Below, piece by piece: positions 1 to 64,000 of a DNA stretch of 64,000 nucleotides. The stretch is from positions 194 through 64,193 of the forward strand of contig JANQFG010000037.1 in assembly GCA_028277985.1 (NCBI GenBank). Direction: 5' to 3'. The stretch comes from a bacterium. Its GTDB lineage: Bacteria > Desulfobacterota > DSWW01. Each line of letters starts with the position of its first letter. The first letter of the stretch is position 1. Under the pieces are notes generated by a model, which was not told the origin of the DNA, did no database searches, and saw only the letters and a list, made by a program, of their open reading frames with translations. Both the position numbers and the translations under genes were made by a program.

Positions 1-261
1 CGTGTCCAGGACCAGGATGTATCCGTCCGTTTCCGGCAGGGAAGAGCGGAGCACGTCAAAGCTGAGGGTATAGTTGGATGTGACGAAGACAGGCGATGCG
101 GCGGTCGGATTGCCGAGGGCGTAGAGACCGGCCTCGACCCTGTGTTCGCTTCTCTTGTAGCCCCAACGTGCCAGGAAATGATCCCATCGGTTTGCCGTGG
201 TGATTGTGCTGTCCGTCTGTCGGACAGGGGCGGCGGCGCCCGCCGGGTGGGACTCTGTCAT
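1..261 (-). CDS. hgcA: Mercury methylation corrinoid protein HgcA, N-terminal part (runs off the window edge)
   Basis: Not in the ORF track. Manual translation from ATG at 261: MTESHPAGAAAPVRQTDSTITTANRWDHFLARWGYKRSEHRVEAGLYALGNPTAASPVFVTSNYTLSFDVLRSSLPETDGYILVLDT. This matches the HgcA/CdhD-like pattern RWG..R...V..GLYA.G.P...SPV.VT.NY.LSFD.LR..L...D..ILVLDT that directly precedes the N(V/I)WCAAGK cap helix, which lies outside the window. RBS AGGGAG upstream; 13 bp after the hgcC-like gene. Confidence 0.88.
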   Translation of the reverse strand, partial: MTESHPAGAAAPVRQTDSTITTANRWDHFLARWGYKRSEHRVEAGLYALGNPTAASPVFVTSNYTLSFDVLRSSLPETDGYILVLDT

Positions 262-274
262 GGGGTGTCTCCCT

Positions 275-574
275 TCAGCCCTTTATGATCTCTTCCATCA
301 TCGGCCCGAGAAGCCCTTTGATGGAGGCTCCGAACTCGTCCGCCTTGATCAGGGAGAGGCAGCAAACCCTGCCCTCTCTTTCCCAGCTGATCACGGCCAG
401 CTTGTCCCCCGCCTCGATCCCGGCCCTGTCCCGGAGGTCTTTCGGGAGAACGATCTGCCCCCTGCCGTCGATCGCGACCAGCGCGTCCACCCTGCAGCCG
501 CTCACACCCCGGGCGGCCTCTTTCGAATCTGTAGGGCAGCATGCGGCTTCCGTCTCTTCAACTCGTTTTTCCAT
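275..574 (-). CDS. hgcC: HgcAB-associated AbrB/MazE/SpoVT-fold protein (HgcC-like), Cys-rich
   Basis: Start MEKRVEET at 574. AbrB signature IDGRGQIVLPKDLRDRAGIEAGDKL; Cys motifs AACC, GC and RVCC; immediately upstream of hgcA. Confidence 0.8.
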   Translation of the reverse strand: MEKRVEETEAACCPTDSKEAARGVSGCRVDALVAIDGRGQIVLPKDLRDRAGIEAGDKLAVISWEREGRVCCLSLIKADEFGASIKGLLGPMMEEIIKG

Positions 575-608
575 GGGATCCGACCCTTTGTTGCATTGAT
601 TCCAATAT

Positions 609-658
609 TTCAGTATAGTCTGAATTATCAGAATAGTGCAAATCCCGTTTGTTGTCAA
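609..658 (-). promoter_or_regulatory. Sigma70 promoter of hgcC-hgcA with overlapping repeat/palindrome (putative operator)
   Basis: Minus strand TTGACA (658-653), 17 bp, TATTCT (635-630). Direct repeats TCAG(T/A)ATAGT at 610-619 and 628-637; palindrome TCTGA-ATTA-TCAGA at 619-632. Confidence 0.65.
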
Positions 659-720
659 TCCCCTATTTCAGCGAATATGATTTGCCTGATACCTCTATAC
701 CGGATGGGAGGCGGTGAATC

Positions 721-1242
721 ATGCTGCTCCAGACCTACAGGAAGGAGATCTTCCGCTCCAAATGTCAGTCCACGGTCGAATCGCTCCACTGCTTCGGCCA
801 TCTTGACCAGGACGTCGGCGAAGCCCTTCCCTATCTGAACGCGGTGCTTGGCGGGTTCGAGTACACAAGAGATCCCCCTTCGGTCACGTTCAAGGCGCAC
901 GGGAAGCTGATCACCGTGCACCCCCGGAAGATCGCCATCAACGCGCTCCGGGACGAGCAGGAGGCGGACAAGATCCTGGAGTGGCTCAAGGGCGAGATCA
1001 ACGAGGCGTGGGAGCGGCGGCCGGAAATCGAGCCATGTTTCGAGGGGCGCCCCAGACCGAGGATCATCGAGGTCCTGAAGCTACTGCCCAAGACCAACTG
1101 CAGGGAATGCGGTGAGGCAACGTGCATGGTCTTTGCCACGCGCGTGGTGGAGGGCGTGAAAGGCGCTGACGACTGCCCGCCCCTTGCACCCCAGAACCAG
1201 GAGAGGCTCAGGAACTACATGGCGGGATTCCGTCTGGACTGA
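721..1242 (+). CDS. (Fe-S)-binding protein with C-terminal AcsC/RnfB-type FeS domain (PF04060-like)
   Basis: C-terminal LPKTNCRECGEATCMVFA...DDCPPL (Cx2Cx4Cx16C); RBS GGAGG. Confidence 0.8.
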   Translation: MLLQTYRKEIFRSKCQSTVESLHCFGHLDQDVGEALPYLNAVLGGFEYTRDPPSVTFKAHGKLITVHPRKIAINALRDEQEADKILEWLKGEINEAWERRPEIEPCFEGRPRPRIIEVLKLLPKTNCRECGEATCMVFATRVVEGVKGADDCPPLAPQNQERLRNYMAGFRLD

Positions 1243-1253
1243 GGAGACGAAGA

Positions 1254-2084
1254 ATGCCCAAAGTGCGCATCAACGAAGTCGAGCTCGCATATCGTGTTCG
1301 GGGGAACGGAGATCCGGTGGTCCTGATCGGCGGATTCACGATGGTCAAGGAATCGTGGGGTCTTCAGGTCAAAGACCTTGCACGGCACTTCCGGGTGATC
1401 ACACTGGACAACCGGGGGGTGGGCGAAACCGGGATTCCGGCCGGGCCGTTCCAGGTCTCGGACATGGCCGCCGACACAGTGGGCCTGTTGGATGCCCTGG
1501 ACATTGACGCAGCCCATGTCTTTGGTGTGTCGATGGGAGGGCTCATCTCTCAGATTCTGGCCCTGGACCACCCGGATCGGGTGAGGAAGGTCGTGCTCGG
1601 ATGCACCACGCACGGTGGAAGCCGCGCGGTTCGGCCGACCCAGGAGGTGATGGCAGCCCTCGGCAGGGCAACCGATCCTGCCGTGCCGGTCGAAGAGGCG
1701 GTGCGCAACTGGGTGCCCATCATGTTTTCGGAACGGTTCATGCGCGAAGAGCCGGACCGGCTCGGGGAGTTCATTCGGTTTTCCGTTCAGAATTGGCCCA
1801 GCCCGGAAGGGGCCGCCGGCCAGATCGGCGCCTTGAGTGTGTTCAATGTCCGCAGGCGCCTCGGTGAGATCCGGTGCCCGGTGCTGGCCATCGCAGGAAG
1901 CGAGGACCGCATGATGCCTCCTGAGAACGCGAGGCTCCTGGCAGAGGGGATTGCGGATGCCGAGCACTACCTGGTGGACGGCGCGGGCCACGGCTTCTTC
2001 TTTGAGAAGCCGGACGAGGTGGACAGCGTCTTGCTCGACTTCCTCCAAAAGGAACAGGGTCCCCCTGATGCAACTCAGGGGTGA
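1254..2084 (+). CDS. Alpha/beta fold hydrolase (enol-lactonase/lipase-like)
   Basis: DNRGVG, nucleophile GVSMGG, acid SED, AGHG catalytic His; RBS GAGGAG. Confidence 0.9.
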   Translation: MPKVRINEVELAYRVRGNGDPVVLIGGFTMVKESWGLQVKDLARHFRVITLDNRGVGETGIPAGPFQVSDMAADTVGLLDALDIDAAHVFGVSMGGLISQILALDHPDRVRKVVLGCTTHGGSRAVRPTQEVMAALGRATDPAVPVEEAVRNWVPIMFSERFMREEPDRLGEFIRFSVQNWPSPEGAAGQIGALSVFNVRRRLGEIRCPVLAIAGSEDRMMPPENARLLAEGIADAEHYLVDGAGHGFFFEKPDEVDSVLLDFLQKEQGPPDATQG

Positions 2085-3280
2085 ACAAGCGCGATCTTCA
2101 CCACCCGGTTCTTGCCCTTTTCGAAGAACAGATCGATCGCCTTCGGGTAATCCTGTGCCGGGAAGGTATGGGTCACGAAACCGCTGAAATCCAATCTCCC
2201 CTCCCTGTAAAGGGTGAGTGCCACGTCAAAGGAATTCATCTCTTCTCCGCGGAAGACCTCTCGTCCGTGGCAGTTGATGCCAAGCAGCTTCACCTCCTGG
2301 AACCACACCGGCGAGTAATCGAGCCTCTTTGGGGAGAAGTTGATCCCGACGACCACGACACTCCCTTCACTCCTGGCCCACCGAAGGGCATCCTTGAGAC
2401 TCCTGTCGTTTCCGACCGTGTCGTAAATGACGTCGAACCCCCCGATCACCATCTCGTTGTTGAAGGGGCCTTCGAAGTGTCTCCCGCCCGTGATCTCGGC
2501 GACCCGTCGGTAGGCACCCTTCTCCTCCACGACGCCCGACGCCCCCAGGGCCTCTGCCATTTCCGCCTGGTGGGGATACCGGTAGGTGGCATAGACCTCT
2601 GCTTCCGGATACAGGGCCCGGGCGATTCCGATGAGGCTCAGGCCGATCGCCCCGGTGCCGATGACCAGCACCTTCTCACCCTCCCTGGGCGGCCGTTTGA
2701 GGACCGCTCGGACCGCGCAGGCCGTCGGTTCGATCAGGATCGCGTGTTCGTCCGGCATTTGCTCATCGATTTTGATGAGCTGTGTTTTGTGCATTACCAT
2801 GTACTGAGAGAACCCTCCCCCCACATTCAGTGGCAGGTCCTCCCGGCCCGGCTCCTCGCACAAGGGATAGTTGCCCCTGGCGCATTGCCTGCACATGGGG
2901 GCCCTCTCCTTCTGAAAGCAGCTGGGCCAATCGATTCTCTGGATGACCCTGTCCCCCGGGCGGAAGTCACCGGCCCCCTCTCCAGCCTGGATCACCTCGC
3001 CGACCATCTCGTGGCCCAGGAACTTTCGGGGCAAGGGCGGAACTGCGGCCGGCGCGACCCTCGGGTCGATCTCCATGAAGATGAAGTGTACGTCGGAGCC
3101 GCACAGCCCGCACATCCGGTTCTTCACCTTGACCCAGTTGGGCCCGGGCAAATCCGGCTCTTCCACCTCGGCGTATTTGAGCGGGGACAGGGGCGACAGG
3201 GGGGCCTTCTTCCAGACCGTGGAGAGGGCCTTGATGACAGCGATTCTCTTCGGGTCGGCATCGAAATACAGGGCTTTCAT
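2075..3280 (-). CDS. Zinc-dependent alcohol dehydrogenase (MDR family)
   Basis: CGSD, GHE, structural Zn C...CRQC...C, GTGAIG Rossmann motif. Start MKALYF at 3280 (alternative 3322). Overlaps the convergent hydrolase by 10 bp. Confidence 0.9.
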   Translation of the reverse strand: MKALYFDADPKRIAVIKALSTVWKKAPLSPLSPLKYAEVEEPDLPGPNWVKVKNRMCGLCGSDVHFIFMEIDPRVAPAAVPPLPRKFLGHEMVGEVIQAGEGAGDFRPGDRVIQRIDWPSCFQKERAPMCRQCARGNYPLCEEPGREDLPLNVGGGFSQYMVMHKTQLIKIDEQMPDEHAILIEPTACAVRAVLKRPPREGEKVLVIGTGAIGLSLIGIARALYPEAEVYATYRYPHQAEMAEALGASGVVEEKGAYRRVAEITGGRHFEGPFNNEMVIGGFDVIYDTVGNDRSLKDALRWARSEGSVVVVGINFSPKRLDYSPVWFQEVKLLGINCHGREVFRGEEMNSFDVALTLYREGRLDFSGFVTHTFPAQDYPKAIDLFFEKGKNRVVKIALVHP

Positions 3281-3595
3281 AAGGCGTGCCTTCTCACGTT
3301 GTTTGCTACGGCTTCGGTTCATTCGAGAGGATCCGACGGGATATCGATTATCCTGAAAGAGAGGATGGAAGCAAGGGGCCTATCCCCCTCTGCCGCACGT
3401 CGTTCCGGCCGGGTCGCCGCCGTAGGGTGGAAGCCACGGCTGTCCCCGAGAAAAAAATAATGTTTTACTTGATTGGGGGCGGAGAAGTGTGATAGAACGC
3501 AAGAAATCGCTTTACATGCAGGATCACTCTTTGTTAGAAGATCTTGCATTGGTTCCCTGGCCGAAAGCACCCTCAACAAAAGCAGGAGGTTGAAG

Positions 3596-3934
3596 ATGAA
3601 GATGTGGAGACTTTGCTTTTTGTCGCTGATCTGTTCCGGACTGTGTCTTGCCATCGGATTGGGCGGCTGTGGAGACAATCCTTGCGAGAATGCCGAACCA
3701 AGCACATGTGCATCGATAGCGTTTGCAGTTCCGGACGGTTGCCTGGTCGTCAGGGAAGATGATTTTGCCTGTACTTGCTGTAGCTCCGACGGTGGCATCC
3801 TATGTGATACGCCGGGGATAAGGATACCCGATCCACTTCCCCCGCTAGATTGTGGTCTGGACGAGGTGGAGAGTTCATGGGATGAGAACACGAAGAGCTG
3901 TATCCCAGAGTGCCCCCCACCCCTCTTCGGCTGA
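3596..3934 (+). CDS. Small cysteine-rich lipoprotein, hypothetical
   Basis: RBS AGGAGG, signal peptide with lipobox LGGC, 10 further Cys in the mature part. Confidence 0.7.
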   Translation: MKMWRLCFLSLICSGLCLAIGLGGCGDNPCENAEPSTCASIAFAVPDGCLVVREDDFACTCCSSDGGILCDTPGIRIPDPLPPLDCGLDEVESSWDENTKSCIPECPPPLFG

Positions 3935-3997
3935 ATGGTTTCGCATTGAAAGAATGAAAACAAAGGGGACAATCCGTCCGGACCGTCACGCTTGCCG

Positions 3998-4552
3998 TCA
4001 ATTTCCGAACAAGGTCACGTAGCCGTCGAGGAGCATATTGAAGTAGGCGGCGCCGCTTTCCACGGACAGACCCAGGACGACGAGGACGAACACGACGACG
4101 GGAACAAAGGGCAGCAGGGTCAGAACTCTGACGCTGTTGCCCTTTCTTTTTGAGACCCACCGGCAGATGACTTCGAGAATGCCCATACAGGCGAAGCTCC
4201 ATGTAAACAGGATGGAGCCGATGTTCACCCCGTAGTAAATCGTCTCGATGCAGGGGAATGCCTCGCTCAGGTTGTAAGAGTCGATGAAGACCCAGACGGT
4301 GAGGTTCGTCGAGCCGGCAGCGATCCTCTCTGCAGCTGTGGCCCCTCTGAAGTACGTGACCGGGTAGACGAGCACTGCCACAAGCACGACGCTGGCGAAC
4401 TGGACCATTCCTGCAAGCACGGCGACCGCATGGTACAGGGCCTGGCTGTCGATATGGTAGGCGTTGAGGTACACGGCCCGTGAAGCGATCATGACCGTGA
4501 GGGCTACGCCCGCGGGAATGAGAAATCTGTCTGCAAAGCTCGAACGTTCCAC
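3998..4552 (-). CDS. Hypothetical integral membrane protein
   Basis: About 5 hydrophobic segments; follows the sulfatase on the same strand; GTG start. Confidence 0.7.
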   Translation of the reverse strand: MERSSFADRFLIPAGVALTVMIASRAVYLNAYHIDSQALYHAVAVLAGMVQFASVVLVAVLVYPVTYFRGATAAERIAAGSTNLTVWVFIDSYNLSEAFPCIETIYYGVNIGSILFTWSFACMGILEVICRWVSKRKGNSVRVLTLLPFVPVVVFVLVVLGLSVESGAAYFNMLLDGYVTLFGN

Positions 4553-4595
4553 GTGTTTCTTTCCTATCGGACGTGCTCATCCGTCATCGTGAGGA

Positions 4596-5978
4596 TCAGA
4601 ATTCCCCGCCCCGTTTCAGATCTTCGAGCTTTGCCCCGAGCACCTTCGCGATTCTCTTTCCCTCTTCCGTGTGGATCAGGTTGCGGGTCTGGCGCGGATC
4701 GTTCTCAAGATCGTACAGCTCGCGTCCACGCCGTCCCTCGAACTCGATGTAAATGTGCTCTTGCGTCCTGACCGCGTGGCTCGAGGGGACCCGAAAGGGG
4801 AAATCTGCCCGGTATTCGTACAACCAGGCCTGTCTGCCGGGGATGAAATCGGATTTCAGGAACGGAACGAAGCTTGTTCCCTCCATACTGTCCGGAATCG
4901 GCACCCCGGCCATCTCGAGCAGGCTGGGCGCCAGGTCGATGTTCAGGATCATCTGATCCGCCACTCTGCCCGTCTGCGTCATGAATCCCGGGGCCCGCAC
5001 GAGGAAGGGAATACGGATCGATTCCTCGTAGGGCCATCTCCCGGTGCCCCCCCGTTTGTGCTCCCCCCAGAAGAAGCCGTTGTCGCTTGCGAAAACCACG
5101 ACGGTGCGGTTGTAGGTCCCGAGCCGGTCCAGCCGGTCGAGGAGCCTTCCGATCTGGCGGTCGAGGGATGTGACCACACGGGCGTAGTCCCTGTACAACC
5201 CGGCCGGTCGTCCGATCAATCCCTCGAAGAGATTTCCGCCCGTGATGAATACGAGAGGATGGAACTCGGGTGGAAAAGGCGGATTCCGGGTCGTGTACAT
5301 GTCGGCCAGGTCGGGCGGGGGCCGCCAGGGGTGATGCACCGCCTTGTGAGACAGGACCAGGCAGAACGGGCCCTTGCGTGGCCTCGAGATGAACTCCAGA
5401 GCGTAGTCCGTGAGCTCTTCGGTGATGTATCTCTTCTTGGAGGGAGTCTCCATCCCATTCACAATAAGGGGACAATCAAGGTATCTGCCCTGTCCCTTCT
5501 GGGAGATGAAGGTTACAAAGGGATCGACGCCCCGCAGCTCGGGCAGACTGCCCGGCATGTGCCATTTGCCGATGAAGGCGGATTCATAGCCTGCCCTTGC
5601 CAGGAGTTCCAGGAAGGTCACGTTCTCGTCCTTCCAGGGAGTCAGGTTGTCACGGACACCGTGGGTGCGGGCCATCTGTCCGGTCAGGAAGCTCGCCCGG
5701 CTCGGACTGCAAAGGGACGTCGTGACGAAGGCGTTCGAAAACCGTATGCCTTCACGGGCGAGGCGGTCCAGATTCGGAGTGAGCACGAAGGGGTGGCCGG
5801 CGCACCCCATGAAATCGGCTCGCTGGTTGTCGGAGAGAATGAAGACGATGTTGGGGGGCCGGTCGAGATCTTCGGCTACTACCGACCAGGCACCGGTAGG
5901 GAATCCGACCGTGAAGAGGATCACGGCAACTCGGATCGCCCTGCGCGAACGGTGCATCCTTTGAAGGAGGTTGGTCAT
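4596..5978 (-). CDS. Sulfatase (N-acetylglucosamine-6-sulfatase-like), probably exported
   Basis: PNIVFILSD, CSPSRASFLTG (formylglycine site), GKWH, ASDNG, YEESIRIP, ELYDL..DP. The real start is near 5978; the upstream part of the ORF is antisense to the nitrilase gene. Confidence 0.92.
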   Translation of the reverse strand: MTNLLQRMHRSRRAIRVAVILFTVGFPTGAWSVVAEDLDRPPNIVFILSDNQRADFMGCAGHPFVLTPNLDRLAREGIRFSNAFVTTSLCSPSRASFLTGQMARTHGVRDNLTPWKDENVTFLELLARAGYESAFIGKWHMPGSLPELRGVDPFVTFISQKGQGRYLDCPLIVNGMETPSKKRYITEELTDYALEFISRPRKGPFCLVLSHKAVHHPWRPPPDLADMYTTRNPPFPPEFHPLVFITGGNLFEGLIGRPAGLYRDYARVVTSLDRQIGRLLDRLDRLGTYNRTVVVFASDNGFFWGEHKRGGTGRWPYEESIRIPFLVRAPGFMTQTGRVADQMILNIDLAPSLLEMAGVPIPDSMEGTSFVPFLKSDFIPGRQAWLYEYRADFPFRVPSSHAVRTQEHIYIEFEGRRGRELYDLENDPRQTRNLIHTEEGKRIAKVLGAKLEDLKRGGEF

Positions 5979-6038
5979 TCCGTGCGAATCCCGGCATGCG
6001 ATGGAGCGGGTGGCATCCAGGGCCTCCCCTGGCTCCGA

Positions 6039-6066
6039 TTGTCTTCTCGCTTCGGGTTGATATAAT
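6039..6066 (+). promoter_or_regulatory. Putative sigma70 promoter (extended -10) of the nitrilase-family gene
   Basis: TTGTCT, 16 bp, TGnTATAAT; 39 bp before the ATG at 6105. Confidence 0.5.
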
Positions 6067-6104
6067 CCAAAAGTGATACGAAAACAACCGCAAGGGGATG
6101 ACCC

Positions 6105-7052
6105 ATGAAAGTTGTCGTCTGCCAGACGAGCCCTGTGCTGTTCGATGTCCAGGCCAACCTGGAAGAGGTGATTCAGAAGATCCAGGAAGCCCGCGGAAGG
6201 GGGGCGGACCTCGTCGTCTTTCCCGAACTCGCACTGACCGGGTATTTTCTGGGCCAAAGGTACCACGAAGTCGCCCTGAGACTGGACTCGGAAGAGATCA
6301 GGCGGTTGGCCGCGGCCACGCGAGGGACGGCGGCCGTCGTGGGCTTCGTCGAGGAATCTCCCTCCATGAACTTCTACAACTCCGCCCTGGTGGCCGTGAA
6401 CGGCGAGATCGTTTACGCCTACCGCAAACTCAACCTGCCCAACTACGGCGTGTTCGAAGAGCGAAAGTACTTCTCTCCGGGCAAGCAGATCCCCGTGTTC
6501 AAGTATCACGACATGTCCATGGCCGTGTTCATCTGCAATGATCTGTGGCATCCTTCCCTCCCCTACCTGGGCATTTCCCAGAAGGCGGAGGTTCTGGTGA
6601 CGATCTTCAACTCTTCGCAGGGGTCGATGGGGAGCGAGTTCAGCAATATCGAGAGCTGGGGAATCATCAACACCTTCTACGCCCGCATTTTTGGTGTTTA
6701 CAATGTGTGTGCCAACCGGGCAGGGAAGGAAACCCTGGAGGTCAAGGAGTCCGTCACGGAAGGCCTGGTGTCCGGCCAAAAGAAGGGAGAGGAGGCTGGC
6801 AAGGAGCCTGCCAAGGAGCCCGTGAAGACGACCTACAGTTTCTGGGGTGGAAGCGAGATCGTCAACCCCTTTGGAAAGCAGATTGCCAAGGCGGCCATGC
6901 ACCAAGAGGACCAGATCGAGGCGGAGATCTCGCGCGACCTGCTCCGTCAGAAAAGAATCCTTCTGCCCTACTTGAGAAACGATGATCCATACTTCACCCA
7001 CCGTGAGCTCGACCGAATCCTGTTCGATATGGGCGGGAGGCGCCAGTCCTGA
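6105..7052 (+). CDS. Carbon-nitrogen hydrolase (nitrilase superfamily, NAD-synthetase glutaminase-like)
   Basis: E-K-C triad: FPELALTGY, YRKLNLPNYGVFEERKYF, ICNDLWH. Confidence 0.9.
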   Translation: MKVVVCQTSPVLFDVQANLEEVIQKIQEARGRGADLVVFPELALTGYFLGQRYHEVALRLDSEEIRRLAAATRGTAAVVGFVEESPSMNFYNSALVAVNGEIVYAYRKLNLPNYGVFEERKYFSPGKQIPVFKYHDMSMAVFICNDLWHPSLPYLGISQKAEVLVTIFNSSQGSMGSEFSNIESWGIINTFYARIFGVYNVCANRAGKETLEVKESVTEGLVSGQKKGEEAGKEPAKEPVKTTYSFWGGSEIVNPFGKQIAKAAMHQEDQIEAEISRDLLRQKRILLPYLRNDDPYFTHRELDRILFDMGGRRQS

Positions 7053-7077
7053 CCCGGGTCCTCTGGAAAGTATTCGA

Positions 7078-9780
7078 ATGAAGAAGAAGCCGACCTATGA
7101 GGATCTCGCCAAGCGGGTCGGGGAGCTGGAGCGGGAAGCCCTCGAACGAGATGGGCAGAACACAGCCCTCCTCGAACAGGCGGAAATCCTGCGACTACTC
7201 CTGAACACCCCTTCCTTGAGCGCCATACTTCTGGATCTTGATTTCAATGTCATTGCGGCGAACGCGATTGCTGCACAGAGAGTAGGCAAGGAGGTCGACG
7301 AGCTCGTCGGGATGAGCCCCCGTGACTATCTGTCCGCAGACCGCGCCGCCTTGAGGTCGGCCCGAGCCGAAGAAGTGGTTCGGTCGGCGCAGCCTGTCGT
7401 CTTTCAGGATGAGCGTGACGGACGACACTACGAGAACCGCCTTGATCCCGTCTTTGATGCTGAGGGCAACATAAGAGCGATCGCAGTATGCACACGGGAC
7501 ATCACCGAGACCCAGCACGCTATTGACGCCCTGCTCGAGAGCGAGGAGAACTTCCGGTTCTTGGCCGAGAATGCGAACGACGGAATCCTGATTGCCTCTG
7601 GAAAAGGTTCCCATGTCTATGCAAACAGGCGGGCATCCGAGATCACCGGGTACACCGTTCAGGAGTTGCTGCAAACGGAGATACGGGACCTGGCCCATCC
7701 GGACGAGCTGCCGGCCATATTGGAGAAATATGCGAAAAGACTCAAAGGCGAGGAATTCCCACGGACGTATGAGACGAGGATCGTCCGAAAGGACGGCGTG
7801 ACCGTTCCGATCGAGTTGACGGGCGCGAAAACCACCTGGAAAGGAGAGCCCTCGGACCTGGTCCTGATCCGTGACGTGACCGAGCGCTCGAGAATCGAGA
7901 CCGAGCTCCGGGGGAGCGAGGAGCGTTTTCGCGCGATCTTCGAGGGTGCTCTTGATGCCATCCTCCTGGTGGAACCGGAAACCGGGAACATCCTGGACGC
8001 GAACCCGACCGCTTCGGAGCTTCTCTGGAAGAGCCAGGAGGAGATCGTTGGGCTGCATTATCGGGAGCTGTTCCCGTCCCGGTGGATGGAAAGGGTGGAC
8101 AGGGCGTACGAGAGTCTGTTCGAGGAAGAACGAACCATTACGCTCGAAACGGACCTGCTCCGCTCCGACGGAAGAGAGGTGCCTGTCGAGGTGCTGGCAC
8201 AGCTCATCCAGATCGATGGAATCCCGGTCATCCATGCTCTCGTTCGTGACATCACGGATCGCAAGAGGATGGACAAAGAGCTTCGCGACAGTGAAGAGCA
8301 GTTTCGCACCCTTGCCGAGGCATCCCTGGCCGGAATATTCATCTACCGGGATGGTCTGTTCCGGTATGCAAACCCTGCACTCGGCCGCATGTTCGGCTAT
8401 GGGGTTTCGGAGATGGTCGGCAGGATGGGGCCGATCGACCTCGTCCGACCGGAAGACCGCGAGGCAGCGAATGCGTATGCCCGAAAGAGCCTCAAGGGTG
8501 GAGCGGAAGAGATCCCGGTGTTCTCCTTTCGAGGGGTGAAGAAAGACGGCCGCCCGATCGACTGCGAGGTGTTGCAAGCAGGGATTCAGTACAGGGGAAG
8601 GCGCGCCTTCATCGGGACCATTCTGGACGTAACCCGGCGCAAGCTGATGGAGGAAGAGCTTCTGAAGACCCAGAAGCTCGAATCCCTGGGCGTGCTCGCA
8701 GGCGGCATTGCCCATGACTTCAACAACATCCTCACGGCGATCTCCACGAACATTTCGATGGCGAGGCTGTACGGGGATCTGGAAGATGACATTTCTCAGA
8801 TGATGGCGGACGCGGAAAAGGCGTCGGTTCGAGCAAAGGCCCTGACACAGCAATTGCTCGCTTTTGCACGGGGCGGCGCGCCGATTCGTAAGAACGTCCC
8901 CCTGGCGAAGGTCCTCAGGGAAAACACCGAGTTCGCCCTGAGCGGATCGAACGTGAATTATGTCTCCTCCATCCCGAAGGATCTCTGGCAGGTGGAAGTG
9001 GATGAGGGACAGATTGGGCAGGTGCTCCACAACCTGGTCATCAATGCCGTGCAGGCCATGCCGGAGGGGGGCAGCATCCGGGTGGGGGCTCGGAACGTTT
9101 CCCCGCGAGATCTAGCCGCTCTTCCCCTCAAGCCCGGCAGGTACGTGAAGGTCTTCGTGAGTGACCAGGGGATCGGGATACCCGAGAGACACCTGAACAA
9201 CATTTTCGATCCCTTCTTCACGACCAAGCAGAAGGGGAGCGGCCTTGGCCTTACCTCCTCCTTCACCATCGTAAGGAATCACGAGGGACACATTCACGTG
9301 GATTCCAAGGTGGACAAGGGGACGACGGTGGATGTCTACCTGCCCGCTTCGGAGGAAACGAGTGCCTCGGAGAAAGGGGCCGAAGAGGCACTCCGTCCAG
9401 GAAAGGGAAGGGTGCTGTTGATCGACGATGAGCGAATGATTCGAAGGGCCGGCCGCGAGGCACTGGCGCGTCTGGGCTACGATGCGACACTTGCCTCGGA
9501 TGGAGCAGAAGGAAGCAGGCTGTATGTGGAGGCGATGAGGGAAGGGCGGGGCTTCGACGTCGTCCTGCTGGACCTGACCATTCCGGGTGGTATGGGGGGG
9601 AAGGACACGGTCCGGGATTTGCTGCGAATCGATCCGAATGCGAAGGTCATCGCTTCCAGCGGCTATTCGAACGATCCGCTCATGGCTGACTACAAGGCGT
9701 ACGGCTTCCGGGAAGTGATCGTCAAACCCTACAGGGTCGAAGACCTGGGCGAGGTGTTGCACAGGGTATTGGAAGGATAG
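7078..9780 (+). CDS. Cytoplasmic hybrid sensor histidine kinase (4 PAS, HisKA, HATPase, REC)
   Basis: Repeated DITE/DITDR PAS ends, [11 protein letters not shown]-box, FDPFFTTK...GSGLGL, C-terminal receiver (LLDLTIPG). Confidence 0.93.
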
Positions 9781-9905
9781 AATCGAAGCATCCTACCCTT
9801 TTCCTCTGGTACCAACTCCTCAGGAACGGTCCGTTGATGAATCCGTTGTGACCGCAGTAGCGCTGAATGCCGGGGAGATCCGTTCGTTACACTCAAGGCA
9901 GCTGG

Positions 9906-11798
9906 CTACTCCCATACGCACACGTCATCCGGGCCCCCGTCGTCGGTGAAGAAGAGGCTTCCCTGGAAGTCCTGTGTAAAATCGGTTCCGGTGAACACCA
10001 CCTGGTAGTGGCCGTCCGCGCCGGGTGAAAAGGTGACCGGCCAGATGAACGCGAAGGAGGCCTGGAAGGAATCGGTCTCGTCGAAGGCGAATCCTTCTCC
10101 ATCATTCTTGTCTTCGTACAGCCAGAGCCTGTGTTCGAAAATGTTCGTCAGGGGCTGTCCGTTCTGCAGCACGTCGAAATCCACCTGGAAGCCTTCGACC
10201 GGATCGTTTCGTTTGGTGCAGGTGATCTCTACGGAAGGGTCGAAGGGATACACGAGCATGTCAAAGGTGGCCTCGGCGGTCTGGTTCGTCGGGGCCGTGG
10301 CCGTCACATGGATGGAGTACGTCCGCCCTCCAGGCTCGCCCGTGAGGCCCGGGGCTCGCAGCGCCCACATGGTGGTGGCCGGTGGAGTGGTCTCCACAAC
10401 CGGGGTACAGTCGGAAACGTCCGGTTCGACACAATTCAAGATATCAATCTGCATCTCACTCATTGCGTTGTTCGTCGCGGTAACGATCTCGATTTCCATG
10501 CTGCTGTCGAATCGGGGGAAGCCCGTCGGGCCGAACTGCAACTGGGGCGTGGCGTAGAAGCTTATGATGTCGAAGTCGCCCTCGATGAGGCACGTAGCGG
10601 AGCACCCGTCACCGTCATCATTGTTTCCGTCGTCGCACTCCTCCCCGGGATCGACATTGCCGTTCCCGCAAAACGCAAGTTCAAGCTGACAGTCATTCGT
10701 GCAACCGTCGCCGTCCGTGTTGTTCCCGTCATCGCACTCTTCCCCCTGGCTGGTGCACGTCATGCCGTCTCCGCAGAACTCCACCAAGCAGGAGGCGGAA
10801 CACCCATCACAGTTCAGGTTGGCCCCGTCGTCGCACTCCTCCCAGGGGTCCGGAATGCCGTCGCCACAGAAGGTCCAGGTGCAATCGTTTCGGCAACCGT
10901 CCGTATCGTTCCCGTTGCCATCGTCGCACTGCTCTCTGGGATCCTGGATCCCGTCGCCGCAGGCCTCGATGGTGCAGTCCGCCCTGCACCCGTCCCCGCC
11001 GGTTGTGTTGCCATCGTCGCATTCCTCACTCGGATCGAGAGTACCGTCCCCGCACCCGTCCACCTGCGACGCCGTGTGGAAGGGCCAGAACTCCTCACCA
11101 ATCATCGGGTTTCCGTCCGTATCCCTCACGGACCCGATGCGGACGAGATACAACTTGTCGAAATCGAGATCTTCGTGGGGAACGAACAGGATATCGGTGC
11201 CCTGGACAATGCGATCTCCCTCGATGATCCCGTCGAAAATTCGGTCTACCCAGAAGTGGGTTTGTGTGACAAACGCGGGATCCATGTCCTTGTCAAAGGT
11301 CACCCTGATGACCGCGTAGACGGGCACACCCCTGGCATCCCTCTCAGGAAACATGGATACCACCATCGGCGGGACGCCTGTTCCGGGAGGGGGCTCCGTG
11401 GTGAACGACCAGACGTAGTCCTCCAGCATTCGAAAGCCGAATGTTTGTGTCCTTACGTCCGCCTTGATGGTCGCCGTGTAGGTGGTCTCATACTCGAGAG
11501 GAGACTCCGAGACAAACCTGAACGTACCCTCTTTGGCCGGGGTAGGGCAGCTGGTGCACATGGTGATCAAGAACGGGGTCACAGGGCCTGTCGGTGATTC
11601 CAGAAGAAAAGTCGATGCATTCACGCTCGAGGAGGCCATTGGGGCCGAGAATGCTACGAGCAAATCCGTTTCGACCGGAAAATTGACTCCTTCATCCTCC
11701 GGCTGGGTCCAGGTGACAACGGGATCGCATCCCGTGACTAGCAGGAAACCGAGAAATACGTACAGAAGGGCCATGAGCCGGGTCTTTTCTCTTTTCAT
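9906..11798 (-). CDS. Surface lipoprotein with two Big_5 Ig-like domains and Myxococcus Cys-rich (DUF4215) repeats
   Basis: Lipobox VTGC; FSAPM...WSFTT and FDKDMD...WPFHT Ig-like domains; five CGDG...EECDDGN...DGC...C repeats. Confidence 0.85.
   Translation of the reverse strand: MKREKTRLMALLYVFLGFLLVTGCDPVVTWTQPEDEGVNFPVETDLLVAFSAPMASSSVNASTFLLESPTGPVTPFLITMCTSCPTPAKEGTFRFVSESPLEYETTYTATIKADVRTQTFGFRMLEDYVWSFTTEPPPGTGVPPMVVSMFPERDARGVPVYAVIRVTFDKDMDPAFVTQTHFWVDRIFDGIIEGDRIVQGTDILFVPHEDLDFDKLYLVRIGSVRDTDGNPMIGEEFWPFHTASQVDGCGDGTLDPSEECDDGNTTGGDGCRADCTIEACGDGIQDPREQCDDGNGNDTDGCRNDCTWTFCGDGIPDPWEECDDGANLNCDGCSASCLVEFCGDGMTCTSQGEECDDGNNTDGDGCTNDCQLELAFCGNGNVDPGEECDDGNNDDGDGCSATCLIEGDFDIISFYATPQLQFGPTGFPRFDSSMEIEIVTATNNAMSEMQIDILNCVEPDVSDCTPVVETTPPATTMWALRAPGLTGEPGGRTYSIHVTATAPTNQTAEATFDMLVYPFDPSVEITCTKRNDPVEGFQVDFDVLQNGQPLTNIFEHRLWLYEDKNDGEGFAFDETDSFQASFAFIWPVTFSPGADGHYQVVFTGTDFTQDFQGSLFFTDDGGPDDVCVWE
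10581..11054 (-). repeat. Five tandem Cys/Asp-rich coding repeats (about 31-35 aa each)
   Basis: CG(D/N)G-x-E(E/Q)CDDG-x-DGC-x3-C repeated five times. Confidence 0.9.
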
Positions 11799-11972
11799 GC
11801 TTCCGCCTCCCCCGGGTGGTTTCGGTCATGCCGGTTTGATTCCTTTTCACCCTCGGCGGATACAGGAGGGAGGGGAGATTGACCCGCGGGCGGGACTTGT
11901 ATTATGGAATAGAATCCCTAGGGGGGACATGGACCGACGATTCATTCACAAGCTCTTTCCGGAGGTGGCGAA

Positions 11973-12605
11973 ATGACGGAATCCGCATCGCAGGCTCTGT
12001 CGATTCTGAGAGATCCTTCCCAGTTCGAGTGGTACGTGGTGCCCCTGCTCGTCCTGGTGATCTACGTTTACAACGTGGAGGTAGGAAAGCGGAACTGGAA
12101 CCTTGTCTTCGGCGGGCTCGCCCTCTGGGGGATGGACTGGTTCAACGAGATATGGAATGCCCTCGTCTTTCACTTCACCCAGTACGCCCCGGTCTGGGGG
12201 GCTCCGGCCGACACCGCCTTTCTGCTGCTGATCGGGCTCAACATCGAGATCTGCATGATGTTCTTCATCCTCGGGATCGTTGCGGCGCACACCCTGCCGG
12301 AAGACAAGGGTGCGAAGATCATGGGGCTGCCGAACAGGCTCGTCTACGCGGTCGGGTACTCCATCGTGGCGGTTGTCATCGAGATGTTTCTCAACGCCGC
12401 GGGCGCACTGACCTGGGACTACTCCTGGTGGACGATCAAGGTCCCCTGGCTCATCTTCCTGATCGGCTACATGCCTTTCTTCCTCGTCTGTTTCTGGGTC
12501 CATGACATGGAGACGGTCAAGAAGAAGGCGATCACCGTGGGCTTGATACTCGGGTTTGACGCGGTCTGTCTGATCCTGTTCGGCGCGATCCTCAAGTGGA
12601 TCTAA
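11973..12605 (+). CDS. Hypothetical multi-pass membrane protein
   Basis: About 6 hydrophobic helices; RBS GGAGG; GC-rich third codon positions. Confidence 0.8.
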   Translation: MTESASQALSILRDPSQFEWYVVPLLVLVIYVYNVEVGKRNWNLVFGGLALWGMDWFNEIWNALVFHFTQYAPVWGAPADTAFLLLIGLNIEICMMFFILGIVAAHTLPEDKGAKIMGLPNRLVYAVGYSIVAVVIEMFLNAAGALTWDYSWWTIKVPWLIFLIGYMPFFLVCFWVHDMETVKKKAITVGLILGFDAVCLILFGAILKWI

Positions 12606-12686
12606 CAGGACGTTCTTGGCTGCCCGTGAATCTGCATGTAACGAGGCAAGGGCACCCACATGGAGAGGTGGGAGGTGGGGTCTCTG

Positions 12687-12862
12687 GTGCGATCGCCTGT
12701 TCCGTATCGGTTTTCGCAGGTCGACTCGTGGAGGCTTCCCGAGTCCCCGCGTGCATATCGAAGGACTTCGCGCTCGGCGCCCAAGTTTCGCCGTGTGGGA
12801 CGAGGGACTCCGTTGCCGGAACACGGAGACCAAGGAAACCGATACGGAACAGGCGATCGCAC
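12687..12862. mobile_element. MITE-like non-autonomous element with perfect 27-bp terminal inverted repeats
   Basis: GTGCGATCGCCTGTTCCGTATCGGTTT (12687-12713) and its exact reverse complement (12836-12862); flanks CTG| and |TAG; internal hairpins; no credible coding sequence. Confidence 0.65.
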
Positions 12863-13935
12863 TAGTAGGAGCCCACATACTCCGGTTTCATGCCCGACAT
12901 GAAGTGGTCGAGCCCCGGCAGGCCGTCGTCCGACAGGGCCATGAGGGGGCCGACCAGCCCTGGAAACCGGAAATAGAGGCTGTGCATGAGTAGTTTCTGC
13001 GGATTGTTCAGCCAGCGATTCCGGTACCAGCTCAGTTTGTAGCCTCTGTTGAAACGCTTGAAGTCCTGTGCGGCGCCTTCCGGGTCCGTGACTGCACGAG
13101 CGGCGATCCGGCCGGAGAGCAGCGCGCCGTGTATGCCGAAGTAGGAGCCGGGCTCCATCATGCCGGCCAGGGTGCCGGCCAGGATCTTGCCGTCCCAGAA
13201 GAGCCTGGGTGCGTCCGGCCTTCCCATGGGGACGTAGACCTCGAAAGCGTCCCATCGGTCGAAGCGGATCCCTTCACTTCTTTCGAGCTCCTCCTCGAAC
13301 TTTCTGAGATTCCCCTGCGACAGGTCACGGTCCGAGAAGAGCAGTACGTAGTCGAGCTCGTTGTTGATGGGTCCGTAGCCGTAGGTGTTCGTGTAGGTGC
13401 CGAACCAGGTTCGTATATCACCCTGACGCTCCGGATCCGATACCTTTCGAGTGGCAGAGAAACAGGGCAGGCGAACGCAGGGGCGGTCCAGGGCATCGTA
13501 CATCTCCCGGAAAAGGCCCGTGGCCAGGATCGCCGGGTCCGGCACATCCGATGGATGGGATATCACCTGACCGAATTCGAACTTCACGCCTCCCTTCAGG
13601 GCCAGATCGTAAAGGAACGTGTCCAGGGAGGTCTTGCGAGGGCCCCGCTCGACAGAGTAGCAGTTCCAGGAGAGGCTGTACCTGCGGCCCTTCAGGTGAA
13701 CGTACATGTGATTCTGGGGGACGAGGCACTGGGTGATGTCGATCCCCACATAGTTCTTGAGGAGATCGATGTTCACGGGTGTGGAGTGATTGGACGGGTG
13801 GTGGGGATGAAGTCCCCCGATCGATTTCGCCCGTTCGAGCACAGTGACATCGTGGCCTTCCCTGGCGAGGCAGATAGCGGCCACCAGGCCGGACAGGCCG
13901 GCCCCCACGATGTGTACCTTCCGACCTTCTGTCAT
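12862..13935 (-). CDS. FAD-dependent oxidoreductase (geranylgeranyl-reductase-like)
   Basis: N-terminal GAGLSG...LER dinucleotide fold; AGTLAGMMEPGSYFGIHGALLSGRIAA (GD-type motif variant). Start MTEGRK at 13935. Confidence 0.85.
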   Translation of the reverse strand: MTEGRKVHIVGAGLSGLVAAICLAREGHDVTVLERAKSIGGLHPHHPSNHSTPVNIDLLKNYVGIDITQCLVPQNHMYVHLKGRRYSLSWNCYSVERGPRKTSLDTFLYDLALKGGVKFEFGQVISHPSDVPDPAILATGLFREMYDALDRPCVRLPCFSATRKVSDPERQGDIRTWFGTYTNTYGYGPINNELDYVLLFSDRDLSQGNLRKFEEELERSEGIRFDRWDAFEVYVPMGRPDAPRLFWDGKILAGTLAGMMEPGSYFGIHGALLSGRIAARAVTDPEGAAQDFKRFNRGYKLSWYRNRWLNNPQKLLMHSLYFRFPGLVGPLMALSDDGLPGLDHFMSGMKPEYVGSY

Positions 13936-13958
13936 GGGTGCACCTCCCGGGCTTGCGC

Positions 13959-14531
13959 TTACCTCTCGAGGACGAACTCCCACTCGCACATGACACCCTC
14001 CCTGGGTGGATCCGGGTGTGCGTGGAGGCATTGTGCCTCGATCTTCTCATTGATGATCTTTGCCAGCCCGATATAGAGCGGGGGCGAGAGGTCCCTGCAG
14101 GGCAGGAGTTCGAGATTCTGTGCCTTGCGAAACGTGCCCATGGGGCAGGCGTGGATCACCATCTTCAGCCGGGAATCGCTCACCTCTGTGAACTCCCATT
14201 CGAAGCCGGCGCTCACCCACTGGGGAGCCGTGAATTTCAGAAGCGAGGCCAGAGCCTGCATGTCGTCCCCAAGGCCCAGAACCTTTACCGTGCGGTATGC
14301 CTGGGCGGGTGCGACCTTCTCCCAGACAAGGGCATCCATCTTGGCCGCGTTTTCGAAGCCGAACTCCTGCTCTGTGAAGACCATCCAGTAGTTCTGCAGG
14401 GTCCAGTAGGTCTTCAGCCAGAGGTTGACCATCTCGGCGAGAGTTTCCTTTGGCAGGGTGACGAGCTCTTCTTTGAGCCCTTCCCATGTAACCGGTCCGG
14501 CCTGGGTGGTAAGCTTGGGGGTCTCGGCCAT
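13959..14531 (-). CDS. DUF6125 family protein (V4R/ATC-hydrolase-like, Cys motif)
   Basis: W...EQEFG...A..MD..VW; CP...R......LPC...Y...A..IN..I...C....PD.P.....CEWEF. Confidence 0.75.
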   Translation of the reverse strand: MAETPKLTTQAGPVTWEGLKEELVTLPKETLAEMVNLWLKTYWTLQNYWMVFTEQEFGFENAAKMDALVWEKVAPAQAYRTVKVLGLGDDMQALASLLKFTAPQWVSAGFEWEFTEVSDSRLKMVIHACPMGTFRKAQNLELLPCRDLSPPLYIGLAKIINEKIEAQCLHAHPDPPREGVMCEWEFVLER

Positions 14532-14562
14532 GGTTTTCGGGTCCCTCCTTGCCTTCGTTGCG

Positions 14563-15987
14563 TTAGAGCCCGTTGATGAACTCCACCAGGGGCCGGGTGG
14601 ACACGACCGGCCCGATCAGACGGTCGAACCGGGCCAGCGCCATTTCGTGGTCTTCCTGGTTGGAGGCGGCACACGCATCCGACGCGACGATGGTGCAGTA
14701 GCCCCTGTCGGAGGCGCTTCGGGCCGTTGCCTCGACGCAGAAATCGGTTAGAAAGCCACAGAGGATCAGTGTGTTCGTGCCGAGCAGGTTCAGGTATCGC
14801 TCCAGGGGCGTAGCCTCGAAGGCGCTCCAGCCCGCTTTTTCGATCAGGATCTCGTCATCCCGGAGGAACGGTTTCAGCTCGTCGTAGATGTCGGTGTCCC
14901 AGGTCCCTCCCAGAAAGGCCTCGGGCAACATGCCGTGAATCCAGTCCATCATCCTCCCGTCAAGAGTCCCGGGGAAGATGTCCTTTCCGCCCGGAAGACG
15001 GTTTTGCTTGATCCAGAAGACCTTGATCCCTTTCTGCCGGCACGCCTCCACGAGGCTTTTCACGTTCTCTACGGCGCCGGTCTCTTTTGCGTGCCGCCAG
15101 GATTCGATGAAGTTGAGACTCCCTTTCTCGTGCAGGTTGTCGTTCTGCGGGTCCACCACCAGGAGAGCCGTCTTTTCTCGGTCGAGGTATTTCTTCCAGT
15201 CGACGATGTCGTTCAGGGAGACCCCATCTGCGATCCGTGCACCGATTTCCTCAAGATCGTATTCGCGGGTTTCGGCGGGGAGCGGAGGGAGCCGGACCTC
15301 ACGGATCAGAGAAAGGAGATCGTCGGTGGATACAACGGGTCCGATCAATCTCTCCATTCTGTCGAGCGCCTTCTGGTGAATCCCTTCGTTTTCCGTTGCA
15401 CAGGCGTCCCGCACGGTCACGGCGAGATACCCCTTGTCGCAGGCGGACCGCACCGTCGCTTCCACGCAGAAGTCCGTGAGAAAGCCCGTCGTCAGGATCA
15501 CTCCTGCCCCCACGTTCCTGAGATACTTCTCCAGATTGGTTCCTTCGAACATGCTGGATCCGTGCTTGCCGATCACGATGTCCTTTGGGTCGACCAGGTC
15601 CGCCAGGTCGTCGAAGATCTCGGTTTCCCAGGTATCCTGTAGAAAGGCGTCCGGGATCAGGGTTCGGATGAGCGAGAGGGAATCCCCGTCCCAGGTTCCC
15701 GGAAAGACGTCCCGTCCCCCGGCGAGGCGGTACTGCTTCGCCCAGATGACCGGGATTCCGGCCTGTCTGCAGGCAGGGACCACGCGCTTCAAGTTCTCCA
15801 CCGCTCGGTTTTCCTGGGCGTGTTTCCACACCTGCCAGAAGTTGAGGGTCCCTTTTTCGTCGAGCACGTCGTTCTGTGCATCGATCACCAGCAGCACGGC
15901 GCGGGACCGCTTGAAGTGTTCCTGCCACTGCGCGATCTCGAAGAGGGATGTTCCCTTCAGGGTGTCGGTGGGGTTGTGCTGCGCCAT
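14563..15987 (-). CDS. Isochorismatase-family cysteine hydrolase with two tandem domains
   Basis: Two copies of the D-K-C triad: IDAQND / IGKHGSSMF / GFLTDFCVEAT and VDPQND / IEKAGWSAF / GFLTDFCVEAT. Confidence 0.9.
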   Translation of the reverse strand: MAQHNPTDTLKGTSLFEIAQWQEHFKRSRAVLLVIDAQNDVLDEKGTLNFWQVWKHAQENRAVENLKRVVPACRQAGIPVIWAKQYRLAGGRDVFPGTWDGDSLSLIRTLIPDAFLQDTWETEIFDDLADLVDPKDIVIGKHGSSMFEGTNLEKYLRNVGAGVILTTGFLTDFCVEATVRSACDKGYLAVTVRDACATENEGIHQKALDRMERLIGPVVSTDDLLSLIREVRLPPLPAETREYDLEEIGARIADGVSLNDIVDWKKYLDREKTALLVVDPQNDNLHEKGSLNFIESWRHAKETGAVENVKSLVEACRQKGIKVFWIKQNRLPGGKDIFPGTLDGRMMDWIHGMLPEAFLGGTWDTDIYDELKPFLRDDEILIEKAGWSAFEATPLERYLNLLGTNTLILCGFLTDFCVEATARSASDRGYCTIVASDACAASNQEDHEMALARFDRLIGPVVSTRPLVEFINGL

Positions 15988-16008
15988 TCTCTTCCCTCTG
16001 GGCTGTGC

Positions 16009-17361
16009 CTAAGCATCTTCTTTGTCCTGTTTGTAGGCCCTTTCGAAGTAGTCGATCTTGTACTCGGAGCGAGGCAGCGTGTTCGGTGGGATCAGCTTGA
16101 TCACAGGTGTGAAGACGAGCCTCTCCTTGATCGTCCGCTTGAGCCGGTCTGCCAGCGCACCCGTCTCGTCGGGCGCGATCTGTTCCCCGTACTCGATCTT
16201 CAGCTCCAGATTCGTGTTGATCGCCGGCCCCGGCTCGTAGAGAACGATTCGGAATTCCCCGGTCGTCTCCGGCATGAAGGAGCAGACGACGTCTTTCACA
16301 GCGGAGGGGAAGACGTTGACCGCCTTCACCTTGAGCATGTCGTCGCTTCTCCCGAAGACGGTGAACCGGAACGAGGTTCTGCCGCAGGGACAGGGGGAGG
16401 TGAAGACCCGGACCATGTCCCGGCACCGGTAACGGATCACCGGCGTCGCCTCCCGGTCGATGGTGGTGTAAACGATCTCCCCTTCCGCACCGTCCTGCAT
16501 CTCGATCGGCTCGAGCGAGACGGGGTTGATCAGCTCGGCCATCACGAGCCCCTGGCCGCAGAAGTGCATCCCCTCCGAAGCCCCGCATTCGCTCGCAAGA
16601 TCCGCGGCCACGTCGGCAAGACCGTAGTAGTTTCTTGCCGCGATGCCCCACTCCTCCTCGATCCGTGTTCGGTCCTTGTCCGCCAGGGCCTCGCCGGCCA
16701 GAAAGCCTTTGGTGAACGAGAGGTCCACCGGCTCCATCTTGAGGTGCTCTCGTACGTATTCTGCCAGGAAGCTCGTTGTGGACGGCGTGGCGAACAGGAT
16801 CGAAGGCTTCAGGTCGAGCACGAGCTGCATGAGCTTCTCGAGGCCTGTCGTGGCAAGGGGGGCAGGGATCACGCGAATGCCCATCGCCTCCGCCGAGACC
16901 GTCTCGGAGAGGCCCCCTACGAAAAGGGTGAAGTTGGCCGGGTTGATGAAGGAGTCTCCGGGCCGCAGGCCTCCTGTCCACGCGTGCCGGGCGAAGAGCT
17001 CCTTCCAGCTTTCCGTGTCCCTCGCGGTGAGCCCCACGTAGAGAGGCCTTCCCGTGGTGCCGCTCGTTCCCTGGATGCGAACGACCGCTTCATGTGGTGC
17101 GCACCGGTGACCGCCGAGACCGCCGACCTCGGCCTGTGTCTTTCGCAGATCATCCTTGGTCGTGAAGGGGAGCTTGACGATATCGTCCCGTGAACGGATC
17201 TTGTCGGGCACTACGCCGGCTCGTTCGAACTTCTCTCTGTAGAAAGGGGATCTCTCAAAGACGTAGCCTACCTGCTCGGCGAGGATTCTGGACTCCTCGG
17301 CGCGGAGGTCCTCCGGAGACATGGTCTCGGCCGCTTCGTTCCAGTACTTGCGATCTTCCAT
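16009..17361 (-). CDS. Phenylacetate--CoA ligase (PaaK) family protein
   Basis: LPFTTKDDLR, GTSGTTGRP, YGL, IRYR, GRSDDMLKVKAVNVFPS. Confidence 0.88.
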   Translation of the reverse strand: MEDRKYWNEAAETMSPEDLRAEESRILAEQVGYVFERSPFYREKFERAGVVPDKIRSRDDIVKLPFTTKDDLRKTQAEVGGLGGHRCAPHEAVVRIQGTSGTTGRPLYVGLTARDTESWKELFARHAWTGGLRPGDSFINPANFTLFVGGLSETVSAEAMGIRVIPAPLATTGLEKLMQLVLDLKPSILFATPSTTSFLAEYVREHLKMEPVDLSFTKGFLAGEALADKDRTRIEEEWGIAARNYYGLADVAADLASECGASEGMHFCGQGLVMAELINPVSLEPIEMQDGAEGEIVYTTIDREATPVIRYRCRDMVRVFTSPCPCGRTSFRFTVFGRSDDMLKVKAVNVFPSAVKDVVCSFMPETTGEFRIVLYEPGPAINTNLELKIEYGEQIAPDETGALADRLKRTIKERLVFTPVIKLIPPNTLPRSEYKIDYFERAYKQDKEDA

Positions 17362-17365
17362 GGGA

Positions 17366-17878
17366 TCAATTCTCCAGGACGAACGCCCATCGGCAGCAAA
17401 CCTCGTCGGGCGACTTCCGAGGGGGAAGTTTCAGGGCCTTCACCTTGATATTCGGGTCCACCGCTGCGGCCAGGGCCTCCAGGTAGGCTCCTTCCACAGG
17501 CTCACAGGTGAGCTTCTCTCTGCCCATCTTCTCCATGGCCATGAGTGAAGGGCAATCGAAGATTTCCATGGCGAGCCGGCTCGGCGAGTCCTCCACGATC
17601 CTGAGCTCCCCCATGCTCCACCACATCGGATCGTGTCGAATGATCTCCTTCAGTGCTTCGAGACCGGTGCCGTTGATGCCGAAGTTCCTGCGAATCCGTT
17701 TGACCACGACCCTTGCATACCCGACCCAGACCTCGACATCCATTTCGAGGGCCTTGTCGTAGTCCGTGGCCTTTTCCACGGCCATGAACCACAGGCCGTC
17801 CACCGCGATGGCGAGCCCGGACATGAATTTCAAGTATCGGATCGCCTCTTCCCTGGAAAGGCTGTCGAGATCCCGCAT
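17366..17878 (-). CDS. DUF6125 family protein
   Basis: AVDGLWFMAVE...A..MD..VW; DCP...C...Y...A..VDP.I......PP......CCRWAF; RBS AGGAG. Confidence 0.8.
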   Translation of the reverse strand: MRDLDSLSREEAIRYLKFMSGLAIAVDGLWFMAVEKATDYDKALEMDVEVWVGYARVVVKRIRRNFGINGTGLEALKEIIRHDPMWWSMGELRIVEDSPSRLAMEIFDCPSLMAMEKMGREKLTCEPVEGAYLEALAAAVDPNIKVKALKLPPRKSPDEVCCRWAFVLEN

Positions 17879-17989
17879 GATGTTGTCTCCTTCTCCCTTT
17901 TTGAAATCGCACGGCGGAAGCCGCCTTTAGAACAATAGAAAAAAAGCGGATTGTGTGTCAAAGTGGGCGGCATGAGGCACTCGCCGCCC

Positions 17990-18066
17990 ATTGCGAGCGT
18001 CAGCGAGGAGATCCCCCTCGCCCAATGGCCTTCTGGGCTTGGGGGTTGCTCCGCTTCGCTCGCAAT
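17990..18066. repeat. REP/RPE-like long imperfect palindrome
   Basis: ATTGCGAGCG...AGCG..GAGATCCCCC paired with GGGGGTTGCT.CGCT.CGCTCGCAAT; preceded by hairpin TGGGCGGC/GCCGCCCA (17964-17990). Confidence 0.65.
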
Positions 18067-18141
18067 ATCCGCACAGTGCGTTCAAGTGCTCGTGTGCAAG
18101 CGTGACAAGTTGCGGTCTACCATTGTCGAGGAGGAGCAAAC

Positions 18142-18963
18142 ATGCCGGACGTGAAGATCAACGACCTGACCATCCACTACGAGGTGGACGATTACACGAA
18201 CCCCTGGGAGGCGTCCGAAACCATCTGGATCCAGCACGGATTCGGGCGGAGCGGCGAGTTCTGGTTTCACTGGGTCCCACCCTTGTGTGGGAGCTATCGT
18301 GTTCTCCGAGTGGATATGCGTGGACATGGGCGCTCCGGGGACCCGCCCGACAGTCACGCATGGACCGTGGATGATCTGCTCAACGACATGCGGGGCGTAA
18401 GCGATGCCCTGAACCTGGGCCCTGTCCATTACGTGGGTGAGTCGGTGGGAGGGATTCTCGGGATCGCCCTTGCCGCCCGCTGGCCCGAGCTTTTCAAGAG
18501 CCTTACCCTGGTTGCCGCGCCGCTTTCGATCCGCCCAGAAATCCAGGAGATCTTTGCCGTGGGCGAGAGTGATTGGCCCACGGCCATGGAGAAGCTCGGA
18601 GGGGACGGATGGATTCGGGGCCTGGTGGATGGTGCCGGGGCCACGCACACCGACCGCCGGGAGGCAAAAGAGGATTGGCTGCTTGCGGAGTGGGCCAAGA
18701 ACCGGCCGAAGATGCTGGGCAACCTGGCCCGGCTGGCCGCAACCGTGAACGTGGAGCCCCTTCTTCCCGACGTCAGCGTTCCGACCCTGATCCTTGCGCC
18801 GGCCAAGAGCCCGATCTCGCCCCTGGACGAACAGGTCAAGATGCGCCAGACGATCCCGAACGCCGAGATCGTGACCGTAGAGGGGTCTTGGCACGAGATC
18901 TACTTCGACGACCCGGAGGCTTGCATCTCGGCCCTGCTCAAGTTCATCGGGTCTCTTGCCTGA
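18142..18963 (+). CDS. Alpha/beta fold hydrolase
   Basis: HGFG, DMRGHGRS, GESVGG, WHEI; RBS GAGGAG. Confidence 0.9.
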   Translation: MPDVKINDLTIHYEVDDYTNPWEASETIWIQHGFGRSGEFWFHWVPPLCGSYRVLRVDMRGHGRSGDPPDSHAWTVDDLLNDMRGVSDALNLGPVHYVGESVGGILGIALAARWPELFKSLTLVAAPLSIRPEIQEIFAVGESDWPTAMEKLGGDGWIRGLVDGAGATHTDRREAKEDWLLAEWAKNRPKMLGNLARLAATVNVEPLLPDVSVPTLILAPAKSPISPLDEQVKMRQTIPNAEIVTVEGSWHEIYFDDPEACISALLKFIGSLA

Positions 18964-19137
18964 CGCTTGGCCGAAAAATTCCTAGCATTTCCAGCATGTT
19001 AGAGGGACGCCCTCCTCTGGACAGGCGGATTTCGATCCGATACTCTGAGAGTAGAATTGCTTTGCCTTGACTCCGTCTCGTTGCCGTCAGGATGGGTGCC
19101 GGGACCGTTCTTGAAGAGACCGAAGAAGAGCGGGAAC

Positions 19138-20496
19138 ATGATGAACAGGATCGTTCGCAATCACTGGCTTTGTCTTCTGCTAACGGCCGCGTGCTCGCTA
19201 TTCCTTGCCGCTCCCGCGCAATCCGTCCCGAAAAAAACGTCCACCGTCATGTGCTACATGAACGGAGACAATGACTTGACCGAAGAAGTGCTTCATGCCG
19301 TCGACCGGATGGAAATGGTTGGCTCCTCCGACGAAGTCAACGTATTCGCTCTGGTGGATGGCGGATCGAGGGCCACACGGTCCTATGGTGACGACTGGAC
19401 AGGGACGAAGTTCCTTCACATCTCCAGAGACGATGTCATCGGAAGATTGGGATCACGAGTCGTCGCAGACCTGGGTGAGAAAAACCTGGCGGACCCAAGC
19501 ACCCTCCATGATTTTGTTGAAGCATGCCTTCGATATCCTGCAGATCGATACATCTTTCTTTTCTTCTCTCACGGAAGAGGGATCATCGACACACGCTCGC
19601 TGAGCATGCCGGGCCCCGAGAAGACCTTGAGTATCTCCCCGGATGACACCGATCGAGCCATTATGACGCACCAACAGTTCCGAGATGCGATCCATCGTGC
19701 CATGGGAGTGAATCGCTTCGATCTGATGGTGCTCTTCTCGTGTCTGACGAACATGGTGGAAGTCGGCTATTCGCTCCGGGACACGACTCGCTACCTGGTG
19801 GCCAGCGAAGATGAGATCCGACTCGTCAATCATCCTCCGGGCACATTCCAGATACGCGGCATCAAGTTCGAGCAACTCCTGGCGATGCTGCGTGACGAGC
19901 CGGATGTTTCTGCGCAGGGCCTGGGACAGGCGGTTGTAGATGCCTACATCGATCAGTACACCCGGGACATCCCGTTGCCCGGCAACGACAGAGGTTTCTC
20001 ATTCAAGCGTTTTGCCGGGGGGCTTTCGCTCATCGATTGCAGCCACTACGATGCAGTCGCGGACCGCCTGGACGCGCTGGCGCGCCATATACAGAAGAAG
20101 ATCGTGGATCCTTCAGATGGCAAGTCCATGCTGGAATCCTTTCGGCGCACACTGGGCAAATCACAGCGATACGGCAGCTTCATGAACCTGGAGTATTACG
20201 ACCTGCAGGATTTTCTTGAGAATCTGAATCGTCAATGCCGGGATCCTGCTACGAAGCGATATTGTAGGGAAGCGATCGAGGAGATTTCCTCAAAACTGGT
20301 CGTCTATGAGAAACACACGAAGGATTGCCGATCCAATGGGGTCTCGATCTATCTCTCTCATTTCCTGATTCCTGAAAACATCTATCGATCTCACCGACAG
20401 ATGTACAGGGCCTGTCTTTTCAGCCGGGAGACCGCCTGGGACGATATGATCGATCTCTTTCGAAACAGGATGAAAGAAGAGGCGTCCGGCCGCTGA
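19138..20496 (+). CDS. Clostripain-related cysteine peptidase (C11), exported
   Basis: Signal peptide; YMNGDNDL, FSHGRG (catalytic His), LFSCL...VEV (catalytic Cys), VASE. Confidence 0.82.
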   Translation: MMNRIVRNHWLCLLLTAACSLFLAAPAQSVPKKTSTVMCYMNGDNDLTEEVLHAVDRMEMVGSSDEVNVFALVDGGSRATRSYGDDWTGTKFLHISRDDVIGRLGSRVVADLGEKNLADPSTLHDFVEACLRYPADRYIFLFFSHGRGIIDTRSLSMPGPEKTLSISPDDTDRAIMTHQQFRDAIHRAMGVNRFDLMVLFSCLTNMVEVGYSLRDTTRYLVASEDEIRLVNHPPGTFQIRGIKFEQLLAMLRDEPDVSAQGLGQAVVDAYIDQYTRDIPLPGNDRGFSFKRFAGGLSLIDCSHYDAVADRLDALARHIQKKIVDPSDGKSMLESFRRTLGKSQRYGSFMNLEYYDLQDFLENLNRQCRDPATKRYCREAIEEISSKLVVYEKHTKDCRSNGVSIYLSHFLIPENIYRSHRQMYRACLFSRETAWDDMIDLFRNRMKEEASGR

Positions 20497-20604
20497 ATCG
20501 ACGAGGTGTTTGTTCCGCGAACGCCAATGTGATCCGTCTGCTGACTTCTGGCATACTCTCCATCAAGCGAACACCAGGAAAAATTCGGTAACACAAAGAC
20601 GAAT

Positions 20605-21093
20605 CTATTTGGGAAGAATGACTGCGTCGATAACGTGTATCACCCCGTTGCTGCAAAGGATGTCCGTCTTCAAGACCTTCGCATTGTCGATGTAGACGAA
20701 TCCGTGTTTCATTCCGATCTTGAACCTCTGGCCGTTAACCGTTTTGGCCATGCTCTTTCCTACAACATCTTCTGCCATCACCATTCCGGGAACGACATGG
20801 TAGGTAAGAATGCTCTGAAGCTTCGCCTTGTTCTCCGGCTTCAACAGATCCTCCAGAGTGCCCTTATGTAACTTCGCAAAGGCTTCGTCCGTCGGGGCGA
20901 AAACCGTAAACGGCCCTTCGCTCTTCAGAGTGTCCACCAGATCGGCGGCTTTCACCGCAGCTACCAGCGTGTTGAAAGACCCCGCCGATACGGCGGTGTC
21001 TACAATGTCTTTCGCCTTGTCGCAGTTATGCGCATATACGTTCAACGCCATGCCCAACACCAGCACCATGGCAATAGCTCCCAACTTTTTCAT
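20605..21093 (-). CDS. Fasciclin (FAS1) domain protein, exported
   Basis: DIVDTA...[11 protein letters not shown]...ILTYHVV...[14 protein letters not shown]; signal peptide MKKLGAIA. Confidence 0.95.
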
Positions 21094-21224
21094 TCCTTTT
21101 TCCTCCTGATCGAAGTCACGCATATATGTGAAGGTGTTCGCTTGATTGAGAGTACGTGAGAAGCCGATACCGCTCTTTCTTTCTAATGGGATGCGTTCAG
21201 CTAACCTTCGGCTCTGCAGGCTGG

Positions 21225-21300
21225 ATGGTAAACGAATGGTAGTGAATCGGTAGTGTCAAATTACCAAAATCGGGTCGAAATGCGTCGAAATTCGGGTCGG
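21225..21300. promoter_or_regulatory. Phased short direct repeats upstream of the fasciclin gene
   Basis: GGTA at 21227, 21238 and 21249 (11-bp period); minus-strand TTGACA at 21259-21254; GTCG(AAA) at 21274, 21284 and 21296. Confidence 0.45.
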
Positions 21301-21451
21301 ACCAAGCCAACTGCTCAATCATAATAGGAAAAGAAGGCAAAGGGGCGTGAATATGCGCCTTAGAGGTCACCTCTTGCGGTCGAGAAACGGCTCTAACCGG
21401 GAAACGAGTGAATGGGATAAGGCTGGCCGACCCGATCGAATCCCGGATGAT

Positions 21452-22045
21452 TCAATCGGTGAGAAGTCTGGAGAGATGGCGATCCAATAGCCGGATTTGC
21501 CTTTTGGGTGGAAAGCGACGGGGTTCGAGTGTGGCCTGAACAATGATCCCGTCGAAGATGGATGCGAGTGTTTCGGCTTCATCCCTGGCCACGAGGTCGG
21601 CCCGGAACAACCCGCTTCTCTGGCCGTCCAGGATGAGTCGCTTCATGCCTTTTCTCCACCAATCGTAGAATTCCTTCTGTACTTCCGCCATCGAAGGATC
21701 CGTAGCCGCGCAACCCCAGAAGGTGATCCAAATCTGGCTCTCCTTGCGACGCTCGGCGTCCAGGGGCAGACCTGCGGCCAGCATTTCGCGCAACGCTTTG
21801 TACGGGGTCAGGCCACTCTCCACCCTCCGGGATCGGGCAATCGCACGGCTCAGGGCAAGCTTGTACGCAAAGACGAGCAGTTCCTTCTTGTTGCTGAAAT
21901 AGTGAGAAAAGGCACCCTTTGACCAGCCCGTTTCCTTCGCAATTTCCCGTGTCGTCGTGCCATCGATTCCCTTCTTTCTGATCACACGCCACGTGGCCTC
22001 CGCGAGCTCCTCGCGCTTGGATTGGTGGTCAACAACTTTCGGCAT
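21452..22045 (-). CDS. TetR family transcriptional regulator (BetI-like C-terminus)
   Basis: MPKVVDH...TTREIAKETGWSKGAFSHYFSNKKEL helix-turn-helix. Confidence 0.93.
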   Translation of the reverse strand: MPKVVDHQSKREELAEATWRVIRKKGIDGTTTREIAKETGWSKGAFSHYFSNKKELLVFAYKLALSRAIARSRRVESGLTPYKALREMLAAGLPLDAERRKESQIWITFWGCAATDPSMAEVQKEFYDWWRKGMKRLILDGQRSGLFRADLVARDEAETLASIFDGIIVQATLEPRRFPPKRQIRLLDRHLSRLLTD

Positions 22046-22125
22046 TCCTCACAACTCCCCTGTCATTCATGGGTTCTCAATTGTCTCAAAAGGGTCCGGA
22101 GGTTCTCGCACGCCCGGCAGTCCTC

Positions 22126-22153
22126 ATCATACGACCCACTCCCCAATTTGCAA
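22126..22153 (-). promoter_or_regulatory. Putative sigma70 promoter of tetR
   Basis: Minus strand TTGCAA, 16 bp, TATGAT. Confidence 0.45.
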
Positions 22154-22213
22154 GTGTGTGCGTCGCCCTTGTTCCTTCGGAAGCGTTCGCCCAAATCTTT
22201 TCTAGTTTTCTTC

Positions 22214-22264
22214 TTGACAGGGTCCGATGTACCACCTATTATTTTGGTCGATCGCCCGGTTTAA
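22214..22264 (+). promoter_or_regulatory. Sigma70 promoter of the amidohydrolase gene with putative TetR operator
   Basis: TTGACA, 17 bp, TATTAT, followed by near-palindrome GGTCGATCGCCC over the likely start site; divergent from tetR. Confidence 0.55.
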
Positions 22265-22324
22265 ATAAAAAGGGACCCATGGAACAAGGAACCAGGGTTC
22301 CACAGCGGACGGAGGTGAGCCCGA

Positions 22325-23269
22325 ATGATAATAGACTTGCACGTGCACCTTTACAACGAAGGCTGGGTGCCCGGTTCCTGGATGAATGCAATCGGCCGAG
22401 CCCTTTCGGCATACATGGGAAAGGACACGGGCGATTTTCCGGATCCGGGACAGCTCACCGCGGAATATGCCGACCAAATGAGAGACGAGACAGGAGACAA
22501 GCTCATCGACGACATGGACGAGGCGGGCGTGGATGTTTCGGTGATCTTCCCTTTGGACTACGCTCTGGGGGCGGATGAGCCTCCCAGTGGAACACCGGAA
22601 TGCATACCCATCGCCGATCAGAACCGCATTTTCGGCGAAATAGCAGAGAAACATGGGGAGCGCCTGGTTCATTTCGTGATGGTCGATCCCCGGCGGAAGG
22701 GCGCGATCTCCATTCTGGAACAAGGAGTGACCAAACAAGGCGCCCGCGGGCTCAAGTTGCATCCTACAACCGGCTTCTATCCGGACGATCCGGTTTGCCA
22801 TCCGTTTTATGAGAAGGCATTGGAGCTGAATGTGCCCGTTATGTTTCACACTGGAACGCAGCCTGCGCCGTTGAAGGCGAAGTATGCACAGCCTGTCTTC
22901 ATAGACAGCGTAGCCGCGGACTTCCCGGATCTCAAGATCATCATGGCACATGTCGGCCATTGCTGGTGGGAAGAGGCACTCACGCTCGCTGGAACCAAAC
23001 CAAATCTCTCCGTTGAATTCAGCGGGTGGCAGCGGGAGTTCCTGATCGATCCGAACAGATTCTATGCGATGCTGCGTCATGCATTGGATGTGATCGGCCC
23101 GTGGCGCGTGATGTATGGGACCGACAATCCCTACCTGAAACTCGCGATGTCGTCGAAAGAGTGGGTCGCGGCGCTAAGAGATGCGCCCAACTCGGACTTC
23201 TCCTTCAGCAAAGAAGAGATGGATATCGTCCTGGGGGCCGCGGCCAGGCGTCTGCTCAAGCTCCCGTGA
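22325..23269 (+). CDS. Amidohydrolase family protein (Amidohydro_2)
   Basis: IIDLHVH, GLKLHP, FHTG, AHVG, MYGTDNPY; RBS GGAGG. Confidence 0.92.
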   Translation: MIIDLHVHLYNEGWVPGSWMNAIGRALSAYMGKDTGDFPDPGQLTAEYADQMRDETGDKLIDDMDEAGVDVSVIFPLDYALGADEPPSGTPECIPIADQNRIFGEIAEKHGERLVHFVMVDPRRKGAISILEQGVTKQGARGLKLHPTTGFYPDDPVCHPFYEKALELNVPVMFHTGTQPAPLKAKYAQPVFIDSVAADFPDLKIIMAHVGHCWWEEALTLAGTKPNLSVEFSGWQREFLIDPNRFYAMLRHALDVIGPWRVMYGTDNPYLKLAMSSKEWVAALRDAPNSDFSFSKEEMDIVLGAAARRLLKLP

Positions 23270-23314
23270 TTGACACAAGAGAAGGCCCGTTCGCCTCAAG
23301 GGGGTCCTTCGCTG

Positions 23315-24880
23315 CTACCGGGCAGCGGGCTGCCCCTGGGAACGCCGCTCGAGCAGATAGACCCCGGCCACGGTGAGGATGGGAAGCACGAGGCTCAGCA
23401 GGACGACACAGATCAGGAGGTGGCCGAGCTCATCGTACTGGCCCCGTTCGATCACGAAGATCTTGTTCACGTACTTCGTTGCTAGGCTGCTGGCAGACAA
23501 GGCGAGGTTGGTAAAGGCGGCCATTACGGCAAAATAGGTCGCCTTCTGGTGCCGCGGCGCTTCCCTGGCGATCCATGCGAGCATCGGGATCATGGCGACC
23601 TGTCCCATGGGGGAGTCGGCCATCGTATCGATGATCGCGATCGTGCGTGCCCCGAAGCCGAAGACAGCCTCTGTCCATTCATGAAATCCATAGTACATGG
23701 CGACATACGGCAGGGACATCACCGTTCCGTACAAGGACAGGAAGACCACGACATAAGGAACCGAACGTCGGCCCATCCAGCTCCGCAGGGCAATCATCCC
23801 GACAATGACCAGGATCGCCGAGATCTGGCGCAGGGTGCCGAAGAAGGCCTCATCGAAACCGAGTACATCGATCTGCCACCAGCCGGCACCCGCACCCGGG
23901 GTGGGCATGGCCCGGAAGATAAACACGATGATCGCGATACCGAGGATTTCTCTCCTCTTGTCCACGCCCATTTCCCGAAGAAGCTGGAGCATCAGAAAGA
24001 CGATGATTCCCAGGGAGCCGAAAAGAATGATTTCCTGTTTCAGAACCAGATCCGACAGCCCCACCAGCAGGGTCACGGCCACAAAGACGGCGCTCCCACC
24101 CAGGATGTACCAGTTCGGCGAAGGCTTCTCGTCCCGGGGATGAAGCATCCCCTGAATCTCATCCTCTTCGAATCCCTGCCGTCGGAGGTGCCTTCTTCTT
24201 CGCCGGTTCATTACGTCTCCGAGGGTTACCCCCATCACGGACACCAGGGGGATGACCAGGGAGATCTTGTACATCAGATCGTAGGAGAAAACCGTAGCGA
24301 GCCAACCACCCAATCCGGCGACCAGGGCACTGCCGCCCACGATGGCGATGCGGCCGAGGGTCTGCATGGTCACGTGCATCCGTTGGAGATCCTCCCTCGG
24401 GATCTCCGACCCGTCGTCACGAACCGGAGGCACGGCCTCCACGGTCATGGCGTCGGCCACCACGTCCTGGAGCATGAAGCCGATGGGTGCGAGCAAGACG
24501 GAGAGGATGTACCAGACGTCCACGGGCAGGATGCCGGCCATTCTTTCCGTGTAACCCGTGAGCCCCACCATGATCATGAGGCTGGAAGCCATCAGGGTGG
24601 CACCCACATAGACAAACCCTGATTTCCAGCGCCAGGCAAGATCGACCAGGTGTCCCACGGGCATCTTCAGAGCCCAGGGCATGCCGGCCCAGAAACCCAG
24701 GCCGGCCAGGAAAGCGGCGCTGAGGCCGAGCTCCTCCTTGACGAAGAAGGATTCGATGATCCCGGTGAAGCTGGAGACCCCTGCCGCGAAGTAGACCATC
24801 AAGGGGGGCAGGTAGCTGAGCCGGAATTCACGAAAGATGCCGAAGAAGTCGTTCTTGAGCCAGTGCCAAAGTGCACGCAT
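23315..24880 (-). CDS. BT1/folate-biopterin-like MFS transporter
   Basis: PWALKMPVGHLVD, QDVVADAMTVE, ATYFAVMAAFTNLA; about 12 TM segments. Start uncertain (24880 or 24934). Confidence 0.75.
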   Translation of the reverse strand: MRALWHWLKNDFFGIFREFRLSYLPPLMVYFAAGVSSFTGIIESFFVKEELGLSAAFLAGLGFWAGMPWALKMPVGHLVDLAWRWKSGFVYVGATLMASSLMIMVGLTGYTERMAGILPVDVWYILSVLLAPIGFMLQDVVADAMTVEAVPPVRDDGSEIPREDLQRMHVTMQTLGRIAIVGGSALVAGLGGWLATVFSYDLMYKISLVIPLVSVMGVTLGDVMNRRRRRHLRRQGFEEDEIQGMLHPRDEKPSPNWYILGGSAVFVAVTLLVGLSDLVLKQEIILFGSLGIIVFLMLQLLREMGVDKRREILGIAIIVFIFRAMPTPGAGAGWWQIDVLGFDEAFFGTLRQISAILVIVGMIALRSWMGRRSVPYVVVFLSLYGTVMSLPYVAMYYGFHEWTEAVFGFGARTIAIIDTMADSPMGQVAMIPMLAWIAREAPRHQKATYFAVMAAFTNLALSASSLATKYVNKIFVIERGQYDELGHLLICVVLLSLVLPILTVAGVYLLERRSQGQPAAR

Positions 24881-24992
24881 TCCGGACCTCTGATCCTGCC
24901 TTGCGGTGTTTTGTCCGTGATCGAGATTCTGCAACTATCTCGTTCCGGGTCTGTGCTTGTCAAGGGCTGGCGGAAGGGCACAATAAGGTGTC

Positions 24993-25085
24993 AGGTATGA
25001 GGTTTTAGGTATTAGCACCCCGCCACTCCGCCATGACGATACTTTCGGGGGAAGGTGGTGGGCTAATGGCTCAGACCTTATACCT
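24993..25085. repeat. Degenerate REPIN-like inverted repeat
   Basis: AGGTATGAGGTTTTAGGTATTAGC pairs imperfectly with GCTAATGGCTCAGACCTTATACCT around a roughly 45-nt spacer. Confidence 0.5.
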
Positions 25086-25121
25086 AACGGCCAGGCTCAA
25101 AGAGTACGGAAGACCGGATAC

Positions 25122-28100
25122 TCACTGCGATTGCTGGGAAGGGTCCGGGTGGGCGGCTTGCCGGGAAGCAAGATAGGCCTTGAAGAATCTTCGAACCCGT
25201 TCGAATTCGGACCGGATTTCGGAAAGCAGCTCGGGACCCTCTCCGGGAGCATCTCCGCTTGCGAACTCCTCGAGCCTCCGAGCGATCTCCTGCATCCCCT
25301 TGGCTCCCGCATTTGCGCTTGCGCCCTTGATCGAGTGTGCCCGGTTTTCCACGTCTTCCCTCAGGTCCTCGTGGATGGAGGACTCGAGTGCTTTGAGGCT
25401 TTGTTCGGTCGTCGATACGTAGGATTCGATCAGGTCCCTCTCGAAGGCGATGTCTCCGTCGGCGATCGCCTGGATTCGCTGGATGTGAACAGGCTTGCCC
25501 TGGCCGGGCGCACCGTCGGGAGAAAGCAACGCTGCAGACGGCTCGGTCGTGAGGACCTTCTCCAGGACTTCGTTCAGGGCGAGGGCAGTCACCGGTTTGC
25601 TCAAATAATCGTTCATGCCCGCCTCGAGGCATCTCTCCCGGTCGCCTTTCAATGCATGGGCCGTCATGGCGATGATCGGGATGTCGTGCCGAAGCACACG
25701 CGAATCAGGATCACGAATCAACTCCGTTGCCTCGAATCCGTTCATGTCCGGCATCTGTACGTCCATCAGGACAAGGTCATAGGGGATCGTCTCGAGGGCG
25801 GAGACCGCCTCCCGGCCATTCGCCACGGCGTCGGCACGATACCCGAGCTTCTGTAGAATGCGCAGGGCCACCTTCTGGTTCACCACGTTGTCCTCGGCCA
25901 GGAGGATGCGCACCCTGCGCTTCTTCTCCTCCCGCAGGGTGTGCCGGGTGATGATGGGGCGATCTCTCATGCCGGGATCTGCCGGCGCTACACCCAGGAC
26001 CGTGACGAGGCAATCATAGAGCTGTGATATCTTGATCGGCTTCGTGAGGTATGCGGCAAAGCCGATTTGCTGCAATTGCGCGGTTTCACCTCGGCTTCCC
26101 AGAGAAGTGAGCATGACGAGCCGGGTGTCCCAAATATCAGGGTCCTGCTTGATCTGCTGTCCCAGGGTCTTGCCATCCATGCCGGGCATCTGCATATCGA
26201 CCAGGGCGATTCGAAAGGGGTCCCGGTCCACGGAAGCCTTGCGAAGCGCCTCCAGGGCCTTCTCGCCGTCCCCTGCCTCTTCGAAACGACAGCCCCAGGA
26301 GCGGAGCATCTCTCGAAACACCAACCGGTTGGTCGCGTGGTCGTCGACGACGAGGATCCGCGCCTCTCGGATGTCTTCGGGCAGAATCTTTTCAGGCGGG
26401 CGCGCCTTCGCCTGTTTCTCCAGATCGAGGGTGAACCAGAACTTTGAACCCATTCCCTCCTTGCTCTCGAACCCGATCTGGCCGCCCATGATCCGCACCA
26501 GCTGCTGGGAGATGGCAAGCCCGAGCCCCGTTCCTCCGTATTTGCGCGTGATCGAAGCGTCCACCTGCGAGAAGGACTTGAACAGGCGGTCCCGTCGGTC
26601 CTCAGGGATGCCGATTCCGGTATCGATTACCGAGAAGCGAACGAGTGCGTGGCTCTCCGCCTCTTCATCCACGGCGACTCGGATATGCACCTCACCCTGC
26701 TCCGTGAATTTGATTGCGTTGCCGGTCAGGTTGATCAGGATCTGTCGGAGACGTCCCGGATCTCCCTTTACCAGGGCGGGAACGTCCGGATGGATCAGAA
26801 TCGAAAACTCGAGGTCCTTGTCATGGGCCCGCATGGCCAACATGTCGGCCACGTCTTCGACCGTGGTTCTCAGATCGAAGTCGAGGACCTCCAGGTCGAG
26901 CTGCCCCGCCTCGATCTTGGAGAAGTCCAGGATATCGTTGATCAGGCTCAAGAGCGTATCCGCCGAGGAATGAATCGTTCGCGCGTACTCCTGCTGCTCC
27001 GGCGAAAGATCGGTCTCCATGAGCAACCCGGTCATCCCGATCACGCCGTTCATGGGTGTACGAATCTCGTGGCTCATGTTGGCCAGGAACTCGCTCTTGG
27101 CCACATTGGCGACTTCCGCCTTCAGGGCGAGCAGGTTCGCATGCTGGATCGCCTGCTCGAGCTGGCTGTTCGTCTTCCCCATCTCCTGATGGGCCTCCAG
27201 AAGCTCTATCTCCGCCTGCTTCCGTTCGGTGATGTCACGGGCAAAGGCGCAGTTGTATTCCTTGCCCTCGAATTGCATGTGATTGAGGGTAAGCTCTACG
27301 GGGAAGGTCCGGCCCGTCCTGGTGCGGTGGTGCGATTCGAGCATGAAGGAGCCTCTTTCGCGAAGCTCGTTCCAGTGTGTGGGCCAGACTTCAGGGGGGA
27401 AGTCGGGGTCGATGTCATGGACGGTCATTGTGAGGAGCTCGTCCGGGGAATAGCCCAGACATTTGCAGGCAGCTTCATTGACGTAAATGAAACGGGCATT
27501 ACTGTCCATCCAATAGACCGGGTCGGCAGCGTGATCGACCGAGAACTGGGTGAACCGCAACACCTCTTCGGCCCGGTTTCGCTCGGTGACGTCCCGAGAG
27601 TTGAGGACGATGCCCTCGATGGCCGGATCATCCAGAAAGCTCTTGCCTACGATCTGTATGTTTCGCCAGGAGCCGTTCTTGTGCAGTATGCGGCACTCGG
27701 AAGAGATGGTCTTGCCGGTCTTTGCCGCTTGCACGAACGCATCGAGGAGACGCTCCCTGTCTTCGGAATGGATGACGTCAAAGGCGCTCTTGCCGGCCAG
27801 GTCTTCCGGCAGGTACCCGAGGATGCGTTCGATCGAGGGGCTGACGTAGCGTCTGCTGCCGTCGCGGTTCAGGATCGAGATGATATCGGATCCGTTCTCC
27901 ACCATCGACCGAAAACGTCTCTCACTTTCGGAGAGCCCTTCTAGGGACTTCTCCAGGTCCCGGGTCTTCCGTTGAACCAGGTCCTCCATCCTCGTTCGGT
28001 ACCTGTTCACCTCTTCGGCCGCAGCGATCATGCTCTGGTTGAGCAGGATGAATTCCTTGTCCAGGCTTCCGGAGAAGACAAAGCCGGATCCGCCGGACGC

Positions 28101-28931
28101 CAGATCCTGCGAGGCGGTCCTGGCTTCCTCGATGGACCGGAAGATCGAGGTGAAATAGAGGCCCACGAGAAAGCTGCAGATCAACATGCTCAGGATCGAA
28201 AACAGGGTGATGATCGCGCTTTCGCCAGGGTCCTCGTGGGACCCGAGGGTGAAGGAGTTGATTACGACGAGGGTGATCAACATGAAGACCACGAAAGAGG
28301 CGAATTTCCCCTTGAGAGAGAAGAGGGGGGCCTCTTCGAATTTCTGTCCGAGTTGATGGATCTTCTTCTTTACCTGGGATCGCAGGGACAGGGTCAGGAA
28401 GTCCGAGATTACGTAGGTGATATACAGATAGACGAGGATAGCGATCAAGCCCGCCCGAATGCCCAGGAAGACCTGCTCGAGATTTGCACCGTGGAGTGCA
28501 ACCACCGAGAGGATTCCCGATAGAAGGGAAAGGCCGAAGACGGCGGCGGCCACCGTGTTCCAGAGAGGGAATTTGGACAAGGCGTGCAACAGGTCGGGCA
28601 GCCCCTCGGAAGAGAGGGAAGGGGACATATCCATGCCGCGCACCTGGTCGTTGATGATCCGGAGCCTTTTGAGTTCCCGCCTGACCCCGAAGGTCCTGAG
28701 GAGGCCGAAGCAGACATAGTGGGTGAGCGACGAGAGTGCTAGCAGCGCGAACAGCGCATAGACGATCCGGTTGGGGAGAATGTCCAGGATCAGGAGGTCT
28801 TTTCGAATGTACAGGTAGCCATAGAAGTAGAGATACCCGTACAGGGACGCTATCTGTCCACCCATGATGCTTAGGAACGCCACGGCAAAGGTGTAGCAAG
28901 TCGATCTTGCCAGCCAGGCGAAGGCTCTCAT
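25122..28931 (-). CDS. Membrane-bound unorthodox hybrid histidine kinase (TM, 2 PAS, HisKA, HATPase, 2 REC, Hpt)
   Basis: [35 protein letters not shown], two receivers (VDMQMP, MDVQMP), Hpt AHSIKGAS. Confidence 0.95.
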
Positions 28932-29034
28932 GGACTACCCCTTCTTTTCTACAAAACGTAGTTTATCCCGCAGGGGTTTCACCCCCTCTTCATCGGAACA
29001 AAATTCGGGGTTCATGAGTTTTTCTGGAAGAAAA

Positions 29035-30006
29035 TCAGGCTTGTGCAGAGAGGGCCAGCAGGCGGTCCGCCAGCTCGATCACATACCCTTTGCCCTTGTC
29101 GCCTTCCTCGAGGGCCTGGGTCCAGCGCTGGGGAAGGGCTTCGGCCCCATGGTAGGCACCGGCTACGGCGCCGGCCATGGCGCCGATGGTGTCTGTATCT
29201 CCTCCGAGGTTTACGGCTCGGATGATTGCCGACTCCGGGTCTTGGGGGCAGGACAGGACCGCCCAGAGGGCAGAGGATACGGAGCAGGAGGCCTGGGCGC
29301 TCGTTCCAAGATGGACCGCAGCCTCCTCCGGGGATGCCCGAAGGTTCTGCGCGATCCAGCCGATAGCATCCACAAATTCTTCTGGGCCGGCAAGTTTGAG
29401 GTTTTTCAGGAAGGAGTCGGCATCCAATTCCACGTCCTGCTCCCTGCTCTTGATCGCCCAGCGAATAGCGATTGCCTGAATGCAGGCCCCTATTCTGCCG
29501 ATCGGGTGGGTATGTCCCGTGATCGCCGCCTGCTGCGCGGCAGCCCGGACCATTGCCTCGGAATCTGCATAGAACGCGAGGGCGATCGGCGCCACCCGCA
29601 TGGCGGCCCCGTTCGCATAGGAGCCCCCTGGCACCTCGTGCGCCTTGGTGGCATCTTGCCATGGAGCCCCGTCGCGAATGGCCGAGAGGATCTTCTGAGC
29701 ATTTCCTCCGTAGCCGCGATCCGGATTGAAGTTCTCGCCAAAGCGTGCAGCCACGCGATGTGCGTCCAACCTCCCCGGAGTATCCAAAAGGGCCTCGGCG
29801 AGGCCGATCATCATCTCCGTGTCGTCGGTGTACGTACCGCGCCCGAGCCGCGCGGGGAGCATCTCCGTCACCACGTCGAATCGAGCCCGGATCACGGAAT
29901 TGGACATGCCTTCGACCGGCATGCCCAGGGCGTCACCGACCATTGTGCCGAGCAGGGCGCCCCGGAAGCACTGCATCAATCGTTCTCTGGCTGGTTCGTT
30001 CGTCAA
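29035..30006 (-). CDS. ADP-ribosylglycohydrolase family protein
   Basis: GDALG, YTDDT, NGAAMR, THT, GGDTDT. Confidence 0.92.
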   Translation of the reverse strand: MTNEPARERLMQCFRGALLGTMVGDALGMPVEGMSNSVIRARFDVVTEMLPARLGRGTYTDDTEMMIGLAEALLDTPGRLDAHRVAARFGENFNPDRGYGGNAQKILSAIRDGAPWQDATKAHEVPGGSYANGAAMRVAPIALAFYADSEAMVRAAAQQAAITGHTHPIGRIGACIQAIAIRWAIKSREQDVELDADSFLKNLKLAGPEEFVDAIGWIAQNLRASPEEAAVHLGTSAQASCSVSSALWAVLSCPQDPESAIIRAVNLGGDTDTIGAMAGAVAGAYHGAEALPQRWTQALEEGDKGKGYVIELADRLLALSAQA

Positions 30007-30156
30007 GATGGGCCCCTCTTACGCAGACTAGAGTTCTTTCTACTATCACAAATCGTCACAAAGTCCTAGATCTGCTAGAATGGAAGTGAAAAATGTCTCT
30101 CATTTCTCCCTCTTTCCGGAGGGGGATGCAGAATATCCCCGCTCGAGGTAAACGCG

Positions 30157-31863
30157 ATGCGCTGTTTCTCTGCAAGAGGTGCTTGGGTCCGGATTGTCCG
30201 GGCCGTAGTTCCGATGACCGGGCTGTTTTTCGCCGTGTATGGAGGAGTCGCCTGGCCCATCAGCATGATCGAAGAAGCAGGCGAACAACTCAAAAGGACT
30301 CTCGCACAGCCGCAACGAGAGGGAGTGTCCTTCTGCAGGAAGGAGGCTCTGTGCGGGCAGGCCGTGCTTTCCCGTTTCTACCAGGAGCGCGACTTCCGGC
30401 CCGCCTGGTCGGGCCCGGAAGGTCGTTTCGAGCTGGCAGAGGCCCTCGTTGCCTCCATAAAAAAGTCCTCCCTCGAGGGTCTGAGGCCGGATGCCTATCA
30501 TCTGGGGACGATCGAGACTCTGCTTCCGGCTGTCGGACGGGAGCGGGCCGCGGGACGGCCGTTGGAGCCGGAGGTCGTGGCCGATCTCGACCTGCTGCTT
30601 ACAGACGCCTTTCTCATCTACGGGTCCCACATGTTGTCAGGACGGGTGGATCCGGAAACCGTTCACTCAAGATGGATCGTTCGAAGCCGCGAGGGGGACC
30701 TGGCCGAAGTCTTGCGGGCCGCTCTGGATAGCAAGGAGGTGGGTAAGGCTTTGAAGGGGCTCCTGCCCGCCTACCCCAAGTATGCAACACTCCGACAGGC
30801 CCTGCTGGAACACAGAGCGATCGCAGAAAAAGGAGGATGGCCCTCCGTTCCGGAGGGAGCCACGCTGCACAAGGAAGACCGTGATCCGCGCGTTTCCGCC
30901 TTGCGCGCTCGCCTCTCGGTATCTGGAGATCTGACCGAAGCCCAGGGGGCGGATTCGGAGGTCATGGATGAGGTCGTGGATCGAGCGGTTCGTCGGTTTC
31001 AAACCAGACACGGGCTCACGGTGGACGGCGTGGTCGGCCCGGCCACCCTGGCGGCGCTCAATGTCCCGGCAGAGGACCGGGTGCAGCAGATCGAGCTCAA
31101 CATGGAACGATGGCGCTGGCTCCCCGAGGATCTTGGTACAAGATACATTCTTGTGAACACGGCCGATTTCTCGCTGGAGGTCGTCGACGAGGGGGAAAGG
31201 GTGCTCGCCATGCGTGTGGTTGCCGGCAAGAAGGCGAGGCGTACCCCGGTCCTGAGCGGCGCGATGACGTACCTCGTCCTGAATCCCTACTGGAACATTC
31301 CACACAAGCTTGCCGTCCGTGACATCCTGCCCAAGGTCTTCGAGGACCCGGGCTATTTGGATCGTCAGGGGATTCGTGTCTTCGAGAACTGGGAGGATTC
31401 TGCGCAGGAGCTGCCGCATTCAACGATCGACTGGTTCATCATCACCCCTCAGAACCTCACTTATAAATTCCGCCAGGATCCAGGGCCCCGGAATGCTCTC
31501 GGGCGGGTGAAATTCATGTTTCCGAACAAGTTCGCGGTCTACCTTCACGACACACCTTCGCGGTACATGTTCACTCGAAGCCGACGTGATTTCAGCTCGG
31601 GGTGTATACGCGTCGAAAAGCCGATCGACCTGGCAGCCTACGTGCTCGAGGGCGACCCGAACTGGACGAGGGAGGCAATCCTTTCAGGAATCGAAGAAGG
31701 GACGAACAGAAACGTGTGGCTGCCGGAAGCGATTCCCGTGCATGTCCTCTACTGGACCGCTTGGGTCGACCGTGAGGGGTCGGTCTGCTTTCGCCGTGAT
31801 GTGTACGGTCGGGATGGGCCGTTGGCCAGGGCGCTCGAGGAAGGGCCGCACCGCTACCAGTAA
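30157..31863 (+). CDS. L,D-transpeptidase (YcbB/LdtD-like) with scaffold and PG-binding domains
   Basis: FQTRHGLTVDGVVG, NMERWRWLP, NPYWN, NALGRVKFMFPN, YLHDT...SSGCIR. Confidence 0.93.
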   Translation: MRCFSARGAWVRIVRAVVPMTGLFFAVYGGVAWPISMIEEAGEQLKRTLAQPQREGVSFCRKEALCGQAVLSRFYQERDFRPAWSGPEGRFELAEALVASIKKSSLEGLRPDAYHLGTIETLLPAVGRERAAGRPLEPEVVADLDLLLTDAFLIYGSHMLSGRVDPETVHSRWIVRSREGDLAEVLRAALDSKEVGKALKGLLPAYPKYATLRQALLEHRAIAEKGGWPSVPEGATLHKEDRDPRVSALRARLSVSGDLTEAQGADSEVMDEVVDRAVRRFQTRHGLTVDGVVGPATLAALNVPAEDRVQQIELNMERWRWLPEDLGTRYILVNTADFSLEVVDEGERVLAMRVVAGKKARRTPVLSGAMTYLVLNPYWNIPHKLAVRDILPKVFEDPGYLDRQGIRVFENWEDSAQELPHSTIDWFIITPQNLTYKFRQDPGPRNALGRVKFMFPNKFAVYLHDTPSRYMFTRSRRDFSSGCIRVEKPIDLAAYVLEGDPNWTREAILSGIEEGTNRNVWLPEAIPVHVLYWTAWVDREGSVCFRRDVYGRDGPLARALEEGPHRYQ

Positions 31864-32435
31864 CGGATACGCCCCACGTCGATGTGGACGAAGTTCGGTC
31901 CCCGGTAGGTACCCACGCCCCCGCCCTTGAGGTCGATCGCTGCGCGACGCAGCGTGGAAAGGTCGCACCCCGGCAGACGGATGTCCAGGGCCTTCCCTTG
32001 GAGATGAAGGCTCTTGCTGGCCACGCCGTTGCCGTTAGCGCGGAGGATTGCGTTCGTCTTTGGAGAACGGTATCCGGAGATCACGTGGAAGGGGCCCCGA
32101 ACACCTAGAGATTTGCCAAGGGCGTGCGCGAGATCCAGAAGCCGGGTGTCGATCGGCTTGACCTCACCCGTCCTGTGGTCCCGCAGGATGTGGTCGATTT
32201 CGGCCAGGGCCTGCTTCCTGTATTTCCCCTGGGCCCAGTAAACCACGTCCAGCTTCTCAGCCGTGTGGGTGTTGTAAAAGGCGAGTGACCTTTCCGGCGT
32301 CCAGATTTCCTGAACGGCCGCAATGGCCCGGCCCGGGATAGCTGCCGAGAGTAGGCCCACCGTGCCGAACTTTAGAAAGCGTCGTCGGCTTATCTGACGC
32401 TCTTGGGAAACGATATCGTAATCCGCTCGCTGCAT
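31854..32435 (-). CDS. YcbK/MepK (DUF882, peptidase M15-like) with Tat signal
   Basis: SRRRFLK, NTHT, LRDHR, ISGYRSP.TN, SLH..GKALD, FVHID.G..RYW. Confidence 0.92.
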   Translation of the reverse strand: MQRADYDIVSQERQISRRRFLKFGTVGLLSAAIPGRAIAAVQEIWTPERSLAFYNTHTAEKLDVVYWAQGKYRKQALAEIDHILRDHRTGEVKPIDTRLLDLAHALGKSLGVRGPFHVISGYRSPKTNAILRANGNGVASKSLHLQGKALDIRLPGCDLSTLRRAAIDLKGGGVGTYRGPNFVHIDVGRIRYW

Positions 32436-32587
32436 CGTCCGGTTGTCTTTCTTCCTAAGCCTTTGAAAAACTGGCAGATTCGTTTCGCTCAGGATTTCCG
32501 TAATCCTGGCAAGGGTAGCCTTCGAGTAGAAAGAAAGCAAGAAGCATGCCCCTGTCCCCAATTGCGGGCGCTACACAATGGCGATAC

Positions 32588-33346
32588 TCATCGCTGAAAT
32601 TTGCGGATAAGCCCCAGGAACTCGGGCGTTCCGGCCATTTCGGTCAGGAAGGCCTTCTCAGTCGCAAGGTGGGTGAGGAGATCCGCATTCTGGGAGGAAT
32701 ACATCATCGCCTTGATGGCGGCGGCCGCCTTGGGCGGGACTGCGGCGATCCTTTCCGCCAGGGCCTGGGTGTCTTCCAGAAAGGTCTCTTCAGGGAAGAA
32801 CTTGCTGACCATGCCGAACTTCTCTGCTTCCTGCTCGCGGATCGGTTCCCCCGTGAGGGCGATTTCCAGGGCCCTTGAGATTCCAACCATTTTCGGAAGG
32901 AAATAGTTCACTCCCCCATCGCCGGTCAGCCCGATGAGGGAGTAAGCATAGTGAAGCCGAAGCGTTTCGGTGGCCACCCGGATGTCGCATGCGAGGGCCA
33001 GGGCCGTTCCGTAGCCGGCCGCAAGTTGGTTGATCGCCGCAATGACCGGCTTGTCCGCCTGCCGGATCTCGGCGATCGCCTTGTGCGCGATCGTGGCCAT
33101 GATGTCGATGCGCCTGGCCGGGTCAGGGTCGGTTCCGGGTTCGGTCACATCCGCCCCCACCGAGAAGGCCCGTCCCTTTCCCGTGAGCACCACGACCCGG
33201 GTCGTCTCGTCACCCAGAGCCTGGCAGAGGGCATCCAGAGCCTCTTTGCCGAGCTCGGTGCTGAAGGCATTCAGTACGTCGGGCCGATTGAGGATCACCC
33301 ACGACACAGGGCCCTTGGTCTCACGGATCACTTGCTTGGAAGACAT
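32588..33346 (-). CDS. Enoyl-CoA hydratase/isomerase family (PaaG-like)
   Basis: LNRPDVLNA, FSVGAD, KPVIAAIN..AAGYG..LALACDIR, IGLTGDGG. Confidence 0.9.
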   Translation of the reverse strand: MSSKQVIRETKGPVSWVILNRPDVLNAFSTELGKEALDALCQALGDETTRVVVLTGKGRAFSVGADVTEPGTDPDPARRIDIMATIAHKAIAEIRQADKPVIAAINQLAAGYGTALALACDIRVATETLRLHYAYSLIGLTGDGGVNYFLPKMVGISRALEIALTGEPIREQEAEKFGMVSKFFPEETFLEDTQALAERIAAVPPKAAAAIKAMMYSSQNADLLTHLATEKAFLTEMAGTPEFLGLIRKFQR

Positions 33347-33359
33347 TGCGACTCCTGTG

Positions 33360-34901
33360 TCACTCGTTTGAGTACTGCTCGACCAGAACGAACTTGGTCA
33401 CCTTGCCGGTGGGGGTCCTCGGAAGGGGGCCGTCCGTCCAGATGATCTTCTTGGGCACCTTGAAGCCCGCGATCCTCTCCTTGCAGTAGCTGGTCAGGTC
33501 GTCCTCGGTGACCGATGCTTCCGGTGCCTTGACCACCACACCTGTAACCATCTCGCCCCACGTCTCGTGCGGCAGCCCTATGACCGCGCAGTCCGCCACG
33601 CCGGGATGGCTGAGTAACGTCGACTCCACCTCCACGGCGAACACGTTCTGACCTCCGGAGATGATCATGTCCTTGACCCTGCCCGAAAGGTACAGGAACC
33701 CTTCTTCATCGAACCTTCCCAGGTCTCCGGTGTGGACCCACCCGTCCCGGAAGACCTCCCGGGTCTTCTCTTCATTCTGAAAATAGCCGGCCGTGGCGGT
33801 CGGCACCCTGCCGATGATCTCTCCCACCTCACCGACCGGGACGTCCTTGCCCTGGGCGTCGACGATGCGCACCTCGGCGGAGAAGATGACCTGTCCCACG
33901 GAGTCCGGTTTCTTTTCCTTTTCCTCGGGCCCGAGCTGTGTGAGGATCCCGGTTTCCTGGAGGCCGTAGTACTCGTAGATGTTCGGGCAGATCCTCTTCT
34001 TGACCTCCTCCTGAAGGCTCGGGGCGAGGGGGGCTGCAGCGAAGACCAGCGCACGGAGCGAGCTCAGGTCGCGTTCCTCTACGTCGGGAAAGGAGAGTGC
34101 GAAACTGGCCATGGTAGGGACCCAGTTGGAGATCGTCACCTTTTCGGACTCGATCAGCTCGAGCATCTTCTGGGCCTGGAACTGGTGGATCACGTTCCGG
34201 GCTCCCGTGTACATGCCGATGCCGCACCAGGCGAAGCCGACCCTTCCGAAGATCGGGAAGGCGGTCAGGATCACATCCTTGCGGGTCACGTCATGAATCA
34301 TCGCCATGATCAGGGCGTTCGCGTTGTTGTAGTGGGTCAGGAAATAGCCTTTGGGCAGGCCCGTCGTTCCGGATGTAAGGTTGAGATACTGGATATCCTC
34401 TTCGGAGGTCTCTACCGCCGGTTCCTCGGGAGAGGCGCGGCTTGCGAGCTCCTCGTAACCCGTGGCGAATCCGGGAAGCTCCTCTCCCATGCCCACGAAA
34501 TGGGCAACGCCGGGGAGGGCCTCCCGTACCTGGCCTGCCACTTCGGAGAACCACGGATCGAACAGGAGCGCCTGGGCCCCGCAGTGTTTCATCAATTCGA
34601 TCATTTCCGCCGGGGCCAGTCGATAGTTCAGCGGAATGCCGATGATGCCCGCCTTGGCCAGGGCAAAGTAGATCTCCACGATCTCGGCCCGGTTCGTACA
34701 GAGAAAGGCGGCCACGTCCCCTTTCTTCAAGCCCATGGACATGAGCCCGTTGGCCAGACCGTTTGCGCGCCGATTGACTTCCCGGAAGGAGAAACGCCGC
34801 CCTGTGGAAGAACAGAAGATCGCCTCGCGGTCGCCGTAGCGTACAGCTGCAACACGGGCGATGTTGCCAACGGTCAGCGTTCCGGTCGCTTTCTGTGTCA
34901 C
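33360..34901 (-). CDS. Acyl-CoA synthetase (AMP-binding, FadD-like)
   Basis: TSGTTGLPKG, YGLQETG, HTGDLG, GRVKDMIISGG, PRTPTGK. GTG start at 34901. Confidence 0.93.
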   Translation of the reverse strand: MTQKATGTLTVGNIARVAAVRYGDREAIFCSSTGRRFSFREVNRRANGLANGLMSMGLKKGDVAAFLCTNRAEIVEIYFALAKAGIIGIPLNYRLAPAEMIELMKHCGAQALLFDPWFSEVAGQVREALPGVAHFVGMGEELPGFATGYEELASRASPEEPAVETSEEDIQYLNLTSGTTGLPKGYFLTHYNNANALIMAMIHDVTRKDVILTAFPIFGRVGFAWCGIGMYTGARNVIHQFQAQKMLELIESEKVTISNWVPTMASFALSFPDVEERDLSSLRALVFAAAPLAPSLQEEVKKRICPNIYEYYGLQETGILTQLGPEEKEKKPDSVGQVIFSAEVRIVDAQGKDVPVGEVGEIIGRVPTATAGYFQNEEKTREVFRDGWVHTGDLGRFDEEGFLYLSGRVKDMIISGGQNVFAVEVESTLLSHPGVADCAVIGLPHETWGEMVTGVVVKAPEASVTEDDLTSYCKERIAGFKVPKKIIWTDGPLPRTPTGKVTKFVLVEQYSNE

Positions 34902-34973
34902 CGCCTTCCCTCCTCTCGTTCCTCTCTTGCGAATTTGGGTGCAGCCACCCAGTACGCACCAGAATCGCATTTA

Positions 34974-35027
34974 AATTGGGGACAGCCACTCATTTCTCTC
35001 TCGTTGGAAATGGGTGGCTGTCCCCGA
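34974..35027. repeat. REP-like inverted repeat / hairpin
   Basis: GGGGACAGCCACTCATTTC (34978-34996) pairs with GAAATGGGTGGCTGTCCCC (35007-35025) with one mismatch (a G-T pair on the minus strand); partial copies at 3438-3449 and 32552-32563. Confidence 0.7.
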
Positions 35028-35039
35028 TGGGTAGGATCC

Positions 35040-37112
35040 TTACCTAGGAATGATGGGCAATTCCACGTGAGACGGGTACGCGTCTGTCCGATGCAAGGTC
35101 ATCGTCGTAGGCGGTGCCTCGGCAGGATCTCCGCCGGGCGCCAGGCCCGGGTTCAACTCGAAGTTCTCGTGGTCCGCACCGGCGATGGCGATCCGGATCT
35201 TGTGGCCCTCCTTGAAGACCCAGGAGACGGGCACCATCTCGAATCGGAGATTCAAAGGGGTGTCGGAACTCAGGGCGCCGTCGACCCACTGCGACTCCTT
35301 GTATCCGTGCCAGGGCAACTCGGGCTTCACGTCCAAGACGCCCGCCACCCTGTCGTCGTCCTCGTAGAGCCGGTGCCATCCTGCCCTGAGCTGACCCTCT
35401 GCCACATAGATCGATTCCCCTTGCGGGTCCACATCGCAGAGGTAGACGAAGACATCGCCGTACCGCTGGTTCGAGGTGACCCACACGTCCACGATCGGGT
35501 GGCCCGTTACTTCCGTGTCCCCTGAGAGGGGCCCGGTTTCGTAGACGAGGCATTGCGCGTCCTTGTCGGTCCTCATCATCAGGGCGTCCGGATAGCCGAT
35601 CATGATCCACCGGTCCGAGACCGTGGAGCCGTAACTGGAACGGTGCGTGAAGTCCACATCGTAGTCGTCCGTACCGTCTGCCGTTCTCGTCGTGGCGAGG
35701 CCGCTTCCCTGATCGAGATAGTAATGGGTCATCACCTGTCGTGCGAGAGGCCATTCGTTTTCGGCTCGCCAACCGTCGTTCGCCACGTAGATGTAGACCG
35801 GAGGCTCTCTGTCGATTCCGTTGTCGATGCCCTTGAGGTACCGGTCGTAGAACCGCAGCCGCTCTATGTTGTTCTGCTCCTGGAAGTTTCCGGAGTAGGA
35901 GAAGTAATCGAGGTAGGCGTCCGGGATGCCCTGATGGTATCCAGGCCCGATGATCAGCTTGCTCGGGACCATTTCGTGGGAGCTCGCGTAGGTCATGGGC
36001 GCGCCCTTGCAGAAGGCATCGTACCAGCGGCCGATGTGGTAGATCGCGATCCCGGAGCCCTTGATCTCGTTCATCATGTATCCCGGGCTCCCGTCGAGAA
36101 AGGTGAGGGTCTCATAGGGGGGAAGGAAGTGGCTGTCGAAGTAGGACATCGCATCGGCAATCTGCTGGAAGACCGGGTTGAAAAGATGCTCGACGGTGGC
36201 CCAGAAATACTTGTGCTGGGACCGCTTTACCCCGTCCGGATAGTGGATCCCGAAGGGTGGGATGATGAAGTCATCGAAGAACATCGACGGATCCCCCTGG
36301 TCGCTCCTCGGAACCTCGTCCGCGAACTCACCGTCCCCGTCCTCATCAAAGGCGGGCGCCGCCGGCATCAGGCCGAAATCCGGGTACTGAACATTCATAT
36401 TGAAGGCCTGGAGGAGTTGACTGTAGCTCGAGATCCAGTTGATGGCGGCGATCCCTCCCGGACGGAAGCCTTCGGTGTATCCCTCGGTCAGGATGACCTC
36501 CGGTGTGATGCACTTGAGCGCGGCCGGCAGGTTCCGCGCCGTGGCGAACTGGCTCCATCCCACATACGACCCCCCTGTCATGCCCACGTTTCCATCACAC
36601 CAGGACTGTGCCGCCATCCAGTCGACGAGCTCCTTTCCATCGCGACCGAGGACGGGCGTGAAAGGGCCCTGTTCCCCGGTGGCGGCCCCGGTGCCGCGCA
36701 TGTCCGCTGCCACAAGGGCGTACCCGTGAGACAGCATGAGCTCACCCAGCGAGGTCATCGAGAAATCGCTGGTCACCTCACCCGTGGCAGGATCGACCTG
36801 TGCTCTATCGTAGGGGGTGTAGGTGAAGACCACGGGGAAGGAATCCCGGTTCGGGCCTCCGGCGGGCAGGAAGACGTCCACGGCAAGCTGAGTGCCGTCG
36901 GACACGGTCAGGTACTGGGTCTGTTTCGTGAAGCTTGAGTATTCGGGAGAACTGAAACCGGAGTAGGTGAAGGGCGCGCATACCTTCTCCGCCCCCTCGT
37001 TCCCCACTCCGGGTTCGTCGTCACTTCCGCACTGAATCGAAACGAGGGCGAGCGCAACCGCTACGACGGCAAACCTGGTTGAAGGGTTCTGCAGTGAGAT
37101 CTTCATCGGCAT
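35040..37112 (-). CDS. CocE/NonD family hydrolase (peptidase S15), probable lipoprotein
   Basis: Signal ending SIQC; DGTQLAVD, TPY, DMRGTG, GGSYVG nucleophile, WYD, GPGYH, C-terminal galactose-binding-like domain. Confidence 0.9.
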   Translation of the reverse strand: MPMKISLQNPSTRFAVVAVALALVSIQCGSDDEPGVGNEGAEKVCAPFTYSGFSSPEYSSFTKQTQYLTVSDGTQLAVDVFLPAGGPNRDSFPVVFTYTPYDRAQVDPATGEVTSDFSMTSLGELMLSHGYALVAADMRGTGAATGEQGPFTPVLGRDGKELVDWMAAQSWCDGNVGMTGGSYVGWSQFATARNLPAALKCITPEVILTEGYTEGFRPGGIAAINWISSYSQLLQAFNMNVQYPDFGLMPAAPAFDEDGDGEFADEVPRSDQGDPSMFFDDFIIPPFGIHYPDGVKRSQHKYFWATVEHLFNPVFQQIADAMSYFDSHFLPPYETLTFLDGSPGYMMNEIKGSGIAIYHIGRWYDAFCKGAPMTYASSHEMVPSKLIIGPGYHQGIPDAYLDYFSYSGNFQEQNNIERLRFYDRYLKGIDNGIDREPPVYIYVANDGWRAENEWPLARQVMTHYYLDQGSGLATTRTADGTDDYDVDFTHRSSYGSTVSDRWIMIGYPDALMMRTDKDAQCLVYETGPLSGDTEVTGHPIVDVWVTSNQRYGDVFVYLCDVDPQGESIYVAEGQLRAGWHRLYEDDDRVAGVLDVKPELPWHGYKESQWVDGALSSDTPLNLRFEMVPVSWVFKEGHKIRIAIAGADHENFELNPGLAPGGDPAEAPPTTMTLHRTDAYPSHVELPIIPR

Positions 37113-37171
37113 CTCCTTCTGTCAGTCCGTGTTCCGAAAGATAGGGGCCGGCGTCCACCGCTCCTGCAGGA

Positions 37172-37939
37172 TTACCTCGCCTGCATCCTGATTGCACCGT
37201 CCAGCCGGATGACCTCTCCGTTCAGCATCGGGTTCTCGACGATGTGCCTGGCCAGGATGGCGAACTCTTCCGGTTTACCCAGTCGGCTTGGGAAGGGGAC
37301 CATCTGACCCAGTGAATCCAGCACCTTTTCCGGCAGCCCCATCAGCAGGGGGGTGAGAAACAGGCCAGGGGCGATCGTCATCACCCGGATACCGAGCTGT
37401 GCGAACTCACGGGCGATGGGGAGGGTCATTCCGTTGATCCCCGCCTTGGACGCGCTGTAAGACGCCTGCCCGATTTGTCCCTCGGTAGAGGCCGCGGATG
37501 ACGTGTTGATCACTACGCCCCGTTCCCCCTCCTCGTTCGGGGTGTTCTTCGCCATCTGCTCTGCTGCGAGCCGGATCACGTTCACCGTGCCGATCAGGTT
37601 GATCTGGACGACCCGGTTAAAAACGTCCAGGGCTATCGGCCCCTCCTTGCCGAGGATTTTGCAGGGATCCCCGATCCCGGCGCAATTGACGTCCGCATGG
37701 ATCGCTCCGAAGGAATCCATCGTCTTGTCGATCGCAGCCTGCACGCTCGCCTCATCGGTCACGTTCGTCTTGCAGAAGACGGCATCCTTCCCCAGCTCCG
37801 AAGCGAGCTGTTCGCCCCTCTCCTCGTTCAGGTCCAGGATGGAGACCCGGGCGCCACCCTCGGCCAGGGCACGGACCGTCGCTTCCCCCAACCCCGAAGC
37901 TCCACCTGTAACAACCGCCACGACATCGCTCGTTTTCAT
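37172..37939 (-). CDS. SDR, 3-hydroxyacyl-CoA dehydrogenase (HSD17B10-like)
   Basis: [37 protein letters not shown]. Confidence 0.93.
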
Positions 37940-37969
37940 CTTTCCTTCTCCTTTCATCTGCTGGTTTGG

Positions 37970-39259
37970 TCAGTTCGAGGGAACCCGTATCGGCCGAGAC
38001 CGCCATTGGTTCCATGTGGTCAGGGCTGCCTTCGGCTGCCCATCGTAGTCGAGCACACCCATGGATCCCCACATCAGCCATGCCGGGAGCAGGCCGATCT
38101 CTTCCAGAGCATCGTAAAGGACGCACCACGGATCGGGAGCACTGCAGGGACAGGACGTGAGGATTGGATCGAAAAGGTAATCGCGCAAGGACCACCAGAC
38201 AACCAGGTCGGAGCCCATCTGATCCGCCTTCTCGAACAGGTACTCCATGTATTGCACGTGGAGGGAATCGGATGACTGCGTGATCGTTTGGCAGGGGCCG
38301 TTCGGGTAGGGCACCGGCACGGTAACGGGATGGTTGTTCCAGCCGGTTTCCCCGAACACCACCTGTTCCCCTGTCTCCTCGGAAAAAGCGGTGAAATGGT
38401 CCTCCGGCCAGGAATCAAGCTCCTGAAACAACCATATCGGATACGAGCTGATCCCGAGACGGTCCCGCTTCAAGCCGGCTATCTTTACCAGGTTCTCCCT
38501 CATGCAGGCACGATCGTTTGGGAAGCAGCCCTGGGCTTCCGGATGGTACCACATATCGTTGACCGTCAGGGTTGGAAAGACCGCCAAGTCGGGATCGAGC
38601 CCCTTCTCCTGGTCATAAGCCTCGTTGAGTAGCCCGATCAAGGAAGCGTAATCGTCCGGGCAAGCGATGTCGTACATGTTCATCTCGATGCCGTGGGTCA
38701 GGTAAACCGGCTCGAAATAATCTACCATCCAGCGGACATAGTTGAGGAAGCCCGTGCGGATATCCTCGTGCCCCGGGCCGCCGGCGAAGTTGTAGCAGCC
38801 GGGAGCCCAGTCCTCATCCACGAGAAGTTCGCCGTCCTGATCGACTGCCTTGGCCGCGATCTGGACCCTCGTGGCGCTGATCGGCGTCAGGCTCAGGTAG
38901 ACTCCGACGCCCAATTGGTCGGCATCGTTCCGGATCTGTTCCATCGCCTCGAGCCACGGGTCGGGCAGTGGCTCCCCTGAGGCGAATTCGTCCCAGGGAA
39001 GGCCGAAGAAGTTGTCCATGTGCAGAGAGATCAGGTCAACACGTCCTGCAAACCCGTCCATTACGAAAGTGCTCTGGATGTTCGAGGGGGACACAGAGAA
39101 CTGGAAAGGTGCTGCTGCGAGCGAGAAGGAACGGGGTTGGGTTGGCCGACCGTTTCCCCCGTTCGCATCTCCCTCTTCATTCTCGCTGCATCCGAGCGGG
39201 AGAAGAAGGAGAGTTGCGAAGACGAGCGTACGGAGCGCAGCAGGGCATGCCCCGCTCAT
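37970..39259 (-). CDS. Lipoprotein, possible clan GH-A TIM-barrel glycoside hydrolase
   Basis: Lipobox PLGC; GIEMN and FGETGW resemble the acid/base and nucleophile Glu positions; C-terminal G.LDYDG.PK.A...W. Confidence 0.6.
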   Translation of the reverse strand: MSGACPAALRTLVFATLLLLPLGCSENEEGDANGGNGRPTQPRSFSLAAAPFQFSVSPSNIQSTFVMDGFAGRVDLISLHMDNFFGLPWDEFASGEPLPDPWLEAMEQIRNDADQLGVGVYLSLTPISATRVQIAAKAVDQDGELLVDEDWAPGCYNFAGGPGHEDIRTGFLNYVRWMVDYFEPVYLTHGIEMNMYDIACPDDYASLIGLLNEAYDQEKGLDPDLAVFPTLTVNDMWYHPEAQGCFPNDRACMRENLVKIAGLKRDRLGISSYPIWLFQELDSWPEDHFTAFSEETGEQVVFGETGWNNHPVTVPVPYPNGPCQTITQSSDSLHVQYMEYLFEKADQMGSDLVVWWSLRDYLFDPILTSCPCSAPDPWCVLYDALEEIGLLPAWLMWGSMGVLDYDGQPKAALTTWNQWRSRPIRVPSN

Positions 39260-39458
39260 GGCACCCTCAGCGATTCTGTGGGCGGCATCAGGGAACTCCT
39301 TTTGTGCTTCTCTGGGGGGCTTCCGCTGGTGTAAGGAGGTAGTATTATATACATATAGACATTGGACAACAAATGGACCAGAACGTATTCTGATAAGAAA
39401 AGTTCCTGCGTGCAGGGACTTGCACCGAAAACAGGGCCCTATCTTTACGGGGGAGAAG

Positions 39459-40484
39459 ATGAAAAAGGTACGACTCGGGAGAACGGGCCTCATGGTCTCG
39501 GAGGTGGGCTTCGGAGGCATCCCGATCATCAATATCGGTATGGAGGATGCGGTTTCCCTCCTTCGTCACTGCTTCGAGCTGGGCATCACATTGTTCGATA
39601 CGGCCAATATGTACGGTGACAGCGAGAAGAAGATGGGCGCCGCGTTCGAATCGGTTCGCGACCGGGTGGTTCTTGCCTCCAAGACGCTCGAGCGGGATGC
39701 AGAGGGAGCGGCGAGTCACCTGGACCTTAGCCTCGAAAACCTGAAGACCGGGAGGCTCGATGTCTATCAGCTGCACCAGGTGGCCAACCGCAAGACCCTG
39801 GACGAAGTGATGGCCCCGGGCGGGGCGTACGAGGCGCTTGAGAAAGCAAAATCCGACGGGAAGATCCGCTTCATCGGGCTGAGCTCGCACAACACGCAGA
39901 TTGCGATCGAGGCCTGTCGGACGGGCCGTTTCGACACAGTCCAGATCCCATTCAATTTTATCGAAAAGGATGCTTTGGAGAGTCTGTTCCCGGTCGCCGC
40001 GGAGATGGACATGGGCATCATCGGCATGAAACCCCTGGCGGGTGGCGTATTGGATCGGGCGGACCTGTGTTTCGGCTTCCTGCAGCAATACCCGATGGTG
40101 GTTCCCATCCCGGGCATGAAGGCGCGCGATGAAGCCGACGAGATCGCCGGGCTCTATGCATCACCCCAGGGACTCACCGCAGAGCGACAGGAGAAGATAG
40201 AGGAGATTCGTTCCGAGCTGGGCACGAAATTCTGCCGTCGGTGTGAGTACTGCATGCCCTGTCAGCAGGAGATCCACATCCCGACGGCCCTGGGGATGCA
40301 GGCGTTCGTGAAAAGACTTCCTCCGTTAGCAACGATCGCGCTGAACGATGAAAACATGAAGAAGGCGGACACCTGCATCGAGTGCGGCGAGTGCGCCGAA
40401 AAATGCCCCTACGAACTTCCGATTCCGGATCTGATCAAGGAGAATCTGTCCCTTTACCGGGAGTATGTGAAGAAGCACAGCTGA
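39459..40484 (+). CDS. Aldo/keto reductase with C-terminal 4Fe-4S domain
   Basis: LGRTGL.VS..GFG, FDTANMY, SK, QLH; CRRCEYCMPC and CIECGECAEKCP. Confidence 0.93.
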   Translation: MKKVRLGRTGLMVSEVGFGGIPIINIGMEDAVSLLRHCFELGITLFDTANMYGDSEKKMGAAFESVRDRVVLASKTLERDAEGAASHLDLSLENLKTGRLDVYQLHQVANRKTLDEVMAPGGAYEALEKAKSDGKIRFIGLSSHNTQIAIEACRTGRFDTVQIPFNFIEKDALESLFPVAAEMDMGIIGMKPLAGGVLDRADLCFGFLQQYPMVVPIPGMKARDEADEIAGLYASPQGLTAERQEKIEEIRSELGTKFCRRCEYCMPCQQEIHIPTALGMQAFVKRLPPLATIALNDENMKKADTCIECGECAEKCPYELPIPDLIKENLSLYREYVKKHS

Positions 40485-40509
40485 CGCCGGATCGGATCCC
40501 TCGAGGGCC

Positions 40510-40926
40510 CTACTGTTTGGTCATGACTTCCTGCAGGCGCTTCTGAGCCTTCTGCACTTCCGGATCCGTCATATAGGGCATGAGCTTCATCATGGACGTG
40601 CCCATCTTCTTGCCCATTTCCTGCGCCTCTGCCTGCATTTCCTTCAGCTCTTCGGGCGGGTTGTTCCTGTCCTTCAGCTCAGGATATTTCTCTGACAGGG
40701 CCTTCATCTGGGGCCAGAGAGCCTCCATGCCGTCGGCAAAACGGTTGATCGCTTTCGCGGCGTCCTCCGCGCTCGCAGCCTTTTCCAGGTCGTCGACATA
40801 TTTCTTGACGACGTCCATGTACTTCTGGTTCACCTTCTTTGCGTCCGCATACTTGCCCTGACAACCGACCGTGAAGAACAAGACAGCCAGTACGCACAGC
40901 ATTGTGATGAACAGACTCTTTCTCAT
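40510..40926 (-). CDS. Helical lipoprotein, hypothetical
   Basis: Lipobox TVGC; Met/Lys-rich helical body; RBS AGGAG. Confidence 0.8.
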   Translation of the reverse strand: MRKSLFITMLCVLAVLFFTVGCQGKYADAKKVNQKYMDVVKKYVDDLEKAASAEDAAKAINRFADGMEALWPQMKALSEKYPELKDRNNPPEELKEMQAEAQEMGKKMGTSMMKLMPYMTDPEVQKAQKRLQEVMTKQ

Positions 40927-40966
40927 TTCCAACTCTCCTTTCAGGTCCGCGATTGGGTTCTTGCGG

Positions 40967-40995
40967 ATTATAGTGCCGGAAGGGGATTATCTCAA
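40967..40995 (-). promoter_or_regulatory. Sigma70 promoter of the helical lipoprotein gene
   Basis: Minus strand TTGAGA, 17 bp, TATAAT. Confidence 0.6.
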
Positions 40996-41019
40996 CAGAG
41001 GGTCTGGTCCGGATTCTTG

Positions 41020-44000
41020 TCAACCTTTTTCCAGCACTTCTCGGATCAGCTCCAGCATCATCTTGATCTCGTAAGGCTTCGAAATGATCCCCTTTGCACC
41101 CGAGGCAAGCGATTCCCCTCCCTGCGAATCAGACACGAATCCGCTGGCCAGGAGGACCTTCACATCGGGATCGATCTCCTGGAGTTCCTCGAGGCATCTG
41201 GTGCCCCCCATGCCGGGCATGATCAGGTCCAGAATGATCAGGTCGACCCGGTCACCTTCCCTCCGGTAGAGATCCAGTGCAGTTTCGCCATCCTTCACGG
41301 TGACCACCTGGTAGCCGAATTTCTCCAGAACCTCCTTTGCGAGATCCCGTATCATCTCCTCATCGTCCACCACCAGGATGGTTTCTCCTGCCCCGATGGC
41401 AAACTCTGCCGCCGGTCCGGTCCGGGTTGGCGCACCCGCACCCCTGAAAGCAGGCAAGTAGATCCTGAAAGCCGTCCCTCTTCCGGGTTCGCTGTAGCAA
41501 AGGATGTGGCCCCCATGGCTCCGGACAATACCGTAGACCATGGCCAGGCCCAGGCCGGACCCTTTTCCGACTTCTTTGGTCGTGTAGAAGGGTTCGAAAA
41601 TGCGATTCAATGTCTTTTCGTCCATGCCTTCGCCCGTGTCGGAGACCGTGAGCAGGACATAGTCACCCGGCGCGGCATGGAGTTGTTTCCTGCAATCCTC
41701 TTCATCCAGGTTCACGTTTCTTGTTTCAAAACTCAGCTTCCCTCCCCCGGGCATCGCATCCCGTGCGTTCACTCCGAGGTTCATCAACAGTTGTTCCATC
41801 TGACCCGGGTGCGCGTCGACGGTATGCAGGGCCGGTTCGAGCCGCACATCGATTTCGATCATCTTTGGTATGGTTCGAGCCAACAGACGTCTAACGTCCT
41901 CCACGGTAGTATTCAAATCGACCGGCTCCCGGGTGCTGTCCGCCCTACGGCTGAAGGTAAGGAGCTGCTGGACCAGGTCCCGACTTCGGTTCACGGCCTT
42001 CAAGATTTCTTGTATCTGCGTATATCGGGTGCCCTCCGTCCTCTCTCTCAAGAGCAGGAGCTCTGCGTAACCCTGAACCGCTTGGAGCTGGTTGTTGAAG
42101 TCATGCGCTATGCCTCCGGCAAGGGTGCCGACCGCCTCCATCTTCTGCGCCTCTCGAAACTGCGTCTCGAGGAGCTTCCGGTCCGTCAGGTCACGGATGG
42201 TTCCGAACAGTCCGGAGACGTTGCCTTCGGGGTCACGCATCGGGACCTTCACAACGTGGAGGGTCTTCGGGCCCTCCTCGGAAGACCGGATCTCCTCTTT
42301 CTCGATTACATCACCGGAGAGCACTCGAGTGTCCGTCTCTCCGGAAAGGGCTCCGACCTCCTTCCCAAAGAGCTCTTCATCCGTTTTCCCCTCGAACTCG
42401 CCGGCGGGGAGACGGAAGAGCTTCGACATGCTCTCATTCACGAGGGTGTACCGGAGATTGCGGTCTTTCAGAAAGATCCCCTCCTGAGCCGTCTCGAAGA
42501 TCATCCGTAAGCGCTCCTCGCTCTCCCTCAGTCTTATCTCTGAGTGTCTTTGCGAGGTCGTATCCCGAACGGTCTGTATCGCCCCGATCACTTCCCCGTT
42601 TGCATTGTAGAGCGGCGCGGCCTTGGCCCAGAGATATGTGCCGCCCTTGAAGTTCGGCAAGTAATTCTCATTGGATATCTTGTCCCCGTCCCTTACGAAA
42701 TTGGGGTAGTACTCTCGAATCTTCTCATCGGGCCGGAACACCATATCAACAAGGGTAGGTCTTCTCTCCCCGAAGCTCGAGAGGGCATACTCATAGTCGC
42801 CTTTCCCCACCATCTCCTCGGCAGGCACGTCGAGCATTTCCGCCATGGCACGGTTCCAGACGATCACCCTCCCCTCGCTGTCGATGGCACCGGTCGGATC
42901 AGGGAGAAACTCGATCAAGTCTGAGAGTATGCGTTCCGAGTCCCTGAGTGCTTCCTCGGTCCTCTTGCGCTCGGTGATGTCAACAGCGGCGGTGAGCCCG
43001 GCGGTCCTGCCTTCGTAGAGGATCGTGGTTGCGTGTCCTTCGATCCATCTCGTCTCGCCGGTCTTGGTTACGATTCTCCATTCATGGTTGGTTACCAGGT
43101 CCTCTTCTCCTGCCTGTTGTTTGATGGCCTGCTCCACCACGAACGGTAGGTCATCCGGATGGACGAATCGAAGCCAGTCTTTCGTGGTCCAGGAGAGCAT
43201 CTCTTCAATGTCGTAACCGAGAGTTCGGGAGGCCGCCTCGTTTGCATATTTGACCTGATCGTCCTGCAGGATGACGATGGCCATCAGGGACTGTTCTGTG
43301 ATATTGCGAAATTTCTCTTCGCTCTCCCGGAGGGACTGCTCTGCAATCTTGCGTTCCGTGACGTCCTCTGCAACACCGGTCATGCGCAGAACCCGTCCAT
43401 CTGCATCCCTGATCGCGATTCCCCTGTCGGCGATCCAGCGGACAGCCCCATCGGGCCGGACAATCCGGTATTCCCTTCTGCGCCCTCCCTCTTTCTTTAC
43501 GATTTCCTTCCAGGTGTCCAGGGCGTAGGCGGCGTCATCCGGGTGGATGCTGTCAGCCCATTCCAGATGATTCTCATAGATGTCACGGAGCGAGCGCCCG
43601 AAGACCTGCTCATAGGCAGGACTCACATAGATTGTCTTTCGCTCCTGATAGTCGAAGAGCCAGAAGACTTCACGGATGTTGGCGGCGATTTCCTGGAAGC
43701 GCTCCTCGCTCTCCCGGAGTGCCTGCTCCGCCCTTGTTCGCTCGGTGATGTCCTGTACGATGCCCGAGACCCGAGTAGGGGTCCCGGCATCTCCGTAGTG
43801 CGCTTCGGAAATGGAAAGCACGTATCGATCGCTTCCGTCCGGCAATCGGATCTTCGCCTCGAACGTGAAGGGTTCCTTCTCTTCGACTGCCTGCTCGAGG
43901 AGCTCGTCGAGCCGTTTTCGGTCCTCCTCATGGACACGGCTGACCACCGAATCGATACGCGGATGGAAGTCCTTCGGATCGAGGTCGAAGATCCGATAGA

Positions 44001-44217
44001 CCTCATCGGACCATTCGACTTCCCCCGTCACAAGATCCCAGACCCATGTCCCGACGCGGGCCAGCCTTTGCAGATTGACCAGATCTTTCTCCCGTTCCCG
44101 CGGTGCCCTGTCCGCCTCCCTGTATTTGTCCAGCTCTGCCTCAAGCTCGGCCGTTCGCGCGCGCAAAGACGCCAGTTCATCCATGAGTTGAGCCTCGGAT
44201 TTGGGTTGGTCCTTCAT
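41020..44217 (-). CDS. Cytoplasmic hybrid sensor histidine kinase (5 PAS, HisKA, HATPase, REC)
   Basis: Repeated DITER PAS ends; [10 protein letters not shown]; FEPFYTTK..GKGSGLGL; receiver ILDLIMPG. Confidence 0.93.
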   Translation of the reverse strand: MKDQPKSEAQLMDELASLRARTAELEAELDKYREADRAPREREKDLVNLQRLARVGTWVWDLVTGEVEWSDEVYRIFDLDPKDFHPRIDSVVSRVHEEDRKRLDELLEQAVEEKEPFTFEAKIRLPDGSDRYVLSISEAHYGDAGTPTRVSGIVQDITERTRAEQALRESEERFQEIAANIREVFWLFDYQERKTIYVSPAYEQVFGRSLRDIYENHLEWADSIHPDDAAYALDTWKEIVKKEGGRRREYRIVRPDGAVRWIADRGIAIRDADGRVLRMTGVAEDVTERKIAEQSLRESEEKFRNITEQSLMAIVILQDDQVKYANEAASRTLGYDIEEMLSWTTKDWLRFVHPDDLPFVVEQAIKQQAGEEDLVTNHEWRIVTKTGETRWIEGHATTILYEGRTAGLTAAVDITERKRTEEALRDSERILSDLIEFLPDPTGAIDSEGRVIVWNRAMAEMLDVPAEEMVGKGDYEYALSSFGERRPTLVDMVFRPDEKIREYYPNFVRDGDKISNENYLPNFKGGTYLWAKAAPLYNANGEVIGAIQTVRDTTSQRHSEIRLRESEERLRMIFETAQEGIFLKDRNLRYTLVNESMSKLFRLPAGEFEGKTDEELFGKEVGALSGETDTRVLSGDVIEKEEIRSSEEGPKTLHVVKVPMRDPEGNVSGLFGTIRDLTDRKLLETQFREAQKMEAVGTLAGGIAHDFNNQLQAVQGYAELLLLRERTEGTRYTQIQEILKAVNRSRDLVQQLLTFSRRADSTREPVDLNTTVEDVRRLLARTIPKMIEIDVRLEPALHTVDAHPGQMEQLLMNLGVNARDAMPGGGKLSFETRNVNLDEEDCRKQLHAAPGDYVLLTVSDTGEGMDEKTLNRIFEPFYTTKEVGKGSGLGLAMVYGIVRSHGGHILCYSEPGRGTAFRIYLPAFRGAGAPTRTGPAAEFAIGAGETILVVDDEEMIRDLAKEVLEKFGYQVVTVKDGETALDLYRREGDRVDLIILDLIMPGMGGTRCLEELQEIDPDVKVLLASGFVSDSQGGESLASGAKGIISKPYEIKMMLELIREVLEKG

Positions 44218-44493
44218 TTCGGCAGCCTTACCACGAATTGAGACAATAGAAGGCCATTGCCTGCAGGGTGCAGATGGGCAGCAGGGAATGATAACGGATT
44301 TATGGACATCATGGGCAGATGAAGATCGTTGTAGGATTTTCTTATTAGAATCTCAGACCTCCGCGAAGGATGCAAATGAGGTTTTACTGTGGGGGGTGGA
44401 AGCCTCTTCCATAGGCGAGAAATTCGTTCTATACTGATTTCCCTAAACCCTCACACCTTATCTCCGCGTCCTGTTTCCCGATTGAGACGACCC

Positions 44494-45837
44494 ATGATGA
44501 AATCGAAACAGGTCTGGGGCTGGGCCCTCTATGACTGGGCGAATTCCGCCTTTGCCACCACGGTGATGGCGGGATTCTTTCCGGTCTTTTTCAAGTCCTA
44601 TTGGAGCGCCGGCACGGACGTGAACACGAGCACGGCGCAGCTGGGCCTGGGAAATTCCCTGGCGAGCATAGCTGTCGCCCTCATGGCGCCGGTCCTGGGT
44701 GCGGTTGCGGACCGCGGGACGGCCCGCAAGAAGTTCCTGCTCTGTTTTGCCTACCTTGGGGTACTGGCTACCGCTGCACTCTGCGTGGTTGGGCAGGGCC
44801 ATTGGGAGATGGCCATACTGGTCTTCGCGGTTGGGATCCTCGGTTTTTCCGGGGCGAATGTGTTCTACGATTCCCTCCTGCCGGAGGTGGCCGGAAAGGA
44901 CCGGATAGACTTTGTCTCCGGGCTCGGCTTCGCCATGGGATACCTGGGTGGCGGTCTTCTGTTCGCCTTCAACGTCTTCATGGTCTTGAAGCCGGAGCTG
45001 TTCGGGCTCACAGCAACGACGGCGGTCCGGTTCTCCTTTCTGACCGTGGCGATCTGGTGGGGCACGTTCACCCTGTTCACCCTCTTCTGGGTGAAAGAGA
45101 CGCCTCACACCGGGGATGCGATTCTCAAAGGCAACATGTTCTCTGCCGGGTTTCGGCAATTCACAGAGACCTTCCGAAAGAGGCGGCACCTGAAGACCGT
45201 CTTCCTCTTTCTTTTCGCCTACTGGCTGTACATCGACGGCGTGGACACGATCATCCGCATGGCAGTCGACTACGGCCTGTCCCTCGGGTTTGACTCCAAC
45301 GACCTGATCCTGGCCCTGCTCATCACCCAGTTCGTCGGCTTTCCTGCGGCGCTCCTCTTCGGCCGCCTGGGTGAACGATGGGATGTACGCAAGGCGATCT
45401 TCCTGGCCATCGGGGTCTACATGTTCATCACCGTCTGGGGGATCCTGATGACGAAGAAGTCGGAGTTCTACGTCCTGGCGATCCTGATCGGAACGGTCCA
45501 GGGGGGCATCCAGGCCCTGTCACGATCCTACTACTCCCGCCTGATCCCGAAAGGACAGGCCGGCGAGTTCTACGGGTTCTACAATATGCTGGGCAAGTTC
45601 GCCGCCATCCTGGGGCCCGCGCTGGTCGGCCTGGTCGGGATCGCAGCGAGGGGGTGGCTCATGCCCGCAGCACCGTCGCCCGAGCAGATCACGGCGGTCG
45701 AGCAGGCAGCTTCCCGGTGGAGCATCGGGTCCCTGCTGATCCTGTTCCTTGTGGGTGGCGTGCTTCTGTATTTTGTCGACGAGGACAAGGGCCGGCGGGA
45801 GATCGAGCTGTATGAAAGACAAGGCGAAGCTCCCTGA
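44494..45837 (+). CDS. MFS transporter, UMF1/ATG22 family
   Basis: WALYDWANSAF, ANVFYDSLL, GYLGG, QALSRS, FYGFYN..GK..A..GP. Confidence 0.92.
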   Translation: MMKSKQVWGWALYDWANSAFATTVMAGFFPVFFKSYWSAGTDVNTSTAQLGLGNSLASIAVALMAPVLGAVADRGTARKKFLLCFAYLGVLATAALCVVGQGHWEMAILVFAVGILGFSGANVFYDSLLPEVAGKDRIDFVSGLGFAMGYLGGGLLFAFNVFMVLKPELFGLTATTAVRFSFLTVAIWWGTFTLFTLFWVKETPHTGDAILKGNMFSAGFRQFTETFRKRRHLKTVFLFLFAYWLYIDGVDTIIRMAVDYGLSLGFDSNDLILALLITQFVGFPAALLFGRLGERWDVRKAIFLAIGVYMFITVWGILMTKKSEFYVLAILIGTVQGGIQALSRSYYSRLIPKGQAGEFYGFYNMLGKFAAILGPALVGLVGIAARGWLMPAAPSPEQITAVEQAASRWSIGSLLILFLVGGVLLYFVDEDKGRREIELYERQGEAP

Positions 45838-45839
45838 GC

Positions 45840-48107
45840 CTATCGGCTTGCATCGATGGCCGCCTCGAAGTCGTCGATGAGATATTGGCCGGGCAGCTTT
45901 CTCGGGTCCTCCCCGACAAAGGTGTGTTTGGACAGTTCATAGAAGTCCTTCTCGAAGACCAGAAGCGTCTTGTTCAGCGAATCCTTGAGGGTTTGAAGAA
46001 CTTCTCTTCCTGCCTGCGCATCAAGAATCTGCAGCAATGCCTCGTAGGAAAGCTCTCCGACGAGCTGGCTTATCGCCTCCACGGAGACATTCCCTTCCAC
46101 CTGTCGAAGGATGTCCCGCAGCGTCTCCCTGTCTTCCTCCCCGATCGGCAGGGTTTCGATGCTCTCCGATATTTGTCCGAAAAGGTAGTTCAGGCCCTCA
46201 TCCGAAACGCGCATCATCTCCTCGGCAAAGGCCTCCCCTATCTTGCTCTTGACAAAGGCGACGGCCTTGTCCTTGAAGCCCGTGACCGGAATGTTCTTCG
46301 TTACGAACAGAAAATGGATATCTCCCTTCTCCAGCTGAAAAGGCCCGAGCACAAGATCCTCACGGATCATGTTGAGCGCGTTTATGATCAGCCGTGCCTC
46401 GAAGTCTGCAATGGCCAGTTCCGGATTGAGTGAGAGATTGGACAGGAGGCGATTCAGAGACAGGTCGCCAAGCAATTCCCTGTCGATCGGTTTGCTGAAG
46501 TCGGGAATCAGATTGCTGAGCTCCACTGCCCTGTTGCCGAAAGCACCGAGGGCCTCGGGGTCGCCCAGCAGTACACCCTCAATGAATGCCTCTTCCTGCT
46601 CCAGCCCCAATGAGGAAGAACGCAACAGAAGGCGGAGCAGCTCCGTGTCTTCGTTTTCCGGAATGAGCCGGAGGCCGGCCTGCAGTGCATTCGCTGCGTT
46701 GTCCAGTTGAACGACGTATCTTTGCAGGGGGGCCCGAAGGGAAGATTGGAGTCGCGGAGCACCCGTGTCCGGATCCGAGAGGATCACCTCATGCCGAAGA
46801 TTCGACTGCATTTCTTCGAGGGCGTCCATTGCAGTCTTCGCGGCATGGGCGTATGTGCGCACCGCACGCGACTGGTTAATGTCGTTTTCCGTGATCACCG
46901 TGTCGGAGTGGCCGATCCGTACCGAAGCGGTGGTTTGGGGGATGTAGGGATGCCCGGGTCGGACCCCCGCGCTCATGTTGAGCACGTATCGATCCTCTTC
47001 GAGCCCTGCGCCTTCGAGTCGCGCGTCATAATGAGAGACGGAAGGCCCGACGGAGATGTCGAAAGCCCCTACGCGGACCCTCTTGAGAATTTCGACGCCC
47101 ACTTCCTGCCTTCGATAGTCGATGGAACCGTCCAGTTCGGTTTTCAGGTAGTAGTCGCCACGGACCTCCAGGGGGCCTCTCCAGAAAGGTTTCGTGCGGA
47201 GCGCCAACCCTGCTGCGTGTAGATAGAATTTGGTGTCCTGCGTGTTCGCATTGCTCTGTTCGAACAGATACCCCGACGTCGAGGAAAGCCGTAGTGTATC
47301 GATCAAGAGCGATTCGAGTCGGCGCGTCCGGTAGACCAGGCGGGCCAGAACCGCACCGGAAAGATAGCCCCATTTGTAGTAGATATCTTCATCCGGATCG
47401 AATTCCACCAGGTTGAACGTTCCCTCGGCGCTAAAGGTCGGAAAGAAGCCGATCGTGTCTTGTTGCGTAACGTCCCATTGCACGCCCATCCCGACGGGTA
47501 CGGTCAGGACGGGGATGAGGTAGGACAGTTTCAGGTCCAAACCTGCGCCATAGACGAGGTGTACCTTGCTTCCCAGGCGATGCACGCCCACCAGATTGTT
47601 CACCAGATGAACCAGGAATCGATCGCCGAGGCTTTCGCCGTTTCCATTGGTAGGGTCGATGAGTTGCAGGGAGTCTTCCTGAAAGGAGAGAAAGTAGTTC
47701 GCCTTCCAGCGAAACACGTTCTGCAGACGACGGTCGCCCCGGAAGGCACCGATGTTCCCCTCGAAGCTCATCACGGATGCATCAAGAAGCTTGCCCCGGA
47801 ACTTGTTCAGGGAAAACAGGACGGCCGAGTTTCCTCTTCTCCCCAGCCTGGCCCCGATCCCGGCAGAGTATCCGTCCGCATACCCGTCATCATAGAAACC
47901 GAATCTCAGCAGGAGGCGTTCGCCGAGCGTCCATCTCGGTTTTGCAGGTGCGAACGTGCTCTCCTGGGCCCCATAGACGATCACCGTCTGCAACAAAAGG
48001 GTCAGGACGCCCAACGGCGTCAGAAGGCGTAAGAATGTTATGGGTGCGTCTGATGAACCTCTCAGAACTGCACCGGCTGTTCCCCCGCCTCTGGATCCCT
48101 CATCCAA
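45840..48107 (-). CDS. Large hypothetical exported protein (beta-strand-rich N-half, helical C-half)
   Basis: 755-aa ORF; hydrophobic signal-like segment; alternating aromatic/Gly strands followed by Leu/Glu-rich helices. Start uncertain. Confidence 0.65.
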   Translation of the reverse strand: MDEGSRGGGTAGAVLRGSSDAPITFLRLLTPLGVLTLLLQTVIVYGAQESTFAPAKPRWTLGERLLLRFGFYDDGYADGYSAGIGARLGRRGNSAVLFSLNKFRGKLLDASVMSFEGNIGAFRGDRRLQNVFRWKANYFLSFQEDSLQLIDPTNGNGESLGDRFLVHLVNNLVGVHRLGSKVHLVYGAGLDLKLSYLIPVLTVPVGMGVQWDVTQQDTIGFFPTFSAEGTFNLVEFDPDEDIYYKWGYLSGAVLARLVYRTRRLESLLIDTLRLSSTSGYLFEQSNANTQDTKFYLHAAGLALRTKPFWRGPLEVRGDYYLKTELDGSIDYRRQEVGVEILKRVRVGAFDISVGPSVSHYDARLEGAGLEEDRYVLNMSAGVRPGHPYIPQTTASVRIGHSDTVITENDINQSRAVRTYAHAAKTAMDALEEMQSNLRHEVILSDPDTGAPRLQSSLRAPLQRYVVQLDNAANALQAGLRLIPENEDTELLRLLLRSSSLGLEQEEAFIEGVLLGDPEALGAFGNRAVELSNLIPDFSKPIDRELLGDLSLNRLLSNLSLNPELAIADFEARLIINALNMIREDLVLGPFQLEKGDIHFLFVTKNIPVTGFKDKAVAFVKSKIGEAFAEEMMRVSDEGLNYLFGQISESIETLPIGEEDRETLRDILRQVEGNVSVEAISQLVGELSYEALLQILDAQAGREVLQTLKDSLNKTLLVFEKDFYELSKHTFVGEDPRKLPGQYLIDDFEAAIDASR

Positions 48108-48265
48108 TCACCTCCCCTTTCTTCTCCGTACTGGGAATCCCCTGGACCGGGTCGTCCCGCACTGACGAATTGCGGAACAGGAACCGGACTCGGGGTTCAA
48201 TTCTTGGATGTGAGGTGCGTGTGCTCTGATTCACCGAAGAGAGCGGGTCTACAGAAGCGTAAGGA

Positions 48266-49270
48266 TCAAGCGCCGGGCGTCCTGTGACGGGCGCACCGTG
48301 CCTCGTACTCCTGTTGAAATCCGCGAAAGCACCAGGCTTGAAAGAGCTTGGCCTGAAGTGGGGGCTGTACAAAATAGTAATCGGAGCTGAGGTAGTTCGC
48401 AGGAATATTCGCCCTCGCGATTTGCGGTCTTTGCTCCGCCGGAGAAACGTCCAGCGGAACCACCGTCACGTGCTCGGTCTCCGCCTCACCGGCCCGCGCC
48501 AGAATCTCGCCCGAAGCGCTCCGAGCATTCGAGGACCCCCAGAAGTCGTAGGTGATCTCTCTTCTGGCCGGCAGGGGCCAGAGACGGGGACGGGGGAAGG
48601 GAAAGCGGATCGTGCCCGCCTGGTTGACGAAGACCGCCGGCACGCCGAGCCGGGTGGCATATTGCAGAGGGACGACCTCCGCAGCCAGGTAGGACCATCG
48701 TTCCATGAGACTGCGGAAGGCCCACGTTTCAGGGTACTGTACGAGGTGTCGGATCGTGCCCCAGAGGGCCACGATGACGACGAGCTCGACTCCGCTCTGC
48801 CTGAATCCCTCGAAGGTCTCACGGGAAAACGAGTCGAAACAGATCACTCCGCCGATGCGGCCGAAGGGGGTCTCGAAGATTCCGGGGCCCGGTGTATCGC
48901 TGCGCCGCCAGACGGTCGCCTCCTGGCATGTCGGGTTCCGCTTCCGGTAGTATTGGAGGCTCCCGTCGCTGCCTACCATGAACATCGTATTGTAGAAGTA
49001 CCCCTCGAACCGCTCGTAGAGGCTGCCCGTGATGTAGATGCCGTGGCGCGTGGCCTGTTCCTTGAGCCAGCCGACCGACCGACCGTCCAGAGTCTCTGCG
49101 ACGGTCATGAGTTCTTCTCCGAAGTAGAAGCCCACATTGAACATCTCCGGAAGAACGACCAGCTGAGCACCTTCTCCGACGGCACGCTCTATGCTGCGTT
49201 CCGCCAGGGAAAGGTTCTCTTCCACCTCGAGCGGCGCGGCCAACATCTGGACAATACCTACATTCAGCAT
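48266..49270 (-). CDS. Carbon-nitrogen hydrolase family protein
   Basis: LPEMF, YRKR, ICFDS triad. Start MLNVGIVQ. Confidence 0.88.
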   Translation of the reverse strand: MLNVGIVQMLAAPLEVEENLSLAERSIERAVGEGAQLVVLPEMFNVGFYFGEELMTVAETLDGRSVGWLKEQATRHGIYITGSLYERFEGYFYNTMFMVGSDGSLQYYRKRNPTCQEATVWRRSDTPGPGIFETPFGRIGGVICFDSFSRETFEGFRQSGVELVVIVALWGTIRHLVQYPETWAFRSLMERWSYLAAEVVPLQYATRLGVPAVFVNQAGTIRFPFPRPRLWPLPARREITYDFWGSSNARSASGEILARAGEAETEHVTVVPLDVSPAEQRPQIARANIPANYLSSDYYFVQPPLQAKLFQAWCFRGFQQEYEARCARHRTPGA

Positions 49271-49437
49271 GAGATCACCTGTTCTGCGGTCTGGGAAATG
49301 GTACTCCGGGCACTTGCCGGTCCCCGGCCCCTCGCTGCTGCCGAAGAATTCTACCAGTTCCATTCCCGGAATGCAGCCGGACCGGGCGGGTGCTTGTGGT
49401 GCACCCGGGATTTCTGCTAAGGTCGCCCAACGGAAAG

Positions 49438-51513
49438 ATGACCATGCCGCCTTATTCTGGAACCATCAGGTGCCTTCATCGGCTCTCCGGACTCCTCCTG
49501 TGCTTCTGTCTTCTGGCAAGCCCGGTCCGGGCGGATGACAGGAAGTCGGAAACGGACACGGCCCTCCGAAGGACCCTGACCAAGGGAACGATCCGAGCCT
49601 TTGTCAAGGGAAGGCGCCTTCGCATGTACTGGCAGGCAGAGGGGTCCAGGGTCATGTTCAAGGCCCGTTGGAAAAAGGGCCCCCTGGCTGATCCGGACTA
49701 CTCCTATCACACAGCCGAGTTGGAGCAGGACAAGAGCCCCGTGCGTATCCCCGGGCCGAGGAGCGCCTGGCACGAGGTGACGGCCCTGGACCTGGAGACC
49801 TGGCGCGGATACTCCCAGCGGGCTCGGGATAAGATGGTGCCCGAGGAGCCCGGCCAAGCCGTCTATGTCCAGTTGATGGACGGGGAGCACGTGCTGGTCC
49901 GCGATTCACAGGGAAGGGTGCAGGCCCACGCTCTCCGGGAAAAGCCTACTGACGCGAAGATTCTGAGACGCTACAACACCCACGAATTCGCCGTTCAACT
50001 CGCGCGATTCGTGGAATCGGATCTCGTTTCCCAATACCCTGAGCAGACCCATTTCCTCGGGGTGTACCTGTCGGCATCTTTCGCGCCCCATTTCATGCTG
50101 TTCGATTTCTCCAGGCGCGTCTGCGTGGTCCTTCACGGGCCCCTGGAGATGGGCCTGGAGGACGGGGCGCTACCGCTCTCCTCGGAGCTCAGGATTCTTG
50201 CCTCGCTTCTCATGGAAAGCCACGGCTTTGCCATCCTCAAGAATCCGGTCTCCTGTGTGGGCCGTCTGGTGAACACCGGTGCCCAGACCTTTGCACGATT
50301 GACCGGTCCGCGGTTGCCCTCCTACGACGATTCAGCGCCGGATCTGACCCGAAGAGAGGGCATGGATCTGGCCGAATGGGAGACCTTTCTGGACAAGTTG
50401 ACCGGCACGAAGAGAGAGCAGGGGGCCATCACGCTCCTCATCGACGGAGAGAACTTCTTCCCCTTGTTCCGTCGACGCATGGAGGAGGCCGGGAAGAGGG
50501 TCGACCTGAGGATCTGCATCTTTGATAACGATGATGTTGCGGTAGGCATCGCCGACCTGCTGAAACGGATCTCGAGCGAGGTGAAGGTGAGGGTCCTGGC
50601 CGACCGTCTGAGCACCCAGACCGCCGGCCTTGCCCTTCCGACCACTCTCCCCGAGGGATTCTCGCCGCCCAGGTCCATGCCGAAGTACATGCGGAGGGAT
50701 TCGCGCGTTCGGGTCCGGGCCTTCCTGAACCCCTGGCTCAGCTCGGATCATGCCAAGGTCTTCCTGATCGACCGGCGGTTCGCCTACCTGGGAGGGATGA
50801 ACATCGGTCGGGAGTATCGATACGAGTGGCACGACATGATGGTGGAGCTCGAAGGGCCGATCGTGAACGCCCTGGATGCCGACTTCCGGCGGGCCTGGGC
50901 CCACGCGAGTGTACTGGGGGATCTGGCCTACGCAGGAAGTGCAGCGAGCGGGCCGCTGCGACAGAACCCCGAGTGGCAGGAAGCGGGCAAGAGGTACATC
51001 GAGCTCCGCCGACTCTACACGCGAACCGGTGCATTGCAGATCCGAAGGGCGGTCCTGGAGGGGATCGGGCGCGCCGGGAGCTACGTGTATCTGGAGAACC
51101 CCTATCTCTACGACAACTCGGTTGCGGCGGCCCTGGCGGATGCGCGGATGCGAGGCGTGGATGTAAGGGTCGTCCTTCCCCTGGGTACGGACACTCCCGG
51201 GGGAAACAGCAGCAACTACGTTACAGCCAACTACCTGCTTGCGAACGGTGTCCGCGTCTATGTCTATCCGGGCATGACCCACGTGAAGGCGCTCATCGCA
51301 GACGGCTGGGCATGTCTCGGGTCAGCGAATTTCAATCATCTCAGCCTCCGCCTGAACCAGGAGGTGAATGTGGCCTTCTCAGACCATGAGACAGTGGAGA
51401 GGCTGCGCAAGGAGTTGTTCGAAGTCGATTTCGAGAAGTCCCACGAGCTCCGTGAACCCATCCCGGTCGGATGGACGGACCATGTGGTGGAAGAGCTGAT
51501 GAACTGGTTCTGA
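49438..51513 (+). CDS. Phospholipase D / cardiolipin synthase-like protein with long N-terminal extension
   Basis: Two HKD motifs (HAKVFLID...GGMN and HVKALIAD...GSANF); signal-like N-terminus. Confidence 0.88.
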   Translation: MTMPPYSGTIRCLHRLSGLLLCFCLLASPVRADDRKSETDTALRRTLTKGTIRAFVKGRRLRMYWQAEGSRVMFKARWKKGPLADPDYSYHTAELEQDKSPVRIPGPRSAWHEVTALDLETWRGYSQRARDKMVPEEPGQAVYVQLMDGEHVLVRDSQGRVQAHALREKPTDAKILRRYNTHEFAVQLARFVESDLVSQYPEQTHFLGVYLSASFAPHFMLFDFSRRVCVVLHGPLEMGLEDGALPLSSELRILASLLMESHGFAILKNPVSCVGRLVNTGAQTFARLTGPRLPSYDDSAPDLTRREGMDLAEWETFLDKLTGTKREQGAITLLIDGENFFPLFRRRMEEAGKRVDLRICIFDNDDVAVGIADLLKRISSEVKVRVLADRLSTQTAGLALPTTLPEGFSPPRSMPKYMRRDSRVRVRAFLNPWLSSDHAKVFLIDRRFAYLGGMNIGREYRYEWHDMMVELEGPIVNALDADFRRAWAHASVLGDLAYAGSAASGPLRQNPEWQEAGKRYIELRRLYTRTGALQIRRAVLEGIGRAGSYVYLENPYLYDNSVAAALADARMRGVDVRVVLPLGTDTPGGNSSNYVTANYLLANGVRVYVYPGMTHVKALIADGWACLGSANFNHLSLRLNQEVNVAFSDHETVERLRKELFEVDFEKSHELREPIPVGWTDHVVEELMNWF

Positions 51514-51586
51514 CAGAGGGAACCTTCTTGCATTTGGCCCGCATCTATGCGTTCATAAGGGTAGTGTGCTGTAAGAAGGGTATTTT

Positions 51587-51991
51587 GTGAAGAATAGACC
51601 CCATGTATTCGTGGCCCTGATCGGGCTCCTCCTCGGCGTTGGGAATCCAATGGCTGCTGTCGTCTGTTTCGGCGCGGACGGACACATCGAGGTGGTGCCC
51701 CTCTCTTCTGAAGATCACTGCTGTGATTGCCCCACCCATGCCGGCTCCGAAGATGTAGGTCATCGATGCTCGTCCTGCGTCGACGTTCCTCTGCCTCAGG
51801 CCACGGGAGAAGCGATTCTCATCCCTGGGGTAGAAAGGTGTGAGGCGCTGAAGGCACTGGCCGACTATACGAAGTGCGCTCTTTCCGTCACGCCCATCTC
51901 GCCTGATTCATTCGCGCCCTTTCCGGGTGCCGACCCATATGCCCACGGGCGCGCCATCGCTGCGCACTCCACGGTTGTCCTCCTGATCTGA
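51587..51991 (+). CDS. Small Cys/His-rich exported protein preceding the RND operon (CzcI-like position)
   Basis: Signal, VCFGADGH, HCCDCPTH, CSSCVDVP, C-terminal STVVLLI. Confidence 0.65.
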   Translation: MKNRPHVFVALIGLLLGVGNPMAAVVCFGADGHIEVVPLSSEDHCCDCPTHAGSEDVGHRCSSCVDVPLPQATGEAILIPGVERCEALKALADYTKCALSVTPISPDSFAPFPGADPYAHGRAIAAHSTVVLLI

Positions 51992-52131
51992 AAATCCCCT
52001 GCGTCAAAGTCCTGACTACCGTTCCTCTGTTCCGGAGGGACCCTGTTCCTGCGCTCGTTGCTTGCGCCGGGCCTTCCGGAAGCACGCACTTGAATTGAGA
52101 GTTCGAGACCGACACATCCTGGAGGTTTTGC

Positions 52132-53505
52132 ATGAGATCGAGATACCCGATCGTCCTCGGGGTCTTCTTGACCGCGGTGTTGGGCAGTGCATCCGTGTCA
52201 TCCGCGGAAATGGCCCAGTCGAAGCAGCATGCGCTGGGAAGAGGTTTTCCGTCCTTCCATGCGCCGGACACCGGCTCTTCACCGGATTCAACTTTGACCC
52301 GGATAGAAGAGCCTTCCGGAGGCCTCACGCTCCGGCAGGCCCTGGCGCTGGCCCTGATGAAGAATCCGGAGCTGGCCGTCTTCTCCTGGGAAGCAAGGGC
52401 AAGGGAAGCCGAAGCGTTGCAGGCCGGACTCTTGCCCAACCCGGAGTTGGACGTAGAGGTGGAGAACATCGGAGGGACCGGTTCCTTTGGGGGCCTCGAC
52501 GAGGCGGAGACGACCATTCAGCTCGGCCAGCTCGTCGAGTTGGGAGGAAAACGCTCGACAAGGAAACGAGTGGCTGCGCTCGATCAAGATCTTGCCGGGT
52601 GGGACTATGAAATCGAGCGCATCCGGGTATTCACCGAGACTTCCAAGGCCTTCGTTGATGTTCTGGTCGCACAGGAACGGACCAAACGGAACCAGGAGTT
52701 CGTCCGGCTGGCCGAGCAAGTTCTCGACGTGGTGGCTGAGCGTGTCCGGGCAGGAAAGGTCTCTCCCATCGAAGAGGTCAAGGCAAAGGTGTCCCTGTCG
52801 GCCCGGCACATAGAGAGGCAGAGGGGTGAGGATGAGCTGACCGTCGCCAGAAAGACTCTTGCTGCCGCCTGGGGAGAAACCGAGCCGCTGTTCCAGGAGG
52901 CTCGGGGCGACCTGGAGCGTCTGCACGAAATTCCACCCTTCGAGGTGCTGGGCGAGCGGATCGCCGCGAATCCGGAGATGGCCCGATGGGTCGTCGAGAT
53001 CGAAAGACATCGGACTTTTCTCGATCTGGAACGGGCCGGGAGATTCCCGGATGTGACCCTGAGCGGGGGTGTGAAACACTTCAACCCTACGGATGACTGG
53101 GCCTTTGTGGCCGGGCTTTCCGTTCCGATCCCGTTGTTCAACCGAAATCAGGGGGGGACACTGGAGGCGAAGTACAGGCTCGCCAAGGCCGAGGAGCAGA
53201 GCAGGGTTTTGCGCCTTCGTGTTCAGTCTGCCCTGGTCAGCGCCTATCAGAGGCTGTCGTCAGCACGAAAGGAGGCCATCTCCTTGAAGAACGAGGTGTT
53301 GCCGGGCGCCAGGGGTGCATTCGAAGCGACCGGTGAGGGGTTTCGGCAAGGCAAATTCGGCTATCTGGAGGTGCTGGAAGCCCAGCGCACCTTCTTCGAG
53401 GCGCAGGCCCGCTACACGGACACCCTGGGGGTCCTGCAGAAGGCGGTTGCCGATACGGAGAGCCTGCTCGGCGAGCCGTTGGAGAAGATGGAGGACCCCG
53501 CCTGA
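52132..53505 (+). CDS. czcC: TolC-family outer membrane efflux protein, CzcC-like
   Basis: LPNPEL, Q.VELGGKR..R, LSVPIPLFNRNQG, G.F..LEVLEAQRT. Confidence 0.85.
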   Translation: MRSRYPIVLGVFLTAVLGSASVSSAEMAQSKQHALGRGFPSFHAPDTGSSPDSTLTRIEEPSGGLTLRQALALALMKNPELAVFSWEARAREAEALQAGLLPNPELDVEVENIGGTGSFGGLDEAETTIQLGQLVELGGKRSTRKRVAALDQDLAGWDYEIERIRVFTETSKAFVDVLVAQERTKRNQEFVRLAEQVLDVVAERVRAGKVSPIEEVKAKVSLSARHIERQRGEDELTVARKTLAAAWGETEPLFQEARGDLERLHEIPPFEVLGERIAANPEMARWVVEIERHRTFLDLERAGRFPDVTLSGGVKHFNPTDDWAFVAGLSVPIPLFNRNQGGTLEAKYRLAKAEEQSRVLRLRVQSALVSAYQRLSSARKEAISLKNEVLPGARGAFEATGEGFRQGKFGYLEVLEAQRTFFEAQARYTDTLGVLQKAVADTESLLGEPLEKMEDPA

Positions 53506-53528
53506 TGGGACTTTCGAGGAGAATCGTA

Positions 53529-54932
53529 ATGAGACAGGCAAGGAAATTTGTCCGGAATGTATCGGTGTACGGTGCCCTTTCCGTATTGCTGCTATGGGCC
53601 CTCTCCGGTTGCTCGAGCGAATCCCCCCCGGCCTCGCCGAAGAAGCAAACCGAGACCGAGGGACACGGTCACACCGGGACGGAGCACCCCCGGGGTCACG
53701 ACCACCCCCACGGAGGGCATGGGGAGGAGGGCCACGGGGAGAGGCTCTCCCTTTCGCTCGATGAAATTGCCGCGTTCCGGTGCGAGCACGAAGTGCCCGC
53801 GTATGAATGTGCGTCCTGCAGGTATGAAGTGGGTGTGGTGAAGGTGTCCTCTTCGCTCGTCAAGGAAGATGCGGATGGTGGAGGCGGTCTCGTCCTGACT
53901 CGGCTCGTTGAAAAGACCGCGGTCACCGATGGCCTGACCGTGACGGGCGAGGTGCGGCTCAACGAGAACCGTGCCGTCCACATCAGCCCGCGCATTTCCG
54001 GCATCATCGAATCGGTGAGGGTTGACATGGGGGCGTATGTCCGCCAGGGGGACGTTCTCTTCAATCTCAGCAGCGTGGAGCTCGGCAAGGCCTTGAGCGA
54101 CTACGAGCGAAATCGTGCCCTCGCTTCCTTTTCCAGGAAGAACCTGGAGAGGGAGAGGTCCTTGTTCGATCGAAGAATCTCCTCCGAACAGGATCTGATC
54201 GATGCGCAGATGACCTTCGAGCAGCACAAGACGGAACGGGACGCGACCCGACAGACACTGGTGGTGCTGGGGCTCTCCGAAGAAGATCTGTCGTCCCTCG
54301 ATCGAGGCGCGGGCAGCGCCCGAGCGGGAAGCCTGCCGGTTCGGGCCCCCCTGGAGGGAACGGTCATAGAGAAGCACGCCGTGGTGGGGGAACTCGTCGA
54401 GCCTGGAACCGACGTGATGCTCGTTGCAGACCTCACGACCGTATGGGTGTGGGCGGACATCTACGAGCAGGACCTGCCCCATCTGATCCGGGCGCGCAGC
54501 CTGGGCCCGATACCGGTGAAGGTGCTCGTGCGTGCCTTTCCGGGACGGCCCTTCGAGGGGACAATCGACTACGTGGGCGCCACGATGGAGGAGAGGACCC
54601 GGACGGTGAAGGTTCGTGCGACGGTTGCGAATACGGACCGCCTCCTTCGGCCCGGTATGTTCTGCGAAATCCGGATCGGAATCGGTGCCGGGGAAGAGGC
54701 CCTGGCCGTACCCAGGATCGCCTTGTTGTCGGATGAAGGGCTCGACTTCGTGTTCACCCACTGGAAGGAGGACTACTATGTCCGACGCCCTGTGGAGACA
54801 GGCCGGGAATTCTCGGATCGCGTGGAAATCATCGAAGGCCTTGTCGAAGGCGACAGGATCGTGGCGGAGGGAGCCTTTCTGCTGAAATCGGATATCCTGC
54901 GCGAGAAGATGGGAGCCGGATGCGCGGATTGA
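53529..54932 (+). CDS. czcB: RND periplasmic adaptor, CzcB-like lipoprotein with His/Cys-rich N-terminus
   Basis: Lipobox LSGC; His-rich tract; ADLTTVWV, TRTVKVR, LRPGMF, GL..GDRIV..GAFLL. Start 53529 or 53505. Confidence 0.85.
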   Translation: MRQARKFVRNVSVYGALSVLLLWALSGCSSESPPASPKKQTETEGHGHTGTEHPRGHDHPHGGHGEEGHGERLSLSLDEIAAFRCEHEVPAYECASCRYEVGVVKVSSSLVKEDADGGGGLVLTRLVEKTAVTDGLTVTGEVRLNENRAVHISPRISGIIESVRVDMGAYVRQGDVLFNLSSVELGKALSDYERNRALASFSRKNLERERSLFDRRISSEQDLIDAQMTFEQHKTERDATRQTLVVLGLSEEDLSSLDRGAGSARAGSLPVRAPLEGTVIEKHAVVGELVEPGTDVMLVADLTTVWVWADIYEQDLPHLIRARSLGPIPVKVLVRAFPGRPFEGTIDYVGATMEERTRTVKVRATVANTDRLLRPGMFCEIRIGIGAGEEALAVPRIALLSDEGLDFVFTHWKEDYYVRRPVETGREFSDRVEIIEGLVEGDRIVAEGAFLLKSDILREKMGAGCAD

Positions 54933-54980
54933 TGACTTCCATCGGACCATCGCTGACCCGTCCCTTTTGGAGATGAAATC

Positions 54981-57900
54981 ATGCTCGACAAGGCGAACCA
55001 CTTCGTGTTGCATCACCGCCTGATTGTCATCATCGCAACGGTCGTTCTGGCGGGGGCCGGTGCCTACGCCTGGAAGATCCTGCCGATCGATGCTTTTCCG
55101 GACGTCACGAACGTTCAGGTCATGATCCTGACCGAGGCGCCGGGCCTCGCACCGGTGGACGTGGAACAACAGATCTCCTTTCCTCTGGAATTGGCCATGC
55201 AGGGCTTGCCGGATGTGCGGCAGATACGGTCCCTGTCCAAGGCGGCCCTTTCGCAGGTTGTGGTCGTCTTCGAGGATCATGTGGACACCTACTTTTCCCG
55301 CCAGCTCGTGTTCGAGCGTCTTCAATCCGCCAGAGAGGCGTTGCCCGAATGGGCGGAACCGGAAATGGGGCCCATCAGTACGGGCCTGGGCGAGATCTAC
55401 CAGTACACTCTCGAGAGCCCGGAGCGATCCCCCATGGAGTTGCGCACCATCCAGGACTGGCTGATCGCGCCGCAGCTCAGGGCGCTTCCCGGGGTCAACG
55501 AGGTGAACAGTTTCGGTGGATTCGTGAGACAGTACCACGTGCTCGTCGAGCCGAATCGGCTCCTCAAATACGGGGTCACCCTCCAGGACGTGTTGGAGGC
55601 GCTCAAAAAGAACAATGCGAATGCAGGCGGGAATTTCATTGTCAAGGGATGGGAACAGGCGTATGTCCGGAGCCTGGGTCTCATCGAAACGATCTCCGAC
55701 ATAGAGAATATCGTTCTCGAAGCAGAGGACGGGACGCCCGTCTACCTCAAGGACGTGGCTGTGGTGAAGGCCGGGCCTGAAACTCGCCAGGGGGCGGTGA
55801 CGAGGGACGGCAAGGGGGAAGCGGTCGCAGGCATGGTGATCATGCTGAAGGGCGAGAACTCGAAATTCGTGGTGGACCAGGTCAAGAAGACCATTCCGAA
55901 TGTCCAGGCCGGCTTGCCCAGGGACGTGAAGATCCTTCCCTTTTATGACCGGACGGCACTGATCCAGGCCTGCATAAGAACCGTGTCCGATGCCCTTCTT
56001 CAGGGAGGCGTCCTGGTCGTGATCGTCCTTTTTCTGTTTCTCGGTAACCTGCGGGCGTCTGCGATCGTCGCCCTCTCGCTTCCACTCACCGCTCTCGTCG
56101 CCTTTGTGCTGATGGGCTTACAGGGTGTAACGGCCAACCTGATGAGCCTCGGCGGCCTCGCCATTGCCATCGGTATGATCGTGGACGCCTCCATCGTCGT
56201 CTCCGAGAACATCGCGAGGCATCTGAACGAAAAGGCGGGGACCGAAGCGTCACAGGTCAAGATCGCTCTGGAAGCGGTGCAGGAGGTTGCGCGGCCCGTG
56301 CTCTTCGCCATCCTGATCATCGTCATCGTTTTTCTCCCTCTGTTCACGCTTGAGCAGATGGAAGGCAAGATGTTCCGGCCCCTTGCCCTTACGATGTGTT
56401 TTGCCATGCTCGGCTCGCTGGCCGTCTCCTTCACGATCGTGCCGGTTCTCTGCTCCCTGTTTCTTCGAGGCCAAAGGGAAGCCGGGGACAACGCGATCGT
56501 GCGATTCTTCAAGAGGGGCTACCTGCCGTTGCTGTCGTTGGCACTGCGCCGACCCTGGATGACGCTCGTGGCGGCCGCGTGCGTGCTGGGCGCGTCTCTG
56601 CTGCTCGTTCCCTTTGTGGGCACGGAGTTCCTCCCGGCCCTCGATGAAGGTGCCATCGCGGTCAACGTGGTGCGGCTGCCGTCCGCTTCGCTGGAAGGTT
56701 CGATCGCGGTTGGAACCGAGATGGAACGCCGCCTCCTTGAGAAGTTTCCCGAGGTGGAAACCGTGGTGACCAAGACCGGAAGGGCCGAGATCTCGGAGGA
56801 TCCCATGGGCCCGGAACAGAGCGACCTCTTCATCATGCTTCGCCCGAGAAAGGAATGGGGGACCGGGCGGGACAAAGGGGAGCTGACCGCTGCCATCCTG
56901 GAGGAGCTGAGTGGGATTCCGGGGCTGCGATTCTCTTTTTCCCAGCCCATTGCGCTCCGGGTCAACGAGCTGATCTCCGGAATCAAGAGCGACCTCGCGG
57001 TCAAGGTCTTCGGGCCGGACTTGGAGATCCTTCGGGAAAACGCGAACAGGATGGCGGCCGCCATCGGCGGGTTGGAGGGTGCCGAAGACGTCAAGGTCGA
57101 GCAGATCGCAGGGTTTGCCCAGGTGGAGGTGGTGGTGGACCGCAGGGCGATCGCCAGGCACAAGATCAACGTGTCGGATATCAACGAGGTTGTCGAGACC
57201 GCCGTGGGAGGCAAAGTCGCTACGACCGTGGTGGACGGACAGATGCGGTTCGCCGTGCTCGTCCGTTTTCCTGAAGAGAAACGAGGGGACCTGTCTTCCA
57301 TCGACCGGATCCTGGTCCCGTCCCCCGAAGGTCCTCACGTACCGCTGGGGCAACTTGCAACGATCCGGGAGGTGGAGGCCCCGGCACAGATCAGCCGCGA
57401 GAACGGCATGCGGCGCGTCGTAGCGGAGTGCAACGTCCGAGGAAGGGACATGGGGAGTTTCGTAGGGGAAGTGAGGGCGGCGATCGGCCCTATCGTGGAG
57501 AACCTTCCCTCCGGCTATTTCGTGGACTTTGGGGGCCAGTTCGAGAACCAGCAGCGCGCCATGCAGCGGCTGGCAGTCGTTGTGCCCGTGTCCATCCTGC
57601 TCATCTTCCTGATGCTCTTCTCCGCGTTTGACTCCATGCGGAGTGCCCTGCTCGTGCTCCTGAACCTTCCCTTTGCGCTGGTCGGCGGGATCCTGGCCAT
57701 CTTTCTTGCGAAGATCAACCTCAGTGTGTCTTCCGTCGTCGGGTTCATTGCGCTCTTCGGCATCGCCGTGGAGAACGGAACGGTCCTGGTCGCTTTTTTC
57801 AACCAGCTCAGGGATCAGGGCATGGATGCTCTCGAGGCGGTGAAGAAAGGCTGCGAGCTCCGTTTCCGGCCTCTTCTCATGACCGCGCTGACGACTCTGC

Positions 57901-58052
57901 TCGGGTTGACGCCCCTCCTGATTGCGAGCGGCAGCGGTTCTGAGATCCAGCGGCCTCTGGCGGCGGTCGTCCTTGGCGGACTCGTCTCTTCGATGCTGCT
58001 GACCTTGATCGTGCTTCCTGTTCTGTACTCTATCGTCGAATCGAGAAGGTGA
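54981..58052 (+). CDS. czcA: Heavy-metal efflux RND transporter, CzcA/CusA family
   Basis: PIDAFPDVTNVQV, STGLGEIY, NLMSLGG, IVDA, RFRPLLMTA, GSEIQRPLA. Confidence 0.93.
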   Translation: MLDKANHFVLHHRLIVIIATVVLAGAGAYAWKILPIDAFPDVTNVQVMILTEAPGLAPVDVEQQISFPLELAMQGLPDVRQIRSLSKAALSQVVVVFEDHVDTYFSRQLVFERLQSAREALPEWAEPEMGPISTGLGEIYQYTLESPERSPMELRTIQDWLIAPQLRALPGVNEVNSFGGFVRQYHVLVEPNRLLKYGVTLQDVLEALKKNNANAGGNFIVKGWEQAYVRSLGLIETISDIENIVLEAEDGTPVYLKDVAVVKAGPETRQGAVTRDGKGEAVAGMVIMLKGENSKFVVDQVKKTIPNVQAGLPRDVKILPFYDRTALIQACIRTVSDALLQGGVLVVIVLFLFLGNLRASAIVALSLPLTALVAFVLMGLQGVTANLMSLGGLAIAIGMIVDASIVVSENIARHLNEKAGTEASQVKIALEAVQEVARPVLFAILIIVIVFLPLFTLEQMEGKMFRPLALTMCFAMLGSLAVSFTIVPVLCSLFLRGQREAGDNAIVRFFKRGYLPLLSLALRRPWMTLVAAACVLGASLLLVPFVGTEFLPALDEGAIAVNVVRLPSASLEGSIAVGTEMERRLLEKFPEVETVVTKTGRAEISEDPMGPEQSDLFIMLRPRKEWGTGRDKGELTAAILEELSGIPGLRFSFSQPIALRVNELISGIKSDLAVKVFGPDLEILRENANRMAAAIGGLEGAEDVKVEQIAGFAQVEVVVDRRAIARHKINVSDINEVVETAVGGKVATTVVDGQMRFAVLVRFPEEKRGDLSSIDRILVPSPEGPHVPLGQLATIREVEAPAQISRENGMRRVVAECNVRGRDMGSFVGEVRAAIGPIVENLPSGYFVDFGGQFENQQRAMQRLAVVVPVSILLIFLMLFSAFDSMRSALLVLLNLPFALVGGILAIFLAKINLSVSSVVGFIALFGIAVENGTVLVAFFNQLRDQGMDALEAVKKGCELRFRPLLMTALTTLLGLTPLLIASGSGSEIQRPLAAVVLGGLVSSMLLTLIVLPVLYSIVESRR

Positions 58053-58148
58053 TCGCTTGTTGACACCCGCCCTGTCTGCACCTACGCTGATTCCGCAACG
58101 CTTGCGGAGCGGCAATCGAAAACCGTCTGGCATACACAGGAGGGAAGG

Positions 58149-58937
58149 ATGTTCGAGTTGTCCAGGTTCTCATTGGAAGGAAGAGTGGCCCTCGTCACCG
58201 GAGCAAGCCGGGGCATCGGGCATGCGACAGCGCTCGGGTTCTCCAGAGCAGGTGCGAGCGTAGCCATCACCAGCCGGAAACAACCCGATGTCGATGCGGT
58301 CGCGGACGAGATCCGGCGGATGGGCGGCAGAGCCCTGCCCATCGCTTCTCACGGCGGCAGGATGGAAAACCATGCAGCGCTGGTGGATGCCGTGGTCAAG
58401 GAATTCGACCGATTCGACATCCTGGTGAACAACGCGGCCACCTCCCCGGCCATGGCCTCCGTTCTGGATACGGAGGAGCGCCTCTGGGATACGATCATGA
58501 ATGTGAATCTGAAAGGCCTCTACTTCCTGAGCCAGGCTGCCGCGAAGGTGATGAAAAAGAACGGCGGAGGCAGAATCATCAACGTGACCTCGAGCGACGG
58601 GATCAAGGCTTCTCAGGGGAGAAGTGTCTATGCCATTTCAAAAGCGGCGGTTATCATGGCGACCAAGGCCTTTGCCGGCGAACTCGCTCGAGACAACATC
58701 CGCGTCAATGCCATTGCACCCGGTGCGGTGGACACGAGACTGCTCAACAACATCTGGCTGAATCTTCCCGAGGATCAGCAGGAAACCATACGATCACAGA
58801 TCGCCGAGGCCATCCCCCTGGGACACATCGGCGCGCCGGACGAGATCGTGGGCGCCATGATCTATCTGGCGTCGGATGCGTCCAGCTATCTGACCGGGCA
58901 GACGATCCTCATCGACGGCGGCGTTTCCGTCGGTTAG
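58149..58937 (+). CDS. SDR oxidoreductase (FabG/DHRS4-like)
   Basis: TGASRGIG, NNAA, YAISK, IRVNAIAPG, TGQTILIDGG. Confidence 0.93.
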   Translation: MFELSRFSLEGRVALVTGASRGIGHATALGFSRAGASVAITSRKQPDVDAVADEIRRMGGRALPIASHGGRMENHAALVDAVVKEFDRFDILVNNAATSPAMASVLDTEERLWDTIMNVNLKGLYFLSQAAAKVMKKNGGGRIINVTSSDGIKASQGRSVYAISKAAVIMATKAFAGELARDNIRVNAIAPGAVDTRLLNNIWLNLPEDQQETIRSQIAEAIPLGHIGAPDEIVGAMIYLASDASSYLTGQTILIDGGVSVG

Positions 58938-58949
58938 GTCAGGACCCTT

Positions 58950-60866
58950 TCACTCGACCATGCTCAGGGCAAAGCCCTCGGGGATCTCGCCGGTATGGGG
59001 GGCCATATAGGCCATGAAGGTGTTCAGTCCGAGCATCTTGTTCAGGCCGGTCAGGTGACTCCGCCAGCCATAGATGCCGAGCATGTTCAGGATATCCTCG
59101 TAGCAGGACAGTGCGAGCGTCCGGTTGCCGGTCAGGTCGGCCGCGATACCCATGTAATAGAGCGCCGCCGCCCGCTCGTTGTTCGCCTGGGTCCCGACGA
59201 CGGTGCCATCGAGACATTGCTCGAGCTGGAACATTCCTGCGTCCAGATCGGCCGTGCTCTCCGTGGCAATGCCCCTTCGCAGGAGGAATCTGGCTTCTGC
59301 CCGTCGGTATTTCGGTTCCTTTGGGTCGGCGATGCGTGCCGCTTCGAGATGGCCGAGTATGGTGTCCACATCCGTCTTGTCCACCTGGTAGGCCAGTTCG
59401 GCCGCCATGTACGCGGCGAGGCCCGCCCTGTGGCTGTCATCGACCCAGGTATAGCCCGGGAGCACCGCCGGTGTGACCGATGGCGTTCCGCCATTCAACT
59501 CGGCCCAGAAATCATATCCCCTGTACGGGTTCTTGCACGCAGGCATCCCGCCCTCGCCCGACGCGACCCAGAAGAGACCCTGGGCCGGCAGGAAGACCAC
59601 GGAGGTCACGTTCGGTGAGCCGCAGACCACGTTGCCGCCGCCTCGCTCCCGCTTGACCTCGTCGATCATGTCCATGGAGTCGCTCATGAACTCGGCAACC
59701 TTCGCCGGATCGATACTGCCGTGATGTCCGCCCACGAGGGATTTCAGCCTCGAGAACCGGCCGTACACGTCCCGCATCTGGATGTTCAGCTTGGCGGCGA
59801 TGTCCGCATCGAACTGCACCGAGGACTGCGCGAAATTTGTCGTTACGAGGGTGCTGTCCTCCATCCCCCGGATCCCGAGCTTCTCGAAGGTGCCCTCGAA
59901 CCCGAGGGCCTCACCCGTCTTGCCGTCTCCAACGCTCAGCCCGAAGGTCCCGCACCTGGGTTTCTCGGTCAGAAGGGTGACCACCTCGGGCAGGCTGCTC
60001 GTCTTGCGCATGATCTCGTTCTCGAAGATGGAGAAGGAGTATCCGTGAGGATCTGCGGGTGTGAAGACCATGAAATGCCCGCTCACGACCATGCCCACCT
60101 CGTTCATGGCGGAATTGCATTTGAGCAGACCCGCGGTGGTGACCTTCACGTACCGGTGTGCCCCCGGGTAGTCGTAGAAGACGACTACTTGATGGTCGAT
60201 CCACTGCTTCTGTCCTTCGTAGTCGGTGTTCCGCCCGAACACGAGCTCGCCGGTGGAGGTCGCCGGCCCGGATGCGAAGACCCCGCTGCACTCTCCCCCG
60301 CCGGTCGCTCCGTCGAGAAGGGTGATCATGTTGTAGTCGGACAGGAAGGAGGCCCGGAAGATGGTCTTGTAGTCGAGCCCGCTTCCGTCGGCAATGCCCT
60401 TCAACTCCTCGAGGTACTCGACAGGCGTCTCTCTCTCCATGGGGCCGAAGACTCTTCGGTCCGCCTCTTCGAGCTCGATGTCGATCATGGCCTGTGTCAT
60501 GTATGCAGGCGGTTGTCCGTGATAGAGCGGGTCGGAGAAGACCTCGAAGGTTGGGCTGTTGATGCTGTCCTTGAGAAGGATTCCTTGCTGGTATCCGAGC
60601 TCGTAGGAAGTGGGACCGGTCAGCCGGACGACCCGAATGCTCCCCTCCCTGGGCTCCATCACGGCCGTGCCGAATCGGAGGACCCCGCCCCCGAGGTCTT
60701 CGAGCACCGTGTTCTGGATTCGGTCGAGCACTTCCTGGTCCGGCAGGTAGTCGGTTCCGTCCGTCAACCCTTCCTCTTCGATCGGGAGCTCGCACGCCGC
60801 GAGTCCGAGGCAGAGCAGGGCTGTCAGCAGGGCCAAAGGAGATCTGATCTTTTTCCTAGTTGTCAT
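58950..60866 (-). CDS. C45-family Ntn hydrolase lipoprotein with C-terminal TPR-like helices
   Basis: Lipobox LAAC; ELGYQQG, EELKGIADG, autoproteolytic GE|CSG, GRNTD, AMNE.G, TNF. Confidence 0.82.
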   Translation of the reverse strand: MTTRKKIRSPLALLTALLCLGLAACELPIEEEGLTDGTDYLPDQEVLDRIQNTVLEDLGGGVLRFGTAVMEPREGSIRVVRLTGPTSYELGYQQGILLKDSINSPTFEVFSDPLYHGQPPAYMTQAMIDIELEEADRRVFGPMERETPVEYLEELKGIADGSGLDYKTIFRASFLSDYNMITLLDGATGGGECSGVFASGPATSTGELVFGRNTDYEGQKQWIDHQVVVFYDYPGAHRYVKVTTAGLLKCNSAMNEVGMVVSGHFMVFTPADPHGYSFSIFENEIMRKTSSLPEVVTLLTEKPRCGTFGLSVGDGKTGEALGFEGTFEKLGIRGMEDSTLVTTNFAQSSVQFDADIAAKLNIQMRDVYGRFSRLKSLVGGHHGSIDPAKVAEFMSDSMDMIDEVKRERGGGNVVCGSPNVTSVVFLPAQGLFWVASGEGGMPACKNPYRGYDFWAELNGGTPSVTPAVLPGYTWVDDSHRAGLAAYMAAELAYQVDKTDVDTILGHLEAARIADPKEPKYRRAEARFLLRRGIATESTADLDAGMFQLEQCLDGTVVGTQANNERAAALYYMGIAADLTGNRTLALSCYEDILNMLGIYGWRSHLTGLNKMLGLNTFMAYMAPHTGEIPEGFALSMVE

Positions 60867-61028
60867 CTTGGAAGCCTCCTTGTGTCACAAATTCCAAAAA
60901 GAGAAGGACAGGGGTGGGACACCTTCGGGGATGAAGGGAGCTTAAGGGGAATGGCGCCTGCGTGTCAACAAGAAATGGGAGAGAATGTAGAGTGAATGGG
61001 AAGAATCATCCTGGGATCTCGACCCCGG

Positions 61029-61454
61029 TCAATAAAGGTATCCGGCAGCGTGCGCTCGTTCCGGATCCGGGAAGAGAGCCATGCCGGTTTTTAGGAGGCC
61101 GAAATCAAGCTTCTCGTAGAAACCTTCTTTACCGGGAACGGCATAGATGAGAACGGTTGTCCGATCGGGGAGGCGATCCAGAAGGGCCTGCATGATGGTT
61201 CTTCCGATGCCCTGTCCCTGGACCTCCGGCAAGATCACCACATCATAGATGGCGGATTGGTACTCGCCATCCGAAATCGCCCTTCCGAATCCGACGAGGG
61301 CGTCCCCTTGCCACGCGGTGCACACGGCATAGCTGTTCTCGGAAGCGCGGCGCAGCTTGTCCGGTTTGCGCGTGCCAAGCGGTGCACGCTCAAAGATGCT
61401 GCATACATCGTTCCAGTCCAATCCGGCCGTCCCGAATTTCAACTCGGTTCTCAT
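61029..61454 (-). CDS. GNAT family N-acetyltransferase
   Basis: VGFGRAISDG, DVVILPEVQGQGIG, GFYEKL. ATGA overlap with the upstream gene. Confidence 0.9.
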   Translation of the reverse strand: MRTELKFGTAGLDWNDVCSIFERAPLGTRKPDKLRRASENSYAVCTAWQGDALVGFGRAISDGEYQSAIYDVVILPEVQGQGIGRTIMQALLDRLPDRTTVLIYAVPGKEGFYEKLDFGLLKTGMALFPDPERAHAAGYLY

Positions 61455-61909
61455 CTCTTCTTCACCATGATATCGACAGGGTTGCCTCGCCAGAGAGCCT
61501 TCTGCCAGAGCTCCCAACCGAGTCGCGAGTAAAGGGACTGCTGGTCGGTTGTGAAGAGATACAGAGTCTCAAATTCGAGAGACCACGCCTTGTCTTCCAC
61601 TACCCGACACAGTTGCGAGGCTACTCCGCGTCGTCGATGCTCCGGCCGGACAAAGACACCTCCCAGCCAGGGTGTCAGATCCTCCCTTCCTTCCAGATCG
61701 TGCACACGGAGGGCCGCCATTCCGAGCGCTTCGTCACCGGAATGAGCCACCCAGGCGATGGGCAGTTCATCCTTGTTCAGATGGGACCGAAGCTTCGCGT
61801 TCCGGCTCTCCATGCTCTCCTCCGGCACGAGAGACCGATAATGTGCAACGATCGCAGGGGCGAGCGAGGAAAGGAATTCCGGACGATCTCGCAGATAGCT
61901 GACGTTCAT
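61451..61909 (-). CDS. GNAT family N-acetyltransferase
   Basis: PWLGGVFVRPEHRRRGVA, LYLFT, LYSRLGW. Confidence 0.9.
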   Translation of the reverse strand: MNVSYLRDRPEFLSSLAPAIVAHYRSLVPEESMESRNAKLRSHLNKDELPIAWVAHSGDEALGMAALRVHDLEGREDLTPWLGGVFVRPEHRRRGVASQLCRVVEDKAWSLEFETLYLFTTDQQSLYSRLGWELWQKALWRGNPVDIMVKKR

Positions 61910-62749
61910 CTACTTCTTCCCAAGAGGGTGGATCGACAGAATCCAAGGCTCCAGACGACGACCATAGGCCAGCTCCACTTCATAGCGGGGAGGTGCAGGG
62001 GTGTCATCAGCCGATCTGCTTTTGGTCAGGATGGCGTCCAAGGCCCTCCGATGCTTGAGCGGAACGTGGATCGTTTCCATGCTCAACCTTGTGATATAGC
62101 CGAACACCTTCCGCCCCTCGTCGTAGAGAGGAAGGGGCTCGATGAGGCCCTTTGCAATGATGAAACTCGTTCTGTCTTTGTATTTCTCTCTCAACGTTTC
62201 CCGGTCGAGTCCCGCGTCCACGGCGAAGAGGCGGGATTCGGCTATGGATTCGCGCTCCACTCTCCTCTCCGCTCTCACAATGTCTTCGCTGTGTGATTCG
62301 GTTGTTTCTCGCGCAAATGCCAACGCAGCCTCTGCCCTTCGTATTGCCTCTTCGTGCGGTTCGCCACCCTTTTCCAGCACGATGAGGACTTCTTTCGGGA
62401 TGGGTTCCTTGTAATGGGTCGACTTGCTCTCCCGGCCGGGACCCACGTCGATGCGGAACCCCAGTTCCCTCAGTTTTGCGGCATTCAACCAGGCCGGGGA
62501 TCTCCCGTACGGATAGTAGACGTCCTCCTCGTCCCTTTCCTGGGCCCGCCAGGCAAGCCGCAAGGTCATTCCGCTGTTCTCTTTCTGAACGGGGTAATAG
62601 AAGGGAAGCTCGCGTTCCGTGAGGGTCAATCGCGCCTCAGGCTCGCCACGTCGGTTGGAAGCGACCCCCAGGAGCACCACAAGGTTGGTTGCCAGAAGCA
62701 CCAGAAGGGCGAGTGCAAACAGTCTGCGAGAAGACGGCAGCGTTTTCAT
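61910..62749 (-). CDS. DUF4824 family protein
   Basis: N-terminal TM, LTERE, ENSG..L, KL.ELGF, SRLFAVDAG, YGRR.EPW; ATGA-coupled to the DUF2157 gene. Confidence 0.72.
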   Translation of the reverse strand: MKTLPSSRRLFALALLVLLATNLVVLLGVASNRRGEPEARLTLTERELPFYYPVQKENSGMTLRLAWRAQERDEEDVYYPYGRSPAWLNAAKLRELGFRIDVGPGRESKSTHYKEPIPKEVLIVLEKGGEPHEEAIRRAEAALAFARETTESHSEDIVRAERRVERESIAESRLFAVDAGLDRETLREKYKDRTSFIIAKGLIEPLPLYDEGRKVFGYITRLSMETIHVPLKHRRALDAILTKSRSADDTPAPPRYEVELAYGRRLEPWILSIHPLGKK

Positions 62750-63822
62750 GCGGACACCTCCCGTACGTTCTCGCTTCCCGAATACCTGAGCCTCTTGAAG
62801 ATGAGTAAGATCAGAATCGCGGTCAAGCCCACCAGGAGGAAGAAGAGATACTTCGGCATCCAGTCCCACCACCAGTCATAGAATTTCGTGTATAGGAGAA
62901 TCGTGAAGAAGGCATTGCCTGTATTCACGACTTCTGGCCAACCCCGCTTGATCCCAAGCCAGATGGCGGCTGCGCTGAAGACGAAGCCCGCGATCTGGTA
63001 GCCCGCCTCGATCGACTCCGGTGAGAAATGCAGGTGACTGATCTTTCCCCAGTTGGAGAGAATCAGCACCGGAATGAAGAACAGAAGCATGGCGAAGACG
63101 CGGTAGATGGCTGCGAAGCCATGGTATCTGTGATGTGGGAGGAGGGGGACCAGGAACAGCAGCAGGGCTGCAGGAAAGAAATTCTCAGGCCGCTCTCCGA
63201 AATGGAGCCAGTAGCACCCGCTCCAAGTTCCGGTTCGTGCCGAGAGGTAGGATGCAATGCAGATAATCCCTGCGGCGAGAAGCAGGCGGGCGTCGGATGC
63301 GTAGGCAAGAACGAACGCGAATACCGCCCATACCAGAAAGGCGTTCGCCGAGGGAGTGATGTTGAAGATCTGTCCGATCATGGAGATGTTCAGGACAAAA
63401 CAGGCAAAGGTCACCAGCCCGAAAAGCTTGGCGAAGTAGGCAGTCTTCTCCCTGTGAGATGCGAAGATAGTGGCGGCCAGGCCGATGAGTGGGGCTGCGA
63501 CCAGTATGGCCACCTGAATGTGGGTCGAGAACCTTCCCCAGAACTGATAGAAGAGGAAGAACACGCTGGCTGCCAGACCCAGGGCCCCAAGGAACGAAGC
63601 GATCTTCATCCCGAGGCTGAGTTGCTTCTCCCGTTTGCTCGAATCGATGTCGAAAGCCGATGAAAGCTTTGCGATCAGGTCGTCGTGGTAACGGGCGACG
63701 GCAGAGCGATCGCTCTCCTTGAGAGTCAGGACATTCTCCTGCTCGATCATCTCCAGTTCGGCACGGAAGGATTGAATCTGGTCCGCCCTTCGCTGTGCAT
63801 CCGCTCTCGACTTCACCTGCAT
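62746..63822 (-). CDS. DUF2157 domain membrane protein
   Basis: AQ.RAD.I..FR.EL, GQIFNI, ERPENFFP, KFYDWWWDWMPKYLFF. Confidence 0.75.
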   Translation of the reverse strand: MQVKSRADAQRRADQIQSFRAELEMIEQENVLTLKESDRSAVARYHDDLIAKLSSAFDIDSSKREKQLSLGMKIASFLGALGLAASVFFLFYQFWGRFSTHIQVAILVAAPLIGLAATIFASHREKTAYFAKLFGLVTFACFVLNISMIGQIFNITPSANAFLVWAVFAFVLAYASDARLLLAAGIICIASYLSARTGTWSGCYWLHFGERPENFFPAALLLFLVPLLPHHRYHGFAAIYRVFAMLLFFIPVLILSNWGKISHLHFSPESIEAGYQIAGFVFSAAAIWLGIKRGWPEVVNTGNAFFTILLYTKFYDWWWDWMPKYLFFLLVGLTAILILLIFKRLRYSGSENVREVSA

Positions 63823-63848
63823 CCCTGGTCCGCCTTCTTTCCAGACGC

Positions 63849-64000
63849 CTACTTCTTCGGATAGCCCACCGACTGTGAAAGGGTCACCCTCTGCTCGGGT
63901 CGCAGCTTCATCGCCTTTTCGAGGGCAGGTCTGTCGATCAGGCCGCGTACCACGGTGGCCAACCCTTTGGAGGCGCAGTACAGGTAGACGTTCTGGCTGA
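63849..64000 (-). CDS. Nitroreductase / SagB-ThcOx-like protein, C-terminal part (partial)
   Basis: Manual translation SQNVYLYCASKGLATVVRGLIDRPALEKAMKLRPEQRVTLSQSVGYPKK*; not in the ORF track. Confidence 0.85.
   Translation of the reverse strand, partial: SQNVYLYCASKGLATVVRGLIDRPALEKAMKLRPEQRVTLSQSVGYPKK

What the first reader, a model, noticed from the sequence alone, without database searches (positions are those of the whole stretch)
1..261. Unannotated hgcA at the window edge: the organism is a probable mercury methylator
Seen: an 87-codon open frame running off the left edge, absent from the ORF track, with the conserved pre-cap-helix sequence of HgcA (RWG...GLYALGNP...SPVFVTSNYTLSFD.LR...ILVLDT). 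Established: hgcA plus hgcB are the genetic marker for methylmercury production. The N-terminus has no AcsC-type Fe-S domain, which argues for HgcA rather than CFeSP gamma. Inference from memory only: the DHFLARWG / NYTLSFD variant and the upstream hgcC look more like Chloroflexota/Methanomicrobia HgcA than typical deltaproteobacterial HgcA (NYKLSFD), so the gene may be horizontally acquired.
Basis: partly seen in the sequence, partly recalled or inferred. Interest (0 to 1): 0.8.

Follow-up and report, generated by a model that had tools for sequence, protein, structure and literature searches.

The report
Complete mercury-methylation operon, split by assembly
The open frame at the window's left edge is the start of a genuine hgcA gene whose other half and partner hgcB lie on an overlapping contig, so this Desulfobacterota bacterium can probably make methylmercury, using a gene version that resembles those of Chloroflexota and methanogens rather than those of its own relatives.

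Summary
Observation confirmed. Window 1-261 (minus strand) encodes the first 87 residues of HgcA. The contig gives 64 more codons, which contain the cap-helix motif with its Cys. The rest of hgcA and hgcB lie at the end of contig C245, which overlaps the window's contig by exactly 99 bases. The joined gene has 335 codons and no internal stop. HgcB and the upstream HgcC each pass their NCBIfam cut-offs.

The transfer idea is largely supported. Full-length identity to the own HgcA is 80% for one congener, a median of 62.5% for 44 Chloroflexota, a median of 60.1% for 18 Methanobacteriota, and only 38.5% for another congener. The split has 100/100 support, and an AU test rejects one clade for the family's HgcAs (p 0.0038). 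The contig is not mis-binned, because its flanks are collinear with congeners. Two of those congeners have an empty site where the 1.6-kb hgcC-A-B block sits.

hgcC is shared with archaeal loci, not with Chloroflexota (0 of 47). This is a new member of a known kind, and hgcAB transfer is already widely reported.

The parts
1..261 (-). 5' part of hgcA (codons 1-87 of 335). The gene continues on C5:1-193 and then on contig C245 (C245:24774-25426). hgcB is C245:24499-24771 (minus strand), outside the window.
   Evidence: ORF; extension with cap-helix motif; NF040863 236.5 bits; C-half 241.2 bits and HgcB 107.6 bits, cut-off 99; exact 99-base contig overlap; joined ORF of 335 codons without internal stop
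275..574 (-). hgcC: 99-aa AbrB/MazE-fold protein directly upstream of hgcA (13 nt between its stop and the hgcA ATG). It is a putative regulator with an invariant vicinal Cys pair.
   Evidence: NF040962 HgcC 112.7 bits, cut-off 70; Pfam MazE_antitoxin 27.4 bits; gap of 13 nt; Cys71-Cys72 conserved in 19 of 19 homologues
575..720 (.). AT-rich (42.5% GC) divergent intergenic region. It holds two promoter-like sites (window 658-630 on the minus strand, 652-681 on the plus strand) and an element conserved in all four congeners, including those with the empty site.
   Evidence: promoter scan: 2 sites found against 0.3 expected (L001 coordinates minus 193); junction alignment A3; GC
721..1242 (+). 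173-aa protein with a C-terminal PF04060 Fe-S domain. It is an extra insert in this genome, lacking in G004, and is not linked to hgc.
   Evidence: Pfam FeS 52.7 bits; G004 lacks window 636-1241; close orthologues (59-65%) only in G016, G025 and G032, none of which had an HgcA hit
1254..2084 (+). alpha/beta hydrolase gene: the conserved right flank of the hgc insertion site, present in G001, G003 and G004.
   Evidence: Pfam Abhydrolase_1 112.3 bits; 84.0% nt identity to G003, 82.6% to G004, 81.0% to G001
2075..3322 (-). zinc-type alcohol dehydrogenase gene: a second presence/absence difference, present in the own genome and G004 and missing in G003 and G001.
   Evidence: Pfam ADH_N/ADH_zinc_N; synteny breaks at window 2045/3442 in G003 and 2046/3453 in G001

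Best explanation
Window 1-261 (minus strand) is the start of a genuine, intact hgcA. The gene only looks truncated because the assembler (k = 99) broke the contig inside it. Contig C245 overlaps by exactly 99 bases and carries the rest of hgcA and hgcB, whose ATG lies 2 nt after the hgcA stop. The operon is hgcC-hgcA-hgcB, 1,596 bp, driven from a divergent AT-rich intergenic region.

Inferred from established knowledge of the family, not shown here: HgcA is a membrane-anchored corrinoid protein whose cap-helix Cys (Cys94 here) ligates cobalt. HgcB, a 2x[4Fe-4S] ferredoxin, reduces the cofactor. The methyl group is passed to Hg(II) to give methylmercury. The organism is therefore a probable mercury methylator.

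The host is a Desulfobacterota bacterium; a congener's named record is titled Syntrophobacteria. Its HgcA and HgcB belong to the lineage dominated by Chloroflexota and methanogenic archaea, not to the lineage carried by other members of its own genus and family. The block was therefore most likely acquired from outside the phylum by an ancestor, not recently. It has since been inherited and in places deleted. Congeners G003 and G001 have an empty site at exactly this position, and G004 has a filled one.
For: Identity of the gene:
- NF040863 scores 236.5 bits for the N-half (profile positions 1-139) and 241.2 bits for the C-half (108-323).
- The cap-helix motif lies at residues 91-98 with Cys94, and hydrophobic segments span residues 180-333.
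- HgcB scores 107.6 bits against a cut-off of 99. It has two CxxCxxCxxxCP motifs, Cys70 and a C-terminal CxC.
- HgcC scores 112.7 bits against a cut-off of 70.

The contig join:
- The overlap is an exact 99 bases held by only these two contigs, and 139 contig-end pairs in the assembly share exact 99-base overlaps.
- A single 1,431-nt blastn alignment to G004:C95 spans the junction.
- A Logan contig of run X1 (0 differences) runs 720 bases past the start of C5. X1 may be the source sample.

Not mis-binned:
- Window 1228-19994 and C245:21926-24417 are collinear with G003:C34 and G001:C24 at 70-90% nt identity.

Foreign type:
- The best 80 of 577 relatives in genome contigs are 47 Chloroflexota, 18 Methanobacteriota, 5 Thermoplasmatota, 2 Thermodesulfobacteriota, 5 singletons of other phyla and 3 unlabelled.
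- Full-length identity to the own HgcA is 80.2% for G004, 65.9% for G008, median 62.5% (max 68.2%) for Chloroflexota, median 60.1% for Methanobacteriota, 38.5% for G001 and 41-44% for the rest of the family.
- The split of 10 other Desulfobacterota against the remaining 51 rows has SH-aLRT/UFBoot 100/100. The own sequence lies inside a 33-row bacterial clade (24 Chloroflexota) at 99.5/94. PMSF quick trees and FastTree show the same split.
- The AU test rejects one clade for the family's five HgcAs: delta lnL 99.1, p 0.0038.
- HgcB shows the same affinity: 64-66% to Anaerolineae against 41-48% within the family.

Empty and filled site.
Against: - Neither half alone reaches the 275-bit whole-protein cut-off, and the joined protein was not scored against the curated model.
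- The join rests on one assembly plus a Logan contig from what may be the same sample, and the 720 extra bases were not compared with C245.
- No activity or expression data exist; no RNA run was listed.
- The 80 named loci were chosen as best matches to the query, so they over-represent its own lineage.
- Branches between the own clade and the 33-row node have UFBoot of 79 or less, so nesting within Chloroflexota is not resolved and the donor is unknown.
- hgcC is missing from all 47 Chloroflexota loci, which argues against a simple Chloroflexota donor.
- Block GC (62.0%) is within about 1 SD of the genome (58.6 +/- 3.0), so composition gives no sign of recent arrival.
- On the rpoB tree ((own, G003), G004), the filled/empty pattern needs at least two events.
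- Lin et al. 2023 (PMC10083202, passages read) argue for mainly vertical descent with extensive loss.
Confidence: 0.82

Rival explanations
1. No horizontal transfer. Two ancient HgcA paralogues (or one ancient gene with very uneven rates) were inherited vertically and lost differentially, so the host lineage simply kept the 'Chloroflexota/archaeal' paralogue.
For: Both types occur in the host's small class: the own type in 3 of 9 genomes (own, G004, G008), the other type in 3 of 9 (G001, G005, G007), and neither in 3 of 9. The own + G004 + G008 topology fits kinship (90.6/96). GC is not anomalous. Lin et al. 2023 (PMC10083202, passages read) favour vertical descent with extensive loss. The AU test rejects family monophyly, but ancient paralogy predicts that result too.
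Against: The own HgcA is as similar to the best Chloroflexota sequence (68.2%) as to the same-class G008 (65.9%), and it is close to methanogens (median 60.1%). Vertical descent predicts much deeper cross-phylum and cross-domain divergence than within-class divergence. The 33-row clade also mixes single Gemmatimonadota, Acidobacteriota, Bacillota and Latescibacterota rows. No genome examined carries both types.
Confidence: 0.12
2. The contig is a mis-binned piece of a Chloroflexota (or other) genome, so the hgcA does not belong to the Desulfobacterota host.
For: The bin is large (8.85 Mb against 3.8-6.5 Mb for congeners) with 7.85% contamination. The nearest named HgcAs outside the genus are Anaerolineae.
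Against: Both flanks are collinear with contigs of three independent congeners at 70-90% nt identity. G004 carries the same hgcB-hgcA-hgcC-hydrolase arrangement on one contig. The GC of C5 (58.9%) and C245 (59.4%) matches the genome (58.6%).
Confidence: 0.02
3. The frame is a CFeSP gamma subunit (AcsC/CdhE) or an HgcAB-like fusion paralogue rather than HgcA, or it is a truncated pseudogene.
For: Pfam sees only the shared CdhD domain (54.9 bits). The closest solved structures by sequence are CFeSP gamma subunits (E 3.5e-11). The genome does hold a 360-aa HgcAB-like fusion on C178 and weaker CFeSP-like hits on C263 and C265.
Against: The CdhE model scores 69.1 bits against a cut-off of 306 and the fusion model 149.6 against 285, compared with 236.5 bits for HgcA on less than half the protein. 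There is no N-terminal Fe-S domain, and a stop lies just upstream of the ATG. hgcB is a separate gene. The joined frame is intact.
Confidence: 0.02

Closest known systems
HgcA/HgcB of Anaerolineae and other Chloroflexota MAGs, and of Methanoregula, Methanospirillum, Methanolobus, Methanocella and Methanomassiliicoccales (loci L020-L098)
   Same: Same HgcA lineage: 52-68% full-length identity, NYTLSFD and DHFLARWG-type motifs, and the short first loop of the membrane domain. hgcB lies directly downstream. The archaeal loci also carry hgcC upstream.
   Different: The host here is a Desulfobacterota bacterium. The Chloroflexota loci lack hgcC (0 of 47), so the three-gene architecture matches the archaeal loci while the HgcA/HgcB sequences sit with the bacterial clade.
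HgcA of the host's own genus and family (G001, G005, G007), the NYK-type found in the other Desulfobacterota examined
   Same: Same family (each over the NF040863 cut-off at 426-439 bits), the same cap-helix motif and membrane domain, and hgcB downstream.
   Different: Only 38.5-44% identical to the own HgcA. It has no hgcC and sits at a different chromosomal site, which in the own genome holds other genes.
Corrinoid iron-sulfur protein gamma subunit (AcsC/CdhE; PDB 4C1N, 2H9A/2YCL, 4DJD)
   Same: Homologous corrinoid-binding domain: residues 41-146 align to chain residues about 318-424, E 3.5e-11; Pfam CdhD.
   Different: HgcA has no N-terminal [4Fe-4S] domain and no TIM-barrel part. It has a Cys-bearing cap helix and a C-terminal membrane domain. 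The CdhE model scores far below its cut-off (69.1 against 306).
AbrB/PrlF/MazE-like 'putative archaeal regulator' directly upstream of hgcA (ISME Commun 2023, PMC10349881, passages read); NCBIfam NF040962 'HgcC'
   Same: Same position and the same fold family. That paper found it directly upstream of hgcA in 8 of 31 confirmed methylators, 6 of them archaeal, which matches the distribution seen here.
   Different: Here it is in a bacterium. The invariant vicinal Cys pair (19 of 19) is not discussed in that paper ('cysteine' occurs 0 times in its main text). Its supplements were not seen.

Membership tests
HgcA (NCBIfam NF040863, mercury methylation corrinoid protein) | Best and specific match to the HgcA equivalog, over its whole-protein cut-off of 275 bits | tested here: inconclusive
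   The two halves score 236.5 bits (profile 1-139) and 241.2 bits (108-323), each far above the rival models. Neither fragment alone reaches 275, and the joined 335-aa protein was not scored because joined sequence was not handed to other tools. Full-length relatives score 390-460 bits.
HgcA | Cap-helix motif N(V/I)WCA(A/G)GK with the cobalt-ligating Cys (motif as given in the finding) | tested here: met
   The motif is at residues 91-98 with Cys94. W, C, A and G of the motif are nearly invariant in alignment A1.
HgcA | C-terminal transmembrane domain | tested here: met
   The C-half on C245 matches profile positions 108-323. Kyte-Doolittle hydrophobic stretches lie at 180-237, 268-294 and 306-333. 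The number of helices was not resolved.
HgcA | No AcsC-type N-terminal Fe-S domain | tested here: met
   The ATG lies 12 residues before the profile start. No PF04060 hit was found in the 151-aa piece. hgcC ends 13 nt upstream.
HgcA | Adjacent hgcB | tested here: met
   A 90-aa ORF starts 2 nt after the hgcA stop. NF040864 scores 107.6 bits against a cut-off of 99.
HgcA | Methylates Hg(II) in vivo | not testable with these tools
   No culture and no RNA holder listed.
HgcB (NF040864) | Two CxxCxxCxxxCP motifs plus additional conserved Cys, including a C-terminal pair | tested here: met
   Motifs at residues 17 and 47, Cys70, and C-terminal Cys88 and Cys90.
HgcC (NF040962, HgcAB-associated protein) | Over the cut-off, AbrB-type fold, directly upstream of hgcA on the same strand | tested here: met
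   112.7 bits against a cut-off of 70; TIGR01439 AbrB 33.4 bits; 13-nt gap to hgcA.
CFeSP gamma subunit (AcsC/CdhE, NF003195) | Whole-protein score over 306 bits and an N-terminal [4Fe-4S] domain | tested here: not met
   69.1 bits, C-terminal domain only; no PF04060 hit.
HgcAB-like fusion protein (NF043039) | A single polypeptide with the ferredoxin fused at the C-terminus, score over 285 bits | tested here: not met
   149.6 and 98.7 bits for the two halves. hgcA ends with TAG and hgcB is a separate ORF. A true fusion paralogue exists elsewhere in the genome, on C178.

The most novel reading that the evidence does not exclude
The 1.6-kb hgcC-hgcA-hgcB block behaves as a self-contained cassette. 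It sits exactly between a resident promoter region and the first gene of a resident operon, and it is cleanly absent from sister species. HgcC, with a vicinal Cys pair invariant in 19 of 19 bacterial and archaeal homologues, would be a thiol-based Hg(II)-sensing regulator (or Hg-delivery protein) that travels with hgcAB. If so, the filled and empty congeners form a natural near-isogenic series for asking what mercury methylation is for, and HgcC would be the long-sought Hg-responsive control of hgcAB in the archaeal-type lineage.
Probability: 0.2. Interest if true: 0.6.

Novelty: new member of a known kind. Interest (0 to 1): 0.33.

Why it matters
hgcAB is the accepted genetic marker for methylmercury production, so correct calls in MAGs feed directly into maps of where this neurotoxin can form. 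This case makes three practical points:
- A gene-level screen of this assembly would miss or under-score hgcA, because a k-mer break splits it over two contigs and neither half reaches the curated cut-off.
- Taxonomy assigned from the hgcA sequence alone would call this organism Chloroflexota or a methanogen, although the genome is Desulfobacterota. McDaniel et al. 2020 (PMC7438021, section 8 read) raised this general problem.
- That paper notes that individual hgcAB transfer events still need to be pinpointed. Here one genus shows two unrelated HgcA types at two different sites, each with empty-site counterparts in congeners. That is a concrete, checkable case of gain, loss or replacement.

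Tried and rejected
- **CFeSP gamma, HgcAB-like fusion and truncated pseudogene readings:** rejected on scores, architecture and the intact joined frame.
- **Mis-binning:** rejected by synteny with three congeners.
- **The 173-aa Fe-S-domain gene beside hgcC as a detached AcsC-type Fe-S module serving HgcA:** rejected. G004 lacks it, and its close orthologues occur only in three genomes without HgcA.
- **A different local genealogy (own + G004) as an explanation of the filled/empty pattern:** not supported. The own genome is closer to G003 in 5 of 8 comparable flank segments and closer to G004 in 3 of 8. In my running commentary I said 6 of 8, which was wrong; the count is 5 of 8.
- **Mobile-element signatures at the cassette:** find_trnas was not run. 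There was no Rfam hit in the whole window, and I saw no repeats flanking the block in the junction alignment. No transposase search was done.
- **Composition:** uninformative.
- **Expression:** no RNA holder was listed. Run X2 laid nothing.
- **The name 'hgcC' in print:** 0 papers hold hgcC together with hgcA and hgcB. 'hgcC' alone gave only unrelated meanings among the 10 listed of 208.
- **Unfinished or failed runs:** the treekit 'careful' search never finished and one script timed out. Quick PMSF trees, FastTree and a separate IQ-TREE LG+F+G4 run were used instead. The first AU call (27) was unfinished and was completed. I named the family group from the kinship labels, but only after seeing alignment A1 and the quick tree.
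- **Not run:** Hg-MATE HMMs were not available. Structure prediction, complex prediction and the large protein searches were not used because they would not have changed the verdict. Supplements and external figshare trees of the papers were not seen, and they may already show this clade.

Full report
**1. The observation**

The ORF listing with open ends shows an 87-codon frame on the minus strand, with its ATG at window 261, running off the left edge.

The window is G000:C5:194-64193 in an 8,852,784-base, 291-contig assembly with completeness 95.69 and contamination 7.85. The contig therefore offers only 193 more bases. They extend the frame to 151 aa and bring, two residues after LDT, the cap-helix motif with its Cys.

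Against NCBIfam the 151-aa piece scores:
- 236.5 bits on HgcA (NF040863, profile positions 1-139 of 325)
- 149.6 bits on the HgcAB-like fusion family
- 69.1 bits on CFeSP gamma

Pfam sees only the shared CdhD domain and no Fe-S domain. By sequence, the closest solved structures are CFeSP gamma subunits.

**2. The rest of the gene**

A family search of the own genome finds profile positions 108-323 at the high end of contig C245 (240.8 bits).

- The last 99 bases of C245 equal the first 99 of C5 exactly. No third contig holds them, and 139 contig-end pairs in this assembly share exact 99-base overlaps. This is a k = 99 assembler break, not a biological truncation.
- The joined gene, built inside a script and not printed, is 1,008 nt and 335 codons with no internal stop. 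Cys94 lies in the motif, and hydrophobic stretches lie at 180-237, 268-294 and 306-333.
- A single blastn alignment of 1,431 nt to contig C95 of congener G004 spans the junction.
- A Logan contig of run X1 (1,888 nt, 0 differences) extends 720 bases beyond the start of C5. X1 may be the source sample, and the extra bases were not compared with C245.
- Two nt after the hgcA stop lies a 90-aa ferredoxin. It has two CxxCxxCxxxCP motifs, Cys70 and a C-terminal CxC, and it passes the HgcB cut-off (107.6 against 99).
- Thirteen nt upstream of hgcA lies a 99-aa AbrB/MazE-fold gene that passes the HgcC cut-off (112.7 against 70).

The operon hgcC-hgcA-hgcB is 1,596 bp. It is preceded by a 146-bp, 42.5% GC divergent region with two promoter-like sites, against 0.3 expected.

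**3. Who is the host, and is the contig its own?**

Window 1228-19994 is collinear with G003:C34 and G001:C24 (same genus) at 73-90% nt identity. C245:21926-24417 continues the same collinearity on the other side. The contigs therefore belong to this genus.

A named record in genome contigs (L019) has an HgcA crop identical to that of congener G004, and it is titled Syntrophobacteria (phylum Thermodesulfobacteriota). I use only that label. In the tool's own scheme the class has just 9 genomes.

**4. Gene tree against kinship**

Among 41 relatives including the own genome, 13 have a match over the HgcA cut-off. Within the genus, G001 and G004 do. G002 and G003 have only a hit of about 165 bits, of the kind that in the own genome is the C178 fusion paralogue.

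Alignment A1 shows two types. Full-length identity to the own HgcA:

| Compared with | Identity to own HgcA |
|---|---|
| G004 (same genus) | 80.2% |
| G008 (same class, other family) | 65.9% |
| G001 (same genus) | 38.5% |
| G005, G007 (same family) | 41-44% |
| 44 Chloroflexota | median 62.5%, max 68.2% |
| 18 Methanobacteriota | median 60.1% |
| 5 Thermoplasmatota | median 55.0% |

A scan of named genomes with an alignment of the own type found 577 relatives. The best 80 are 47 Chloroflexota, 18 Methanobacteriota, 5 Thermoplasmatota, 2 Thermodesulfobacteriota, 3 unlabelled, and one each of Gemmatimonadota, Bacillota, Latescibacterota, Bacteroidota and Acidobacteriota. This set is biased towards the query's own lineage by construction.

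*Trees.* I dropped 5 rows before the first tree: L011, which is identical to L019, and four short ones (L037, L070, L083, L093). That left 89 rows including the fusion outgroup.
- The PMSF quick tree separates 78 rows (own, G004, G008, L026, Chloroflexota, archaea and singletons) from the other 10 Desulfobacterota rows and the fusion-paralogue outgroup by a starred branch of length 0.81.
- A reduced 61-row set, picked by me to span the subclades, gave the same split at 100* and at 1.0 in FastTree.
- IQ-TREE LG+F+G4 gave SH-aLRT/UFBoot of 100/100 for own + G004, 90.6/96 when G008 is added, 100/100 for the 10-against-51 split, and 99.5/94 for a 33-row bacterial clade (24 Chloroflexota) that holds the own sequence.
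- Branches between the own clade and that 33-row node have UFBoot of 79 or less, so whether the own clade is nested in or sister to particular Chloroflexota is open.
- An AU test rejects a tree holding the family's five HgcAs together (delta lnL 99.1, p 0.0038).

NYTLSFD occurs in 40 of 44 Chloroflexota, 14 of 18 Methanobacteriota and 5 of 5 Thermoplasmatota rows, while all 10 other Desulfobacterota rows are NYK-type. HgcB shows the same affinity.

**5. The cassette and its site**

- **Empty and filled sites.** In G003 the hydrolase gene (window 1254-2084 here) is followed after 161 bp by the homologues of the two genes that lie downstream of hgcB on C245. In G001 the spacer is 324 bp. The own genome has 2,330 bp there: hgcB, hgcA, hgcC and a 173-aa Fe-S-domain gene. 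G004 has hgcB-hgcA-hgcC but not the Fe-S gene.
- **Shared intergenic element.** All four congeners share an intergenic element. In the empty sites the 194-aa membrane-protein gene starts beside it. In the filled sites hgcC does.
- **Polarity.** rpoB trees give ((own, G003) 100/100, G004) 97/97, with G001 and G002 outside and G005 as outgroup. Flank identities mostly agree: G003 is closer in 5 of 8 segments and G004 in 3 of 8. The simplest history is that the ancestor of own/G003/G004 had the block and G003 later deleted it. Whether G001's empty site is primitive or another loss is open.
- **A second indel.** The neighbouring ADH gene (window 2075-3322) shows the same presence/absence pattern, which I cannot fully explain.
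- **The other HgcA type's site.** G001's hgcAB lies at another site that is empty in G003 (293 bp). In the own genome that site is occupied by a GIY-YIG-like gene and an FAD-type oxidoreductase.
- **Age of the block.** Between own and G004 the block is somewhat more diverged (78.0% nt) than the adjacent flank (83.9%). Block GC (62.0%) is ordinary for the genome (58.6 +/- 3.0). The acquisition therefore does not look recent.

**6. hgcC**

A profile built from the own HgcC finds a same-strand ORF within 700 nt upstream of hgcA as follows (tblastn gave the same result):

| Group | Loci with HgcC-like ORF / loci examined |
|---|---|
| Chloroflexota (46 with at least 400 nt upstream available) | 0 / 47 |
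| Methanobacteriota | 9 / 18 |
| Thermoplasmatota | 5 / 5 |
| G004 | 1 / 1 |
| G008 | 1 / 1 |
| Other same-phylum relatives | 1 / 7 |
| Unlabelled | 1 / 3 |

The three-gene architecture is therefore the archaeal one, while HgcA and HgcB sit in the bacterial clade. Either the Chloroflexota lost hgcC after the host lineage branched off, or the donor was not a Chloroflexota.

The gene is in print as a putative, mostly archaeal hgcAB regulator (PMC10349881, passages read: 8 of 31 confirmed methylators, 6 of them archaeal). The name HgcC appears in NCBIfam, but in no paper of the library together with hgcA and hgcB. Its Cys71-Cys72 pair is invariant in 19 of 19 homologues. That paper's main text never uses the word cysteine.

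**7. Comparison with what is known, and verdict**

hgcAB in Desulfobacterota MAGs, incongruent HgcA trees, and the clustering of Chloroflexi with Euryarchaeota are all already published (PMC7438021, section 8 read). This is a new member of a known kind.

The modest additions are:
- a split-gene pitfall for screens
- two unrelated HgcA types within one genus
- empty-site counterparts for both types
- the conserved Cys pair of HgcC

Noticed in passing
G000:C178 (L004:964-2046, minus strand): A 360-aa HgcAB-like fusion paralogue with a cap-helix variant, a membrane part and a C-terminal ferredoxin. Hits of similar score (115-171 bits on the HgcA model) occur in G001-G005 and G007, including the congeners that lack true hgcA.
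   Followed up: partly
window 721-1242 (+): A 173-aa protein whose C-terminal 33 residues are a PF04060 Fe-S domain of the kind found at the N-terminus of CFeSP gamma. It sits beside hgcC but is absent from G004. Its close orthologues (59-65%) are in three same-phylum genomes without HgcA.
   Followed up: yes
window 2075-3322 (-): A zinc-type alcohol dehydrogenase gene present in the own genome and G004 but cleanly absent in G003 and G001. It shows the same presence/absence pattern as the hgc block on the other side of the conserved hydrolase gene, which is unexplained given the rpoB tree.
   Followed up: partly
window 12684-12865: A 182-bp MITE-like element with 30-nt terminal inverted repeats (97% complementary). 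It has 14 blastn hits (11 of at least 150 nt) on 12 contigs of the own genome and dozens of hits in G003 and G004.
   Followed up: partly
window 275-574 (-) and HgcC homologues in 18 loci: A vicinal Cys pair (own residues 71-72) is invariant in 19 of 19 HgcC homologues from bacteria and archaea. Two further N-terminal Cys are present in 13 and 12 of 19.
   Followed up: partly
G000:C1:9249-11529 (L126:1250-3530): This is the chromosomal site where congener G001 carries its family-typical hgcAB. In the own genome it holds a 99-aa GIY-YIG-like gene and a 517-aa FAD-type oxidoreductase, and it is empty (293 bp) in G003. It is a second variable site.
   Followed up: partly
L061:4037-5290 and L094:4040-5284: In one Chloroflexia and one Acidobacteriota MAG the HgcB match lies in the same frame inside a 415-418-aa HgcA open frame. 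These may be natural hgcA-hgcB fusions within the own HgcA lineage, or a lost stop codon in the assemblies.
   Followed up: no
G000:C263 (L005) and C265 (L006): Weaker CFeSP-like hits to the HgcA model (75.5 and 40.5 bits). The C263 match has one in-frame TAG.
   Followed up: no
window 575-720 and the equivalent spacers in G001, G003 and G004: A conserved intergenic element (TCAG...TTGTCAA) is shared by filled and empty sites. The filled sites alone have a TTCAG...CTGAA inverted repeat beside it, which is a possible operator.
   Followed up: no

What the first reader, a model, noticed from the sequence alone, without database searches (positions are those of the whole stretch)
275..658. Candidate metal-sensing autoregulatory switch for hgcA: Cys-rich AbrB-fold protein plus operator over the -10 box
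Seen: the gene co-transcribed ahead of hgcA has an AbrB/SpoVT fold with five Cys (CC, C, CC). Its promoter TTGACA-N17-TATTCT is overlapped by two TCAG(T/A)ATAGT repeats 18 bp apart and by nested palindromes (TTCAG..CTGAA, TCTGA..TCAGA). Established: AbrB-fold proteins commonly repress their own promoters; vicinal Cys pairs bind Hg(II)/As(III); the characterised hgcAB regulation I know of is ArsR-linked. Inference: an ArsR-independent, thiol-based regulatory circuit for mercury methylation, with a specific predicted operator.
Basis: partly seen in the sequence, partly recalled or inferred. Interest (0 to 1): 0.8.

Follow-up and report, generated by a model that had tools for sequence, protein, structure and literature searches.

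The report
Cysteine-rich AbrB repressor guarding metal-methylation genes
A small cysteine-rich DNA-binding protein encoded just ahead of the mercury-methylation genes sits behind a promoter carrying a conserved array of five-base palindromes, and its relatives usually precede the arsenic-methylation gene instead, so it is probably an arsenic- or mercury-sensing switch of a new structural type.

Summary
Window 275-574(-) encodes a 99-aa AbrB/SpoVT-fold protein with Cys12, 13, 27, 71 and 72. It matches NCBIfam HgcC (112.7 bits, cut-off 70) and lies 13 nt upstream of hgcA.

This array is unique in the 8.85-Mb genome.

Comparisons with other genomes:
- 65 of 78 upstream regions of relatives score at least 13/15 for such an array. 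Shuffles give 0.04 per 78, and 3 of 3432 other windows reach that score.
- Of 30 hgcA loci, 5 of 5 with the gene have the array and 0 of 25 without it do.
- Cys27, 71 and 72 are conserved in 80-81 of 81 proteins.
- Among the 80 closest loci, arsM follows in 58 and hgcA in only 15. The two contexts are interspersed on the tree.

Best reading: an autorepressor that is released by a thiol-binding metal(loid), more likely As(III) than Hg(II). DNA binding and sensing are inferred, not shown.

The gene next to hgcA was already published as a putative regulator (PMC10349881). The operator, the cysteine pattern and the arsM link were not found in print.

The parts
275..574 (-). hgcC: 99-aa cysteine-rich AbrB/SpoVT-fold protein (Cys12, 13, 27, 71, 72)
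   Evidence: NF040962 112.7 bits (cut-off 70), TIGR01439 33.4 bits; PF04014. AF2 core residues 28-80 at pLDDT about 90, tail 1-25 disordered. Foldseek top hits are AbrB, SpoVT, C68 and Sso7c4.
653..658 (-). -35 box TTGACA
   Evidence: Promoter scan, 10 of 12 matches. TTGAC lies upstream of the array in 62 of 65 bacterial relatives.
630..635 (-). -10 box TATTCT, overlapped by pentamer 1
   Evidence: Promoter scan; sequence.
610..632 (-). Predicted operator: TCTGA(632-628)-TAAT-TCAGA(623-619)-CTAT-ACTGA(614-610), three palindromic pentamers at a 9-bp period
   Evidence: One match in the window against 0.00 expected. It is the only site scoring 14/15 or more in the 8.85-Mb genome. The same array is found upstream of relatives.
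584..588 (-). Possible ribosome-binding site AAGGG, 9 nt before the ATG
   Evidence: Read from the sequence; inference only.
1..261 (-). hgcA, first 87 codons. The gene continues on contig C245, followed by hgcB.
   Evidence: NF040863. The end of C245 overlaps the start of C5 by 99 nt exactly, and an HgcB-like ORF follows.
652..681 (+). Divergent promoter-like site TTGTCA-18-TATGAT for the gene at 721-1242
   Evidence: Promoter scan, 10 of 12 matches. Consensus match only.

Best explanation
hgcC encodes a dimeric AbrB-fold repressor that binds the array of palindromic TCWGA pentamers (9-bp period) lying over the -10 box and transcription start of its own strong promoter. In this way it shuts off hgcC-hgcA-hgcB. 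Its conserved cysteines are Cys27 at the start of strand 1 (often with Cys26), Cys71-Cys72 in strand 4, and a Cys pair in a disordered N-terminal tail. I propose that they capture a thiol-binding metal(loid). That would distort or unfold the DNA-binding dimer and release the promoter, as As(III) does for ArsR repressors. Because the same regulator and operator mostly control arsM in relatives, the physiological effector is more likely As(III) or a methylated arsenical than Hg(II), though Hg(II) may also bind.

Shown here: the fold assignment, the conservation of the cysteines, and the conservation, specificity and genomic uniqueness of the operator. Inferred: DNA binding, repression, and the identity and action of the effector.
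For: Fold. PF04014, TIGR01439 and NF040962 are all above their cut-offs. A PDB profile search finds SpoVT at E = 1e-4 and AbrB-family regulators. Foldseek's top hits are all AbrB/SpoVT/MazE-type DNA binders, with probability about 1 but E about 0.06.

Dimer. The homodimer model scores ipSAE 0.48, best of 3 controls 0.00. That mark was reached by 20 of 30 solved homo-pairs and 1 of 23 single chains. The runs agree in at least 81% of contacts, and partner pLDDT is at least 64. The contacts are strand 1 to strand 3', 2 to 2' and 4 to 4'. This may reflect likeness to solved AbrB dimers.

DNA-facing residues. R38, Q40, K45 and R48 are invariant in 81 proteins.

Operator.
- Three-unit array scores in 78 upstream regions: 15 in 7, 14 in 33, 13 in 25, 12 in 12, 11 in 1.
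- Shuffles reach 13 or more 0.04 times per 78. Among 3432 other 130-nt windows of the same loci, 3 score 13 and none scores higher.
- Distances between TCWGA units are 9, 18, 27, 36 or 45 bp in 85 of 94 pairs.
- It is the only site scoring 14 or more in the 8.85-Mb genome.
- In 301 genomes of the phylum, a perfect three-unit array occurs 4 times, with 0 in the reversed-pattern control. Three of the 4 lie directly upstream of an HgcC-like gene followed by arsM.
- In 30 hgcA loci, an array scoring 13 or more is present in 5 of 5 with the gene and 0 of 25 without it.
- Adjacent units are complementary in 20 pairs and identical in 19. In archaea the array flanks the TATA box. Both argue for a DNA site rather than an RNA stem.

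Cysteines. C27 in 80 of 81, C71 in 80 of 81, C72 in 81 of 81, C26 in 62 of 81; the tail has at least one Cys in 71 of 81.

Context. arsM is adjacent in 55 loci and within 1.5 kb in 3; hgcA is adjacent in 15. No other neighbour is conserved.

Precedent. ArsR As(III) sites are three cysteines, often a vicinal pair plus one, and arose several times (PMC11868830, passages). An ArsR-like regulator makes hgcAB arsenic-responsive in ND132 (preprint abstract).
Against: No binding, expression or metal data exist for any member. No RNA run was available.

The two arsM genes in this same genome lack both the regulator and the array. The circuit is therefore not a general arsenic regulon here.

I could not obtain coordinates, so whether Cys27 and Cys71/72 are close enough to share a ligand is unknown. 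From the strand pairings, strand 3 would lie between them.

Vicinal cysteines can also serve redox or structural roles.

The 80 loci are the best of 561 relatives found, so the arsM:hgcA ratio may be biased.

The Foldseek E-values are weak (about 0.06) because the domain is short.
Confidence: 0.55

Rival explanations
1. It is an autorepressor that binds the TCWGA array, but the cysteines do not sense metals. They hold a structural metal or Fe-S site, or act as a thiol-disulfide (oxidant) switch. The signal is then redox state, another metabolite, or nothing beyond simple negative feedback.
For: All the operator and fold evidence applies equally. The hosts are anaerobes and HgcA is a corrinoid/Fe-S system. 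The ND132 ArsR-like regulator also responds to S-adenosylhomocysteine (abstract), so a methyl-cycle signal has a precedent.
Against: The only two conserved partner genes, arsM and hgcA, are both methylases of thiol-binding metal(loid)s. The CC-plus-C pattern resembles known As(III) sites. The cysteine-bearing tail is disordered and variable in length, which is unusual for a structural site.
Confidence: 0.22
2. It is mainly a metal(loid) carrier that hands thiol-bound As(III) or Hg(II) to ArsM or HgcAB. This would be analogous to ArsD or to the C-terminal Cys pair of HgcB (both recalled, not checked here). DNA binding would be secondary or absent.
For: The protein has vicinal Cys pairs on a flexible tail. 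It has a strongly conserved C-terminal helix, K86-L89-G90-P91-M93, of unknown role. The N-termini of the adjacent ArsM proteins carry a similar CC-x-CC motif; CC.P is found in 28 of 53.
Against: The array stands upstream of its own gene in nearly all relatives and nowhere else in the genome, which is what a DNA-binding autoregulator predicts. The AbrB DNA-facing residues are invariant. ArsM and HgcA are unrelated folds, so one carrier would have to dock on both.
Confidence: 0.12
3. It is the antitoxin of a type II toxin-antitoxin module (PrlF/MazE-like), and hgcAB is merely co-regulated with that module, as suggested in PMC10349881.
For: Databases label relatives as antitoxin PrlF or MazE (passages).
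Against: There is no toxin partner. Of 74 loci with at least 450 nt downstream, 73 have arsM or hgcA next or within 1.5 kb, and no other neighbour family recurs in more than 6 loci.
Confidence: 0.02

Closest known systems
As(III)-responsive ArsR/SmtB repressors (R773 ArsR, AfArsR, CgArsR) and the ArsR-like regulator upstream of hgcAB in Pseudodesulfovibrio mercurii ND132
   Same: A small homodimeric autorepressor encoded first in the operon it controls. The sensing site is built from cysteines, often a vicinal pair plus one, sometimes across subunits (PMC11868830, passages). In ND132 it is linked to hgcAB and responds to arsenic (preprint abstract and section 17).
   Different: The fold is a swapped-hairpin AbrB barrel, not a winged helix. 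No ArsR model appears among the hits. The operator is a periodic array of 5-bp palindromes, not a single imperfect inverted repeat. Sensing is untested.
AbrB/SpoVT/MazE/MraZ superfamily of swapped-hairpin DNA binders
   Same: Sequence and fold match, a predicted dimer of the same topology, and autoregulation at its own promoter. MraZ is recalled to bind a series of short direct repeats at about a 10-bp period in its own promoter. That comes from memory; my one search for it found nothing.
   Different: It has conserved cysteines at the start of strand 1 and in strand 4 and a Cys-bearing tail. It has a family-specific C-terminal helix. It has a sharply defined operator, whereas AbrB itself is recalled to bind degenerate sites. 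It is dedicated to metal(loid) methylase genes.
The 'TA-associated prlF/abrB gene' directly upstream of hgcA (Zhang et al. 2023, PMC10349881) and NCBIfam NF040962 'HgcAB-associated protein HgcC'
   Same: It is the same gene family. That paper reports it upstream of hgcA in 14 hgcAB contigs and 8 of 31 confirmed methylators and proposes it as a regulator, mainly archaeal (passages).
   Different: In the main text of that paper 'cysteine' occurs 0 times. The passages I read describe no operator, and arsM is mentioned once, as an ars gene near hgcAB. Here all 81 proteins match NF040962 although 58 of 80 relatives precede arsM, so the name is too narrow.

Membership tests
NCBIfam NF040962 HgcC (HgcAB-associated protein) | Score above the curated cut-off of 70 bits | tested here: met
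   112.7 bits over residues 27-95.
NCBIfam NF040962 HgcC (HgcAB-associated protein) | Encoded next to hgcA and hgcB | tested here: met
   hgcA starts 13 nt downstream. Its remainder and hgcB lie on C245, which overlaps the start of C5 by 99 nt.
SpoVT/AbrB superfamily (PF04014, TIGR01439) | Domain models above their cut-offs | tested here: met
   PF04014 27.4 bits against 24.7; TIGR01439 33.4 bits against 28.3.
SpoVT/AbrB superfamily (PF04014, TIGR01439) | Swapped-hairpin fold formed by a homodimer | tested here: met
   Foldseek's top 10 hits are AbrB, SpoVT, C68 and Sso7c4 (probability about 1, E about 0.06). The dimer model scores ipSAE 0.48 against a best control of 0.00, with strand 1:3', 2:2' and 4:4' contacts. 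These are predictions only.
SpoVT/AbrB superfamily (PF04014, TIGR01439) | Binds DNA | not testable with these tools
   Only indirect evidence: the conserved array upstream of the gene.
ArsR/SmtB metalloregulators | Winged helix-turn-helix fold (PF01022) | tested here: not met
   No such hit at E up to 0.01 in Pfam or NCBIfam. The fold is AbrB. It may work like an ArsR but is not a member.
ArsR/SmtB metalloregulators | Three-cysteine As(III) site that releases DNA | not testable with these tools
   Three to four conserved cysteines exist. Their geometry and metal binding are unknown.
Type II antitoxin (MazE/PrlF) | Adjacent cognate toxin gene | tested here: not met
   The downstream gene is hgcA here. 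In 73 of 74 relatives with enough sequence, arsM or hgcA follows within 1.5 kb. No recurrent toxin-like neighbour was found.

The most novel reading that the evidence does not exclude
A family of AbrB-fold, cysteine-based As(III)/Hg(II) sensors, spread across bacteria and archaea with its own portable promoter and operator (TCWGA at a 9-bp period), is the switch for anaerobic arsenic methylation. It has repeatedly been re-used to drive hgcAB. Mercury methylation in these organisms would then be wired into an arsenic-type detoxification circuit. That bears on the unknown native role of HgcAB, and it would give field workers a predictable inducer of methylmercury production.
Probability: 0.35. 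Interest if true: 0.85.

Novelty: new variant of a known kind. Interest (0 to 1): 0.72.

Why it matters
What controls hgcAB expression, and what HgcAB is really for, are open questions. Only one regulator, an ArsR-like protein in one Desulfovibrionaceae strain, has been tested.

This analysis gives a second, structurally unrelated candidate regulator with three concrete handles. These are a defined operator, three to four candidate ligand cysteines, and a specific prediction that arsenite is the inducer.

It also shows that the same regulator-operator cassette mostly drives arsM. That ties anaerobic arsenic and mercury methylation to one control logic. The operator motif could also be used to find regulated genes in metagenomes.

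If the cysteines bind metal(loid)s, this would be the first AbrB-fold metalloregulator that I know of. That last statement rests on my own knowledge and on the searches listed under Tried and rejected.

Tried and rejected
HgcA motif. Reading the downstream ORFs showed that most were ArsM. BLAST against two references confirmed by NCBIfam replaced the motif.

The units are too short for it, so I scored arrays with my own script.

RNA evidence. No RNA holder was listed for window 1-1300.

RNA element. There was no Rfam match in 200-800 at E up to 1. Hairpin complementarity between adjacent units is not favoured, 20 pairs against 19. I rejected an RNA structure.

Toxin-antitoxin reading. Rejected because there is no toxin neighbour.

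Wider regulon in this genome. Only one site scores 14/15 or more. The 56 sites scoring 13 include none with an AT-rich-spacer pair apart from the hgcC site. The two arsM genes score 9 and 10.

Fe-S gene. The divergent Fe-S gene is not a conserved partner: 0 hits in the 114 other loci.

Plasmids. No match for the protein at E up to 1e-8.

Literature searches:
- 'hgcC' gave only unrelated acronyms in the 20 of 208 listed.
- hgcA + AbrB gave 1 paper.
- hgcAB + antitoxin gave 3.
- 'HgcAB-associated protein' gave 0.
- arsM + AbrB gave 3. I checked two of them, PMC10349881 and the Xanthomonas preprint, and neither links the two. The third I saw only in the listing.
- 'arsenite methyltransferase' + AbrB gave 0.
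- arsM + antitoxin + upstream gave 5, none on this judging by title and abstract.
- arsM + SpoVT gave 0.
- MraZ + TGGGN gave 0.
The library lacks most subscription journals, and supplements were closed.

Full report
WHAT IS THERE

Window 275-574 (minus strand) encodes a 99-residue protein starting at the ATG at 574. The TTG at 658 that the ORF listing offers as a start is the first base of the -35 box. Homologues begin at the column of the ATG.

The protein matches NCBIfam NF040962 'HgcAB-associated protein HgcC' (112.7 bits, cut-off 70), TIGR01439 AbrB (33.4 bits, cut-off 28.3) and Pfam PF04014 (27.4 bits, cut-off 24.7). It has five cysteines, at 12, 13, 27, 71 and 72.

Thirteen bases downstream starts hgcA (window 261-1; NF040863). 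The window lies 193 bases from the end of its contig. The rest of hgcA and an HgcB-like ORF lie on contig C245, whose end overlaps the start of C5 by 99 identical bases. The unit is therefore hgcC-hgcA-hgcB. Co-transcription is inferred from the spacing and from the lack of a minus-strand terminator-like site.

PROMOTER AND REPEATS

The scan finds TTGACA(658-653)-17-TATTCT(635-630) on the minus strand, and a back-to-back TTGTCA-18-TATGAT on the plus strand for the divergent gene. That is 2 sites where 0.4 are expected.

They resolve into one simpler element: TCTGA-TAAT-TCAGA-CTAT-ACTGA (632-610, minus strand). This is three copies of a pentamer that is itself a palindrome (TCWGA), with a period of 9 bp. 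The first copy overlaps the -10 box.

The pattern occurs once in the window, against 0.00 in shuffles. In the whole 8.85-Mb genome it is the only site scoring 14 of 15 or more, and the only TCWGA-W4-TCWGA pair.

RELATIVES

The protein has 683 relatives at E up to 0.001 in the protein collection. A scan of species-representative genomes found 561 encoding loci, of which the best 80 were kept. They come from many bacterial phyla and several archaeal lineages. All 81 proteins, including the window's, match NF040962 at E up to 0.001.

Unexpectedly, the gene that follows is usually not hgcA. By BLAST against two references confirmed with NCBIfam (arsenite methyltransferase 361 and 351 bits against a cut-off of 263; HgcA 437 bits; HgcB 106 bits), the counts are:
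- arsM adjacent: 55 loci
- arsM within 1.5 kb: 3 loci
- hgcA adjacent: 15 loci
- contig too short to tell: 6 loci
- neither: 1 locus
.

No other neighbour recurs in more than 6 loci. The unit is thus a compact regulator-plus-methylase cassette in varied surroundings.

On a maximum-likelihood tree of all 81 proteins (none left out), the hgcA-linked ones are not one group. The label needs 10 changes, at least 7 of them forced by well-supported branches. Some arsM-linked and hgcA-linked proteins are sisters, for example L049 and L059 (97/89). The tree rests on 94 columns and many forks are unresolved.

THE OPERATOR IS CONSERVED

In the 130 nt upstream of 78 of the 81 genes (three had less than 100 nt), the best three-unit array scores were 15 in 7, 14 in 33, 13 in 25, 12 in 12 and 11 in 1. 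Shuffles reach 13 or more 0.04 times per 78. Among 3432 other 130-nt windows of the same loci, 3 score 13 and none scores higher.

Distances between perfect pentamers are 9, 18, 27, 36 or 45 bp in 85 of 94 pairs. Arrays hold 3 units in 40 loci, 4 in 27, 5 in 10 and 6 in 1.

In bacteria, TTGAC precedes the array in 62 of 65 loci, most often 30-31 bp before the first unit. The array therefore starts at or just after the -10 box. In archaeal loci the units flank a TTTAAATA-type TATA box.

Two reverse controls were run:
- In 301 genomes of the phylum, the perfect three-unit pattern occurs in 4 genomes, once each, and the reversed-pattern control occurs 0 times. Three of the 4 sites lie directly upstream of an HgcC-like gene followed by arsM. 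The fourth does not.
- In 30 hgcA loci of the phylum, 5 have the HgcC-like gene and all 5 have an array scoring 13 or more. The other 25 lack the gene and none has such an array within 700 nt (highest score 12).

The two arsM genes of the window's own genome have neither the regulator nor the array. The element therefore goes with the regulator gene, which is the signature of autoregulation.

It is unlikely to be an RNA stem. Adjacent units are complementary in 20 pairs and identical in 19. In archaea the element lies upstream of the TATA box. Rfam finds nothing.

THE PROTEIN

AlphaFold2 with the 81-sequence alignment gives a confident core (pLDDT about 90 for residues 28-80) and a disordered tail (residues 1-25). 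It predicts a helix at 45-51, strands at 59-66 and 69-77, and a C-terminal helix at 78-98.

The closest solved structures are all AbrB-type DNA binders: C68 of pSSVx, SpoVT, AbrB-N, Sso7c4 and MazE. Foldseek probability is about 1 but E is about 0.06, because the domain is short. By sequence profile, SpoVT scores E = 1e-4.

A homodimer model passes the test, with ipSAE 0.48 against a best control of 0.00. That mark was reached by 20 of 30 solved homo-pairs and 1 of 23 single chains. Runs agree in at least 81% of contacts and partner pLDDT is at least 64. The contacts between strand 1 and 3', 2 and 2', and 4 and 4' are those of a swapped-hairpin dimer. Since such dimers are solved, this shows likeness, not proof.

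R38, Q40, K45 and R48, at positions that face DNA in this fold by alignment to SpoVT and AbrB, are invariant in 81 sequences. This fits an invariant operator.

A two-fold symmetric dimer on each 5-bp palindrome is an inference. So is the idea that neighbouring dimers are linked through the conserved C-terminal helix.

THE CYSTEINES

Conservation across the 81 proteins:
- C72: 81 of 81
- C71: 80 of 81
- C27: 80 of 81
- C26: 62 of 81 (glycine in the window's protein)
- at least one Cys in the tail: 71 of 81
- a CC pair in the tail: 45 of 81
- no other cysteine: 78 of 81

hgcA-linked and arsM-linked proteins do not differ in cysteine number. The N-termini of the adjacent ArsM enzymes carry a similar CC-x-CC motif.

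Known As(III) sensors of the ArsR family use three cysteines. In two types these are a vicinal pair plus one, in one case contributed across the dimer, and such sites arose independently several times (PMC11868830, passages). The pattern here would be one more such site, on a different scaffold.

I had no coordinates, so I could not test whether C27 and C71/72 can share a ligand.

MECHANISM PROPOSED

HgcC dimers occupy the pentamer array over the -10 box and transcription start and repress a near-consensus promoter. Binding of a thiol-seeking metal(loid) by the cysteines at the two ends of the barrel and on the tail loosens the dimer or its DNA face and frees the promoter.

Closely related regulators serve arsM or hgcAB interchangeably, and the only tested hgcAB regulator responds to arsenic (preprint abstract). 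I therefore favour As(III) over Hg(II) as the natural inducer.

Confidence that it is an autorepressor acting at this array is about 0.8. Confidence that the cysteines sense a metal(loid) is about 0.5-0.6. For the whole statement it is 0.55.

WHAT IS KNOWN AND WHAT IS NEW

Zhang et al. 2023 (PMC10349881; passages read) already reported an abrB/prlF/mazE-like gene directly upstream of hgcA in 14 contigs and in 8 of 31 confirmed methylators. They proposed it as a mainly archaeal regulator tied to a toxin-antitoxin system. A 2026 paper repeats this (PMC13362967, passages). NCBIfam names the family HgcC.

Three things were not found in the searches listed under Tried and rejected: the operator, the conserved cysteine pattern, and the predominant link to arsM. 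The toxin-antitoxin idea fails for lack of a toxin. The library misses most subscription journals, and supplements were closed, so earlier mention cannot be excluded.

VERDICT

This is a new variant of a known kind: a metalloregulator-like autorepressor on an AbrB scaffold. Interest is 0.72.

Noticed in passing
window 721-1242 (+): The divergent neighbour is a 173-aa protein. Its last ~55 residues match the N-terminal Fe-S domain of the corrinoid iron-sulfur protein gamma subunit and RnfB (PF04060, 52.7 bits; NF003195 positions 6-58). The first ~110 residues match nothing. It has three paralogues in the genome (C109, C171, C41) and is absent from the 114 other loci held, so it is probably an incidental neighbour of hgcC.
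   Followed up: partly
window 1-261 and G000 contig C245: hgcA is split by an assembly break, not broken. The end of C245 and the start of C5 share 99 identical bases, and hgcB follows hgcA on C245.
   Followed up: yes
L045 (hgcC-like gene at 3974-4255): One Syntrophales locus has the regulator, hgcA directly after it, and an arsM about 3.3 kb further downstream on the same strand. Both methylases therefore lie in one neighbourhood.
   Followed up: no
L008, L013, L015, L050 versus L022, L033, L058: Some bacterial loci (Clostridia, Aminicenantia) carry the archaeal-looking arrangement TCAGA-AAAG-TTTAAATA-T-TCWGA, with a TATA-like box between units. The Aminicenantia protein (L015) pairs with a Methanoperedens one (L022) on the tree, with weak support of 86/48. 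This hints at transfer of the cassette together with its promoter between domains.
   Followed up: no
ArsM N-termini in L009, L013, L023, L034, L057 and others: The ArsM enzymes that follow the regulator carry a double vicinal-cysteine motif near residue 25-40. CC.P is found in 28 of 53 and CC.P-x(2-6)-CC in 20 of 53. It resembles the regulator's own tail, where CC.P is found in 24 of 81.
   Followed up: partly
L094 198-220: One perfect three-unit array in the phylum scan is not next to an HgcC-like gene. The ORF downstream has CxxCH motifs that look like a multihaem cytochrome. That is my reading of the translation and was not checked. It may be a chance site or an orphan operator.
   Followed up: partly
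window 601-613 and 659-671 (+): the repeat finder reports TCCAATATTTCAG and TCCCCTATTTCAG 58 bp apart, flanking the promoter. It also reports CCCTTTGTTG and CCGTTTGTTG 61 bp apart. Their meaning is unknown, and two-copy short repeats are often chance.
   Followed up: no
G000 contigs C61:516-1262 and C96:5250-5990: The genome has two arsM genes above the family cut-off (321 and 306 bits), with neither an HgcC-like gene nor a pentamer array upstream. Here the regulator serves hgcAB only.
   Followed up: yes
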